Source of the DNA: an uncultured bacterium | Lineage (GTDB): Bacteria > Vulcanimicrobiota > CADAWZ01 | Assembly (NCBI GenBank): GCA_902791745.1 | Contig: CADAWZ010000003.1 | Coordinates: 1-45,758 of the forward strand | Direction: 5' to 3' | Length of the DNA stretch: 45,758 bases | Shown here: positions 1 through 45,758 of the stretch, one piece after another | Layout: the number at the start of each line of letters is the position of its first letter | Numbering within the stretch: position 1 is the stretch's first letter | Translations under genes and position numbers: made by a program | The notes under the pieces: model-generated | What the model saw: only the letters and a program-made list of their open reading frames with translations | Told to the model about the DNA's origin: nothing | Database searches by the model: none

Positions 1-555
1 CAACTTTTCCATTTCTGCTTTTAGCTTTTCGACATATTCAACATCTTTAATCATTGTTATATTTATCTTGACATTTAGAAGGACGGATTTAATTGCTGTT
101 TTAAGCATATAATTTCCTGCTTCAAAATCTGAAAAACAAGATTTTTTACAATGCTGTTCAAATATTTTGGATAACTCAATAGCTTCATGACAAGTTTTGG
201 CAATTTCCATTGGAATATCTGAAGCAATTTTAAGTGATTCCTGAATTTTTTCACTTCGCAATAATTTTTCTTCTTCGGTCTCTTTTGACATTTTATATGC
301 TTTCATTACGAAATCATAAACTTTGGAATCTTCATCAGCAAGATTTGAAAGTTTATCTATAAGAGCCTCTCCCCTATTTTCAAAATCAAGAAGAATATTT
401 GGCTTTTCTGTTTTCTTGAAAGTAATTCTAAAAGCCATTAAAATTAATGCAATGCCCAATGTTGCACTTATTGCAGAAACTGCTCCTCCTCCAGGTGTAG
501 GGTCTGAAGATGAAGTTTTTTTGATAAAATCTTTTAGTGTTAAATCCGTAAACAT
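1..555 (-). CDS. Formimidoyltetrahydrofolate cyclodeaminase / methenyl-THF cyclohydrolase family protein (FTCD_C), 3' end outside the window
   Basis: Not in the ORF track (no stop in window). Manual translation from ATG at 555: MFTDLTLKDFIKKTSSSDPTPGGGAVSAISATLG...DEDSKVYDFVMKAYKM...NVKINI; PTPGGG and DED motifs are typical of the family. Confidence 0.88.
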   Translation of the reverse strand, partial: MFTDLTLKDFIKKTSSSDPTPGGGAVSAISATLGIALILMAFRITFKKTEKPNILLDFENRGEALIDKLSNLADEDSKVYDFVMKAYKMSKETEEEKLLRSEKIQESLKIASDIPMEIAKTCHEAIELSKIFEQHCKKSCFSDFEAGNYMLKTAIKSVLLNVKINITMIKDVEYVEKLKAEMEKL

Positions 556-611
556 GGTTTTACTTTTACAGCAATTTTCAAAAATACTGCCCTTTTCATT
601 TTTTCTAAATT

Positions 612-1655
612 TTATCCATAGATTTTTTTCATCTCATCAGATAAAATACTCGTCATTGAAAGAATCTTTTCTGCTGTTTTTTCACTAAGACTTCCTGTAC
701 CACAAGCAGGTGATATGAATGAAAAATCAGAAACTTTTCTTGTTTTACATATATTTTTTGCTTCATCCAAAAGTTCTGTTATTTTTGATTTTAATTCATC
801 TATACTTATTGATTCTATTTCTTCAGATGTTGGAACTGCTCCCCAAGCTATGGCTCCACCTTTTTCTAAGAATTTTGCCAATTTATCTTTGTATAACAAG
901 AGAGATTTTCCATAGTTGTATGAATCATAACTCAATATATCTGCAGGCGAATCAAGGATTATTGACCAATCTGTATTTCCGCAACAGTGAATAGCAATTT
1001 TTACATCAGGATATTCTGCTTTTATTTCATCTATAAATGAATATATAGTTTCTGCAACTTCATCACGATTTATTGACATAACACCAGATCCAATACTTGC
1101 CAAATATGGTTCATCTATAAAAAATATCACTTCTTTTTTTATTTTTTTCAAAAATCCGATTTGCCAAAGAGCTTTCATTTTTAGACCAGTTTTTATGATG
1201 TCTCTAAGATTGACATCAAACCAAGAAGCTCTTTTATTTTCATCTGTTACAGTGAGTGCAAAACTAAATGGACCAGTTGTATGACCTTTTACTGCTTTTG
1301 GATTGTTTGCAATTATTTTTTCTTTCAATTCAGCAAATTTATATAGACCTGCTGAAAATTTTTCTGTAATTTTGAAATTTTCGATGTCGTTTTCTTCGAC
1401 TTTTGAGTAAAAATCGAGAAGTTCTTCAGGTTCATTTTCAGGATTTGAAAAGAATATTTTTTTATCATCAATATTTATATTTACAAAAGGAAGACCTTCT
1501 GAATATTGGACATACATACTCTCATAAAATGTTCTATTTGGAAGCTGTACCCACATTGGATAATCTTTTAAATCGTCGAGTACAAGATTGGCTATGTAAT
1601 CAATATCTTTATGTGGAAAACTGCCTATAAGTAGTGGACTAAAATTAGCGTTCAT
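612..1655 (-). CDS. Core (catalytic-domain-only) cobalamin-independent methionine synthase-like protein, MesB-like
   Basis: About 347 aa; IGSFPH, WVQLP, KGHTTGP, IDEP, zinc-ligand HCCG and SPACG motifs. Start moved to ATG 1655, which has an AGGAG RBS. Confidence 0.8.
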   Translation of the reverse strand: MNANFSPLLIGSFPHKDIDYIANLVLDDLKDYPMWVQLPNRTFYESMYVQYSEGLPFVNINIDDKKIFFSNPENEPEELLDFYSKVEENDIENFKITEKFSAGLYKFAELKEKIIANNPKAVKGHTTGPFSFALTVTDENKRASWFDVNLRDIIKTGLKMKALWQIGFLKKIKKEVIFFIDEPYLASIGSGVMSINRDEVAETIYSFIDEIKAEYPDVKIAIHCCGNTDWSIILDSPADILSYDSYNYGKSLLLYKDKLAKFLEKGGAIAWGAVPTSEEIESISIDELKSKITELLDEAKNICKTRKVSDFSFISPACGTGSLSEKTAEKILSMTSILSDEMKKIYG

Positions 1656-1678
1656 TTTTTCTCCTAAAAATAAATTAT

Positions 1679-1715
1679 AAAAAAAAGTGGTCATGAAACA
1701 TTTTTCACAACCACT
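1679..1715 (-). terminator. Intrinsic terminator after the SCIFF gene
   Basis: Minus strand AGTGGTTGTGAAA-aatg-TTTCATGACCACT followed by a T run. Confidence 0.75.
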
Positions 1716-1731
1716 CAATCAATCCATAAAA

Positions 1732-1902
1732 TTATCTTCTTTTTTCACATGGTACATTGCCTACTGTGCATGATGTCTTGCATGCAGACTGACAAGATGT
1801 TGCACAATTAGCACATTCTTTTGAAAACTCTTCTTTTTTCCATGGTGCTGAAATCTGAGTAGCAAACTCAAATTTTTCTTCTTTTTTTGTTGTGTTTTGC
1901 AT
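1732..1902 (-). CDS. scfA: Six-cysteine ranthipeptide precursor (SCIFF), 56 aa
   Basis: Not in the ORF track. Manual translation MQNTTKKEEKFEFATQISAPWKKEEFSKECANCATSCQSACKTSCTVGNVPCEKRR*; SCIFF core CxxCxxSCQSACKTSCTVGNxxC; AGGAG RBS upstream. Confidence 0.92.
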   Translation of the reverse strand: MQNTTKKEEKFEFATQISAPWKKEEFSKECANCATSCQSACKTSCTVGNVPCEKRR

Positions 1903-1932
1903 TGAAAAATTCTCCTAAATATATACAAAAAT

Positions 1933-2229
1933 TTAGCCGAGTGAAGAACCTTCTTTATCTGGGAAATCACAGTCTTCACATTCATTAAAACTTGCAAGAG
2001 GTCTTGCCTTATAAGTATGAGTACAGTTTATAAAAATCTTAGCTCCATCTTCAAGATTAAAACCAAAATCGACATGAGGACAAAATCTATCTGGAACATT
2101 ATCCAAACAAAACTCATATAAATCATCATACATACTTGGATGAGCATGTTGGAAATAGTGTTTTTCACATTGGAAAATTCCAAGTAAAGATTGTCTATAA
2201 ACACAAGGTCTATAATTATTAGCAGGCAT
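1933..2229 (-). CDS. Small Cys/His-rich hypothetical protein (98 aa, 7 Cys)
   Basis: ATG 2229 with GGAGG RBS; ends ...ECEDCDFPDKEGSSLG; 30 bp upstream of the SCIFF start, same strand. Confidence 0.7.
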   Translation of the reverse strand: MPANNYRPCVYRQSLLGIFQCEKHYFQHAHPSMYDDLYEFCLDNVPDRFCPHVDFGFNLEDGAKIFINCTHTYKARPLASFNECEDCDFPDKEGSSLG

Positions 2230-2376
2230 AGCAAATCCCTCCAAAACTATCTGTATATCCCAAAAATTTAATTTCTACAGCTTCTTTTGAAAAACCGAGA
2301 AAGAAATATCACTTAAATTTATTTTTTATTCACAATTATTTTATAATACTTCTTTTATAAATAATTTTCCTTTTAA

Positions 2377-2919
2377 TTAAAAAATATTATTTGAAAAATC
2401 GGACTGAAAAATAAAAGGAACATTTCTAAAATTCCCATTTATATCAAGTCCATAGCCAGCAAGTCCAGTTTCTAAAGAGATCAAACCAGCATAATCAATA
2501 GGAACATCAACAAGTCTTAAACTTCTCGAATCAACCAAAACACAAGTTTTTATCCTTGCAGGTTTAAAAGATTTGACATGCCTAATTGCAAAATCCAGTG
2601 TCAATCCAGTTTCAACTATTGTATCTACTAAAAGAACCGATCTATTTTCAATAGAATCTGATATATCTTTAATAACTTTTACAGAAGAACTAAAATTATC
2701 AGGTGTTCCATAAGATGAAATTGAAATAAAATCTGTAACAACAGACCTTTTTAATTCTCTAACTAAATCTGATACAAAAAAAACAGAAGAACTTAAAAGA
2801 CCAATAATAAAAATATCAGAATTTTTAAAATCCTCTGAAATTTTAGTTGCAAGTTCTCTAACACAAATTTTTATTATCTCCGAAGAATAAAGCGGAACTA
2901 TTTCTCTATTTTCAATCAT
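2377..2919 (-). CDS. hpt: Hypoxanthine phosphoribosyltransferase family protein with divergent active-site motifs
   Basis: DFISISSYG loop, PRPP-loop-like VLLVDTIVETGLTL, GYGLD motif. Confidence 0.75.
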   Translation of the reverse strand: MIENREIVPLYSSEIIKICVRELATKISEDFKNSDIFIIGLLSSSVFFVSDLVRELKRSVVTDFISISSYGTPDNFSSSVKVIKDISDSIENRSVLLVDTIVETGLTLDFAIRHVKSFKPARIKTCVLVDSRSLRLVDVPIDYAGLISLETGLAGYGLDINGNFRNVPFIFQSDFSNNIF

Positions 2920-3934
2920 TTTTACTATCTTCTATTTTTTCTAAATTTTCTTTTTCTGGCTCTTTTGATTCTTTTACATTATCTTCAGATTGATCATGAG
3001 CCACAGGATTATTTTTTTCAGAAATATTTAGAACAACACTACCATCTGAAATTAAAACACCAACATCATTATATGTTACAAATTCAGGAATAATTCGCCT
3101 CAAATTTACCAAACAATAACTTTTATAAGTTTTTACAAAATCATAAGTCAAATTATTTTTTATTGCTTCCATAATTATATTTTGAATAATAAATTCAGGA
3201 ACATTTAATGATTTCATCAAATGAATTTTTTCTATTTCAACTTTTACTAAACTTTTCTTTGAGTCAACAGAAAATTCTACACTAAATGGAATAGTAAAAA
3301 TACTTTTCTTAAAATCACCTTTAAGTATAATTCTACCTGAAGATAAAATAACTTTTATGTTAAAAACACCTTTACTCTCCATATCATGTTTCAAAGATTT
3401 AATCAAATTGTCAATCAATTTTTGCAAAATTCCAATAGTTACTTCTTTTAAATAGATGGAAGAAATAGATAATCCACCTTTTTCAGTTCTTTTTAAAAAT
3501 AATCTAAGAGAAATATCATTTACAGATATTTCAAAATTTTCTGTATTCTTAAGATCTATAGCTTCTATCTCTGAATCAATTATAAGTTCATCAGAATCAT
3601 TTGCAAAAATAAAATCAGCATTTTTTATTTTTATATTTTCAATATATTGTGAAATATTAGCTATAGTTTGGTTTTTCTTTATCAAAGCTGATACAGAAAA
3701 ATTTAAATTTATTCTATCCTCTTCTCCTTCATCTTGTATATCTATAAAAGTAAAATCAGCATTTGTAAATTTTACACTTTTAATCAAAGTTAAAAAATTA
3801 GCTATTTTTTCGTCTTTTTTTACCAAACCTACAAGAGAAAGATTTAAATCTATTCCTTCTTTATCTTCATAATCTTGCAAATCAATATCTGCATTTGGAA
3901 TAACAATTCCATCAATTAAAGATATAAAATCCAT
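2912..3934 (-). CDS. Hypothetical protein with N-terminal internal repeats
   Basis: 340-aa ORF overlapping the hpt start; about 47-aa repeats each ending in NAD(F/I). Confidence 0.8.
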   Translation of the reverse strand: MDFISLIDGIVIPNADIDLQDYEDKEGIDLNLSLVGLVKKDEKIANFLTLIKSVKFTNADFTFIDIQDEGEEDRINLNFSVSALIKKNQTIANISQYIENIKIKNADFIFANDSDELIIDSEIEAIDLKNTENFEISVNDISLRLFLKRTEKGGLSISSIYLKEVTIGILQKLIDNLIKSLKHDMESKGVFNIKVILSSGRIILKGDFKKSIFTIPFSVEFSVDSKKSLVKVEIEKIHLMKSLNVPEFIIQNIIMEAIKNNLTYDFVKTYKSYCLVNLRRIIPEFVTYNDVGVLISDGSVVLNISEKNNPVAHDQSEDNVKESKEPEKENLEKIEDSKND

Positions 3935-4135
3935 TGATATAAAATCCTCGAAAAAAAAATATTTTCCTAAAGTTTTTTCTTTTTTATTTATATTCTTTCC
4001 TTTTTGTCAAAAATTATTATACAAAAAAAAAAATCAAAAGTAAAATTTTAAATTTTTGAAATTATAATAAATTTAATTTATTTTACTTAAAAATTTGGTT
4101 AAAAAAATTTTAACATTCATGAAGGAAAAAATATA

Positions 4136-4164
4136 TTGACAAGATAAAATTAAAAGAGTAATAT
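4136..4164 (+). promoter_or_regulatory. Putative sigma70/sigmaA promoter of the dcw cluster
   Basis: TTGACA (4136-4141), 17-bp spacer, TAATAT (4159-4164). Confidence 0.6.
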
Positions 4165-4232
4165 TTAAAAAGAAAATATAATTTTTGATTAGAATATATT
4201 TTCGAATAGCCCAGATTTCTTAGTTTCTTATT

Positions 4233-5189
4233 ATGAATGTAACTATTAAAAATGATAATTACCATATTCCAGTGATGTTGAAAGAAACAGTCAATTTTCT
4301 TGAACCGTGGCGAGGTGGAAATTACATTGATTGCACCTTAGGAGGTGGCGGTCATTCAGAAGAAATTCTTTTGACCATGAATGGTCAAGGAAATTTAATT
4401 GGAATAGATAGAGACTCAGAAGCTATCGAAAGAGCTTCAAAAAAATTGGGCAATTTTCAAAATTTCCAAGCTGTAAAGGGAGCATTTGGAGATATTGAAA
4501 ACATTATAAATTCTCTTGATATAAAAAATATCAATGGCTGTATCTTTGATTTAGGTGTTTCATCCCATCAACTTGATGAAGCTCAAAGAGGTTTCAGTTT
4601 TAGATTAGAATCTGATCTTGATATGAGAATGGATCATGATCAAAATTTAACAGCTTATGATATAATTAATAAATATACTGAACAAGAATTAAGTAAAATT
4701 TTTTGGGAATACGGAGAAGAAAGAAAATCAAGAAAAGTTGCCTATGAAATAGTAAAAGAGAGAAAAAAGACTCCAATAAAAACAACATTGCAACTTGCTT
4801 CAATAATAGAAAAATGTATTCCTATAAATAAAAATTCTAAGCATTATATACATCCAGCAACTCGAACTTTTATGGCTCTTAGGATTGCTGTAAATAATGA
4901 GTTATTACAACTTTCAACAGGTTTAGAAGGAATTTTGAGAAAAATAAATGTAGGTGGAGTTGTTGTTGTTATATCTTATCATTCGTTGGAAGATAGAATT
5001 GTAAAAAATATATTTAGAAATCTATCTACCGACCCTGATATAAGAGAACAATATAAAAAAGATGATATTCTGAGTAAGAGATTGGTTAAAAGACTGACAA
5101 AAAAAGTTCTTATACCTTCAGAAGAAGAACAAGCAAAAAATCCTCGTGCCCGTTCGGCAAAAATGAGGGTAATTTCTGTCATATCTTAA
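4233..5189 (+). CDS. rsmH: 16S rRNA m4C1402 methyltransferase RsmH (MraW)
   Basis: HIPVML, DCTLGGGGHS, DLGVSSHQLD, RGFSF, HPATRTF, SYHSLEDRIVK, NPRARSAKMR. Confidence 0.97.
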   Translation: MNVTIKNDNYHIPVMLKETVNFLEPWRGGNYIDCTLGGGGHSEEILLTMNGQGNLIGIDRDSEAIERASKKLGNFQNFQAVKGAFGDIENIINSLDIKNINGCIFDLGVSSHQLDEAQRGFSFRLESDLDMRMDHDQNLTAYDIINKYTEQELSKIFWEYGEERKSRKVAYEIVKERKKTPIKTTLQLASIIEKCIPINKNSKHYIHPATRTFMALRIAVNNELLQLSTGLEGILRKINVGGVVVVISYHSLEDRIVKNIFRNLSTDPDIREQYKKDDILSKRLVKRLTKKVLIPSEEEQAKNPRARSAKMRVISVIS

Positions 5190-5259
5190 ATAATTAATTT
5201 TCCGCAGTCAAAGAATATAATAATATTAAAGAAATCAGAGAATTTGGAGGGTCTGTTTC

Positions 5260-5697
5260 TTGAAGCTCATTGAAATACTAAAAGACAGAAATAATATTAA
5301 TAAAAAGCCCCTATTTAGGCCAGCCGCTTATAGACCAGAAAAGGTTACAAAAATATCTACAGAAGCGGTTATTCTTACATCATTTACAATTTTATTGGTT
5401 ACATTGATGTCAATTTGTTATGTCGGCATTTGTGCCCAAAATGTAAAATCACAATATACTCTCTCAAGACTTAAAGAGAAAAAAATTGCTCTTGAAAAAA
5501 CAAGACTTAATTTAAAACTTGAAGTCAGTAGATTAAACTCACTTGAAAGAATAGAAACTATTGCAAGAAGAGAGTTAGGTATGGCACACCCTCCAAACCG
5601 ACTAATAATCGACATGAGAAATCCTTCTGTTTTGAGAGCATCAATAGAAGATGTTGTTGCCATCGAATCATATGATGAAGAATTGACTTCTGACTAA
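5260..5697 (+). CDS. ftsL: Cell division protein FtsL
   Basis: One TM helix then a coiled coil ending SLERIETIARRELGM; located between rsmH and the PBP; TTG start with GGAGG RBS. Confidence 0.85.
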   Translation: MKLIEILKDRNNINKKPLFRPAAYRPEKVTKISTEAVILTSFTILLVTLMSICYVGICAQNVKSQYTLSRLKEKKIALEKTRLNLKLEVSRLNSLERIETIARRELGMAHPPNRLIIDMRNPSVLRASIEDVVAIESYDEELTSD

Positions 5698-5722
5698 TTT
5701 TTATTTTGCATATTAATTTTGG

Positions 5723-5758
5723 GCTATCCATGGATAAAATTCAAATCCTTTGGATAGC
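5723..5758 (+). other. Intergenic stem-loop between ftsL and ftsI
   Basis: GCTATCCA...TGGATAGC outer stem with inner GGAT/ATCC; only a weak T-rich tail. Confidence 0.45.
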
Positions 5759-5785
5759 TTATTTATATTAAAAAGGAATTTTTAA

Positions 5786-7534
5786 ATGGTAGGTTGGAAA
5801 AAACAAGTAAGAGATAGACTTATTTATGTATTCTATTTTGTGGCACTTTTGTTTCTTGTATTATGTTATAGACTTGTAGATATTCAAATTTTCCAACATG
5901 ATTTATATAAAGCAAAAGCAGAAGACCAACACAAGGGAACTGTAACAATTCCTGCTCTTCGCGGTTCAATAATGGACAGAAAATATGTCGTCTTGGCAAA
6001 TAGTTTAGCCCTCACATCAATAACTGCAGATCCAACAATGGTAAAAGATAGACACAAAACTGCTGTATTATTATCTCAAATTTTGGGAGAATCAGAAGAA
6101 GTTTTAGAAAGCAAATTGAGTGCTGCTACAAGATTTGTTTGGATCGCTCGAAAACTTGATGATGAAAAAGTAGAAAAAATAATGAAGCTTGAACTTCCTG
6201 GAATATATACAATGAAAGAGACTACAGGAAAGCGTTTTTATCCCAAAGGAGAATTAGCTTCACATATTTTAGGCTGTACAGGTATAGACGATCAAGGACT
6301 TGATGGAATAGAAGCCGTTATGGATAACTATCTAAAGGGAAAACCTGGTGAGATGACAGCAGAAATGGATATAAGAGGAAGACTTATACCAGGAGGAGCT
6401 TCTTCCATAATTGCAGCTTCAAGTGGCTATAATGTTGTTTTAACTATTGATGAAAGTATACAATATATTGTTGAAACTGCCCTTGAAAAAGCAGTAAAAG
6501 CCTATGGAGCCGACACAGGCTCTGTTTTAGTAATGGACGCAAAAACAGGAGAAATTCTTGCCCTTGCAAACAAACCAGATTACAAATCAAAAGATCCAAA
6601 ATCACCTGACTATATGCAACTTACAAGAAATAGTATTGTAACAGATGCATATGAACCTGGTTCAACATTCAAAGTCGTTTTAGCTGCAGCTGCTTTGGAC
6701 AGTGGAAAAGTTGGAATGAACGACCAAATACAATGTGGAGATACAATACAGGCTGGTGGTTGGACACTTCACAATGCTAATGATGGTTTTGGTGGAAATG
6801 CAACAGAAACAATAACAGACATCATAGCATTCTCATTTAATACGGGATCAGTTGCTATGGGACTGAGAATGGGGTCAAAAATTTTTTATGACTATATAGT
6901 AAAATTTGGCTTTGGAGATATAACAGGAATAGAATTACCTGGTGAAACTGAGGGAATTTTACCTCCGCTTAAAGATTGGTCTGAAATCAACTTAGCAACC
7001 ATCTCTTTTGGTCAAGGAATAGCAGTTACACCACTGCAAATTGTCTCTGCTGTTCAAGGCTCTATCAATAATGGAGAACAAATGCAACCTCGAATAATAA
7101 GACAAATACTCGACTCTGAAGGAAACATTGTCAAAGACTTTAGACCAGAAGTAAAATCAAGACCAATAAGCAAAGAAACATCATATAAAATAAATATGAT
7201 CCTAAGAAATGTTGTTGAAAATGGAACAGGAAAGAAAGCTCGCATACCAGGTTATTTAGTCGGTGGAAAATCTGGAACAGCAAATGTTGTTGAAAATGGA
7301 ATGTATGCAAAAGGTAAATATATAGCTTCATTTGTAGGGTTTGCACCTGCAGAAGATCCAAAATTTGTCATGCTTGTAAAAATTAAAAATCCCAAAGGTA
7401 CAATTTGGGGAGGTACTGTCTCAGGTCCTATTTTTTCAGAAATTGGAAGAGAAATTCTTTGGAGATTGGGCATTCCACCAAGTTTTCCAAATGAAATAAA
7501 TCAAATGGGAGCAGACCCCAGTAAAAATAATTAA
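5786..7534 (+). CDS. ftsI: Class B penicillin-binding protein (FtsI/SpoVD type), no PASTA domain evident
   Basis: N-terminal TM, RGSIMDR, RFYPKG, SxxK (EPGSTFK), SxN (SFN), KSG triad. Confidence 0.93.
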   Translation: MVGWKKQVRDRLIYVFYFVALLFLVLCYRLVDIQIFQHDLYKAKAEDQHKGTVTIPALRGSIMDRKYVVLANSLALTSITADPTMVKDRHKTAVLLSQILGESEEVLESKLSAATRFVWIARKLDDEKVEKIMKLELPGIYTMKETTGKRFYPKGELASHILGCTGIDDQGLDGIEAVMDNYLKGKPGEMTAEMDIRGRLIPGGASSIIAASSGYNVVLTIDESIQYIVETALEKAVKAYGADTGSVLVMDAKTGEILALANKPDYKSKDPKSPDYMQLTRNSIVTDAYEPGSTFKVVLAAAALDSGKVGMNDQIQCGDTIQAGGWTLHNANDGFGGNATETITDIIAFSFNTGSVAMGLRMGSKIFYDYIVKFGFGDITGIELPGETEGILPPLKDWSEINLATISFGQGIAVTPLQIVSAVQGSINNGEQMQPRIIRQILDSEGNIVKDFRPEVKSRPISKETSYKINMILRNVVENGTGKKARIPGYLVGGKSGTANVVENGMYAKGKYIASFVGFAPAEDPKFVMLVKIKNPKGTIWGGTVSGPIFSEIGREILWRLGIPPSFPNEINQMGADPSKNN

Positions 7535-7548
7535 ATAGTGGTAAGATC

Positions 7549-8997
7549 ATGAAAATAAAAGAAATAGTAAAAAATATAAATTGTTCAATAGTACATATTG
7601 ATGAAAAGACAGAAATTGATAATGTTACATGTGATTCAAGAGAAGCAAACGAAAAATCTTTGTTTTTCTGTATAAAAGGCTTCAAAACAGATGGTCATAA
7701 CTTTATTAAAGATGTACTGCAAAAAGGATGTAAATCTTTTTGCATATCTGAAAACATAGAATTTGAAAATGGAATAAATGTAATAAAAACAAATGATCCA
7801 CGAAAAGCATATGCAGAAGCCTCTATTGCATTTTATGATCACCCTGCAGAAAAAATGAGAATTATAGGTGTAACAGGCACAAATGGCAAAACAACATCTA
7901 CATTTATGATTAGTCATATATTGAACTCTCTACAAAATCCTACAGGACTAATGGGAACACTATACACAAAATTCGCAGACAAACAAATAACATCATCAGT
8001 AACAACTCCTGATGCAAAAACACTTCAACACAATCTTTCAGAAATGGTAAAAGCAGGCATAAAAAATGCTGTTTTTGAAGTTTCATCTCATGCTCTTAGT
8101 TTAGATAGAGTACATGGAATCAAATTTGATGTCGCTGTTTTTACAAATTTGACAAGAGACCATCTTGATTTCCACAAAAATTTTGATGAATATTTTGAGG
8201 CAAAATTAAAATTATTCCAAAATCTAAAAAAAGAAACTGGAATAGCTATTATAAATACAGATGATGAATATGGAATAAAAATCCCGAACTTGATAGATTC
8301 AAAATGCATTACATATGGAATCAAAAGTGGAGACATAAGGGCTTTTGATCCTAAAGTTGGACAAAAAGGTATTTCATATACACTTATAAGTGGAAATAAA
8401 AAAATACAAGTAAATCTTCAAATATCTGGATTTTTCAATGTATATAATTCCCTCGCTTCTATATGTGCATGTAAAGCTCTTGGAATAAGTGAAGAAGAAT
8501 CCTGCAAGGCTCTTGAATCTTTTACAGGTGTAAAAGGTCGTTTTGAACTTGTAAAAACAAAAAAAGATTTTGTAGCAATAGTTGATTATGCACATACTCC
8601 TGACGGCTTAGAAAATGTATTAAAAACAGCTAAAGCAATAAGTCATAACAAAGTAATTGCTGTTTTTGGCTGTGGTGGAGATAGAGATAAGACAAAAAGA
8701 CCAATAATGGGAAAAATAGCCTCTGATCTGTCAGATATAACAATAATAACATCTGACAACCCAAGAACAGAAAATCCAGATTCAATAATAGAAGATATAG
8801 AAAAAGGAGTTCCTGAAGGCAAAAAATATCACAAAGAAGTTGATAGAGAAAAAGCAATTAAATTGGCAACAGAAATGGCAACTTCTGGTGATGTAATTGT
8901 AGTAGCTGGAAAAGGGCATGAAAATTATCAAATATTTAAGGATAAAACTATCCATTTTGATGATACTGAAGTTTTGAATAAATATTTGATGGGATAA
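7549..8997 (+). CDS. murE: UDP-MurNAc-L-Ala-D-Glu--meso-diaminopimelate ligase
   Basis: GVTGTNGKTT, TTPD, EVSSH, NLTRDHLDFH, DYAHTPD, AGKGHE; DNPR motif indicates meso-DAP. Confidence 0.97.
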   Translation: MKIKEIVKNINCSIVHIDEKTEIDNVTCDSREANEKSLFFCIKGFKTDGHNFIKDVLQKGCKSFCISENIEFENGINVIKTNDPRKAYAEASIAFYDHPAEKMRIIGVTGTNGKTTSTFMISHILNSLQNPTGLMGTLYTKFADKQITSSVTTPDAKTLQHNLSEMVKAGIKNAVFEVSSHALSLDRVHGIKFDVAVFTNLTRDHLDFHKNFDEYFEAKLKLFQNLKKETGIAIINTDDEYGIKIPNLIDSKCITYGIKSGDIRAFDPKVGQKGISYTLISGNKKIQVNLQISGFFNVYNSLASICACKALGISEEESCKALESFTGVKGRFELVKTKKDFVAIVDYAHTPDGLENVLKTAKAISHNKVIAVFGCGGDRDKTKRPIMGKIASDLSDITIITSDNPRTENPDSIIEDIEKGVPEGKKYHKEVDREKAIKLATEMATSGDVIVVAGKGHENYQIFKDKTIHFDDTEVLNKYLMG

Positions 8998-9007
8998 CCA
9001 GAAATTC

Positions 9008-9164
9008 GAGGCGTGTTGGTAAACTCTATTTTTAATTTGTAAGTTTTCGGCTACGCCAATTTTTGAGGTATAAGTCATTCACTTCAAGCTTCGCTTCGCT
9101 CTATTCCGTTCATTGACTTGCACCACACAAAATTGGCTAATTTGGAGTTTACCCTCTCAACCCT
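9008..9164. mobile_element. MITE-like hairpin element, copy A
   Basis: GGTAAACTC...GAGTTTACC outer IR, GCCAATTTT...AAAATTGGC inner IR, core CATTCACT..CGCTTCGCTCTA..GTTCATT shared with copies at 37860 and 44416. Confidence 0.75.
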
Positions 9165-9167
9165 AAT

Positions 9168-9256
9168 AAAAAATATTTGATAAATTTTCACGATGGGGAG
9201 AGAAGACAAAATACAAAAAATATTTGATAAATTTTCATGATTGGGAAAAAAGACAA
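9168..9256 (+). repeat. Imperfect direct repeat, about 42 bp, period 47, upstream of murF
   Basis: AAAAAATATTTGATAAATTTTCA(C/T)GAT(G/T)GGGA(G/A)A(G/A)AAGACAA starting at 9168 and 9215. Confidence 0.85.
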
Positions 9257-10623
9257 TGATACCAATAAAATTAAGTGAAATATTTTCAATTTTTGGCAAA
9301 AATATGACCGTTGAAGATGTCGATATAAAAAATGTATCTACAGATTCAAGAACAATAGAAAAAGGCGATTTATTTGTGCCTATAGTTGGAGAAAATTTTG
9401 ATGGTCATAAATTCATAGAAAAAGCATTTACAAGTGGTGCAAGTGCTTCTCTGTGTCATGTAAATCAAGTAGAAAAATACACCAAATTCTCAGAAAAAAT
9501 AATACCTGTTGAAAATACACTCGACGCACTTTTAAAAATTGCTGGACATTACAGAAAACAATTCACTTTTCCAATAACAGCAATAACTGGAAGTAACGGA
9601 AAAACAACAGTAAAAGATATTTTAGTTCATTTGCTTTCAGCCAAATATAAAACAAATGGAACTTTTGAAAACTTCAACAATGAAATAGGAGTTCCAAAAA
9701 CAATTTTTTCCTGTGATTCAAATACAGAATTTCTCGTCGTTGAAATGGGAATGAGAGGAAAAGGACAGATAAGGAAACTCGTATCTGAAGTAAAGCCAAC
9801 ATCTGCAATTATAAGCATGATAGGAGAAGCACATTTTGAACTTCTCGGTTCAAGAAAAAATATAGCCGAAGCAAAAGCTGAAATAACAGAGCAACTTCCA
9901 AAATCTGGATTTGTTGTTATGAATGGAGATGACGATTTTGCAGATCTCATCAAAGAAAAATCCTCAGCTCCAGTTTATTTTTTTGGAAAATCAGATAGAT
10001 GTACGCTCAAAATTTTGTCATGTTCTCAAAAAGAAAATGGAATTGATGTAGAAGCAGATTATAAAGGCAAAAAAATAAATTATTTTGTACCACTTCTCGG
10101 AATACACAATGTATATAATGCAAGTGGAGCATTGCTATCAGCTCTATTAAGTGGTGTTGAATTGGATCAAGCTATTGAGCAATTAAAAACTGTAAAAATA
10201 TCAGGAAGCAGAATAGAAATAATAAAAACAGACAAATATACAATCTTAAATGATTGTTATAATGCAAGTCCTTCTTCTGCTAAAGCTGCAGTCGAAATAT
10301 TGTCTTCACAGAATGCAAATCATAGAACAGCAATTATAGGAGATATGGGAGAATTAGGAGAGATAGCAGAAAATTCTCACTATGAACTCGGTCAAAAAAT
10401 AGGAAAATCAAAAATAGATTTGCTACTTGTTGCTGGTCAATTTGATAACTTAGTAATTGAAGGGGCACTAAATGCAGGAATGGATAAAAATTCTTGTATA
10501 TCTTTTGAAAAAACAGAAAATTTTGAGAAAGTTATGGATAAAATACCATTAAAAAGTACAGTGCTTGTAAAGGCTTCACATTCAATGCACTTTGAAAATA
10601 TAACAAAATGTTTAACTAAGTAA
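9256..10623 (+). CDS. murF: UDP-MurNAc-tripeptide--D-Ala-D-Ala ligase
   Basis: TDSR, GENFDGH, AITGSNGKTT, NFNNEIG, EMGM, NDCYNASP, GDMGELG, VKAS; ATG 9256 preferred over TTG 9241. Confidence 0.96.
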   Translation: MIPIKLSEIFSIFGKNMTVEDVDIKNVSTDSRTIEKGDLFVPIVGENFDGHKFIEKAFTSGASASLCHVNQVEKYTKFSEKIIPVENTLDALLKIAGHYRKQFTFPITAITGSNGKTTVKDILVHLLSAKYKTNGTFENFNNEIGVPKTIFSCDSNTEFLVVEMGMRGKGQIRKLVSEVKPTSAIISMIGEAHFELLGSRKNIAEAKAEITEQLPKSGFVVMNGDDDFADLIKEKSSAPVYFFGKSDRCTLKILSCSQKENGIDVEADYKGKKINYFVPLLGIHNVYNASGALLSALLSGVELDQAIEQLKTVKISGSRIEIIKTDKYTILNDCYNASPSSAKAAVEILSSQNANHRTAIIGDMGELGEIAENSHYELGQKIGKSKIDLLLVAGQFDNLVIEGALNAGMDKNSCISFEKTENFEKVMDKIPLKSTVLVKASHSMHFENITKCLTK

Positions 10624-10644
10624 CAACGATCAAAGGGAGAAAAA

Positions 10645-11667
10645 ATGGATTTTTCAGTAATACCAGACTATTTTAGATTTGTAGCACCTTTATTAGGAAT
10701 AAGTTTTATCATAAGTATGATAATATTTCCTTTTTATATAAAAGCATTAAAAAAATTACAATGGGGACAACAAATAAGAGAAGAAGGTCCAGAAGATCAT
10801 CTATCTAAAAAGGGAACTCCTACAATGGGAGGACTCGCAATAATTGTAGTCTTTATTCTAACTTCATTATGTCTTCCATTTATTCCATCTACTTATAATG
10901 GTAAGCCATTGCAATTAACTCCTGATTACTATGTATTTGCTGGAATAATATTAATAAACGCAGGATTGGGGTTTGTTGATGATTTTTTAAAAATCAAAAA
11001 AAGTAAGTCATTAGGACTTCGTGCAAGAGATAAAATGACAGTACATCTGATAATGGCTATTGCTACAGCATACTATATGATTAACTTTACAGAAATTGGC
11101 AGTAAAATATTTATTCCATTTTTAGGTCATTCAATAGAATTTGGTTGGTGGTTATATCCTTTCTTTATGCTTGTTCTTCCTGGATGTGTAAATGCTGTAA
11201 ATTTGACAGATGGTCTTGATGGTCTCGCAGGAATAAATATAATAATATCTCTATCTGCATTCAGTCTCATACTTCTTGTAATGGGAAGAATAGATATGGT
11301 TACAGGCGGAATAATAATAGCAGGTGCTTTAATGGCATTCCTTTGGTTCAACTGTTATCCTGCCAAAATATTTATGGGTGATACAGGTTCGCTCGCACTC
11401 GGTGGTGCAATAGCAGGAATGGCTATTTTAACAGGAACAGAATTGATTCTCTGCATAATTGGCGGAATTTATGTATGCGAAGCACTGTCAGTTATGATTC
11501 AAGTAACATATTTCAAAAAAACTGGTGGTAAAAGAATATTTAGAATGACCCCTATTCATCACCATTTTGAAAAAGGTGGAATGCATGAAACACAAGTTAC
11601 AATGCGTTTTGCTATAACAGGCTTTATGTTTGCAGTATTAGGACTTTATGCATATTTTGGTTTTTAA
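10645..11667 (+). CDS. mraY: Phospho-N-acetylmuramoyl-pentapeptide transferase
   Basis: KKGTPTMGG, GFVDD, NAVNLTDGLDGL, FMGDTGS, PIHHHFE. Confidence 0.97.
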   Translation: MDFSVIPDYFRFVAPLLGISFIISMIIFPFYIKALKKLQWGQQIREEGPEDHLSKKGTPTMGGLAIIVVFILTSLCLPFIPSTYNGKPLQLTPDYYVFAGIILINAGLGFVDDFLKIKKSKSLGLRARDKMTVHLIMAIATAYYMINFTEIGSKIFIPFLGHSIEFGWWLYPFFMLVLPGCVNAVNLTDGLDGLAGINIIISLSAFSLILLVMGRIDMVTGGIIIAGALMAFLWFNCYPAKIFMGDTGSLALGGAIAGMAILTGTELILCIIGGIYVCEALSVMIQVTYFKKTGGKRIFRMTPIHHHFEKGGMHETQVTMRFAITGFMFAVLGLYAYFGF

Positions 11668-11687
11668 AAAATTAGAGGCAACAAAAA

Positions 11688-13058
11688 ATGGAATTCAAAA
11701 ACAAAAAAATTTCAATAGCTGGATTTGGAAAAAGTGGAAAATCCATAGCTGAGATATTATTAAAAAATGGAAATGAAATATTTATAAGTGATAGTGGAGA
11801 AGAATCAAAATTCACCGAACTTATAAAAGAACTCGATTCAACAAAAGTAACATATGAATTTGGAGGTCATACTTCAAAAATATATGAAGGTAAAGATCTC
11901 ATCATAATAAGTCCTGGTGTTTCGATATATACCCCTGCAATACAAGAAGCAATCAAACACAATGTTCCAGTAATGGGAGAAGTTGAAATTGCCTATGAAA
12001 TGGCAAAAGCTGATATAATTGCAATAACAGGAACAAATGGAAAATCAACAACTGTAAGTATGATCGATAAAATGCTAAAAGATCATGGATTAAAATCCAT
12101 TTTAGCAGGAAATATTGGCACTCCCCTATCTTATGAAATATATAATCACAAGGAAGCCGATTATATTGTCGCAGAAATTTCAAGTTTCCAACTTGAATCA
12201 ATATCAAAATTTCGTCCACACATTGCAGGAATAACAAATATAACAGATGATCACACCGACAGACATCATGGTTTTGAAAACTATGTAAAAGCAAAAGCAA
12301 GAATTTTCATGAATCAAACTGAAAATGATTTTGCAATTTTAAATGCAGATGATAAAAATGTATTAAAAGCAGGAGAAGGAATAAAATCAAAAATATTATT
12401 CTTTTCAATGGAAAAAGAAGTAAATAATGGTTTCTATCTCAAAAATGGAATAGTCTATAATAGTGAAAACAACATTTCAAAAGAATGTTTCAATATAAAT
12501 GAATTTAAAATACATGGAATACACAATATAAAAAATTTATTGACTACACTATGTGTTGGTAAAATATTAAATATATCACCTAAAGAAGTATTAAGTTCTA
12601 TAAATGAATACAAACTAATGCACCATAGACTTGAGTTTTCTGGAGAAAAAAATGGCGTCAAATTCTATGACGATTCAAAAGGAACAAATCCAGGTGCCGT
12701 AATTGCAGGAATAAATAGTTTTTCATGTCCTATAGCACTTATTGTAGGTGGAAGAAACAAAGGACTTGATTTTGATGAAATGGCAAAAGAAATCGCCCAA
12801 AAAGTACATACTCTTGTATGTATTGGTGAAGCTGGTCCTGAAATAGGCGAACTTGCCAAAAAACATGGAATGAAAAATATAATTAACTGTGGAACTGATT
12901 TTACAAAAGCAATAACAGAAGCATATAAATCAGTAGAAAATTTAAATGGTTGTGTGCTTTTATCTCCTGCAAATGCAAGTTTTGATATGTTCAAATCTGC
13001 AGAAAATAGAGGGGATATATTTAAAGAAATTGTACAAAATTTGATTAAGAGGTCTTAA
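11688..13058 (+). CDS. murD: UDP-MurNAc-L-Ala--D-Glu ligase
   Basis: GFGKSG, SPGV, ITGTNGKST, GNIG, EISSFQL, HRLE, DDSKGTN, SPANASFD. Confidence 0.97.
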   Translation: MEFKNKKISIAGFGKSGKSIAEILLKNGNEIFISDSGEESKFTELIKELDSTKVTYEFGGHTSKIYEGKDLIIISPGVSIYTPAIQEAIKHNVPVMGEVEIAYEMAKADIIAITGTNGKSTTVSMIDKMLKDHGLKSILAGNIGTPLSYEIYNHKEADYIVAEISSFQLESISKFRPHIAGITNITDDHTDRHHGFENYVKAKARIFMNQTENDFAILNADDKNVLKAGEGIKSKILFFSMEKEVNNGFYLKNGIVYNSENNISKECFNINEFKIHGIHNIKNLLTTLCVGKILNISPKEVLSSINEYKLMHHRLEFSGEKNGVKFYDDSKGTNPGAVIAGINSFSCPIALIVGGRNKGLDFDEMAKEIAQKVHTLVCIGEAGPEIGELAKKHGMKNIINCGTDFTKAITEAYKSVENLNGCVLLSPANASFDMFKSAENRGDIFKEIVQNLIKRS

Positions 13059-13060
13059 AT

Positions 13061-14236
13061 TTGAAAAAGAAACCTGATTTAACTATTATTTTAATAAGTA
13101 CAATATTGCTGATGATCGGTACAGTAATGGTTTTTAGTGCAAGTTCTCCTACTTGTGCTATGCTATCTGAATACGGTAATGATCCATACTATTATCTAAA
13201 AAAACAAATTGTAAATATCGCTATAAGCCTTGGTCTTTTTTGGTTATGTGCTGTGATAGACATAAAAGCCATGAAAAAATATGGTCATTTACTATTCATA
13301 TTAAATTTAGTATTGATAAGTATAATATTAGTTCCTGGAGTTGGAATAACTTCAAAAGGAGCTACTCGATGGCTTGGAGTTGGAAGTATTTCTTTTCAAC
13401 CAGCCGAATTTGCAAAATTATTTTGCGTGATATTTATGGCATCATATCTTTCAAAAAGAGCTGAAAAAATAAAAAATTCTTGGCAATTTTGGATTTTGAC
13501 GGGTTGGATAGTTTTAACTGCTGGTTTAATTGAAAGAGAACCAGATTTAGGAACAGCCCTTTCGATATGTATAGTATTTATGATAATGTTGTACATAAGT
13601 GGAGCCAAATTATCAGATATGGCTTGGCTAACTGGTCTTGGTGCGTCTGTTGTCAGTGCTATTTTGATATTTGGAGGAAATTCCTATAGAATAAAAAGAC
13701 TGACATCTTTTTTAGATCCTTGGAAAGATTCACAAGATTCAGGTTACCATGTATGCCAATCAATAATAGCAATAGGTTCGGGTGGTTTTGGTTTAGGATT
13801 GGGAGAAAGCCGACAAAAATATTTCTATCTTCCTGAACAACATACAGATTTTGTATTTGCAATAACAGGAGAAGAATTAGGAATAATAGGCACACTTATA
13901 ATTATTTTACTATTTTGCTTTTTCCTACACAGAGGCTTCAAAATTGCTTCCGAAACAAGCGACTTATTTTTGAGATTACTTGCAGTTGGTTGTACCTTAA
14001 TGATAACTCTACAGGCATTTATGAATATAGGAGTTGTAATAGGACTTTTACCTTGTACAGGAATTCCACTTCCATTTATAAGTTATGGAGGTTCTTCCTT
14101 AATGGTTACATTAATGATGGTAGGACTTCTATTTAATATTTCACAATATTGTTCCAGAGACGGAATAGGATTGCAACTGGATGACGAAAAGTCAGATTAT
14201 GATTTCAACGAATGTTTAGATGCAGAAGAAGATTAA
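13061..14236 (+). CDS. ftsW: SEDS family peptidoglycan polymerase FtsW
   Basis: Multi-TM; GATRW, FQPAEFAK, EPDLG, YLPEQHTDF, PFISYGGSS. Confidence 0.95.
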   Translation: MKKKPDLTIILISTILLMIGTVMVFSASSPTCAMLSEYGNDPYYYLKKQIVNIAISLGLFWLCAVIDIKAMKKYGHLLFILNLVLISIILVPGVGITSKGATRWLGVGSISFQPAEFAKLFCVIFMASYLSKRAEKIKNSWQFWILTGWIVLTAGLIEREPDLGTALSICIVFMIMLYISGAKLSDMAWLTGLGASVVSAILIFGGNSYRIKRLTSFLDPWKDSQDSGYHVCQSIIAIGSGGFGLGLGESRQKYFYLPEQHTDFVFAITGEELGIIGTLIIILLFCFFLHRGFKIASETSDLFLRLLAVGCTLMITLQAFMNIGVVIGLLPCTGIPLPFISYGGSSLMVTLMMVGLLFNISQYCSRDGIGLQLDDEKSDYDFNECLDAEED

Positions 14237-14251
14237 AGGCGATTAAAAAAA

Positions 14252-15340
14252 ATGAACATAATATTTACAGGTGGTGGCACTGGTGGTCATCTATATCCAG
14301 CAATAGCTGTTGCAAGAGCATTAAAAGAGAAAGATTCAAATAACAATATATTATTTATTGGAAATGAAAATGGCATAGAATCAACAATAGTTCCCAAAGA
14401 GGGATTTGATATAAAATTTGTAAAATGCAGTTCATTCAGTTCAAATCCAATAAAACTTGCAACTGGACTTTGTAAAGTTGCAACTGGAATATTTGAATCA
14501 CTTTCTATAATATCAAAATTTAAACCCAATATAATAGTAGGAAGTGGAGGATATGTAAGTGCTCCTGTAACATTTGCAGGAAGTCTAAAGAAAGTACCTG
14601 TTGTTCTTCTCGAACAAAATACAATATCAGGAAAAACAAACAGATTTATAGGAAAATTTGCAAAAAAAATTTGTATAAGTTTTGAAGACAGTGCAGAATC
14701 ATTTCCTAAAAACAAAACAGTATTTACAGGAAATCCTGTCAGAGATGATATATTATCAGCAGATAGAGAAGAATCAAGGAAAGAACTAAACATAAACAAA
14801 GACCAATTTTGTATTTTAGTAACTGGAGCAAGTCAAGGTGCTAAAAGCATAAACAACGGAATTATCGAATGTTTAAAAAAATGGAAAGATAAAGATATTA
14901 CTATAATTCATCTAACAGGTGAAAAAAATTGGGAAGAAATAAAAAAAGCAACAGAAGAATTAACAAAGAATTCAAAAATTGATTACAGACCTGTTGCTTA
15001 TATGAACAATATAGCATCTGCCTATGCTTCTTGTGATTTAGTCATAGCAAGAGCAGGAGCAACTACATTAGCAGAAATTTCCGATAGAGGAATTCCTGCC
15101 ATTCTAATCCCCTACCCTCACGCAGCAGAAGACCATCAAAAGAAAAATGCATTATTTTTTGAAAAGAAAAATGCTGCAATAGAAATTGACGATGATAAAA
15201 TTCAAGAAAAATTAATAGAAACAGTAGAAATACTTATAAATGATAAAAATAAATTGGATTCTATGAGTAGAGCATGTAAAAATTTAGGAAAACCCAATGC
15301 AGTTTTTGAAATTTTAAAGGTATTAGAAGAAATAAAGTAG
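14252..15340 (+). CDS. murG: Lipid II GlcNAc transferase MurG
   Basis: GGGTGGHLYP, GGYVS, EQN, GNPVR, GASQGA, RAGATT, HQKKNA. Confidence 0.97.
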   Translation: MNIIFTGGGTGGHLYPAIAVARALKEKDSNNNILFIGNENGIESTIVPKEGFDIKFVKCSSFSSNPIKLATGLCKVATGIFESLSIISKFKPNIIVGSGGYVSAPVTFAGSLKKVPVVLLEQNTISGKTNRFIGKFAKKICISFEDSAESFPKNKTVFTGNPVRDDILSADREESRKELNINKDQFCILVTGASQGAKSINNGIIECLKKWKDKDITIIHLTGEKNWEEIKKATEELTKNSKIDYRPVAYMNNIASAYASCDLVIARAGATTLAEISDRGIPAILIPYPHAAEDHQKKNALFFEKKNAAIEIDDDKIQEKLIETVEILINDKNKLDSMSRACKNLGKPNAVFEILKVLEEIK

Positions 15341-15387
15341 AAGAGTAACATTTAACTTTTTTGAGATTTTGAGGTTTTTTTTATATA

Positions 15388-16827
15388 ATGCGACATATTC
15401 ATTTCATCGGTATTGGCGGAATAGGAATGAGTGGAATTGCCCAAATACTGATAAAAAAAGGCTATAAGGTTTCAGGTTCAGACTTAAAAAAATCGAACTT
15501 AACTGAAAATCTTGAAAACCTTGGAGCGAAAATTTATTACAATCATAATAAATCAAATATAGATGGTGCAGATACTGTAGTCTATTCTACAGCTATTTCT
15601 GAAAATAATATAGAAGTTCAATCTGCAAAAGAAGCAGGAATACAAATTATAAAAAGAGCAGAAATGCTTGGTTTTTTGATGAATGGACAAAATGGAACTG
15701 CAGTAGCAGGAACCCATGGAAAAACTACAACATCATCTATGATTTCTTATGTATTTAAATATATAGGATTAAATCCAACTGTGATAATAGGTGGAGAACT
15801 TTCCGCAATAACATCGAATGCATACTCTGGAACAGATCCATATTTAATAGCAGAAGCAGATGAAAGTGATGCATCATTTTTATATTTAAATCCTAAAATT
15901 GCAGTAATAACAAGTATTGACTCAGATGTAAATTTAAATGTAAGACCTTGGAGAGAATATAGAGATGACACACCTTTACTCATGGAAAAAATAAGGGAAA
16001 CATTTATAAATTTCACAGATAAAGTTCTTGAATCTGGATTAGTTGTTTTATGTGAAGATAATGCAGAAGTTAGAAAGATAAAATCAAGCATAAAAAGAAA
16101 AATAATAACTTATGGAATAAACCATGACGCTGATTTAATAGCAAAAGACATCAAATTATATGATTTTAAATCGTCTTGTGATGTATATTTAAAAGGTGAA
16201 AAAGTAGGAACTATGAATTTAAATGTTCCAGGAAAACACAATATACAAAATGCACTTGCATGTATTGCTGTCTGTACTGGATACGGATTTGATATAACAC
16301 AAGTCATAAATGCACTTGAAAAATTTGGAGGGTTAAAAAGAAGATTTGAAATCATTGGTAGACCAATGGGAACTATGATAGTAGATGACTATGCTCATAA
16401 TCCCTCTAAAATAATGTCAGCTTTACATGCAACAAAAACAGGAAATGCAAAAAGGGTTATAGCAGTATATCAACCACATAGATATTCACGCTCTAAATAT
16501 GAAAAAGAAGAATTATCTGAATCATTCTTTGAAGCAGACAAACTTATAATAAACGAAATATATTCTGCGGGTGAAAAACCTCTGGAAGATATATCTGGTG
16601 AAATACTAGCAGAATTGACAGCTAAAAAATCTCCAAATCTCGATGTAACTTTTATATCAGACCCTAAAGAAGCATTTGATAGCTTAATAGATAAAGTCAA
16701 AGAGGGAGATTTAATCATAGCACTTGGTGCAGGAGACATAACAAATTATGTCCATGAATTCTGTAATAAGCTCCAAGAGAAAGAAAAAAATAGCAAACAA
16801 GAAACTCATATTGCACATTGTGTCTAA
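15388..16827 (+). CDS. murC: UDP-MurNAc--L-alanine ligase with atypical motifs
   Basis: HFIGIGGIGMSG, GSD, AGTHGKTTT, EADESD, QPHRYSR; the usual DHLD and YAHHP motifs are altered. Confidence 0.92.
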   Translation: MRHIHFIGIGGIGMSGIAQILIKKGYKVSGSDLKKSNLTENLENLGAKIYYNHNKSNIDGADTVVYSTAISENNIEVQSAKEAGIQIIKRAEMLGFLMNGQNGTAVAGTHGKTTTSSMISYVFKYIGLNPTVIIGGELSAITSNAYSGTDPYLIAEADESDASFLYLNPKIAVITSIDSDVNLNVRPWREYRDDTPLLMEKIRETFINFTDKVLESGLVVLCEDNAEVRKIKSSIKRKIITYGINHDADLIAKDIKLYDFKSSCDVYLKGEKVGTMNLNVPGKHNIQNALACIAVCTGYGFDITQVINALEKFGGLKRRFEIIGRPMGTMIVDDYAHNPSKIMSALHATKTGNAKRVIAVYQPHRYSRSKYEKEELSESFFEADKLIINEIYSAGEKPLEDISGEILAELTAKKSPNLDVTFISDPKEAFDSLIDKVKEGDLIIALGAGDITNYVHEFCNKLQEKEKNSKQETHIAHCV

Positions 16828-16833
16828 AAGAAA

Positions 16834-17604
16834 ATGAAAAGAAAAACGGAAAAATTTAAACTTAAGCCAATATTTCATGGAAGTATTCCAAGAAAAATAT
16901 TTATTCTTTTTCTTTTTATTATCTCTCAGATTATATTTTTAAGTTCACAAAGTTTTCTATTAAATTGTGTTGAAATAAAAGGTCTGGAAAGGATAGAAGG
17001 AAACGATATTAAAGAAAAATGCAAACCTCCATTTGGTCATCTAATATGGTTTGCAAATACTGATGCGATGAATGAAAGTCTTTTATCAATTCCTTGGATA
17101 AAAGATTCAACAATAAAAAAAGTATATCCAAACAAACTTGTAATATCTGTTTCTGAAAGAAAACTTGTTTTAGCAGAAGCAAATGAGGCTTCTCCAAATA
17201 AATGGTATGGAGTTGATTCAGAAGGCTATATTTTAGCCGAAATAGAATCTAAAAAAGCTGGAAATTATCCTAAATTAATGGTTCAAAAAGAAATAATATT
17301 AAATTCAAAAGATAGTAAATCAAATATAAAATCTATTTTAAATGTTGATTCAATTATCTCAAAAAAAGACAAACAAAATATAAAATATTACAAAATAGAT
17401 GAAGGCGGATACATCTCATTTGTATATGACACAGGAAAAAGGACATTTGAAGTTAAAATAGGTGAACCTGAAAATGCATCTGAAAAAATGAAAATATTTA
17501 CAGCAATGAGAGAACAAATGGGAAATCAAATAAACTATTTAGAATACATAGATTTAAGATATTCTGAGCCTGTTGTAAAATTAAGAGGATTTATAAAAAA
17601 ATAG
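16834..17604 (+). CDS. ftsQ: Cell division protein FtsQ/DivIB
   Basis: N-terminal TM, POTRA-like segment (PWIKDSTIKKVYPNKLVISVSER), C-terminal YIDLRY. Confidence 0.88.
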   Translation: MKRKTEKFKLKPIFHGSIPRKIFILFLFIISQIIFLSSQSFLLNCVEIKGLERIEGNDIKEKCKPPFGHLIWFANTDAMNESLLSIPWIKDSTIKKVYPNKLVISVSERKLVLAEANEASPNKWYGVDSEGYILAEIESKKAGNYPKLMVQKEIILNSKDSKSNIKSILNVDSIISKKDKQNIKYYKIDEGGYISFVYDTGKRTFEVKIGEPENASEKMKIFTAMREQMGNQINYLEYIDLRYSEPVVKLRGFIKK

Positions 17605-17607
17605 CTT

Positions 17608-18360
17608 ATGGAAAAAAATAACAATCAACACAACAGAGAAAATTGGCAAATTCCAATAGCTATAACCTGCATGTTACTTGGCATAGTAGTTACAATGCAA
17701 TTTAAAATGCAAGAAAAAGCAGGTTTTCCTCAACTTTCAAACAACAGAAATGACATGATAAAAATGGTTCATGAGCTTGAAGTTCAGAAAAACAAATTGG
17801 AAAAAGATCTCGAACAAAAAAAGAAAGAATTGAGCAATTTTGAGCAAGTTTCAGGAAGCAAAGAAGATTTAGTAAAAGCTATGCAAAATCAACTCGATAT
17901 GATAAGAACTGAAGCTGGCTATACAGATGTAAAAGGTCCTGGTATTATTGTGGAGTTATCAGATTCGGCAAAAAGACCTGCTCCAAAAGATGATCCATTC
18001 TTTTTTATAGTACATGATGTGGATATTGCTACACTTGTAAATGAATTATGGGCTTCAGGGGCCGAAGCAATTTCCGTAAATGGTCAAAGAATAGTTATAA
18101 ACACATCTATAAGATGTGTAGGGCCAACTGTTCTTATAAATTCAGTTAGATTAGCTTCACCATATAAAATAATTGCTATAGGTCCAGCAAAAGACTTAGA
18201 TGGAGCTTTAAGAACTCCTGGTGGATTTGTAGATTATATGACACCTTCGACAAATCAAGGAGTTAATGTAATCATAAACAAATATGACAATTTAGAAATT
18301 TCTGGATATAAAGGAAGTATGATATTGAGATATGCAGTTCCAGTGGGAGCTGAAAAATAA
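17608..18360 (+). CDS. DUF881 family protein (YlxW/YlxX-like)
   Basis: TM plus coiled coil; GPGIIVELSD, VHDVDI..LVNELWASGAEAISVNGQR, IRCVG. Confidence 0.9.
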   Translation: MEKNNNQHNRENWQIPIAITCMLLGIVVTMQFKMQEKAGFPQLSNNRNDMIKMVHELEVQKNKLEKDLEQKKKELSNFEQVSGSKEDLVKAMQNQLDMIRTEAGYTDVKGPGIIVELSDSAKRPAPKDDPFFFIVHDVDIATLVNELWASGAEAISVNGQRIVINTSIRCVGPTVLINSVRLASPYKIIAIGPAKDLDGALRTPGGFVDYMTPSTNQGVNVIINKYDNLEISGYKGSMILRYAVPVGAEK

Positions 18361-18741
18361 ATGTGGATATTACTCGGTCTTATATTGGGAATAGTAATTG
18401 CTTTTATTCTTCCATCTCAATTTACTTTTCCAATTGCATATTCAACATATATATCGGTTGCATTTTTAGCAGGACTTGATTCTGTTATAGGTGGAATAAA
18501 AGGTGGAATTGAAGGAAAATTCGATTTATCTGTATTTATTTCTGGCTTTATAATGAATACATTGCTTGCAGCTCTAATAACTTGGATGGGAGATAGAATA
18601 GGAGTCGATCTATATATGGCTGCTATAGTTACATTTGGAGTTAGAATTTTTAATAACTTGGGATATATAAGACATGATTTAATGAATAAAAATCATAAAG
18701 ATAAGAATGAAGAAAAAACTATTAAAGAAGAAAACAAATAA
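18361..18741 (+). CDS. sbp: Small basic protein Sbp (DUF1290)
   Basis: YISVAFLAGLDSVIGG, FISGF..NTLLA, GVDLY.AA...FGVRIFNN; usual dcw position. Confidence 0.88.
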   Translation: MWILLGLILGIVIAFILPSQFTFPIAYSTYISVAFLAGLDSVIGGIKGGIEGKFDLSVFISGFIMNTLLAALITWMGDRIGVDLYMAAIVTFGVRIFNNLGYIRHDLMNKNHKDKNEEKTIKEENK

Positions 18742-18780
18742 AAACGGCAAAATATTTTTTGAATGTGAGGTTAATTTTAA

Positions 18781-20013
18781 TTGAATAGAAAAGAAATTAT
18801 AGCAGGAATAGACCTCGGATCGAAATATGTAAGATGTATTGTTGCCGAAGCCTCTGATAGCTCATCTGTAGAAATTTTAGCAATAGGAAAATCTCAGTCA
18901 AGAGGTATAAAACAAGGTAGTATAATAAATATAGGTGATGCTTATAGGTCTATATTAGAAGCAGTACAAGATGCAGAAAATATAGCTGAATTTAAATTAA
19001 AAAATGTATATATTGGATTAAGTGGAAAATTTGTTATTTCAAGTTTAGAACTTGCTGGCATTGCAATAACAAGTCAAGAAAAAATAATAACAGAAAATGA
19101 TATTCAAAGAGTAAAAGACCAAGTTAGACTTTTAGTAAGGCACCCTGAATATGATTTAATTCAAATAGTCCCTTGTGAATACATAGTAGATGGATTTGCA
19201 GGAATAAGCAATCCTAAAGACATGTCAGGGTTAAGATTAGAACTATCTGCAATGATGATTTTAGGTCTAAACACCTATCTTTCCAATATATCAAAAGCAA
19301 TAGAAGAAGCAGGACTTGAAGTTGAAGATAATGGATTTGTACTTGGAAGTTACTGCTCAGCTATATCTACTTTATCTGAAGAAATGAAAGATATTGGAAC
19401 CCTATTGATGGACATAGGAAGCGAAACTACAAATATAATCATATACAGAAATAAAAAGATGATAATGTCAAAGGTTATTCCATTCGGTGGAGAAAATTTG
19501 ACAAGGGATATTTCAAATGTTTTTGGAATAAAACCAAATGAGGCAGAAAGACTTAAAATAACAAAAGGAAATGCATGTTTAGATTTGGTAGAAGAAGATG
19601 AAGAATTATTGGGTGATTCTATAGCCTCAAATACTTCTGTTAAAATATTGAGAAAAGAATTAGCAGAAGTAATAGAAGCGAGAATGAACCAAACATTGAC
19701 CAGAATAAAAAAAGAATTGAGCCAATATCTAAAAACTCCAATAGGAGTAATTGTATTAACAGGTGGAACATCAAATTTAGAAGGAATTGAAACTTGTGTC
19801 GGAAGATTTTTTGATCGCCCTGTTAGAATAGGAAAAGTGATAGAGCCCAAAGGGCTTTCAGACGAAATGTCTGTAAGTGAAAATTCAATGTTGATGGGTC
19901 TTGTGTTACATGGAGCAAGTAAAGCAGAAAGAAAAACTGATAAACCACCATCAAAAAATAAATTTTCAGATTTTTTTGAAAAAGTTTTACAATTTGGAAA
20001 AGAAATTTTTTAA
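18781..20013 (+). CDS. ftsA: Cell division protein FtsA
   Basis: GIDLGS, DIGSETT, GGENLT.DI, AERLK, VLTGGTS; directly upstream of ftsZ. Confidence 0.95.
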   Translation: MNRKEIIAGIDLGSKYVRCIVAEASDSSSVEILAIGKSQSRGIKQGSIINIGDAYRSILEAVQDAENIAEFKLKNVYIGLSGKFVISSLELAGIAITSQEKIITENDIQRVKDQVRLLVRHPEYDLIQIVPCEYIVDGFAGISNPKDMSGLRLELSAMMILGLNTYLSNISKAIEEAGLEVEDNGFVLGSYCSAISTLSEEMKDIGTLLMDIGSETTNIIIYRNKKMIMSKVIPFGGENLTRDISNVFGIKPNEAERLKITKGNACLDLVEEDEELLGDSIASNTSVKILRKELAEVIEARMNQTLTRIKKELSQYLKTPIGVIVLTGGTSNLEGIETCVGRFFDRPVRIGKVIEPKGLSDEMSVSENSMLMGLVLHGASKAERKTDKPPSKNKFSDFFEKVLQFGKEIF

Positions 20014-20086
20014 ATTTTAATTAAGGGTCTGTTCCCAAGAATCTCATCTCTTTTTATGAGAGATTCAAGAATGGAGGTTATATATT

Positions 20087-21283
20087 TTGAATACATCCAA
20101 AGGTGATAAATACATTCCAGCTGGTATAGAAAAATTGACACAATCAATAAATAAATCACAACAAAATAATGTGTCAAAATCAACTATAGACTTAAACACA
20201 CCAGAAAAAATAGCTGGAATAAAAGTTGTAGGAGTTGGTGGTGCTGGCTGTAATGCAGTCAATCGTATGATCCATACTGGATTAAAAGGCGTTGATTTTA
20301 TAAGCATAAATACAGACCAACAGGCATTATCATATTTACAAGATGACACAGCTCGAATAATTCCTATAGGTCAAAACACAACAAAAGGAGTAGGAGCTGG
20401 TGGAAATCCTGAAATCGGTAAAAAAGCAATAGAAGAAAACAGAGCCGAAATAGTTTCAGCTCTTCAAGGTGCTGACATGGTTTTCATCACTGCTGGAATG
20501 GGAGGAGGAACAGGTACTGGAGCTTCTCCAACTGTTGCCGAAATAGCTAAAGAGATAGGAGCTTTATCAGTAGCTGTAGTAACAAAGCCATTCTCTTTTG
20601 AAGGCAGAATGAGAAGTATAGTTGCCGAAAAAGGCATTGCCCAATTAAAAGAAAAAGTAGATGCCCTTATCGTTATTCCAAACGACAATTTACTAAAAGT
20701 AGTAGATAAAAAGACATCTCTTATAGAAGCATTTAAAGTTGCAGATGATGTATTAAGATATGGAGTTCAAGGAATAACAGATATAATGACAATACCTGGT
20801 CTCATAAATGTCGATTTTGCAGATATACAGACAATTATGTTAAACAGTGGCTCAGCACTTATGGGTATAGGAATGGCTAATGGTGATCAAAGAGCTGTTG
20901 CAGCTGCAGAAGAAGCAATTAAAAGCACTCTTCAAGATACATCTATTGACGGTGCTAAAGGTGTATTATTCTGCATAACTGGCTCAAGTTCAATGACACT
21001 TGCAGAAGTTGACGAAGCTGCTCGAATCATATCACAAGCAGTCGACCCAGATGCAAAAATAATATTTGGAACTGTAATTGACGAAAATTATGCAGATAAT
21101 ATAATGGTTACTGTAATAGCTACTGGTTTTTCTTCAGCAGAAGATAACATGTCTGTAATGCAGGAAGAAGAACAACAGGATTATCCACAATATAATACAT
21201 ATGCTCAGCAGACTTCTGATGACTATGATCAAATACCAGCTATTCAGAGCACAAGAGATAAATTTTTAAATAGAAGAAGATAA
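20087..21283 (+). CDS. ftsZ: Cell division protein FtsZ
   Basis: [22 protein letters not shown] signature, T7 loop [10 protein letters not shown]; TTG start with GGAGG at 20073-20077. Confidence 0.98.
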
Positions 21284-21327
21284 TTTTTATTAAAACCTCC
21301 ATAAAAAAGTAAAAGGACATTGAAAAA

Positions 21328-21657
21328 ATGGCAGATTTAATGCAACAAGCAATGGAAGCCCTAAAAGTTATGAAGGATCAAAATATAAATTTAGATGATC
21401 TAATTCCAAAAGATACTTATGGGCTTGTAAAAAGTGTAATAGCTTCACTTGGTCAACAAGCATGGATAAATTTAGGCATGCAACCAAATCCACTGACACG
21501 CAAAATTGAAAAAGACCTAAAACAAGCAAAACTTGCTATAGATTGTACTGTAAGTCTATGTGAAATAATGAAACAATATTCTTCTCCAAAAGAAAAAACA
21601 GAGTTAGATACACTTGTACAAAACTTACAGTTAAATTTTGTACAGCAAAATCAGTAA
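21328..21657 (+). CDS. DUF1844 domain protein
   Basis: SLGQQAWINLG..PNP.T....KDLKQAKLAID and C-terminal LQLNFV pattern. Confidence 0.8.
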   Translation: MADLMQQAMEALKVMKDQNINLDDLIPKDTYGLVKSVIASLGQQAWINLGMQPNPLTRKIEKDLKQAKLAIDCTVSLCEIMKQYSSPKEKTELDTLVQNLQLNFVQQNQ

Positions 21658-21672
21658 AATTCAATATTATTA

Positions 21673-21701
21673 TTGCATTTTGTTTATAATTCTGTTATAA
21701 T
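21673..21701 (+). promoter_or_regulatory. Putative sigma70 promoter with extended -10 for pspA
   Basis: TTGCAT (21673-21678), 17-bp spacer containing TG at 21693-21694, TATAAT (21696-21701). Confidence 0.6.
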
Positions 21702-21858
21702 ATTACAAGAGGATAAATATTATAATTAGACGAAATAATTAGCTATTAATTTGTAAATTAAAATTATATATAAAATATAATTGGGGTAAATTGTATTCTA
21801 TTCTGTGAATATTTTTCACAAGTTCTAATCATAATGTTATGTGAAAGGATATAATGCC

Positions 21859-22629
21859 GTGTTTAAAAGACTAAGTAAAATTTTTAAGGGTTTTATGAGC
21901 CTATTTATTAAAAATATCGAAACCCAAAACCCAGAAGCTCTTCTTGAAGCTCAAAAAGAAGAATTAAGACAAAAAATTTCTCAATTCAACACAAATTTAG
22001 CAAAACAAGCTGGTTTTGTTGCAAGATTAGAAAGATTTGTTGCAGAACGTGAAAAGAAAGAAAAAGAATTACTTGCTAAAGCTCAGGCTAACTTCAAAGC
22101 AGGTAACTCTGAAATAGCTGGAAAAGCTGCATTTGAAAGAAAGACTGTTCTTGGAGAATTAGAAAATTACAAAGCACAACTTGTCACAGCTAAACAATCT
22201 TATGAAAACCTTGTAAAAACCAAAGAAGTTACAATAAAAGAAGCAAAATCAAAACTTGAATCTTTACAGCAAAAACTTTCTCAGGTAAAGATGAAAGAAG
22301 CAGAAGCAGAACTTCAAGAAATGTCTCAATCCATGGTTGGAGAACTCGGTGCTGGTGGCGATACAATGAATCGTCTTGAAGAACAACTCAATGAAAGATT
22401 AGAACTTGCCACAGGAAAAGCACAAGTTGCAAAAGATGCTGCAGATTTCTCAGATATAACAATGAAAGAATCAGAACAGAAAGCTCTCGAGAGCCAAGCT
22501 CTTGCAGAACTCGCAGCTTCAATGGGAATGGATTATTCACCTTATGGTCCAGCACCTACTGCTGAAAAAACAATGGGACCACAAGAAGGAGTTGCATTGC
22601 AGAAAAATGCAGATTTAGACATAATTTAA
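21859..22629 (+). CDS. pspA: PspA/IM30 (Vipp1/ESCRT-III superfamily) protein
   Basis: Amphipathic N-terminal helix (FKRLSKIFKGFMSLF), E.QNPEALLE hinge, long coiled coil, AGNSEIAGKA turn, C-terminal ALAELAASMG; GTG 21859 has an AAAGGA RBS. Confidence 0.88.
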   Translation: MFKRLSKIFKGFMSLFIKNIETQNPEALLEAQKEELRQKISQFNTNLAKQAGFVARLERFVAEREKKEKELLAKAQANFKAGNSEIAGKAAFERKTVLGELENYKAQLVTAKQSYENLVKTKEVTIKEAKSKLESLQQKLSQVKMKEAEAELQEMSQSMVGELGAGGDTMNRLEEQLNERLELATGKAQVAKDAADFSDITMKESEQKALESQALAELAASMGMDYSPYGPAPTAEKTMGPQEGVALQKNADLDII

Positions 22630-22683
22630 CAAAAATAACGACAATATCCCAAAATGCAAAAAAAATGGGAGATTTAATAGTTT

Positions 22684-23541
22684 ATGAAAAATAAAATAAC
22701 TTATTGGGATTTACTGAAAGAATGTTTTGGTTTACCCTTAAACCTGCTATTTCTTACTTTTATGATAATATTTGGACCTGCTCTCATTGGTTCAATGCCC
22801 ATTGCATACATAACAGGTGGAATAATTGAACTTCTTTGGTTATTATTTGGTGGTAATACCCCAATAATCCAAAATAGAATTAAACAAAAAGAACAGAAAA
22901 AAATATTAGCAGAATGGAACAAAAAGAAAAATAGAATTCTTGAAAAAATTTCAGCAATTGGAAGAAATAGATTTTTCAAATTTGAAAACACTGGAAAAGC
23001 TATTTCATCAATAATAAACCAATCTAAAAAAGATGGGCTTAGTGTAGATACTTCAAAATTAAAAACAGTAAATCAACTTTTATGGCTTTCATTAAAACTT
23101 CTCTATTCTCGTGAACTGATGGTAAAAAATACAAAAGGTAATACAAAAGAAATGTTGGTTACCAAAATCAACAACATGAAAAAGAATAGAAATAATGAAA
23201 CATCAGAAAAACTTATAAAAGAACTCGATTCTACAATAAAAACAATGGAACAGAGACTCGAAACCTTTGATAAAGTCTCAGAAGATATGAAATCAATTGA
23301 TTTAAATCTTATGAGAATCGAAGAGCAATTAGAACTTCTCAAAGATTTAGCTACAGTCGATGTCCAAAATTCAAAAGGAAGTGTATCTAAACAAATAGAT
23401 AATGCACAACAATCAATAGATGAAAATCAGGAATGGATGGAAACAGCAAAAGATTTGTTTGCTCCCCTTGATGATGATCTGACAGAAACGCCCCCTGACG
23501 ATGTTTTCGTTCAAGGTGTTTCATCTGGTGGGATATTTTAG
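22684..23541 (+). CDS. Hypothetical membrane-anchored coiled-coil protein
   Basis: Two N-terminal hydrophobic segments, then a long helical region and an acidic C-terminal tail. Confidence 0.8.
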   Translation: MKNKITYWDLLKECFGLPLNLLFLTFMIIFGPALIGSMPIAYITGGIIELLWLLFGGNTPIIQNRIKQKEQKKILAEWNKKKNRILEKISAIGRNRFFKFENTGKAISSIINQSKKDGLSVDTSKLKTVNQLLWLSLKLLYSRELMVKNTKGNTKEMLVTKINNMKKNRNNETSEKLIKELDSTIKTMEQRLETFDKVSEDMKSIDLNLMRIEEQLELLKDLATVDVQNSKGSVSKQIDNAQQSIDENQEWMETAKDLFAPLDDDLTETPPDDVFVQGVSSGGIF

Positions 23542-23547
23542 GACACT

Positions 23548-23601
23548 ATGGCATTAATTCCACCGCTTCTATAAAGGCGGAAAATTAATTGCCATTTTTT
23601 T
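23548..23601 (+). terminator. Intrinsic terminator-like hairpin
   Basis: ATGGCA-TTAATT..CCGC / GCGG..AATTAA-TGCCAT followed by a T run. Confidence 0.65.
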
Positions 23602-23616
23602 ATAATATGCTATAAT
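23589..23616 (+). promoter_or_regulatory. Putative sigma70 promoter for the AAA+ gene, overlapping the terminator
   Basis: TTGCCA (23589-23594), 16-bp spacer, TG-C-TATAAT (23608-23616). Confidence 0.5.
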
Positions 23617-23645
23617 ATAATAAAAAATATTGGAGGCTCTATTAA

Positions 23646-25421
23646 ATGACAGAAATTGCTTCTTGGGCAAAAACAATGCAACAATACTTTATTGCAGGAA
23701 CTTCTTCTCAATTTATTCTATACGGAAATATTTTTGACTATGTCCCTGTCAAAGAAAGAAATAAACTGGAATTCATATCATTGAGAACTTTTTTAAATGA
23801 TGTAATGTTTGCACCATTTGATGTTGTGATATTCTATGATAGAGGCAAGGGAATAAGAGTAAAAAAAGGACAAGAAGAATTTCGTCGTTTTTTAGCAGGA
23901 TACGATAGTTTCAACCATACCAACTATGCAACATTTATGGGCAATTTACCAAGGGATCCCAAAGTTGCAATAGACTTGATCGATAGATTTATACAGTTAA
24001 ATCTACAAAAAGTAAAATTTTCAGAAAATGACAGAAATGCAGATGGAACACTAAAATCATATACAGTTCCTGTAAAGATAGCCATTGTCGTAGATTATGC
24101 CCAATATGTAGTTCCAAGAGGCGAGCTCATGCAAATGGTAGGAAATACAAGTGAAGTCCTCATAAAAATACTCGATTGGGCTTCTGATCCTGCAATAACC
24201 AATGCCCATGTTGCAACTTGTCTTATAACAGAAAATTTGCAAGAACTAAACACACTTCTTATTGAAAGTCCATACAACACAAAAATAAAACTTCCAATGC
24301 CTGATGAAAATGAATTGGCAGATTACTGCAGATTTTTATCAGAAAGAATGCCTGATTATTATGAATATTGCAAAATAGAACCAAGATTGCTCGGAGCTGG
24401 AATGTTAGGTCTCACAAAAGCTGGGGTAAATTCAATAATCTCATTTGCAATAAAAAATAAACAAGAACTAAATCCAAAGATTCTATCACAAAACAAAAAA
24501 AGCTATATAGAAAAAGAATGTAACGATCTACTTGAGTTCATAGAATCTCCATATAATCTTGATATGGTAGCAGGTCATAGAGCTGCAAAAAAATGGTTAA
24601 AAGAAGATGCAGAATTGATAAGAAATGGAAAATTGAGATCGATTCCAATGGGTTATCTTTTGACAGGAGGAATTGGTACTGGTAAAACATTTTTGGCAAA
24701 TTGTTGGGCTGGTGAGCTTGGAATTCCATTTGTAAAATTTAAAAATTTCAGAGATAAATGGCAAGGTTCAACAGAAGGAAATCTTGAAAAAATATTTACA
24801 GTTCTCGATGCCTTAGGTCAAGTCATTGTATTTATTGATGAAGCGGACCAATCAACAGGAAAAAGAGAAGGTGGCGGAGGCGATTCTGGAGTATCAGGCA
24901 GAGTCTATTCAATGTTAGCCCAAAAAATGAGTGACACAAAAAACAGAGGAAAAATAATTTGGATACTTGCAACATCTCGACCTGACTTACTTGAAGTCGA
25001 TTTAAAACGACAAGGAAGACTTGATGTACATATTCCACTTTTTGCACCTCAAACCGATGAAGATCGAAATGAATTATTCAAAGTAGTTGCCAAAAAATCT
25101 GGTTCAGATTTAAAAGATGAAGATATCCCTGAACTTCCAGCTGGTCTATCTTCATTAGGTGGAAACGAAATGGAGGCATTACTTGTAAGAGCTCACAGAC
25201 AATTTGATCTACATACAACAGATGAATCACTTGCAGAAATACTCAAAAAATTGTTAAAAGATTTTAGACCTTCTGCATATACAGCTGCTCTCGAATATAT
25301 GGATTTAATTGCAGTAAAAGAATGCACAGACTCAATGTTCTTACCAGAAAAATACAAAACAATAACTCCTGAAGAACTGGACGAAAGAATAGAACAAGTA
25401 AAACATAGAATGAATATCTAA
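23646..25421 (+). CDS. Classic-clade AAA+ ATPase with a degenerate N-terminal AAA-like domain
   Basis: Walker A GGIGTGKT, pore loop DKWQGSTE, Walker B VFIDEAD, sensor-1 ATSRP, Arg finger LKRQGRLD; N-half has FILYGN and IVVDYAQ remnants; GGAGG RBS. Confidence 0.92.
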   Translation: MTEIASWAKTMQQYFIAGTSSQFILYGNIFDYVPVKERNKLEFISLRTFLNDVMFAPFDVVIFYDRGKGIRVKKGQEEFRRFLAGYDSFNHTNYATFMGNLPRDPKVAIDLIDRFIQLNLQKVKFSENDRNADGTLKSYTVPVKIAIVVDYAQYVVPRGELMQMVGNTSEVLIKILDWASDPAITNAHVATCLITENLQELNTLLIESPYNTKIKLPMPDENELADYCRFLSERMPDYYEYCKIEPRLLGAGMLGLTKAGVNSIISFAIKNKQELNPKILSQNKKSYIEKECNDLLEFIESPYNLDMVAGHRAAKKWLKEDAELIRNGKLRSIPMGYLLTGGIGTGKTFLANCWAGELGIPFVKFKNFRDKWQGSTEGNLEKIFTVLDALGQVIVFIDEADQSTGKREGGGGDSGVSGRVYSMLAQKMSDTKNRGKIIWILATSRPDLLEVDLKRQGRLDVHIPLFAPQTDEDRNELFKVVAKKSGSDLKDEDIPELPAGLSSLGGNEMEALLVRAHRQFDLHTTDESLAEILKKLLKDFRPSAYTAALEYMDLIAVKECTDSMFLPEKYKTITPEELDERIEQVKHRMNI

Positions 25422-25436
25422 AGAAGGTATAAAAGC

Positions 25437-26474
25437 ATGTCGGTTTTTGATTCAATAAAACAAATGTTTAACAACAAAGACGATTCAAGTAAACACTATA
25501 AAAAAGGTGATTATTCAAGTCTTGTTGCCGAAACGATGAATTCATTAGATCAACTTGAAGGAGTAAAAATGGATAACTCCTATGTGTCACCTTATGAAAA
25601 ACGAGATTTTGCAAACAGTGTTGAAATAATGGATAAAGACCCAAAAGCAGAATTATTTTCAAGACATGCTGCTCTAAAAGCTAAAAATATAAACAAAAAT
25701 ATTCCAAAACAAACAGAAGATTCATTTGCAAGTATGATGAAAAAAACTGTAAATTCACCAGAAAATCAAATGAATCAAAATCCTATTATTTCTAAAGAAG
25801 ATTCTTTTTCAACATTAATGAAAAAGAAAGTGAGCAGTTACAAAGAAGATTCAACACAATTTCATACACAAAAATCAGGAGAATTAAAAAGAATAGAATT
25901 AGAAAACCGAAATGAGAACATAAATATAAGAAAAGAAAAAGAACCAAGAGTTGCTCAAGGATTACTTCAATTACTTGAAAATAAAGAACAACATTCAACA
26001 GACAATACGAACTTAGAATCATTAGTTTCCAAAGGTGAAGAATGGAAAAATTTTGACGAAATTTATGCTTTGACAAATGTTCCTGTATCAAATGACGGAA
26101 TGTCTATAGAAACTGTAATAGGAATGTCTTCCAAAATGTCAACAATGCCATTGGAATTGAGAAAAAATTCAATTTTAAGTTATCTGTCAAGCAAAAATAT
26201 AGCTCCAATATCAATAATTGAAGACGGAGAAAGAAAACTTAAAGCTATCGACACATACGAATCATTTATTGAAAACAGAATAAACAAGAGAAAAAAAAGG
26301 ATAAAATCAGAAATAGAACTCTTACAAAAGAAGATATTAGAACGAGAAGAAATACTTACAAATGATGAAAAACATTTCAGTGAGTGGAAAAATGAAAAAA
26401 CAATACTTGAAGATATGATGAAAGAAGCATTTGAATGCTTAGGGAAATCTAATAATGACGGAATCAATAATTAA
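25437..26474 (+). CDS. Hypothetical protein: low-complexity N-half, helical/coiled-coil C-half
   Basis: 345-aa ORF 15 bp after the ATPase stop; overlaps the dedA start. Confidence 0.8.
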   Translation: MSVFDSIKQMFNNKDDSSKHYKKGDYSSLVAETMNSLDQLEGVKMDNSYVSPYEKRDFANSVEIMDKDPKAELFSRHAALKAKNINKNIPKQTEDSFASMMKKTVNSPENQMNQNPIISKEDSFSTLMKKKVSSYKEDSTQFHTQKSGELKRIELENRNENINIRKEKEPRVAQGLLQLLENKEQHSTDNTNLESLVSKGEEWKNFDEIYALTNVPVSNDGMSIETVIGMSSKMSTMPLELRKNSILSYLSSKNIAPISIIEDGERKLKAIDTYESFIENRINKRKKRIKSEIELLQKKILEREEILTNDEKHFSEWKNEKTILEDMMKEAFECLGKSNNDGINN

Positions 26475-27150
26475 CTGTGTAGAATATTTTTCATCTTACG
26501 CCCATATATGGGGATTAATTTTTATATTTTTATTCATGACAATGGAAAGTACAATACTTCCATTACCAAGCGAAATAGTAATGATTCCTGCTGGATTTAT
26601 GGCTTACAGATGTGAACTTCTATGTCGCTCTTTTTGGCCAGATTTTTTCTTAGCTGTAATAGCTGGAATACTCGGTTCAATATGTGGAGCTTGGATAAAT
26701 TACGCTGTATCTTTAAAATTAGGGAGACCAATTTTATACAAATACGGTAAATATTTCTTCATAAAAGAACATGCTTTAAAAAGAGCTGAAGAAATATTTA
26801 ATAAATATGGAGATATGGCAACATTTGTATGTAGATTAATACCTGTGTTAAGGCATTTAATATCAATACCTGCAGGATTATCAAAAATGAATCCAAAGAG
26901 CTTTACATTATATACTGGTTTAGGTGCTGGACTTTGGATGTTCATTTTAACAGGGATAGGTTCTTATTTAGGAGTAATAGCTGGCTCAAAAACGAGTTAT
27001 AGAGAAATCATCGAAATGGGAGAAAAACTATTACATGAACATTTCTTAGTCATAATTATCTCTGTTATATTGCTTGCTGTAATATATAGTTTTATACATA
27101 AAAAAGTAATGGGGGAAAATGATAAGAAGGAGGAAAAAAAAGATGAATAA
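26455..27150 (+). CDS. DedA family membrane protein
   Basis: MESTILPLPSEIVMIPAGF, GAWINY..S...GR, CRLIPVLRHLISIPAG. Confidence 0.93.
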   Translation: MTESIINCVEYFSSYAHIWGLIFIFLFMTMESTILPLPSEIVMIPAGFMAYRCELLCRSFWPDFFLAVIAGILGSICGAWINYAVSLKLGRPILYKYGKYFFIKEHALKRAEEIFNKYGDMATFVCRLIPVLRHLISIPAGLSKMNPKSFTLYTGLGAGLWMFILTGIGSYLGVIAGSKTSYREIIEMGEKLLHEHFLVIIISVILLAVIYSFIHKKVMGENDKKEEKKDE

Positions 27151-27604
27151 ATTTATTGGTTTAATTTCTGCTTTTGCTATGTTTATTGCTTTATCTTGTA
27201 GTGTCAGTGCTTATGACGATCCACTTTTAAGTAGACCACAACCAATGGAGAGAAAATGTAATTATATTCGTTTTTCACAAGATTACTATGAGAATAATTA
27301 CGGAACTCAATATGTTTACAATAAACCATCTTACAGACCTATAGTTGCATCGCCTAATGATAGATATCTTCCAAAACACATTATAAAATCTAACAATGAT
27401 CCTGTTGAGACTAACGATATATTTGGAACACAACCGACATACACACCTATAAATAAGTCTCCCATATATAATCAAAATATTCCAAATAGTGCAATAAAAA
27501 ATAACAACTTAAACACTAATAATTCTTATGGGACATATCCTTGGAATGTAAAATATACTTATACACCAGCAACACAGATAAAATATACACCTATCCACAA
27601 ATAA
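27143..27604 (+). CDS. Hypothetical secreted protein (Asn/Pro/Tyr-rich)
   Basis: ATG 27143 after AGGAGG; signal-peptide-like MNKFIGLISAFAMFIALSCSVSA. Confidence 0.7.
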   Translation: MNKFIGLISAFAMFIALSCSVSAYDDPLLSRPQPMERKCNYIRFSQDYYENNYGTQYVYNKPSYRPIVASPNDRYLPKHIIKSNNDPVETNDIFGTQPTYTPINKSPIYNQNIPNSAIKNNNLNTNNSYGTYPWNVKYTYTPATQIKYTPIHK

Positions 27605-27606
27605 CT

Positions 27607-28287
27607 ATGACAAAATATATTCCAACGATAGAAGACTTAAAATCCATAAATATTTTTTCATCGTTAAATGATAAAGAGCTAAATTTGATAAAAAAATTTA
27701 GCTCTAAAATTTCTTATACAAAAAACACTATAATTTGTCTAAGTGGCGACCCTGCTACATTTTTTGCAGGAATAATAAAAGGTAAAATAAAGGTATCTTC
27801 TTTTTCTGAATCAGGAAAAGAAATTGCCTTTTATTACCTATACCCCAAAGATTGCTTTGGGGAAATGTCAATATTTGACAAAAAGTCATACAGATCAGCC
27901 ACTTTGACAACCGTTTCAAAATCAGAAATAATAATAATAAAAAATGTTGATTTTATTAGACTAATAAATGAAATACCTTCTCTTTTTATTAAATTAGGAG
28001 AAATTCTTGCAGATAGATTGAGACATTCTAATAAAAAAGTAGAGTCAATGTGTTTCTTTACATTAAAACAAAAAGTAACAGATTTTTTAATTGAATGTTG
28101 TGAAAAATCAAATAACTATGTCTGTTCACAAAAAGAAATAGTAGAATTTACAGGTGCAAATAGGGAAAGTATAAGCCGTGTAATATCTGAAATGAGAAAT
28201 AATGGAATAATTTTAAAATCTGAAAAAAATAATTTATTAAAAATAAATTTGGAGAAATTAAAATCGTACAATGAAAAAAATAAATGA
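27607..28287 (+). CDS. Crp/Fnr family transcriptional regulator
   Basis: cNMP-binding domain (GKIKV, CFGEMS, RSAT) and C-terminal HTH (SQKEIVEFTGANRESISR). Confidence 0.92.
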   Translation: MTKYIPTIEDLKSINIFSSLNDKELNLIKKFSSKISYTKNTIICLSGDPATFFAGIIKGKIKVSSFSESGKEIAFYYLYPKDCFGEMSIFDKKSYRSATLTTVSKSEIIIIKNVDFIRLINEIPSLFIKLGEILADRLRHSNKKVESMCFFTLKQKVTDFLIECCEKSNNYVCSQKEIVEFTGANRESISRVISEMRNNGIILKSEKNNLLKINLEKLKSYNEKNK

Positions 28288-29041
28288 CAATCTTTATATT
28301 TTCCACTATCCCCTATATAATTTCAACTGTTCTCTATTAAAAACAGATGATTTTATATTTGTTATAGATACATATTTAGGTCCCAATGGTATACAAGATC
28401 TAAAAGATTTTGTGGAAAAAAACAAAGACAATAAAAAAATATATATAATAAATACACATTCTCATTATGATCACATCTGGGGAAATTGCCTTTTTAAAAA
28501 TTGTCAAATAATATCACATAGATTATGCAGAGAAAAAGTTTTATCTGATGGTGAAAAAATTCTAAATGAATTTAAAGAAAAAGAACCTAAATTAATTTTA
28601 GGAGATATAGAAATAAAAGCACCAAATATAATTTTTGAAGATGAATTGACTTTTTTTTCAAATAATATTTCTATAAAATTAAAGCATTTTAGCGGTCATA
28701 CAAAAGATAGTATTGTTATTATAATTGAACCATATCACATTTGTATTGCAGGCGATCTTGTTGAAGAACCTTTTCCGATTGTCAGTGAAGATGATAGCGA
28801 TTTAAAAGAATTTATATCATCTCTCGAAACTATAGATAAAATGAATTTTGATTTTATTATACCTTCACATGGAACAAGATTTGATAATAAATTAGTAAAA
28901 GAAAATTTATCTTATTTAAAACAGTTAGAAAGCAATTCAATTTCAGAGGATTATTGTAAAAAAAAACATATAACAAGTGAATTTTATTTAGAGGCACATA
29001 GACAAAACATGGAATATGTTATTAATTCGGAAATTAAATAA
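28271..29041 (+). CDS. MBL-fold metallo-hydrolase
   Basis: NTHSHYDHIWGN (HxHxDH), GHTKD, AGD, IPSHG. Confidence 0.92.
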   Translation: MKKINDNLYIFHYPLYNFNCSLLKTDDFIFVIDTYLGPNGIQDLKDFVEKNKDNKKIYIINTHSHYDHIWGNCLFKNCQIISHRLCREKVLSDGEKILNEFKEKEPKLILGDIEIKAPNIIFEDELTFFSNNISIKLKHFSGHTKDSIVIIIEPYHICIAGDLVEEPFPIVSEDDSDLKEFISSLETIDKMNFDFIIPSHGTRFDNKLVKENLSYLKQLESNSISEDYCKKKHITSEFYLEAHRQNMEYVINSEIK

Positions 29042-29058
29042 TTGGTTTATTTTCTACT

Positions 29059-29183
29059 AAGCCAATTTTTGGATATAATACACTCACTTAGACAGTTTTT
29101 TCGCAAATTAAGAGCTTTTTGATTATATCTACTATGAAAAAAACTGATGTGTTCGTTTTATTATATCGCACAAAATTGGCTAA
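29059..29183. mobile_element. MITE-like hairpin element, copy D (internal part, outer TIRs eroded)
   Basis: AGCCAATTTTTGGATATAATA...TATTATATCGCACAAAATTGGCT; near-identical to the reverse complement of 42152-42274. Confidence 0.8.
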
Positions 29184-29244
29184 TTCAACTTATTTAAAAG
29201 CCTAATTAACAACAGACGACTAAAAAAATGAAAAGGGGGAAAAA

Positions 29245-29859
29245 ATGAATCTTTTTGAAGGACTGTCAAAAACACTTAAACAAGGTACAGAATTGGCAAA
29301 AAAAGGGGCTGAAATAATAGCTAAACAAACAGAAAAATCTATAAAAATCGAATCCTTAAAAGCAGATATAACGACAGAAAAAAAACAACTTGATAAAAAA
29401 ATGAAGCGTTTAGCTTCAAGAATATATTCCATGTATGAAAAAAATGAGATAGAAGACCCTGAATTGATAGAAATGTGTAAAGAAATAAAAAAAATAAAAT
29501 GGAATATAGAAAAAAAATATTCTGAAATTGAAACACTAAGAAAAACAACTGTTTCTCTTAAAGATGAACCTGAAAAAGATCCTTGGGAAGATGACGAAGA
29601 AAATTTCTTTGAAAATAGTGATGATGAAGATAAAGAAAAAATAGAAGAAACACCCAAAAAAGAGGAAATAGAACAAAAAGAAGAAAAGCCCAAAGAAAAC
29701 AAGAAAAAAGAAAAGAAAGTAGTAAAAGTTAAAACAAAAAAGAAAATAAAAATTAAAATCAAAGATTTAGAACAAGAAGAATATAATAAGAAAAAAGAAG
29801 AAAAAAAAGATGACGACAAAAAAGATTCTATTAGCGACAGCGAACAAACACAAAATTGA
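29245..29859 (+). CDS. Hypothetical coiled-coil protein with Lys/Glu-rich tail
   Basis: GGGGG RBS-like site; helical N-terminal ~100 aa followed by a charged low-complexity tail. Confidence 0.72.
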   Translation: MNLFEGLSKTLKQGTELAKKGAEIIAKQTEKSIKIESLKADITTEKKQLDKKMKRLASRIYSMYEKNEIEDPELIEMCKEIKKIKWNIEKKYSEIETLRKTTVSLKDEPEKDPWEDDEENFFENSDDEDKEKIEETPKKEEIEQKEEKPKENKKKEKKVVKVKTKKKIKIKIKDLEQEEYNKKKEEKKDDDKKDSISDSEQTQN

Positions 29860-30406
29860 AGAAATTAAATATTTACTTCAAGGAATACCTTATGAAATAG
29901 TATCTGTTCTGGATTTTGAAAATATAAAAGAAGTAAAAGAAGGAAAAGATACATATCTTGAAAATGCTTCTTTAAAAGCACTGGGATATTCAAAACAAAC
30001 TGGCATTTTATCACTTGCAGATGATTCAGGTCTTGAAATAGATTGCCTTGGTGGCAAGCCTGGAGTTATGTCATCAAGATTTTTAAGTGAAGCAAAATCA
30101 TATAGTGAAAAAAATAGTATGCTCCTTGAAATGATAAAAAATGTACCACAAGAAAAAAGAGGAGCAAGATTTGTTTGCACAGCAGTTTTAGCTTATAATG
30201 GAAAAGTTATTAAATCATTTGTTGGTGAATTAAAAGGAAGTATAGCATTTGAAAAAGCAGGACACGAAGGATTTGGATATGATCCAGTATTTTATGTGCC
30301 TGAATATAAAACAACACTTGCTTCAGTTCCTGCAAATATAAAAAATCAAATAAGCCATAGAGCAAATGCAATGAAGCAAGTTAGAGAATATTTATTAAAT
30401 ATATAA
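29810..30406 (+). CDS. rdgB: Non-canonical purine NTP pyrophosphatase (RdgB/HAM1)
   Basis: LATANKHK, ENA.LKA, ADDSGL, PGVMSSR, GFGYDP, KNQISHR. Confidence 0.96.
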   Translation: MTTKKILLATANKHKIEEIKYLLQGIPYEIVSVLDFENIKEVKEGKDTYLENASLKALGYSKQTGILSLADDSGLEIDCLGGKPGVMSSRFLSEAKSYSEKNSMLLEMIKNVPQEKRGARFVCTAVLAYNGKVIKSFVGELKGSIAFEKAGHEGFGYDPVFYVPEYKTTLASVPANIKNQISHRANAMKQVREYLLNI

Positions 30407-30429
30407 TTTAGTTTCTCTTGAGGTTATTC

Positions 30430-30479
30430 ATAAAAAATTCCCTTTCCCTATTTGCAAATAAGGAAAGGGAATTTTTTAT
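30430..30479. terminator. Bidirectional intrinsic terminator between convergent rdgB and ECF gene
   Basis: ATAAAAAATTCCCTTTCC-C-TATTT-GC-AAATA-A-GGAAAGGGAATTTTTTAT. Confidence 0.85.
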
Positions 30480-31015
30480 TTTCTCAATAATCTAAAATTA
30501 TTTATCCAATATGCCAAAATACCGCCCAAAATTGCAGAAATACAAGCGATAAAAGAAAATGCTGATCCCAAAATATTTTTTTGGATATTGTTTAATATCA
30601 AAAAAAGAGGTAAAATATAAATAGACGAAATAAAAATAAACAGGGATTTTAAAATAGCTCCCAAGACAATTCCCAAAAAAATAAAAACAAATGAATATTT
30701 ATTTTTTTTCTTTGAATATTGTACTCCAATCCAAATCAAATACATAAAAATACAGTTTGAAACAATCAAAAAAGGAATAAGTAACGGAATTTTTGGACCA
30801 ATTCCAAGACAAAATGCAAGAGAAGGAGAAATCAAAGCAACAAAGAAAATTGTTTTCAAATCTGTTTTAAAAACTGTAAGTGACAAAATCAAATTTACAC
30901 ACATTCCAGTCAAAAGCTGATTAGAAAAAAAAGAAGTTGTATATTGAAAAATTATTAAAAGAGTTATTAAAATAGCTCCATAGGCAAGATTTAAATTATT
31001 ATTTTTATTTTCCAT
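30476..31015 (-). CDS. ECF transporter S component-like membrane protein
   Basis: About 5 TM segments; QLLTG..VNLIL, ISP.LAF..GI, PF...SN pattern. Confidence 0.7.
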   Translation of the reverse strand: MENKNNNLNLAYGAILITLLIIFQYTTSFFSNQLLTGMCVNLILSLTVFKTDLKTIFFVALISPSLAFCLGIGPKIPLLIPFLIVSNCIFMYLIWIGVQYSKKKNKYSFVFIFLGIVLGAILKSLFIFISSIYILPLFLILNNIQKNILGSAFSFIACISAILGGILAYWINNFRLLRK

Positions 31016-31070
31016 AACTTTTCAAAAATTCTTTTTCAAGAAAAATAAACCTTTAGAAAGGAATAAAAAA

Positions 31071-32231
31071 ATGAATTTTATATATCTTTCCCCACACTAT
31101 CCGCCAAATTTTAAGGCATTCTGCAAAAATTTAAATTATTTAGGTGTAAGAGTTCTTGGAATAGCAGATACCCCATATGAAGAAATTGGAGAAGACCTTC
31201 AAAATACACTCACAGAATATTACAAAGTCAGCAATTTAGAAGATTATGATCAAGTATATAGGGCTGTTGCATATTTTATTCATAAATATGGAAGAATTGA
31301 TGGCGTTGCCTCTATGAATGAATATTGGCTTGAAACAGAGGCAAGATTGAGAACAGATTTTAATATTGAGGGAATCAAGATAAATGAAATAGAAGCAATG
31401 AGAAAAAAATCTCTCATGAAACAAAAATTCATAGAAAACGGAATCCCTGTTGCAAGAGGAAAAGTCGTAAATAATATTGCTGAAGCGGAAGAACTAATAA
31501 AAGAATTAGGTTATCCAATAGTAGCAAAACCTAATAAAGGAGTAGGTGCTTCAAATACATATAAAATCAAAAATCATGAAGATTTAGAAGATTTCTTTAG
31601 AACAAAAACAAATGAAGAATATATTGCAGAAGAATTCATCGAAGGAACGATATGTACATATGACGGCTTAGTAGATGGAAATGGTGAAGTTGTTTTTGAT
31701 ATTTCACACATATACCAAAGCGTTATGGACCTTGTAAATTACAAAAAAAATGTATCCATATATTCAATAGGAATGATTCCTGATGATTTAAAAGAAATCG
31801 GACAAAAAATAATAAAAACATACAACCTCAAAAAAATGATATTTCATTTTGAATTCTTTAGAACAGAAGATGGAAGACTTATCGCCCTTGAAGTAAATAT
31901 GAGGGCTCCAGGTGGTTCTATGATAGACATGTTTAACTATGCTGCAGATGTAGATATGTTTAGAGAATGGGCAAATATAATTGCAAACAGACCTTTTGAA
32001 GAAGATAGAACTCTAAAATATTGCTGTGCATTTGCTGGAAGAAGAACAAAAGAAAAAAAATATGCACACAGCAACGAAGAGATATTCAAAAAATATGGTC
32101 ATATATTAATGTTTGCTGACAGAATTCTTGGAAGTTTTGCAGATGGAATGGGCGATTATGTCTATGTAGCAAGAAGTAAAAATATTGGACTTTTGAGAGA
32201 ATTTATAGATTTTGTTCAATGGGAGGAATAA
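31071..32231 (+). CDS. ATP-grasp domain protein
   Basis: NFIYLSPHYP, S.NEYWLE, KS.MK, PIVAKPNKGVGA, EEFIEG, HFEFF, LEVNMRAPGG. Confidence 0.9.
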   Translation: MNFIYLSPHYPPNFKAFCKNLNYLGVRVLGIADTPYEEIGEDLQNTLTEYYKVSNLEDYDQVYRAVAYFIHKYGRIDGVASMNEYWLETEARLRTDFNIEGIKINEIEAMRKKSLMKQKFIENGIPVARGKVVNNIAEAEELIKELGYPIVAKPNKGVGASNTYKIKNHEDLEDFFRTKTNEEYIAEEFIEGTICTYDGLVDGNGEVVFDISHIYQSVMDLVNYKKNVSIYSIGMIPDDLKEIGQKIIKTYNLKKMIFHFEFFRTEDGRLIALEVNMRAPGGSMIDMFNYAADVDMFREWANIIANRPFEEDRTLKYCCAFAGRRTKEKKYAHSNEEIFKKYGHILMFADRILGSFADGMGDYVYVARSKNIGLLREFIDFVQWEE

Positions 32232-32234
32232 AGT

Positions 32235-32726
32235 ATGGTTTTTAAATATTGTCCATTCTGCAAGTCAGAAATGACTGTAAAGAAAGTTGAAGATAGAGAT
32301 AGAAATATCTGTGAATCATGTGGTTATATACACTATGAAAATCCATTGCCTTCCGTAGGAATAATTGCAATTAAAGACGGAAAATGCCTTTTAATTAAAA
32401 GAGGTAAAGAACCTGGAAAGGGTCATTGGGCTCCTCCTTCTGGTTTTGTTGAACTTGGAGAAAGTCTTGAAGAAGCTGCTGCAAGAGAATTAAAAGAAGA
32501 GACAGGATTAATTGGTCATGCAGTAGAGCATTTAGGGTCATATTGTGAACCTAATGATGTATATGGTTATGTAATAACTATTATATATCTTTTTGAAATA
32601 GATTCTGGTGAACCTACAGCTGGAGACGATGCAGAAGAAGTAAAATTTGTGTCCTTAGAAGAAATTCCAGATATGTTCTTTGAATGTTTTAATAAAGCTA
32701 TGAAAAAATACAAAGAAAGACATTAA
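32235..32726 (+). CDS. NUDIX hydrolase with N-terminal zinc ribbon
   Basis: CPFC...CESC and Nudix box GFVELGESLEEAAARELKEETG. Confidence 0.93.
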   Translation: MVFKYCPFCKSEMTVKKVEDRDRNICESCGYIHYENPLPSVGIIAIKDGKCLLIKRGKEPGKGHWAPPSGFVELGESLEEAAARELKEETGLIGHAVEHLGSYCEPNDVYGYVITIIYLFEIDSGEPTAGDDAEEVKFVSLEEIPDMFFECFNKAMKKYKERH

Positions 32727-32741
32727 TTTTTTTATACATAC

Positions 32742-32783
32742 ACACGGAAATCAATTTTATAAAGTAGATTTCCGTGTTTTTTT
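32742..32783 (+). terminator. Intrinsic terminator after the NUDIX gene
   Basis: ACACGGAAATC...GATTTCCGTGT followed by a T run. Confidence 0.8.
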
Positions 32784-32793
32784 AGGAGAAAAA

Positions 32794-33450
32794 ATGGAAA
32801 TATTTACAGAACCAATTACAGAAAAAGAAATATTATTACCAAAGGGAGTTAAATACGAACCTACTTATAATGGTTTTATTTTAAAAACAAATTCAGGTGC
32901 TCAATTTTTTCAGAGTGGATTTGAAAATAATCTTGTGAATATAGGAATTGGTATTTTAAGTGTTTGTACTTTAATAGTATTTTCTGGTGGTGCTGGACAA
33001 AGAGGAGAACTATATCCTTATCTCATAATCACTGGATTTATTGGGATGTTATTGTTTATAATTGGTTCTTCTATGAAAAAGCTAAAAATTACTATCACTG
33101 TTTCACCAAAAGGTATTGAAATAAAAGCTAAAAAAAATTCTTTATTTATTGAAAAAGAAAATATTAAACATATTTATGCTTCTCAAGGCTTAAGTGAAGA
33201 AAGTTATGATACAATTCCAACATCAACAATCTCATTAACAGGAACAAAATTTCATTTAAATGAATATAAAGTAATTTTAGTCTGTAAAGACCCAATAAAA
33301 CTTCCTAACTACTTTAAGTTCAAAGATAAAATTGATTTATTTTATTCACATTTTTTTTACACAAAAAAATCTGCAGTTTTTTTTGTTCAAGAATTTATAA
33401 GAGTTTTGGGACTCGATTTAAATGTAACTTTCATAGATAATAAGGAATAA
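32794..33450 (+). CDS. Hypothetical membrane protein (2 TM)
   Basis: AGGAG RBS; two hydrophobic helices followed by a soluble beta-rich domain. Confidence 0.75.
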   Translation: MEIFTEPITEKEILLPKGVKYEPTYNGFILKTNSGAQFFQSGFENNLVNIGIGILSVCTLIVFSGGAGQRGELYPYLIITGFIGMLLFIIGSSMKKLKITITVSPKGIEIKAKKNSLFIEKENIKHIYASQGLSEESYDTIPTSTISLTGTKFHLNEYKVILVCKDPIKLPNYFKFKDKIDLFYSHFFYTKKSAVFFVQEFIRVLGLDLNVTFIDNKE

Positions 33451-33454
33451 TCTT

Positions 33455-34579
33455 ATGAACATAATTATATTAAATGACAATCCCCCACCCTTAGGCGGTG
33501 CAGAATATCATATTGAACTTTTAAAATCCCTTTATGAAAAAAAAGGACATAAAGTTACTCTATTTTTTTTCAATGATTATGTAAAAGGTAAAAGCAAAAA
33601 AAATGCCTATATTGAACTTAAAAAATTATTGTCTTCTCAAAAATTTGATTTAGCACATGTCCATGCTGTTGAATATTATTTTTCTGATTGTATAAAACTT
33701 TTGACAGAAGAATATAATATAAAAACGATACAGACACTTCATGATTATAGATATATTTGTCCAACTGGTGATTGTTTTAGAAATAGTGAAATATGTACAG
33801 AATGTCATAAGGGAAACTTTTGGAAGGCTGGAATAAATGGATGTTACAATTTAATTGGCTCTTTTAATAGATTTTTTAATGAGTCTATATTAAAAAAAGA
33901 CATTCTTGGAATAAAAAATATCTATAGATTTATTTCTCCAAGTAATTTTTTAAAAAATGTTTTTGAAAAATCTTATTTTACTGGAAAAATTGAACAAATA
34001 TATAACTTTTTAGATATTGAAAAATACACTCAATATGACTATCAAAGAGACGAAGAAAATCCGTACATCTGTTTTACAGGTCGTTTGATGCCTAATAAAG
34101 GAGTTCTGACATTAATTGAAGCTGTGAAAGGGACTAAAATAAAATTAATAGTTGCAGGAAAGGGACCTGTTGGAGATATTATTGCAAAAAAAATATCTGA
34201 AGACGAATCATATAAAAATATAAGTCTTGAAGGATTTTTAAGTTTTGAAAATTTAGTAAAATTGATTAGAGGATCACACCTTGCAGTTGTCCCTTCTGAA
34301 TCTTGGGAAGTTTTAGGATTTTCTGCTATGGAAGCATTGGTACTTGAAAGACCTGTAATTGCTTCTAAAATAGGTGGATTAGTAGAAGTTGTCGCAGATG
34401 ATAGAGGAGCATTATTTGAACCAAAAAATATAGAAGAACTTAGAGAAAAAATTTTAAATTTGATGAAGTCACCCCAAAAACTTGATGAAATGGGAAAAAA
34501 TGGAAAAAAATTTGTCATTGAAAATATGTCAGAAAATATTTATTATGATAAAATAATGAATGTAATAGGCAGGGTTTAA
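33455..34579 (+). CDS. Glycosyltransferase family 4 protein
   Basis: GGAE, TLHDY..ICP, SPS, GRL...KG, PS..WE..GFSAMEA, PVIASKIGG. Confidence 0.92.
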   Translation: MNIIILNDNPPPLGGAEYHIELLKSLYEKKGHKVTLFFFNDYVKGKSKKNAYIELKKLLSSQKFDLAHVHAVEYYFSDCIKLLTEEYNIKTIQTLHDYRYICPTGDCFRNSEICTECHKGNFWKAGINGCYNLIGSFNRFFNESILKKDILGIKNIYRFISPSNFLKNVFEKSYFTGKIEQIYNFLDIEKYTQYDYQRDEENPYICFTGRLMPNKGVLTLIEAVKGTKIKLIVAGKGPVGDIIAKKISEDESYKNISLEGFLSFENLVKLIRGSHLAVVPSESWEVLGFSAMEALVLERPVIASKIGGLVEVVADDRGALFEPKNIEELREKILNLMKSPQKLDEMGKNGKKFVIENMSENIYYDKIMNVIGRV

Positions 34580-34641
34580 TTTGTCATTTAAAGAATTTAG
34601 AGAAGTTATAAATTTTGTATAATATTTAAGGAGATATATAA

Positions 34642-35802
34642 ATGGAGTATTTCCTGAGTGAGAAAGAAAAAATAGTTGCTGAAACCGCAAGAGAATTTGC
34701 GGAAAAATATATAAGACCTGTTAGGGCAGAATATGATGAAACTGGCGAATTTCCATGGGAAATTCTAAAGAAAATGGGACAAGCTGATTTGTGCGGAATC
34801 TATATTCCAGAAGAATATGGCGGACTTGGCTTAGGTGTTTTTGGATTGACACTTGCTGTTGAAGAAATGAGCAAAGTTTGTGGCGGTATCACACTTGCAA
34901 TGGCTGCAACAGCTCTTGGAACATTTCCACTTATTCTTTATGGAAACAAAGAACAAAAAGAAAAATATCTTCCCAAAATAGCCTCTGGTGATATGATATG
35001 TGCTTTTGGTTTGACAGAAGCAAATGCTGGTTCTGATGCTGGAAGTATTGCAACAAGAGCAGATAAAGATGGTGATTACTATGTTTTGAATGGTACAAAA
35101 ACATGGATAACAAATGGTGGAGTTGCCGATTTATATACTGTGATTGCTGTAACAGATAAATCAAAAGGTGCAAGAGGCACGACAGCTTTTTTAGTTGAAA
35201 AAGGAACTGAAGGCTTCAGTTTTGGAAGAAAAGAAAACAAAATGGGTATAAGAGCTTCTTCAACTACTGAACTTGTTTTTGAAAATTGCAGAGTTCATAA
35301 AAGCCAAATTCTTTCAAGAGAAGGAATGGGATTTATTGTTGCTATGAATACACTTTGTAATTCAAGACCTGGTGTTGCTGCTCAAGCTCTCGGTATTGCA
35401 GCAGGAGCTCTTGATGAAGCACTTAAGTTTTCAATGGAAAGAAAACAGTTTGGAAGTCCTATTTCATCTTTCCAAGCTATACAGCACATGTTGGCAGATA
35501 TGGCAATGGAAGTTGAAGCAGCGAGAGCTATTTTATATCAAACTGCAAGAACTATTGATTCTAAAAAGCAGAAAAATTTCTCAAAGGAATCTGCTATGGC
35601 AAAAGCATTTTGTTCTGATGTTGCAATGAGAACAACTGTAAATGCTGTTCAGATTTTTGGCGGAAGCGGTTATATGAAAGATTATCCTGCTGAAAAGATG
35701 ATGAGAGATGCAAAAATCACTCAAATTTATGAAGGTACTAATCAAATTTGCCGTAATGAAATAGCACTTCAACTTATCAAAGATGTAAAAGGTAAAAAGT
35801 AG
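34642..35802 (+). CDS. Acyl-CoA dehydrogenase (butyryl-/caffeyl-CoA reductase type)
   Basis: FGLTEANAGSD, NGTKTWITNG, KMGIRAS, RKQFG, QIFGGSGY, KITQIYEGTNQI. Confidence 0.95.
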   Translation: MEYFLSEKEKIVAETAREFAEKYIRPVRAEYDETGEFPWEILKKMGQADLCGIYIPEEYGGLGLGVFGLTLAVEEMSKVCGGITLAMAATALGTFPLILYGNKEQKEKYLPKIASGDMICAFGLTEANAGSDAGSIATRADKDGDYYVLNGTKTWITNGGVADLYTVIAVTDKSKGARGTTAFLVEKGTEGFSFGRKENKMGIRASSTTELVFENCRVHKSQILSREGMGFIVAMNTLCNSRPGVAAQALGIAAGALDEALKFSMERKQFGSPISSFQAIQHMLADMAMEVEAARAILYQTARTIDSKKQKNFSKESAMAKAFCSDVAMRTTVNAVQIFGGSGYMKDYPAEKMMRDAKITQIYEGTNQICRNEIALQLIKDVKGKK

Positions 35803-35814
35803 GAGAAGAAATAG

Positions 35815-36609
35815 ATGAATATAGTCGTTTGTATAAAACAGGTTCCAGCTAATACACATGTAAAAATGGATCCTGTTACACATACTTTAATAAGAGATAG
35901 ATCAGGCTCAACAATAAATCCTTATGATTTACATGCATTGGAAACAGCTCTTCAAATAAGAGAAAATTATGGTGGACGAGTTACTGCTGTTACAATGGGT
36001 CCACCTCATGCTTCTGATATATTAAAAACAGCTGTTGGTATGACTGTTGATGATGGTATTTTGATTTGTGGAAGAGAATTTGCAGGAGCTGATACACTTG
36101 CAACTTCTTATACTATTTCAAGTGCAATCAAAAAAGTTTGTCCTGCTGATTTAATTATTTGTGGAAAAATTGCTATTGATGGAGATACAGCACAAGTAGG
36201 ACCTGGAATTTCACAATGGCTTGGAATGTCTCTTGTTTGTAATGTTATTAAAATAGAAAAAATAGAAGATAAGAAAATCATTGTAAAAAGAGCTGTCGAA
36301 GGTGGAAATGAACTCGTTTCTGTTACTCTTCCAGCTGTAATTACTGTTGACAAATCAATAAATGTTCCTCGAATTGAGTCAATAAAGGGAAGATTTAAAA
36401 AATGTGATTTTGAACCAAAGACTGTCAATGCTGAAGCAATTGAATGTGATTTGACAAAAATAGGATTAAATGGCTCTCCAACTTCTGTTTTTAAGGTATT
36501 TATACCTGAAAGACAAAAGGCAGATCATGAATTGATTGAAGGCAAGAATGTTGCTGAAAAAGCACAAAAAGTAGCAGATTTTCTTTTTGAATCTAAGCTG
36601 ATTGTTTAG
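35815..36609 (+). CDS. etfB: Electron transfer flavoprotein beta subunit
   Basis: CIKQVP, INPYD, TMGP, AGADTLATS, DGDTAQVGP, GLNGSPT. Confidence 0.95.
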   Translation: MNIVVCIKQVPANTHVKMDPVTHTLIRDRSGSTINPYDLHALETALQIRENYGGRVTAVTMGPPHASDILKTAVGMTVDDGILICGREFAGADTLATSYTISSAIKKVCPADLIICGKIAIDGDTAQVGPGISQWLGMSLVCNVIKIEKIEDKKIIVKRAVEGGNELVSVTLPAVITVDKSINVPRIESIKGRFKKCDFEPKTVNAEAIECDLTKIGLNGSPTSVFKVFIPERQKADHELIEGKNVAEKAQKVADFLFESKLIV

Positions 36610-36626
36610 TGGGAGGCATTAATTTT

Positions 36627-37826
36627 ATGTCAATAAGAGTTATAGAAGAAAAATGTGTTGGCTGTGGTCTTTGCTCAAGAAAATGTCCACAGAGTGCAAT
36701 AACTGTTGTAAATAAAAAGGCTTCAATAGATGAATCTAAATGTATTGTTTGCAAATTATGTGTAAACACTTGTAGATTTAATGCAATAGAAGTTGTTGGA
36801 CAAAAACAAGAAAATAGCGAAAAATCTTCCTATAAAGGAATAGCTGTTTACGCTGAATCAATAGATGGAAAATTTAATCCTGTTGCTTATGAGCTTTTGT
36901 CAAAAGCAAATGATTTGGTAGTTAAGACAGGAGAAAATGTATTTGCCTTTGTTTTAGGAAGTGGATTTACAGATGAAAATCTATCAACGCTTTGCAAATA
37001 TGCTGATTTTGTATATGTTGTAGACAATCCATTTTTGGAAAAATACAGAGATGATGTTTATTCAAAAGTAATGGCTTACATTTTAAAGCAATATAAACCA
37101 TCTGCAATTCTCTCTGGTTCCACAATTAGAGGCCGTTCTTTCATGCCAAGAGTTGCTACAGAACTTGAAACAGGATTAACTGCTGATTGTATCTCAATTG
37201 AAATGGATGAGAATACAGGTAATTTAATCCAGACAAGACCTGCATTTGGTGGCGATTTGATGGCTTCTATTTTGTGTGAAAATACAAGACCTCAAATGTC
37301 AACTGTCCGTCAAGGTGTTTTTCCTGTAAATGAATCAATAAACAAAAATGGAAAAATCGTAAAAGTTGATGTTCCAGAAGAATTATTAAAATCCAATATG
37401 GAAATTTTGGGCTTTGAACCTTGTTCTTGTAGTGATGTAAATATAGCAGATTATGATATAGTTGTTGCTGGTGGAAGAGGACTTCGAAATGAAAAAGGTT
37501 TTGCTCTTTTGAGACAACTTGCAGACCTCCTTGGCGGTTGTGTTGCTGGTTCGAGACCTGCTTGTGATTGTGGATTTATTCCACATTCAGCACAGATTGG
37601 TCAAACTGGTGTTACAATAAAACCAAAATTATATTTGGCAATAGGTATTTCAGGAGCTGTACAACATATTTCAGGAGTAGAGGAAGCGGAATTGATTATC
37701 GCTGTAAATACAGATCCAAATGCTCCTATATTTGATATAGCAGACTATGGAATTATAGCCGATGCTTTTGAGTTTTTACCAGCATTGATTGAAAAAATAA
37801 AAGACAAAAAATTTGCGAAAAAATAA
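36627..37826 (+). CDS. etfA: Electron transfer flavoprotein alpha subunit with N-terminal 2x[4Fe-4S] ferredoxin domain
   Basis: CVGCGLCSRKCP and CIVCKLCVNTC; GLTADC, TRPAFGG, GGRG, QIGQTG, GISGAVQH; ATG 36627 after GGAGG. Confidence 0.95.
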   Translation: MSIRVIEEKCVGCGLCSRKCPQSAITVVNKKASIDESKCIVCKLCVNTCRFNAIEVVGQKQENSEKSSYKGIAVYAESIDGKFNPVAYELLSKANDLVVKTGENVFAFVLGSGFTDENLSTLCKYADFVYVVDNPFLEKYRDDVYSKVMAYILKQYKPSAILSGSTIRGRSFMPRVATELETGLTADCISIEMDENTGNLIQTRPAFGGDLMASILCENTRPQMSTVRQGVFPVNESINKNGKIVKVDVPEELLKSNMEILGFEPCSCSDVNIADYDIVVAGGRGLRNEKGFALLRQLADLLGGCVAGSRPACDCGFIPHSAQIGQTGVTIKPKLYLAIGISGAVQHISGVEEAELIIAVNTDPNAPIFDIADYGIIADAFEFLPALIEKIKDKKFAKK

Positions 37827-37859
37827 ATTATTGTTGTGATAGTTATTAACTTGGTAATT

Positions 37860-37963
37860 AGGGCGTCTTGGTAAACTGCATATTAGCCAATTTTTGCGGT
37901 GTAAGTCATTCACTCCAACTCCGCTTCGCTCTAATTTCGTTCGTTGTATTGCACCGCAAAAAC
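37860..37963. mobile_element. MITE-like hairpin element, copy B (right TIR not recognisable)
   Basis: AGGGCGTCTTGGTAAACT left end like copy A; stem TTTTTGCGGTGTAA/TTGCACCGCAAAAA around the shared 39-nt core. Confidence 0.75.
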
Positions 37964-38066
37964 TTTACTTAACTGGCAAAACATTTTTAATACATATATA
38001 GTTAATACAAAAAATAAATAAAAAGTTACTGAAAATTATCAAATATAGGCTTATATACTGCGACTT

Positions 38067-38237
38067 TGTCATTGCGAGGCTTTAGCCGTGGCAATCTCAA
38101 CCGCTTAATTTAAATTTAGTAATTTATGAAGTAGATCGAGTACAATATTATAAATATAGGCGATCGACTTAATTTTCAATCAAATAATAATTTACAGGCT
38201 TAGATTGCCACGGTCGCCCAGCTACCTTGCAATGACA
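38067..38237. repeat. Nested palindromic element (GTCATTGCGAG...GCAATGAC type)
   Basis: Outer IR TGTCATTGCGAGG/CCTTGCAATGACA, perfect inner IR CCGTGGCAATCT/AGATTGCCACGG, central AAGTAGATCG/CGATCGACTT. Confidence 0.8.
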
Positions 38238-38330
38238 TCTCTTCAAATAGAGTCTGTGTTTTGGTAGATTTTAAAATATTAATAAAAAAATTGAATTATT
38301 TACAGCAATAATCAATTTAATAAAAAAGAC

Positions 38331-38855
38331 ATGAGAATATTTACTGGATTTTTTACAAATAATGATACAAAATCAAAAATCAATGAATATATTGATTTTT
38401 TGAAAGAAAAATCTGTATCTGGTAATTTTACACATTTTAATAATATACATCTAACTTTGATTTTTTTAGGTGAAATCAATGACAGACAGTATAAATCACT
38501 TGTAAGAGCCGTTGAGAATGTTGAATTTTCTCCTTTTGAAATTCAATTTGACCAAATCGGAAAATTTGAAGGAAAAAGAGGTGAAAAAGGCGATCTCTAT
38601 TGGATTGGAGCGGATAAAAATGATGAGTTGAACTTTGTTTATAAATCATTGAAAAATGAGATTATGAAAGAAAAACTTACTTTTGACGCTAAAACATATA
38701 AGCCACATATAACTATTGGCAGGCAAGTTATTCTCAAAAATTCAAGTGAAGAACTCTGTAAAAAAATAACTCCTATCAATTTTAAGATAGACAAGATTAA
38801 TATAATCAAATCGGAAAGAACTCTAAATGGTATGAAATATGTAAAGTTAATGTAG
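38331..38855 (+). CDS. thpR: RNA 2',3'-cyclic phosphodiesterase (2H family)
   Basis: MRIF start, two HxT motifs (HLTLIFLG, PHITIGR), C-terminal S..T..G..Y. Confidence 0.9.
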   Translation: MRIFTGFFTNNDTKSKINEYIDFLKEKSVSGNFTHFNNIHLTLIFLGEINDRQYKSLVRAVENVEFSPFEIQFDQIGKFEGKRGEKGDLYWIGADKNDELNFVYKSLKNEIMKEKLTFDAKTYKPHITIGRQVILKNSSEELCKKITPINFKIDKINIIKSERTLNGMKYVKLM

Positions 38856-38865
38856 GGAGGTTTTT

Positions 38866-39210
38866 ATGAAAACAAAATTTTTACAACTTCATGATATGGG
38901 AGAGCTTATAATCGTAAATGCAGATGAAATAAGATTAGTAGAACCTTATAGCTTAGACGAAGAAGAAATGGAAGATGAAGATGAACTCGATGAAGATGAA
39001 GATGAACTCGATGAAGATGAAGACCTCGATGAAGAAGTAGAAAAAACAGAGAAAGAACTCAATGAAGATGAAGAAGAAATAGAAGAACTTGACGAAGAAG
39101 ATGAGTCTTCTGAAGATGGATATAAGGCTGTTATTTCTTACAAAGGTATTAAAAATAGCTATACATTCGTTGATGAAACACCAGAAGAAATTTGGGAAAT
39201 GCTCGAATAA
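38866..39210 (+). CDS. Highly acidic small protein with FlbD-like flanks around an Asp/Glu insertion
   Basis: GGAGG RBS; IIVNADEIRLVE...VISY...FVDETPEEI flanks resemble the FlbD pattern by eye. Confidence 0.7.
   Translation: MKTKFLQLHDMGELIIVNADEIRLVEPYSLDEEEMEDEDELDEDEDELDEDEDLDEEVEKTEKELNEDEEEIEELDEEDESSEDGYKAVISYKGIKNSYTFVDETPEEIWEMLE
38971..39030 (+). repeat. 21-bp coding tandem repeat (EDEDELD x2 plus a partial copy)
   Basis: GAAGATGAAGATGAACTCGAT at 38971 and 38992, then GAAGATGAAGACCTCGAT. Confidence 0.85.
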
Positions 39211-39228
39211 TAATTTTTAGAGTATCGT

Positions 39229-39274
39229 AAAAAAGTGGGGGTGTGAGATTTATATCTCACAATCCCATTTTTTT
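39229..39274 (+). terminator. Intrinsic terminator after the acidic protein gene
   Basis: TGGG..TGTGAGAT-TTAT-ATCTCACA..CCCA followed by a T run and preceded by an A run. Confidence 0.75.
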
Positions 39275-39279
39275 ATTTG

Positions 39280-39323
39280 TCAATTCGTTTATAAATTTTT
39301 AATAAAATTTATAAACGAATTGA
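39280..39323. repeat. Perfect 20-bp inverted repeat with a 4-nt spacer
   Basis: TCAATTCGTTTATAAATTTT-TAAT-AAAATTTATAAACGAATTGA. Confidence 0.9.
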
Positions 39324-39384
39324 TCCGTCAACTTCTAAAAGACCTAACAAAACAAATAAATTTAAAGATGAGGAACTTTGTTAT

Positions 39385-39627
39385 ATGACAGTTCCTTTTG
39401 ATTCTTTAAAAAATTTTGATTATAAAAAACTTACATTTGGAGGAAAACAAGCAAGTAAATTATCCCCTAAAGTAAAAAGGTATTTTAAAGTTTTTGCTAA
39501 AGTAAATTTAGAAAAATTGCTATTATTTTGGGAAAAAGGCATTTTAAATGAATATGAAAAGGATTGGAAATATTCTATTGAAGGTGAAATAGAAAAAGAA
39601 TCAAAAATATATGATTTAGGAGTGTGA
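39385..39627 (+). CDS. Hypothetical protein, possibly a 5'-truncated fragment
   Basis: 80-aa ORF with GAGG upstream; the frame is open back to 39295, inside the palindrome. Confidence 0.5.
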   Translation: MTVPFDSLKNFDYKKLTFGGKQASKLSPKVKRYFKVFAKVNLEKLLLFWEKGILNEYEKDWKYSIEGEIEKESKIYDLGV

Positions 39628-39630
39628 GGT

Positions 39631-40326
39631 ATGCGTAAGAGATATTACCCAAAAACAGGTAAAATTTATATTGAGAATGAAAATAGAGAATTTATTCTTA
39701 AAGATATTAAAGAACCAATAATTTTTACAGAAAATACTGAATATAAGCAAGTAACTAAAGGTATTGTTTTTCTAAAAAAATTTAGCAAATATGACTATGA
39801 AAACTATGAAGATGAAAAATTTGTAGATGTAAATGATAAAGATATACAAGAAGAATTATATTATAATGAATATGGCGATGGATGTTATATGGAAACAGAC
39901 GATTCGCCCTCACAAAGTGAATTTAAACAATATACCGAAGAAGAAAAAATTAGAGATTTGGAAATTGAAAAATATTGTAAAGATAGATATAAAGCATTTA
40001 AAAGCAACATTAAGAAAATTGTTCCTATTAAAGAATTGCCTATGAATTTAATTCTTGCTATGGGAGACGATAGACATATACCTATAATTAAGTTCGATAA
40101 TAATATAGGAAATTTAGATATCTATCATTTTGATAGCGATATTAATCCAGACATTACCATAAGTAGTGATAAACCTAAAATAAGAGGCGGTATAGGAGAT
40201 TTATTTAAATCTGAATTTGATTATTTAGTAAAATTTGTAGCTGAAAATCATAATACTTTGTTACAATATTGGGCTTATAAATGCGATGAAGAACAAGTTT
40301 TACAGTGGCTGGATTTTGATGTCTAA
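39631..40326 (+). CDS. Hypothetical protein
   Basis: 231-aa ORF with GGAG/GAGG upstream, 3 bp after the previous stop. Confidence 0.72.
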   Translation: MRKRYYPKTGKIYIENENREFILKDIKEPIIFTENTEYKQVTKGIVFLKKFSKYDYENYEDEKFVDVNDKDIQEELYYNEYGDGCYMETDDSPSQSEFKQYTEEEKIRDLEIEKYCKDRYKAFKSNIKKIVPIKELPMNLILAMGDDRHIPIIKFDNNIGNLDIYHFDSDINPDITISSDKPKIRGGIGDLFKSEFDYLVKFVAENHNTLLQYWAYKCDEEQVLQWLDFDV

Positions 40327-40341
40327 CTAATCAACTAATAC

Positions 40342-40387
40342 ATAAAAAATTCCCTTCCTTATTTTTACAATAGGAAAGGGAATTTTT
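40342..40387. terminator. Bidirectional intrinsic terminator between convergent genes
   Basis: AAAAATTCCCTTCCTTATT...AATAGGAAAGGGAATTTTT; near-copy of the terminator at 30430. Confidence 0.82.
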
Positions 40388-40400
40388 GTTTTTCTACTAT

Positions 40401-40874
40401 TTATTCTTTTGAAGATTGGATTGCGTCCATAGTCAAGTCTTTAAATATGTTTACCCAAGTATTAATTACATTATCATTATTAGCTTTTTGCATTGCGTCA
40501 AGTTCATTTTGCGAATTGCTATTTTTGATCTGAGCCTGTATCTGCCCTATTTTCTGTGTAAGTCTCAAAAACTCATTTTTTAATGCAGTATTCTGAGCTG
40601 TATCAACAATTTTTTTCATAAGCTCTGCCTGCTCTTTTGCAAGTTTGTCCATTTTGTCTTGCATTTGAGCAAGTAATGCCATATTTCTTGAAAGGCTCAT
40701 ACTTCTTCCTGTTGATTCCATATCTTGACTTACTGCAACAAGTCTTTTTAATACTTCTTTTAAATTCGCTTTTGATAAAGGACCTGGAGGAGTTTTCAAA
40801 GGAGCAGAGGCTCCTATTGGAATTCCGAATACACCTGCTGGAGGTTGATTAAAATGACCGCTGAAATTATTCAT
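40401..40874 (-). CDS. Hypothetical alpha-helical protein
   Basis: 157-aa ORF 21 bp downstream of kbl; Pro/Gly-rich N-terminus followed by Gln/Lys/Asn-rich helices. Confidence 0.72.
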   Translation of the reverse strand: MNNFSGHFNQPPAGVFGIPIGASAPLKTPPGPLSKANLKEVLKRLVAVSQDMESTGRSMSLSRNMALLAQMQDKMDKLAKEQAELMKKIVDTAQNTALKNEFLRLTQKIGQIQAQIKNSNSQNELDAMQKANNDNVINTWVNIFKDLTMDAIQSSKE

Positions 40875-40895
40875 ATTTTCGCCTTTCAGATTTAG

Positions 40896-42068
40896 TTATT
40901 TGATTATATTTAATTCTTTTCCAGTCTCTTCAAAAATCTTTAATGCAAAATCAAGGTCTTCTATTGAGTGGGAACTGCTTATCATAACTCTTATTCTTGC
41001 TTTGCCTCTTGGAACTGTCGGGAATCCGATTGACATTGCAAATATTCCTTTTTCAAAGAGTTTCTTTGAAAATTCCTGAGCAACATGTGCTTCTCCCAAC
41101 ATTACTGGAGTAATAGGAGTTTCAGAAATGCCTGTGTCAAATCCTAATTTTTTCATTCCTGCTTTGAAGTGATTTGTATTTTTCCAAAGTTTTTTAACTC
41201 TTTCATCTGACTCTGTCATTATGTTTATTGCTTCTATTGAAGCACCAGCATCTGCAGGAGTTACAGCTGATGAAAATAGGAATGGTCTTGCCTTTTGTTT
41301 TAAGAAGTCGATTACTTTTTGTTTACCTGAAACAAATCCACCTACAATTCCAAATGCCTTTGAAAGTGTTCCAACTTCAAAATCTATTCTTCCATGTACT
41401 CCTAAATGATGTGCAATACCTCTTCCATGGTCACCTAAAACGCCTTCGCCATGTGCATCATCAACCATTGTCATTGCACCATATTTTTCAGCTAAATCAC
41501 AAATTTCTTTTAATGGAGCAATATCTCCGTCCATTGAAAATACACCATCTGTGATTATGAGCTTATTTTTTACATCTTTTGCTTCTTTTAATTTTTCTTC
41601 GAGGCTTTCAGGATCATTATGTTTATAGATAAACCTTTGAGCTTTTGAAAGTCTTACCCCATCAATGATTGAAGCATGATTTAGTTCGTCTGTAAATACT
41701 GCATCTTCTTTTGCAGATACGATTGAAGGGATTACGGCTTGGTTTGCTACAAATCCTGATTGTAATGAAAGAGTTGCTTCTGTCTGTTTAAATTCGGAAA
41801 TCTTTTTTTCTAATTCAATATGAAATGACATTGTGCCTGCTATACTTCTTACAGCTCCTGGACCTGCACCATACATGTCCATATATCTTTTTGCACCATC
41901 AACTAATCTTTTTTCGCCTGCCAATCCTAAATAATTATTTGAACAAAGATTTAGAACTTTCTTGCCATCAACTACAATCCATGCACCTTGTGGGCTTTCT
42001 ATTGTTCTTATATTATTGTAAAGACCAACTTCTTTAAGGCGTTTTATTTCTTCATCAATAAAATTCAT
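40896..42068 (-). CDS. kbl: Glycine C-acetyltransferase (2-amino-3-ketobutyrate CoA ligase)
   Basis: [56 protein letters not shown]; adjacent to tdh. Confidence 0.92.
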
Positions 42069-42128
42069 ACACAGACCTCCTCTTTCGTTGTTATTTTTTT
42101 GAAAATTTTAAATTAACTTAACTTTCTG

Positions 42129-42323
42129 GAGCTTGTTGGTAAATTATCCAATAGCCAATTTTGTGCGATATAATTAAACAAACGCATCAGTTTTTTTCAT
42201 AATAGATATAATAAAAAAGCTCTTAATTTGCGAAAAAAACTGTCTAAGTGAGTGTATTATATCCAAAAATTGGCGTAACCGTAAATAATTAAATATGTGA
42301 AAATAGATTTTACCAACACACTC
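42129..42323. mobile_element. MITE-like hairpin element, copy E (complete, both TIRs)
   Basis: TIRs GAGCTTGTTGGTAAA / TTTACCAACACACTC (13/15 match); internal hairpin near-identical to copy D; sits between tdh and kbl. Confidence 0.82.
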
Positions 42324-42327
42324 TAAT

Positions 42328-43383
42328 TTATTTATTTAACAAAACAATTTTTCCACATTCAGATTCAGGAGAATTTAAAATTTCAAATCCTTTTTTATAA
42401 TCTTCAAGTGGAATCTTATGTGTAATTACTGGCGATACATCAAGTCTTTTTGAAGAAAGAAAGTTTCTTACCTCAATCCAAGTTTGGAACATTTTTCTTC
42501 CTGTTATTCCTATAAGATTAATGCCCTTGAATATAATTCCATTTGCATAATCAAGTGTTATATCTCTTGAAGGAATTCCAAAAGCCGTATATCTTCCACC
42601 TCTTCTAACAACTTTGAAAGCATTTTCTATTGCAACTGCTGCACCTGACATTTCAAGCACTACATCTGTTCCAACTCCATGGGTTTTCTCTTTTATGTAT
42701 TCATATACATTTACTTCATCTGTATGTAAAATATGGTCTGCTCCCATTTTTTTTGCTATTTGTAACTTAAATTTGTTTTTACCTATAACAAAAATTTCGG
42801 ATGCCCCTGAAGCTCTTGCAACTCCTGTTGCAAAAAGTCCTGTTGGTCCATCCCCAAAAATTGCAACAGTGTGACCATTTATTCCCCCTCCTTCAAGGGT
42901 TGCATATACAGCATTCCCAAGAGGCTCTTGAATACTTGCATATTCAAAAGGTATTGAAGGATCATTTTTCCAACAGACTATTTCTGGAATAACTGCATAT
43001 TCTGCAAAACAACCATTTATATCAACACCTAATATTTTTAATTCATTGCAAATATGCATTTGACCTGTCAAACATTGTGGACAATGACCACATGGTATGT
43101 GCGTCTCTGCAGATATAAAATCTCCAACTTTTACACGCTTTACACGAGAACCAACTTCAACGACTTCTCCTGAAAATTCATGTCCAAGTGTTTGAGGAAC
43201 ATTTTGTATTCTGCCTTCTGCCCAACCATCCCAGTTATATATGTGAACATCTGTTCCACATATAGATGTTGCTTTTACTTTTACTAAAACTTCATTTGGA
43301 GCAGGTTTTGGAATAGGAATTGTCAAAAGTTCTGCCCCTTTTTCTCTTTTAGTTTTTACTACTGCTTTCATGTTGTCAGACAT
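42328..43383 (-). CDS. tdh: L-threonine 3-dehydrogenase
   Basis: SICGTDVHIYNWD, GHEFSG, AETHIPCGHCPQC, QEPLGNA, GDGPTG, GITGRKMFQTW. Confidence 0.95.
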   Translation of the reverse strand: MSDNMKAVVKTKREKGAELLTIPIPKPAPNEVLVKVKATSICGTDVHIYNWDGWAEGRIQNVPQTLGHEFSGEVVEVGSRVKRVKVGDFISAETHIPCGHCPQCLTGQMHICNELKILGVDINGCFAEYAVIPEIVCWKNDPSIPFEYASIQEPLGNAVYATLEGGGINGHTVAIFGDGPTGLFATGVARASGASEIFVIGKNKFKLQIAKKMGADHILHTDEVNVYEYIKEKTHGVGTDVVLEMSGAAVAIENAFKVVRRGGRYTAFGIPSRDITLDYANGIIFKGINLIGITGRKMFQTWIEVRNFLSSKRLDVSPVITHKIPLEDYKKGFEILNSPESECGKIVLLNK

Positions 43384-43433
43384 TTTGTTTTTTAAAACCC
43401 CTTTCTCTCTGTTTAGAGAGTATATAAAGATTT

Positions 43434-44264
43434 TTAAATTAACTGTTCAAAAATTAATCCTGTATTATTCTTCATAGCTTCTTCTGCAAACATTCCAAGT
43501 ATATCGAGCTGTCTTTTAAAGACATGTGAAGCCTTTTCATCAGAAGCTACGAGTTCTTGACCACCATAACCGTCTTGATTGTTCCAATTTGGAAATTTAC
43601 CCAAAACAGGTACAAAAGTATGTATTTTTCCCTCTGCTGTGAGTCCATAAACTCCAAATCCTTCTTTGTATAATTTTACAAAAGGATATGGAGCTCTATT
43701 TCCAAAACTATCTTTTACAAGAATACCATTTTTATTTCTACCCCAATAATATGAATCTGATCCATTTGGATATGTATCATCTTCTTCGCCTTCCCAAGGA
43801 TAGAAAAGTTCATGTTCACCACCTGTGTCATCTGGTACCATAACAGGTTGACCATCCGTCATGACTTTTGCAACAGGCCATTTTACATCATCGAGCAATT
43901 TTCTAAAATCTTCCATTTCATTATATAATTGTCTTACAATATCTATATCTATAAAATCATGGTAGAGTTTGTAATTTAAAAGAACTGATTCAGGCATGTA
44001 TTTTACAAGAATATTTAAAAAAGCAGGAAGTCCTTCTATTTCAGTATGACAACCTTCACAGGTTTGTTTTATATTTAAAGGACATTGTTCACATATTGCA
44101 GGTAGTGTCTGATCGCCTGCCATTATATATGCTTGTCTTATCATATCCCATTGAAATCTGATTTTACCATTATCATAAAAATCATCAATTTTTTCTTGAT
44201 ATGGTCTGCAAGCTCTATAACTTACTCTGAATATGTCCAATTTCAAATCGTGCCATGTTTGCAT
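43434..44264 (-). CDS. Hypothetical protein with Cys cluster
   Basis: GGAG RBS; YRAC...ICEQCPLN...CEGC. Confidence 0.78.
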   Translation of the reverse strand: MQTWHDLKLDIFRVSYRACRPYQEKIDDFYDNGKIRFQWDMIRQAYIMAGDQTLPAICEQCPLNIKQTCEGCHTEIEGLPAFLNILVKYMPESVLLNYKLYHDFIDIDIVRQLYNEMEDFRKLLDDVKWPVAKVMTDGQPVMVPDDTGGEHELFYPWEGEEDDTYPNGSDSYYWGRNKNGILVKDSFGNRAPYPFVKLYKEGFGVYGLTAEGKIHTFVPVLGKFPNWNNQDGYGGQELVASDEKASHVFKRQLDILGMFAEEAMKNNTGLIFEQLI

Positions 44265-44415
44265 GTTTTGTAACTCCCGTTTTATACAGGTTTTAACCGC
44301 CTAATTTTGTGGTTTAAAAATTTCTTCTCTGTGATATTTTAAAAAACCTTCAAATAAATACTATCATATTATTAAATATTTTTAGCTTTATGAACAAATT
44401 TATTTTAAAAAAAAA

Positions 44416-44596
44416 GGGAGCTGTAAAAAAAACTCCTATTAGTATATAAAAAATTTCTGTAAAGTGAAAATTTACCATTTAGTTTTCTGTGTAATACATT
44501 CACTCCAACTCCGCTTCGCTCTAATTCCATTCATTATATCACACAGAAAACTATTGACATACTCAAAATTTTTGTATCCTTTTTTTTCACAGCCCC
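44416..44596. mobile_element. MITE-like hairpin element, copy C (different TIRs, same core)
   Basis: TIRs GGAGCTGTAAAAAAAA / TTTTTTTCACAGCCCC; perfect 13-bp stem TAGTTTTCTGTGT/ACACAGAAAACTA; core 36/39 identical to copy B. Confidence 0.8.
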
Positions 44597-44603
44597 AAAA
44601 TAA

Positions 44604-45758
44604 TTATTCGTGATTAAGTGCGTCTATTGGATTAAGTTTTGAGGCTTTATATGCAGGATAAAATCCAAAAAAAATTCCAACACCAGCTGAGAATAAAAAT
44701 GAAACAATAATTGAGTCTGTTGAAATAAAAGTATTTAAATCTGGAACAAACTTGGGAACAGATTGTGAAAGTGCAATTCCAAATATAATTCCTATTATTC
44801 CACCCATTATGGAAAGTGTCATTGACTCAAATAAAAACTGTCTTAAAATATCACTACCTCTTGCTCCTAAAGACATTCTGATACCAATTTCTCTTATTCT
44901 TTCAGTTACAGAAACAAGCATTATATTCATAATTCCTATTCCACCGACCAAAAGAGATATAGAAGCAATAGCCAATAAAAATAATGTCAACATTTTTGTT
45001 GTCTCTGTTCTTTTTTCTATCATATCTACTTGGGAATTTATTCTAAAATCATCCTCAGTATCTTCTGCTAAATGATGTCTCTGTCTCAAAAGAGTTGTAA
45101 TTTCATCTATTGCCTCTTCTATATGTTCGTCTGAAGATATAGAACAATATATCGACCATAAAAATTTATTTTTATATAAACGAGCCTTAACCGTTGTATA
45201 AGGCATTAATAAAAAATTATCTTGATAATCTATTTCAGTCGTTCCTTTTGATTTTAAAACCCCAATAACTCTAAATGGAATATTTTTTACTCTTATAAAT
45301 TGGTCTATAGGGTCTTCTCCATTAAATAATTCCTCTAAAATAGTATTACCTATTAAACAAACTTGATTAGCATTTTTTACATCCTCTTCTGTAAAAAATT
45401 CACCTTCCGTGATTGACCAATTCCCAATTTTATCATAATCTTTTGAAACGCCATTAAAAATTGCATTCCAATTTTCATTTCCATACACAACCTGTGCATT
45501 TGCATTAATCTTAGGAGAAGCATAATTTACATAAACACATTCATTTTCTATAGCCTCACAATCTCCTAAAGTCAATGTCCTTGCAACACCTTGACGAACT
45601 CCATTAATTGTTATTTGCTTTGGCGTGATAATCAAAAGATTTGTTCCAAGTGAAGCTATTTTATCTTCAATAGCTTTAGAAGCACCTTGACCAATACTTA
45701 CTAAAACAATAACAGAAGCAACACCTATTATTATTCCAAGCATTGTCAAAAAAGCTCT
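44604..45758 (-). CDS. MacB/FtsX-family ABC transporter permease, 5' end outside the window
   Basis: LTMLGIIIGVASV, SISLLVGGIGIMNIMLVSVTERIREIGIR..LGA, GIFFGFYPA.KASKLNPIDAL. Confidence 0.95.
   Translation of the reverse strand, partial: RAFLTMLGIIIGVASVIVLVSIGQGASKAIEDKIASLGTNLLIITPKQITINGVRQGVARTLTLGDCEAIENECVYVNYASPKINANAQVVYGNENWNAIFNGVSKDYDKIGNWSITEGEFFTEEDVKNANQVCLIGNTILEELFNGEDPIDQFIRVKNIPFRVIGVLKSKGTTEIDYQDNFLLMPYTTVKARLYKNKFLWSIYCSISSDEHIEEAIDEITTLLRQRHHLAEDTEDDFRINSQVDMIEKRTETTKMLTLFLLAIASISLLVGGIGIMNIMLVSVTERIREIGIRMSLGARGSDILRQFLFESMTLSIMGGIIGIIFGIALSQSVPKFVPDLNTFISTDSIIVSFLFSAGVGIFFGFYPAYKASKLNPIDALNHE

Follow-up and report, generated by a model that had tools for sequence, protein, structure and literature searches.

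Few ribosomal peptide systems of anaerobes are as conserved as SCIFF, which is treated as a strict two-gene cassette. Maturation in trans is familiar from prochlorosins (ProcA/ProcM) and from Nif11- or NHLP-type RiPPs, in which the enzyme acts on distant precursor genes and each enzyme serves many diverse precursors. For SCIFF, Haft (2017) counted 234 radical-SAM genes no more than 500 bp away from a SCIFF gene, all of them above the TIGR03974 cut-off, and worded the expectation that each ScfA is accompanied by a ScfB (PMC5300114). A review gives the distribution of SCIFF as Clostridia and cites Chen 2020 for a quorum-sensing role there (PMC8326336), and a 2026 pangenome paper describes the SCIFF precursor and an RRE gene as the conserved core of clostridial ranthipeptide clusters (PMC13673991). 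Our search of the literature found no paper linking SCIFF or ranthipeptides with Eremiobacterota.

Here we describe a SCIFF pair from a rumen-type 'Candidatus Xenobia' MAG of the phylum Vulcanimicrobiota, which we take to be the Eremiobacterota or WPS-2, the label used in NCBI protein names. The DNA analyzed, called the window, is a 45,758-nucleotide stretch of one contig of this genome that carries the precursor gene and otherwise consists of a dcw cell-division cluster and housekeeping genes. Compared with the clostridial ScfA-ScfB pairs (CteA-CteB of Clostridium thermocellum, Tte1186a-Tte1186), the six-Cys core is common to both (…C..C.TSCQSACKTSCTV.N..C…), the positions of the donor Cys and acceptor Thr of CteA are kept, and the enzyme that we assign to the peptide has the CteB fold, as predicted, with all cluster-binding Cys. 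The two genes are unlinked here, whereas those of the clostridial cassette are adjacent; the leader is 9 residues longer than in clostridial SCIFF, with an invariant Trp and no Gly-Gly before Cys1; the enzyme has an N-terminal domain some 20 residues shorter than that of clostridial ScfB and scores under the cut-off; and the host belongs to Eremiobacterota/Xenobia, not Clostridia. Unlike the systems of the ProcA/ProcM type, this one has a single, highly conserved precursor.

Results

The SCIFF precursor gene and its signals

The precursor (ScfA-type) gene occupies positions 1732-1902 of the minus strand and runs for 56 codons from an ATG start, an assignment based on the ORF listing, the TIGR03973 and PF13165 profiles, and selection; its translation is MQNTTKKEEKFEFATQISAPWKKEEFSKECANCATSCQSACKTSCTVGNVPCEKRR. 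An AGGAG ribosome-binding site (1912-1916, minus strand; ctcct on the plus strand), read from the sequence, lies 9 nt 5′ of the ATG. On the other side, a terminator scan and folding place an intrinsic terminator at 1677-1716 (minus strand), composed of a 14-pair hairpin (1716-1685) that begins 16 nt past the SCIFF stop codon and a T run. The 900-nt region holds two terminator-like sites versus 0.2 expected from shuffles, and the RNA fold of the terminator, at -18.6 kcal/mol (z = -4.2), was equaled by none of 200 shuffles. The original prediction of a 56-aa ORF with its own ribosome-binding site, a six-Cys core, and a terminator just downstream is thus borne out in each part by the AGGAG, the 14-pair hairpin, and the HMMs. 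A promoter-like site, TTCACT-16-TATATT (1918-1945, minus strand), matches the consensus at 9/12 positions and falls within the 3′ end of the upstream gene; because the region has fewer such sites (two, in a consensus scan) than shuffles have (5.0), the site is no evidence by itself; it is weak and possibly unused. The MetE/URO-D-like gene downstream most plausibly starts 3′ of the hairpin, at an AGGAG-preceded ATG near 1655.

The SCIFF ORF is under purifying selection. All nucleotide differences from a same-genus copy (8/8, over 36 codons of the ORF) are synonymous, and relative to G004, from another genus, 20 differences lie in residue-keeping codons and 3 in residue-changing codons. Public collections already list the identical peptide as a called protein, with 7 member sequences, 73 contigs, and a precomputed PF13165 assignment. 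The 56-codon ORF is a genuine SCIFF precursor gene.

A Trp-leader subtype of SCIFF

The original prediction had been staked on a match to the SCIFF profile, and a TIGR03973 search of the whole genome returned one, the 1732-1902 ORF, which passes only just (50.8 bits; cut-off, 50). PF13165 scores 50.2 against a cut-off of 27. Coverage of the two profiles is partial (positions 14-43 and 16-44 only) and takes in the core with the last part of the leader. The six Cys, at residues 30, 33, 37, 41, 45, and 52, keep the spacing C-x2-C-x3-C-x3-C-x3-C-x6-C with the TSCQSACKTSCTV block, dividing the peptide into a leader (1-29), a core (C30-C52) with Thr at 43 and 46, and an EKRR tail. The leader, MQNTTKKEEKFEFATQISAPWKKEEFSKE, has no Gly-Gly before Cys1, lacks the canonical M-K-H-I-K-T, and contains a conserved stretch, FATQISAPW, at residues 13-21. 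Database searches found 39 relatives of the peptide, 32 of which were aligned as a subtype after P0016 and the six most canonical-like sequences (P0034-P0039) were left out; none of the 32 departs from W21, T43, T46, or any of the six Cys.

The leader had been described as both longer than the canonical one and unrelated to it. The first half of that description stands, with 29 residues before Cys1 compared with 20 in the canonical SCIFF P0039. The second half does not: the alignment with canonical leaders runs through intermediates that keep a K/R-H-I/F motif, and leaders such as MEHITILAEPW… and …LRHIRVISPPW… form a bridge to MKHIKT…, so the leader has diverged and gained 9 residues in length but is not unrelated. 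The peptide can be placed, on this alignment, in a distinct 'Trp-leader' SCIFF subtype. One of the omitted sequences, P0016, is a 44-aa form of a same-genus peptide in which 11 residues of the core, flanked by two …C…TSC repeats, are missing; it comes from a 1.1-kb contig, and the deletion probably arose through misassembly or slippage.

An ScfB-like enzyme encoded on another contig

Pfam detected no radical-SAM domain among the 47 window ORFs scanned (44 of at least 110 aa and 3 next to the peptide), and none of these is an ScfB gene within about 500 bp of the SCIFF gene. Within this scope of ORFs of at least 110 aa and the peptide's neighbors, the claim that the window has no radical-SAM gene was correct. 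We therefore turn to the genome as a whole, which comprises 213 contigs and is 89.8% complete. The TIGR03974 search that had been proposed for it yields a single strong match in the assembly (E = 1.1e-108), an ScfB-like radical-SAM/SPASM gene on contig C11 (C11:17613-18905). This is an intact ORF of 430 aa with a TTG start and GGGGAG upstream.

TIGR03974 is the best NCBIfam family for the C11 enzyme, with 363.8 bits, under the curated cut-off of 425; the match spans profile positions 82-447 only, leaving the first 62 residues of the enzyme unmatched. The runner-up models are NF040492 (323.5 bits), PapB (231), and QhpD (194), and both PF04055 and PF13186 match. NF040492, the 'ScfB-related radical SAM/SPASM orphan maturase,' describes proteins that are likewise ScfB-like without an adjacent SCIFF gene; the C11 genome, in contrast, does hold a SCIFF gene, and the enzyme is not a member of that family because it scores 323.5 against a cut-off of 855. 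The closest solved protein in a phmmer search of the PDB is CteB (5wgg/5why; 1e-84, residues 68-425). An AF2 model built on 42 sequences reached a pLDDT of 91, and its top Foldseek match is 5wgg_A (TMq 0.87 over 446 columns, including the N-terminal domain). The CxxxCxxC motif (C88/C92/C95) is invariant in the 42 sequences, as is the C-terminal/SPASM set of C314, C322, C340, C378, C381, C387, C391, and C410. At the N-terminus, the model shows three strands (9-30) and then two helices (32-65), all with high pLDDT; in the alignment with canonical ScfB, the three strands are kept and gaps of about 13 and about 10 residues fall in the helical part and linker. The C11 enzyme is ScfB-like, with a CteB-like predicted fold. 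In NCBI records, the split-type enzymes (defined below) are named only 'SPASM domain-containing protein,' and relatives of the peptide carry the name 'six-cysteine ranthipeptide SCIFF [Candidatus Eremiobacteraeota bacterium].' This constitutes an annotation gap, in which the peptide is named and the enzyme is not.

A completeness of 89.8% leaves room for a maturase outside the assembly, and an unassembled or unrecognized enzyme might modify the peptide instead. The three weaker radical-SAM matches in this genome are to RlmN and to a pair of generic SPASM/twitch proteins (C8, C195), and the latter two, whose roles are unassigned, would be possible candidates for such an enzyme. We rejected all three as the maturase; each of the twitch pair scores at most 110 bits on any peptide-maturase model and at most 40 bits on TIGR03974. 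We consider modification by such an enzyme highly improbable, and the suggestion that a different kind of maturase serves the peptide is not favored.

Co-occurrence of peptide and enzyme across the phylum

We surveyed 401 genomes of one phylum, Vulcanimicrobiota. SCIFF occurs in 21/401, with 18 over the cut-off, and in 0/297 genomes of the largest family. An ScfB-like gene scoring at least 347 bits is present in 20/21 SCIFF genomes versus 0/380 SCIFF-less genomes; the sole SCIFF genome without one, G007, is 62% complete, and two SCIFF-less genomes have weaker matches of 221 and 206 bits. As in the clostridial systems, there is one peptide gene and one enzyme gene per genome. The profile is strong but does not amount to 400 independent trials, because related genomes inherit genes together by descent. 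SCIFF and ScfB-like genes strictly co-occur in the surveyed phylum, with few independent events.

This pattern bears on the possibility that the peptide is an unmodified, Cys-rich metal- or redox-binder and the C11 enzyme an orphan with another substrate. Such a division would agree with the lack of a maturase in the window, with the enzyme's score under the ScfB cut-off, with the existence of ScfB-related orphans implied by the NF040492 model, and with the Cys/His-rich nature of the neighbor with which SCIFF shares RNA-library contigs (see below). It is at odds with the 20/21 versus 0/380 match in presence and absence (at 347 bits or more), with the enzyme's low score on the orphan model itself, and with the invariance of Thr43 and Thr46 beside Cys, which metal binding alone would not need. 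Nor does the enzyme gene have an alternative partner at hand: at 11 split-type maturase loci, searched out to 600 bp from the gene, no small ORF with at least three Cys is conserved. A hidden second precursor beside the maturase was rejected, the candidate small ORFs at the 11 loci being nonconserved frames. An unmodified metal-binding peptide, one of the readings first put forward, is therefore very unlikely, and we retain the reading in which the C11 enzyme acts on the SCIFF peptide.

The genes are split in most genomes that have both

The 20 genomes with both genes show two layouts. The genes are adjacent in 8 (G011, G012, G015, G018, G021, G026, G030, G033) and lie on different contigs in 12 (G000-G006, G008, G013, G019, G024, G029), all of them fragmented draft MAGs, in which different contigs are no measured distance. 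The family of the present genome is split in 6/6, and the split subtype spans at least seven GTDB families. The split layout is common to a group of related gut and environmental bacteria. It had been anticipated that a maturase elsewhere in the genome, with split loci common in relatives, would lessen the novelty of the finding, and this is the case (12/20 overall; 6/6 in the family).

With 12/12 split cases in draft MAGs and the peptide gene of this genome 1.7 kb from its contig end, the split might be read as an assembly artefact that conceals a maturase close to the peptide gene on the true chromosome. The provable minimum separation in this genome is only about 3 kb. In G002, from the same genus, the nearest contig ends are at least 29 kb away from one gene and 11.5 kb away from the other, which sets a minimum separation of about 40 kb; in G005, distances of 6 kb and 19 kb give at least about 25 kb. 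These contig-end distances exclude the canonical spacing of less than 500 bp. Moreover, both genes have their own conserved, different neighbors on either side. The peptide gene is flanked by a Cys/His-rich gene and a MetE-like gene, within a family gene order of an unknown 340-aa protein, a phosphoribosyltransferase, the Cys/His-rich protein, and SCIFF, and the enzyme gene is flanked by rpsT and a T2SSF/pilC-like gene. Because each gene keeps its own conserved neighbors, the split is not an illusion of contig breaks, and an assembly artefact is barely credible as its source. The comparison of homologous neighborhoods that had been suggested thus shows separate loci with conserved flanks of their own, and we take the split to be real.

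The pilC-like gene is directly 3′ of the maturase gene and on the same strand in 9/12 split genomes from five GTDB families (G000-G003, G005, G006, G019, G024, G029). It does not follow the maturase in G008 and G013, and the contig ends in G004. Several further observations were made around the maturase. On C11 (G000), a 62-codon ORF before pilC (L001:2659-2847; pilC, 3009-4076) reads MPKFTYEATDSRGKTV…, compared with MPKFVYEATDSRGKTV… at the pilC N-terminus; it looks like a partial pilC duplication between maturase and pilC, and it is not seen in same-genus genomes. A Ham1/RdgB-type gene adjoins the split-type maturase in three families (L053, L052, and L051 in G008, G019, and G029), and a Ham1 gene is found at 29810-30406 of the window, on SCIFF's own contig and 28 kb away from it; this placement may be left over from the rearrangement by which SCIFF and maturase were parted. 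The maturase ORFs of G013 (L055:6924-8714, 596 codons) and G006 (L050:8492-10387, 631 codons) have long N-terminal extensions. NCBI records list proteins of 596 aa for G013 and 457 aa for G006, and the extension in G006, at least, is probably an artefact of start choice. As for the rest of the window, the dcw cluster (4233-21283, plus strand) begins some 2.3 kb away from the SCIFF gene; it is complete and ordinary in content (mraW, ftsL, PBP, murE, murF, mraY, murD, ftsW, murG, murC, ftsQ, DUF881, DUF1290, ftsA, ftsZ).

Two precursor subtypes and two groups of enzymes

An alignment of 18 precursors separates them by layout. Split precursors (12/12, and that of G007) have leaders that fit the pattern …(K/R/E)(H/x)(I/F)xx(I/V)xx(P/x)W and then turn acidic; Gly-Gly is missing ahead of Cys1, and the core reads C(A/T/G)xC(A/Q/S)(T/I)SCQSACKTSCT(V/I)GN(V/I)xC. 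Adjacent precursors (8/8) have 'GGC' at Cys1 and end in TV(S/T)(N/H)(Q/T)xC, and 3/8 have lost the fifth Cys (G012, G018, and G011; L035, L026, and L044). The adjacent cassettes (G015, G021, G026, G030, G033; G011, G012, G018) share with the pair described here the phylum and the same two families; they differ in their GG-type leaders, and five of their enzymes exceed 570 bits on TIGR03974. Five-Cys SCIFF variants, with CKTSITV or CKTSATV, come from three other families, and their maturases score 347-409 bits.

We computed a maximum-likelihood tree of 35 maturase rows, without G007, which has no maturase, and without three near-duplicates of G021, namely G026, G030, and G033. The adjacent-type enzymes cluster with clostridial ScfB (support 89/88). 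The split-type enzymes fall outside the clostridial/adjacent group, and those of this family and its sister family are joined with support of 100/100. The root of the tree is unsure because the outgroup sits on a very long branch. On the strength of the grouping, the match between subtype and layout may go back to a single split event.

The Cys/His-rich neighbor

The gene upstream of SCIFF (1933-2244, minus strand) encodes a Cys/His-rich protein of about 98-103 aa that belongs to no known family, searches of Pfam and NCBIfam having given no match. It adjoins SCIFF in 6/6 genomes of the family, and the protein is 88-95% identical between the family's genera, compared with 24-78% for its neighbors. 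The gene occurs in 31/41 relatives, including families without SCIFF, which led us to reject the protein as a SCIFF-specific partner. A metal site is suggested by its invariant Cys, His, and Arg. Its AF2 model (pLDDT 58) was too poor for a fold search, protein-atlas matches reached only 0.85, below the useful range, and a homologue search recovered 12 hypothetical proteins.

Part of a 1.5-kb stretch is contained in 15 listed RNA-library runs, and we compared contigs from four runs of four studies. Single contigs extend over 1738-2293, 1746-2280, 1760-2310, and 1819-2390 with 0-1 differences, covering the Cys/His-rich gene and all or part of the SCIFF gene. Because contigs cannot prove transcription, strand, or ends, they give only a weak hint that the SCIFF gene is expressed, within a two-gene transcript that would end near the hairpin. 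Most of 1200-1700 and 2400-2700 is without an RNA-library contig, a gap that counts as no finding. In run X6, short RNA contigs of other organisms match the SCIFF core only (1766-1800 of the window), one of them at a word depth of 128; SCIFF genes of other rumen bacteria seem to be abundant in these RNA libraries.

Predicted complex and proposed mechanism

With both chains supplied as alignments, the predicted enzyme-peptide complex scored 0.83, compared with 0.02 for the best of three controls. This mark is reached by 116/157 solved complexes and 2/215 mismatched pairs, counts that hold only roughly here because we supplied our own alignments. Between runs, 58% or more of the contacts recur, and the pLDDT of the partner is 55 or higher. 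In the prediction, the contacts with least error join residues 24-31 of the enzyme (the third N-terminal strand) to leader residues 13-21, and core residues 29-41 contact the SPASM region (309-341, 385, and 391). CteB has been solved, reportedly together with its peptide, and the high score may for this reason stem from the predictor having learned that structure. We read the predicted complex as a sign of likeness to CteB rather than of binding.

We propose the following sequence of events. The peptide would be translated from its own ribosome-binding site, on a transcript that is possibly shared with the upstream Cys/His-rich gene and that would end at the hairpin. The FATQISAPW stretch (around residues 13-21) would dock as an extra beta-strand on the shortened, putative N-terminal recognition sheet of the enzyme, allowing the core to enter the radical-SAM/SPASM active site of the C11 protein. 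There, a 5′-deoxyadenosyl radical would take a hydrogen from a Thr side chain, and a Cys thiol would close the thioether. In CteA, the cross-link is described as an S-C-gamma bond from Cys32 to Thr37 or Thr34 (PMC8326336). C41, T43, and T46, invariant in 32 sequences, match CteA Cys32, Thr34, and Thr37 when counted on P0039, and by analogy the bond here would join C41 with T43 or T46. That the enzyme modifies the peptide, which bond it forms, and what role the peptide has are all points that we infer.

Discussion

We conclude, with a probability of about 0.82, that the cognate enzyme of this SCIFF peptide is the genome's single ScfB/CteB-like protein, encoded on C11 and acting in trans; this enzyme is most likely the cross-linker of the peptide. 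Of the explanations first offered for a SCIFF gene without a neighboring maturase, a distant maturase is the one that the data support, through the ScfB-like gene on C11 and its co-occurrence with the peptide gene across the phylum. An ScfB/CteB-like enzyme encoded in trans accounts for the maturase that had seemed to be missing.

Three aspects are new, and together they are modest but coherent. The first is a non-clostridial SCIFF subtype with a Trp-type leader. The second is an enzyme whose putative recognition domain is shortened and whose score lies under the family cut-off, and the third is a stable unlinked layout with new fixed neighbors. The known chemistry is unchanged by these findings. 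SCIFF family models and genome-mining rules lean on adjacency, and a split pair would fall into a blind spot of adjacency-based mining; the subtype described here keeps peptide and enzyme together in the genome yet apart on the chromosome, outside Clostridia. The leader and the shortened, putative recognition domain also make a natural pair for the study of co-evolution between the two.

The layout invites speculation about what the peptide does. SCIFF in these bacteria could form a dispersed, chromosomally fixed housekeeping circuit, in which the Cys/His-rich gene and the precursor gene share a transcript and the maturase heads a conserved maturase-pilC unit, an idea that we regard as unlikely. 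If it were true, the peptide would be no free antimicrobial or quorum signal; it would work together with a pilus-type machine (a type IV pilus or type II secretion platform), or be exported or sensed by way of one, or alternatively would have a thiol or metal function with its Cys/His-rich neighbor. Regardless of how that idea fares, the fixed neighbors of the two genes, a Cys/His-rich protein on one side and pilC on the other, provide testable hints to the function of SCIFF.

Follow-up and report, generated by a model that had tools for sequence, protein, structure and literature searches.

The locus analysed here, in which pspA lies close to a gene for a AAA+ ATPase, raises the question of whether bacteria possess a counterpart of Vps4. 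PspA and Vipp1 have been placed in the ESCRT-III superfamily in an article whose pertinent passages leave the equivalent ATPase open (PMC8281802), and in the relevant parts of reviews on bacterial ESCRT-III a Vps4-like ATPase appears to be absent in bacteria (PMC7619361). We analysed a stretch of 45,758 nucleotides from an uncultured bacterium (the window), for which a model's sequence-only reading had proposed a membrane-remodelling module of five genes. Our reading, to which we assign a probability of roughly 55%, is that the locus is a reduced member of a system composed of PspA, the membrane protein TMCC, a tandem AAA+ ATPase and, frequently, the helical protein HEL, and that the ATPase recycles or remodels the PspA polymer.

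The locus and its surroundings

The five co-oriented open reading frames are all present on the plus strand, where the sequence-only reading had placed them: pspA (21859..22629; GTG start, 256 aa), the gene for TMCC, a 2-TM helical protein without known family (22684..23541; 285 aa), the AAA+ ATPase gene (23646..25421; 591 aa), the gene for HEL, a helical protein without Pfam family (25437..26474; 345 aa), and a gene for a DedA/VTT membrane protein (26455..27150). The start of pspA is preceded by AAAGGA, 9 nt upstream of the GTG at 21859, and PspA orthologs begin at the same MF/WKR as the window protein. The dcw cluster, from mraW to ftsZ, lies upstream as had been noted, but pspA does not directly follow ftsZ, from which a DUF1844 gene (21328-21657) and 200 nt of spacer separate it. 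No ABC ATPase, permease or PBP-OmpA gene is located between pspA and TMCC. A Pfam scan of most window ORFs of at least 100 aa, the DUF1844 gene and positions 21841-28287 found no PspB/C/F or Lia-type domain, in line with the earlier description, with the proviso that a PspB-sized gene outside 19000-30000 would escape detection. Metatranscriptome-labelled runs from two studies, in which 57-80% of the words sampled from 21300-27300 were present, gave weak evidence.

The terminator that had been proposed between the second and third genes is borne out. An intrinsic-terminator-like hairpin on the plus strand (23548..23602) separates the TMCC and ATPase genes; it consists of a long hairpin at 23548-23595, the inner stem of which is listed by the terminator scan, followed by U7, and the fold of the surrounding 116 nt (23535-23650) has a minimum free energy of -23.7 kcal/mol (z = -2.63; 2 of 200 shuffles as stable). 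A sigma-70-like match on the same strand, TTGCCA-16-TATAAT with TG (23589..23616; 11 of 12 positions), lies 5' of the ATPase gene, and GGAGG is found ahead of that gene at 23632-23636. Since promoter-like sites are not in excess across the region (28 found, 35.3 expected), the former is to be regarded as a mere consensus match. Terminator and promoter-like site divide pspA-TMCC from ATPase-HEL-DedA, in contrast to the tight coupling seen in other loci. This arrangement would suit the view that the genes are mere neighbours without a functional tie; against the linkage across phyla, the co-occurrence in related genomes and the docking result described below, that view is scarcely credible.

Domains of the ATPase, PspA and their partners

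The ATPase consists of two domains. D1 (residues 1-295; 23646..24530, plus strand) is a degenerate domain of the AAA fold that lacks Walker A/B motifs, and D2 (residues 296-591; 24531..25421, plus strand) combines a classic-clade AAA module with a family-specific C-terminal region. D1 has no Pfam match, and hhalign of D1 against D2 yields nothing. Its AF2 model has a pLDDT of ~90, and in structural alignment with VIA-align, model residues about 1-290 superimpose on single AAA modules, one example being 5ubv_B (Z 12.6, rmsd 3.7, 200 aligned). In D2, Pfam AAA (PF00004) matches residues 338-464 only, with 92 bits. The ATPase carries the motifs GIGTGKT, FIDEAD, KWQG and KRQGR, which we take to be Walker A, Walker B, the aromatic pore loop 1 and the second region of homology with two arginines. 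GIGTGKT, DEAD, KW.G and KR.GR are invariant across 23 sequences (alignment A1; residues G344-T348, D398, E399, W372, G374, R455 and R458), and by sequence D2 retains all catalytic and pore-loop residues, comprising Walker A/B, pore loop and Arg finger. Its C-terminal region is conserved within the family (AVKECTD..FLP). No MIT domain was found in the ATPase, residues 1-295 being modelled confidently as an AAA-type alpha/beta domain with a lid. Three features proposed from the sequence, the intact C-terminal module with its pore loop, the degenerate N-terminal domain and the lack of an MIT domain, thus stand. The AF2 model of D2 is poor (pLDDT <50 over much of residues 338-465), and the hexamer and the pore geometry discussed below are therefore assumed from family knowledge.

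The NCBIfam models for CDC48 (79 bits), FtsH (72), PAN (63) and CdvC (38) all score far under their cut-offs, and D2 is best described as Cdc48/FtsH-like. Assignment of the ATPase to the Vps4 family, with whose pore loop the sequence-only reading had compared KWQG, was rejected on three grounds: no MIT domain, tandem AAA-fold modules instead of the single module of Vps4/CdvC, and a CdvC equivalog score (38.2 bits, cut-off 650) below those of the CDC48, FtsH and PAN models. The architecture resembles that of the type II double-ring proteins Cdc48/p97/VAT, Rix7, NVL and Pex1/6. Foldseek aligns the whole ATPase model to their D1-D2 chains (E about 2e-10), they also provide the best PDB sequence matches (VAT, E 3.6e-37), and some members of the group likewise have one degenerate ring. 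Unlike these proteins, the ATPase has lost all nucleotide-binding motifs from D1, whose sequence shows no detectable similarity to that of D2; it also has no N-terminal double-psi-barrel, and its C-terminal region is family-specific.

Judged from sequence comparisons, PspA is a member of the PspA/IM30 family and of the ESCRT-III superfamily, within which it forms part of a distinct PspA subfamily. PF04012 (PspA_IM30) matches residues 7-226 of the 262-aa ORF with 48.5 bits (cut-off 33.9), and a profile of 24 orthologs finds the solved Vipp1 of Synechocystis (7o3w) with E 1e-5 over positions 1-186 (E 8e-4 for the window PspA as a single sequence). The amphipathic N-terminal helix (MF.R..L.KGF.SLFI) is conserved in the subfamily. 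The extra C-terminal tail noticed in the sequence is borne out and contains a conserved motif, [KR]x[ILM]GP, represented in the window by AEKTMGPQ (residues 235-242; 22561..22584, plus strand). This motif, which is new here, occurs within the final 70 residues in 63 of the 65 full-length orthologs, with G240 and P241 invariant in alignment A2, and was not found in the second PspA of the genome. The gene for that second PspA adjoins DUF4178.

TMCC has two N-terminal hydrophobic helices followed by a cytoplasmic helical bundle (AF2 pLDDT 84) and a conserved acidic/proline C-terminal tail (DDDLTETPPDD). It gave no significant Pfam, PDB-sequence or fold match, fold searches returning generic helical bundles only, and its hhalign probability with PspA is 5%. 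Snf7 is absent among the Pfam matches listed for the 24 TMCC members scanned, and the Snf7 model had no match to the window locus at E<=10, in a search that stayed below cut-off in all 14 control genomes as well. The pairing of pspA with a gene for a small membrane protein resembles that of PspA and PspM (Rv2743c) in M. tuberculosis. The Rv2743c Pfam model had no match in the genome of the window at E<=10, so that no homology to PspM is claimed. An Atlas feature search returned an Rv2743c-family cluster (score 0.86), which we treat as a lead only.

HEL has a conserved C-terminal core of ~160 aa (DA..RDqALDaYE.F ... W...K...E); among the HEL sequences listed, its N-terminal ~185 aa occur only in the window and two relatives of the same genus. 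No Pfam family was found for it, and hhalign gave probabilities of about 1-2% against PspA and TMCC. The fifth protein is assigned by its sequence to the DedA family (VTT_dom 88.7 bits; UptA equivalog 114 bits, cut-off 250).

Conserved linkage and the variant in the genus

We surveyed the gene neighbourhoods of the best 80 of 483 confirmed ATPase matches. These loci are mostly MAG contigs and phylogenetically non-independent, and they span Acidobacteriota, Planctomycetota, Armatimonadota, Gemmatimonadota, Rifleibacteriota, Omnitrophota, Xenobia, Pseudomonadota-labelled MAGs and others. A PspA ortholog (E 1e-40 to 1e-67) is encoded on the same strand in 64 of the 80 loci, and a same-strand TMCC gene lies directly 5' of the ATPase gene in 68, with a median gap of 12 nt and a 4-nt overlap in 22 of 69 gene models. 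When the count is restricted to the 41 loci that have 6.5 kb or more of sequence on each side, PspA is present in 37 and TMCC in 36; the four without PspA within 8 kb are L006, L043, L048 and L059. HEL, searched with an HMM from 20 homologs, occurs in 26 of the best 80 of 483 loci, nearly always directly 3' of the ATPase gene (in L009 it lies ~3 kb downstream), and also in the five relatives compared. Linkage of pspA to the ATPase gene in other genomes, on which the sequence-only reading had staked its proposal, therefore extends across phyla, and it also appears as a pattern of presence and absence among 41 relatives. Seven of these relatives have a close ATPase (at least 66% identity), six of them together with the subfamily PspA; the seventh genome is 69% complete and its contig truncated. 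The other 34 do not carry a close ATPase-PspA pair, two of them having a diverged ATPase (38-39% identity). We conclude that PspA, TMCC, the tandem AAA+ ATPase and HEL constitute a widely conserved four-part system.

The window locus belongs to an operon class known from the in silico work of Ravi et al. (mSystems 2024, PMC11237479). As described in the main-text passages of that article, these operons encode PspA, PBPB+OmpA, a permease, an ABC ATPase, a TM 'Snf7' protein and a protein with an inactive AAA and a AAA module; a dyad of PspA and tandem AAA without ABC genes is described as well, and the same ESCRT-III/Vps4 analogy is drawn. The window shares with them a pspA gene adjoining that of a two-AAA protein with an inactive N-terminal module, together with a TM-anchored helical partner, and the long ABC form is present in the organism's own family. 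Unlike the long form the window has no ABC/PBP-OmpA part. A Snf7-like nature of its TMCC found no support in hhalign against PspA or in the Pfam and fold searches. HEL, the PspA tail motif and the docking to D1 receive no mention in those main-text passages, supplements aside. A full-text literature search found no experimental study of the operon class.

Components of an ABC importer are frequent in the best 80 of 483 loci (PBP in 58, permease in 46, ABC ATPase in 49), and the commonest layout is PspA-PBP-Perm-ABC-TMCC-AAA (23 of 85 architectures). Two genomes of the same family (G003 and G005) and one of the same order (G006) have PspA-PBP/OmpA-permease-ABC-TMCC-AAA-HEL, away from ftsZ. In the two other genomes of the window's genus the order ftsZ-DUF1844-PspA-TMCC-AAA-HEL-DedA is kept instead, and no PBP-OmpA protein was detected in the window's genome (89.8% complete). 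Because the long operon occurs in the family and order and adjacency to ftsZ only in the genus, we regard the locus as a reduced, ABC-less variant. One could argue from the same data that the primary task of the system is to control or serve a wall-tethered ABC importer, with PspA and the AAA+ ATPase buffering the membrane there, and that the genus keeps a remnant of reduced or changed function. We consider this quite unlikely: all four core genes are intact, seven of the 41 full-context loci also have no ABC part, and conservation within the genus, with 96% identity between the ATPases of the three genomes and E-values of 1e-83 to 1e-146 for the other three core proteins, speaks for selection that has persisted in the absence of the transporter.

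The genus-specific order also bears on the proposed inclusion of DedA in a five-gene module, which would act in lipid-carrier handling or, in view of its position after ftsZ, in cell division. The start of the DedA gene overlaps the end of the HEL gene by 20 nt on the same strand, it is possibly co-transcribed with ATPase-HEL in the window, and the order from ftsZ to DedA is kept in the genus. Outside the genus this module is already contradicted. With the window protein as query, DedA was found in none of the best 80 of 483 ATPase loci, and FtsZ in one, on the opposite strand and 7 kb away; in the three other genera of the family and order DedA is absent beside the operon, and their ftsZ neighbourhoods contain neither PspA nor DedA. 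A role for the five genes as a unit is very unlikely. DedA is a neighbour outside the conserved system, its context with ftsZ is a local accident, and confinement of the ftsZ position to the genus removes the link to division by the yardstick of the sequence-only reading itself.

Predicted docking of the PspA tail and a proposed model for PspA turnover

Complex prediction was performed for one pair, the ATPase with PspA residues 165-256, alongside three controls. The pair reached an ipSAE of 0.62 (runs 0.63, 0.62 and 0.62), compared with 0.01 for the best control; 116 of 157 solved complexes attain that mark, as do 2 of 215 mismatched pairs, counts that hold only roughly since our own alignments were used. 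The runs share at least 48% of contacts with a partner pLDDT of at least 49, and the fold of the PspA partner itself is uncertain in the complex (pLDDT about 50). The confident interface comprises PspA 235-242 and ATPase residues 1-2, 4, 8, 11-12, 15-16, 18, 53-58, 188 and 190. It is located on the inactive D1, outside the pore, where residues 8, 11-12, 15-16, 18 and 53-58 form the predicted groove for the tail. Conservation of the contact residues averages 0.71 versus 0.60 for random D1 sets, with 534 of 20000 sets as high, or 59 of 20000 when residues 1, 2 and 4 are left out. The modelling, of a kind that the sequence-only reading had named as a check, supports the view that the PspA tail motif docks in a groove conserved on the degenerate D1. 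No solved complex of this kind was present among the PDB sequence and structure matches, and to our knowledge none has been solved.

We hypothesize that PspA, as an ESCRT-III-type protein, binds to and polymerises on the cytoplasmic membrane via its N-terminal amphipathic helix, and that TMCC serves as a membrane platform. The ATPase, presumably a hexamer, would recognise PspA via the catalytically dead D1, by binding of [KR]x[ILM]GP in the flexible C-terminal tail, and the active D2 ring with its KWxG pore loop would pull PspA subunits from the polymer, which might thereby be recycled or remodelled by analogy with the action of Vps4 on ESCRT-III. HEL is a frequent accessory and may act as a cofactor of the ATPase. 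Most lineages combine the system and a peptidoglycan-tethered ABC importer in a single operon; the genus of the window lacks the importer module. The physiological purpose may be membrane repair or maintenance.

TMCC, rather than PspA, is the most constant immediate neighbour of the ATPase, and could therefore be the true substrate. The ATPase would then extract membrane proteins, TMCC or others, as a quality-control unfoldase in the manner of Msp1/FtsH, with D1-bound PspA as a restraining regulator or adaptor. The frequent overlap of the TMCC and ATPase genes, which makes TMCC an often translationally coupled partner, the conserved C-terminal tail of TMCC and the position of the predicted PspA contact would fit such a role, and there is a precedent in E. 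coli, where inhibition of the ATPase PspF by PspA is established (PMC7619361). PspF, an enhancer-binding protein of the NtrC type, has a DNA-binding domain (PMC11237479, main-text passages); the ATPase of the window resembles it in its predicted contact with PspA, and differs in having no HTH, in belonging to the classic clade and in the lack of pspBC in the window. PspA-ATPase dyads without TMCC exist, however, in five of 85 architectures, among them the bare dyad of L080, with a gap of 4 nt, amid unrelated metabolic genes. Known unfoldases, moreover, recruit substrates by way of short docking motifs in flexible tails, as in the MIT-MIM interaction of Vps4 and the N-domain adaptors of Cdc48, and binding of a tail motif to an N-terminal domain corresponds to this mode of substrate recruitment. 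We therefore consider the extraction of membrane proteins unlikely as the main function.

The operon class is the obvious candidate for a bacterial Vps4-like ATPase. As in ESCRT-III/Vps4/CdvC systems, the gene for an ESCRT-III-superfamily polymer lies beside that of a classic-type AAA ATPase, and the predicted binding of a short tail motif to a non-catalytic domain at the N-terminus of the ATPase parallels the MIM-MIT interaction. The receptor differs, being a degenerate AAA fold, and the system of the window has no ESCRT-I/II-type partners. That Vps4 has a true functional counterpart among bacteria, in which a tandem AAA+ protein reads an 'address' in the PspA tail via its dead D1 and recycles the polymers with ATP, is a tentative proposal to which we give somewhat less than even odds.

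The window itself adds little beyond the motif, the groove and the four-gene form, its ftsZ and DedA context being local. These three provide handles at the bench: the tail motif (PspA 235-242), the D1 groove (residues 8-18 and 53-58) and a four-gene version without the transporter. If the proposal is true, archaea or eukaryotes would not be the inventors of ATP-driven turnover of ESCRT-III-type polymers, recognition of the MIM/MIT kind would have been built from different folds, and this gut lineage, with its ABC-less set of four genes, would possess a minimal, self-sufficient version of the system.

An operon of pspA with a two-domain ATPase gene

The region 21859-27150 holds the five co-oriented genes claimed by the sequence-only reading, found as five ORFs on the same strand. 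They encode PspA (21859-22629; PspA_IM30 in Pfam, 48.5 bits against a cut-off of 33.9), a protein without a family assignment in which two hydrophobic helices precede a helical domain (TMCC; 22684-23541), an ATPase of 591 aa (23646-25421; a single AAA module in Pfam, residues 338-464), a second helical protein (HEL; 25437-26474) and a DedA/VTT protein (26455-27150). The pspA start is the GTG at 21859, which has AAAGGA ahead of it and agrees with the starts of the orthologs. Upstream lies a complete dcw cluster, as had been stated, in the order mraW, ftsL-like, PBP, murE, murF, mraY, murD, ftsW, murG, murC, ftsQ, DUF881, DUF1290, ftsA, ftsZ; a DUF1844 gene (21328-21657) and a 200-nt AT-rich spacer separate it from pspA. 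DUF1844 also follows ftsZ in two genomes of the same genus and in G003 (same family); in G005 (same family) and G006 (same order), no DUF1844 gene was found behind ftsZ. Domains of PspB, PspC, PspF and Lia type were not found in the window ORFs scanned, in line with their reported absence.

Proteins labelled as coming from many phyla share ~50% identity with the ATPase along its entire length. With an alignment of 23 ATPases, 483 confirmed hits were found on one-genome-per-species contigs, and the window's proteins were searched with phmmer against all six-frame ORFs of the best 80 of these 483 loci. PspA is encoded at 64 of the 80 loci, TMCC at 68, and HEL at 11 by phmmer and 26 by HMM; every one of these matches shares the strand of the ATPase. 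Within the same best 80 of 483, 41 loci extend at least 6.5 kb to either side; PspA occurs at 37 of these and TMCC at 36, so that the expected conservation of the pspA-ATPase neighbourhood across phyla is borne out. The full-context loci without PspA are L006, L043, L048 and L059; PspA is also missing from 12 loci with partial context, most of which break off too early on one or both sides for its absence to be judged. The PspA proteins of the loci match with E-values of 1e-40 to 1e-67, far beyond what the general Pfam model gives, and therefore form a dedicated PspA subfamily.

Clustering of the ORFs in the loci revealed three further conserved genes, encoding by Pfam an NMT1/phosphonate-type solute-binding protein fused to an OmpA peptidoglycan-binding domain (PBP), a BPD_transp_1 permease (Perm) and an ABC ATPase (ABC). 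The commonest order is PspA-PBP-Perm-ABC-TMCC-AAA (23 of the 85 loci listed, and 4 more with HEL), and circular permutations occur, such as Perm-ABC-TMCC-AAA-(HEL)-PspA-PBP. Bare PspA-AAA dyads are present at five loci, one of which (L080) lies among unrelated metabolic genes. Ravi et al. (2024; PMC11237479), in the passages dealing with it, describe this long form as comprising PspA, a transmembrane 'Snf7' homolog, a two-AAA+ protein with an inactive N-terminal domain, an ABC ATPase, a permease and a PBPB+OmpA protein.

The gap between the TMCC and ATPase genes is 104 nt in the window, compared with a median of 12 nt elsewhere and a 4-nt overlap in 22 of 69 gene models. Within it, U7 follows a long hairpin (23548-23595), and the surrounding 116-nt stretch has a fold z of -2.63, with 2 of 200 shuffles folding equally well. 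The hairpin, the U7 and the fold statistic bear out the earlier reservation that a terminator separates genes 2 and 3, and this terminator-bearing gap is unusual for the family. A TTGCCA-16-TATAAT match and GGAGG overlap or come after the hairpin. Parts of 21300-27300 occur in 13 RNA-labelled runs, which are stored as contigs and were matched by sampled words; eight of them, from two studies, contain 57-80% of these words, which is no more than an indication of the region's transcription in gut communities.

Two further observations concern the flanks. A perfect 17-bp CRP-like palindrome, TGTGAATATTTTTCACA (21804-21820), is placed 38 nt ahead of the pspA GTG and has no second perfect copy in the window, where matches with at most two mismatches number 10 against 5.2 expected. 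As a Crp/Fnr-family regulator gene is present at 27541-28287, the palindrome could be its operator. The ORF at 27119-27604 encodes an Asn/Tyr/Pro-rich protein of 161 aa with an N-terminal hydrophobic segment and no Pfam or NCBIfam match, and is kept in two genomes of the same genus (E 1e-33 to 1e-37).

The operon in the window's own lineage

Among 41 relatives, a close ATPase (at least 66% identity) is encoded in G000 (the window's own genome) to G006, and two more genomes have one at 38-39% identity. Two genomes of the same genus share the exact order of the window, ftsA-ftsZ-DUF1844-PspA-TMCC-AAA-HEL-DedA and onward. The arrangement in G003, G005 and G006 is PspA-PBP/OmpA-Perm-ABC-TMCC-AAA-HEL, with neither ftsZ nor DedA nearby, and the PBP-OmpA protein was not found in the window's genome (89.8% complete). 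Therefore, the window's genus has a reduced, transporter-less cassette at a new location, and the window is a reduced member of the published operon class.

DedA had been proposed as a member of the module, and the position next to ftsZ as a sign of a possible role in division; both proposals fail, as neither adjacency is kept outside the genus. DedA is found at none of the best 80 of 483 loci and FtsZ at one, on the opposite strand and 7 kb distant. The ftsZ neighbourhoods of G003, G005 and G006 contain no PspA, ATPase or DedA gene. DedA and ftsZ are local neighbours of the cassette. G003, G005 and G006 (loci L103-L108) each have two FtsZ-like genes, 64-75% and 48-56% identical to the FtsZ of the window.

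The profile of the PspA subfamily matches 6 of the 41 relatives, all 6 with a close ATPase; the one genome with a close ATPase and no subfamily PspA has a completeness of 69% and a contig that breaks off upstream. The window's genome has a second PspA (contig C42; 2984-3742 of locus L100, minus strand; Pfam E 9e-13), which has no match to the subfamily profile. It is an unrelated paralog, encoded directly upstream of a DUF4178 gene and divergently from a GAF-GGDEF gene; Ravi et al. (PMC11237479) also note PspA in the neighbourhood of DUF4178. At L098 and L099 (G014 and G020, same phylum), two unknown genes separate the gene of a more divergent tandem AAA protein (38-39% identity) from that of a canonical-looking PspA (118 bits in Pfam) with the tail KTMEP, and the arrangement adjoins a RelA/SpoT gene. 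The pairing of PspA with an AAA protein appears to exist here in a second, older form.

Architecture of the ATPase, TMCC and HEL

In the C-terminal module of the ATPase (D2, residues 296-591), G344-T348, D398, E399, K-W372-x-G374 and R455/R458 are invariant in 23 sequences; we take G344-T348 to be the Walker A motif, D398 and E399 to belong to Walker B, and K-W372-x-G374 to be the pore loop. Residues ~530-591 (25233-25421) form a family-specific C-terminal region with invariant R541, P542, M552-D-L, A556-V, E559, T561-D and F565-L-P and a near-invariant Cys560. The N-terminal 295 residues (D1) have no Pfam match, and hhalign shows no profile similarity between D1 and D2, so that the AAA nature of D1 is read from structure alone. 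The AF2 model, poor for the D2 part, has a pLDDT of ~90 for D1, which matches single AAA modules in VIA-align (5ubv_B: Z 12.6, rmsd 3.7, 200 aligned, model residues 5-286; further FtsH, ATAD1, Msp1 and RFC). In Foldseek, the whole chain aligns to D1-D2 of Cdc48, p97 and Rix7 (E ~2e-10). These fold matches identify the N-terminal domain as the degenerate AAA domain that had been suspected. The D1 family comprises 721 cluster representatives (50% identity) at E ≤1e-3 and 269 at ≤1e-10, of 1.84 billion.

Kinship was judged by score ranks in NCBIfam (CDC48 79 bits, FtsH 72, PAN 63; CdvC 38 against a cut-off of 650) and in the PDB, where the best sequence matches are VAT, Cdc48 and p97. The ATPase has a type II, Cdc48-like architecture. 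It is not a member of the Vps4 family, because it has two modules rather than one and, as noted before, no MIT domain.

In the model of TMCC (pLDDT 84), two helices are TM-like, four others are ~27 residues long and one has 54 residues; the C-terminal tail is conserved as W...G..(E/D)DL..EPPP (DDDLTETPPDD in the window). Searches for relatives of this all-helical protein returned little: the hhalign probability against PspA is 5% (~1% in local mode), Snf7 is absent among the Pfam matches listed for 24 TMCC members, and a profile search of the PDB gave coiled-coil noise only. With the all-helical query, the best Foldseek match has an E-value of 0.3 (HP0958, BAR domains), with CdvB at rank 40 (E 1.6), and the best VIA-align match is a designed protein (Z 9.6), with no ESCRT-III protein among the 50 matches listed. 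None of these comparisons tied TMCC to PspA, Snf7 or a solved fold, and they neither bear out nor contradict the 'Snf7' label published for the membrane partner. A lead to Rv2743c/PspM (Atlas score 0.86) was discarded, the Pfam model finding nothing in the genome.

HEL has a conserved core of ~160 aa (DA..RDqALDaYE.F ... W...K...E), preceded in the window's genus by an extra N-terminal extension of ~185 aa. Its gene directly follows that of the ATPase in nearly all loci that have it, the exception being L009 (~3 kb downstream). HEL has no Pfam family, the Atlas gave only unnamed clusters, and hhalign against PspA and TMCC gave ~1-2%.

A predicted docking site for the PspA tail

The otherwise variable tail of PspA contains an invariant Gly-Pro within the motif [KR]x[ILM]GP (24 orthologs aligned), which reads K237-T-M-G240-P241 in the window. 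Of 65 full-length orthologs, 63 carry the motif within their last 70 residues; of the other two, L061 reads LDLGP and L026 is partly masked. The second PspA of the genome lacks the GP tail motif.

We predicted the complex of the ATPase with PspA 165-256 in three runs with three controls, using the alignments of ATPases and PspA orthologs. In support of the suggested pairing, the prediction scores 0.62 (0.63, 0.62 and 0.62) against 0.01 for the best control; 116 of 157 solved complexes attain this mark, as do 2 of 215 mismatched pairs, counts that are only approximate here because our own alignments were used. The runs share at least 48% of contacts, with a partner pLDDT of at least 49. The confident interface is exactly PspA 235-242, placed against the first helix of D1 (8, 11-12, 15-16, 18), 53-58, 188 and 190, in a predicted groove that includes the invariant or near-invariant A8, M11, F15, G18, F55 and F58. 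Conservation of the contact set is 0.71, compared with 0.60 for random D1 sets (534 of 20000 as high); when residues 1, 2 and 4 are left out, 59 of 20000 random sets are as conserved. PDB searches returned no solved complex of this kind, and it therefore seems unlikely that the score reflects a structure already known to the predictor. The model supports, short of demonstrating, binding of the PspA tail to D1.

The predicted binding would fit just as well with a role of PspA in regulating an extractase whose substrate is TMCC, which we consider unlikely, and also with a system whose main purpose lies with the ABC importer, which we regard as somewhat less probable still.

The operon class and its analogy to Snf7/Vps4 were published in 2024 by Ravi et al. 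(PMC11237479), and full-text searches gave no experimental study of the class. Our additions are the tail motif, the predicted docking site on D1 and HEL as a recurrent fifth gene, some of which, like ABC-less variants, the supplement of that article may list, together with the demonstration that DedA and ftsZ lie outside the system. A 2025 review states, in its passage on this point, that a Vps4-like ATPase appears absent in bacteria (PMC7619361). In our best reading, which leans on the predicted complex, the operon would represent a division of labour like that of Vps4, made up of different components: the inactive D1 would recognise the tail of PspA, and the active D2 would unfold PspA or extract it from membrane-bound polymers, with TMCC as the putative anchor of the machine and HEL as its possible assistant.
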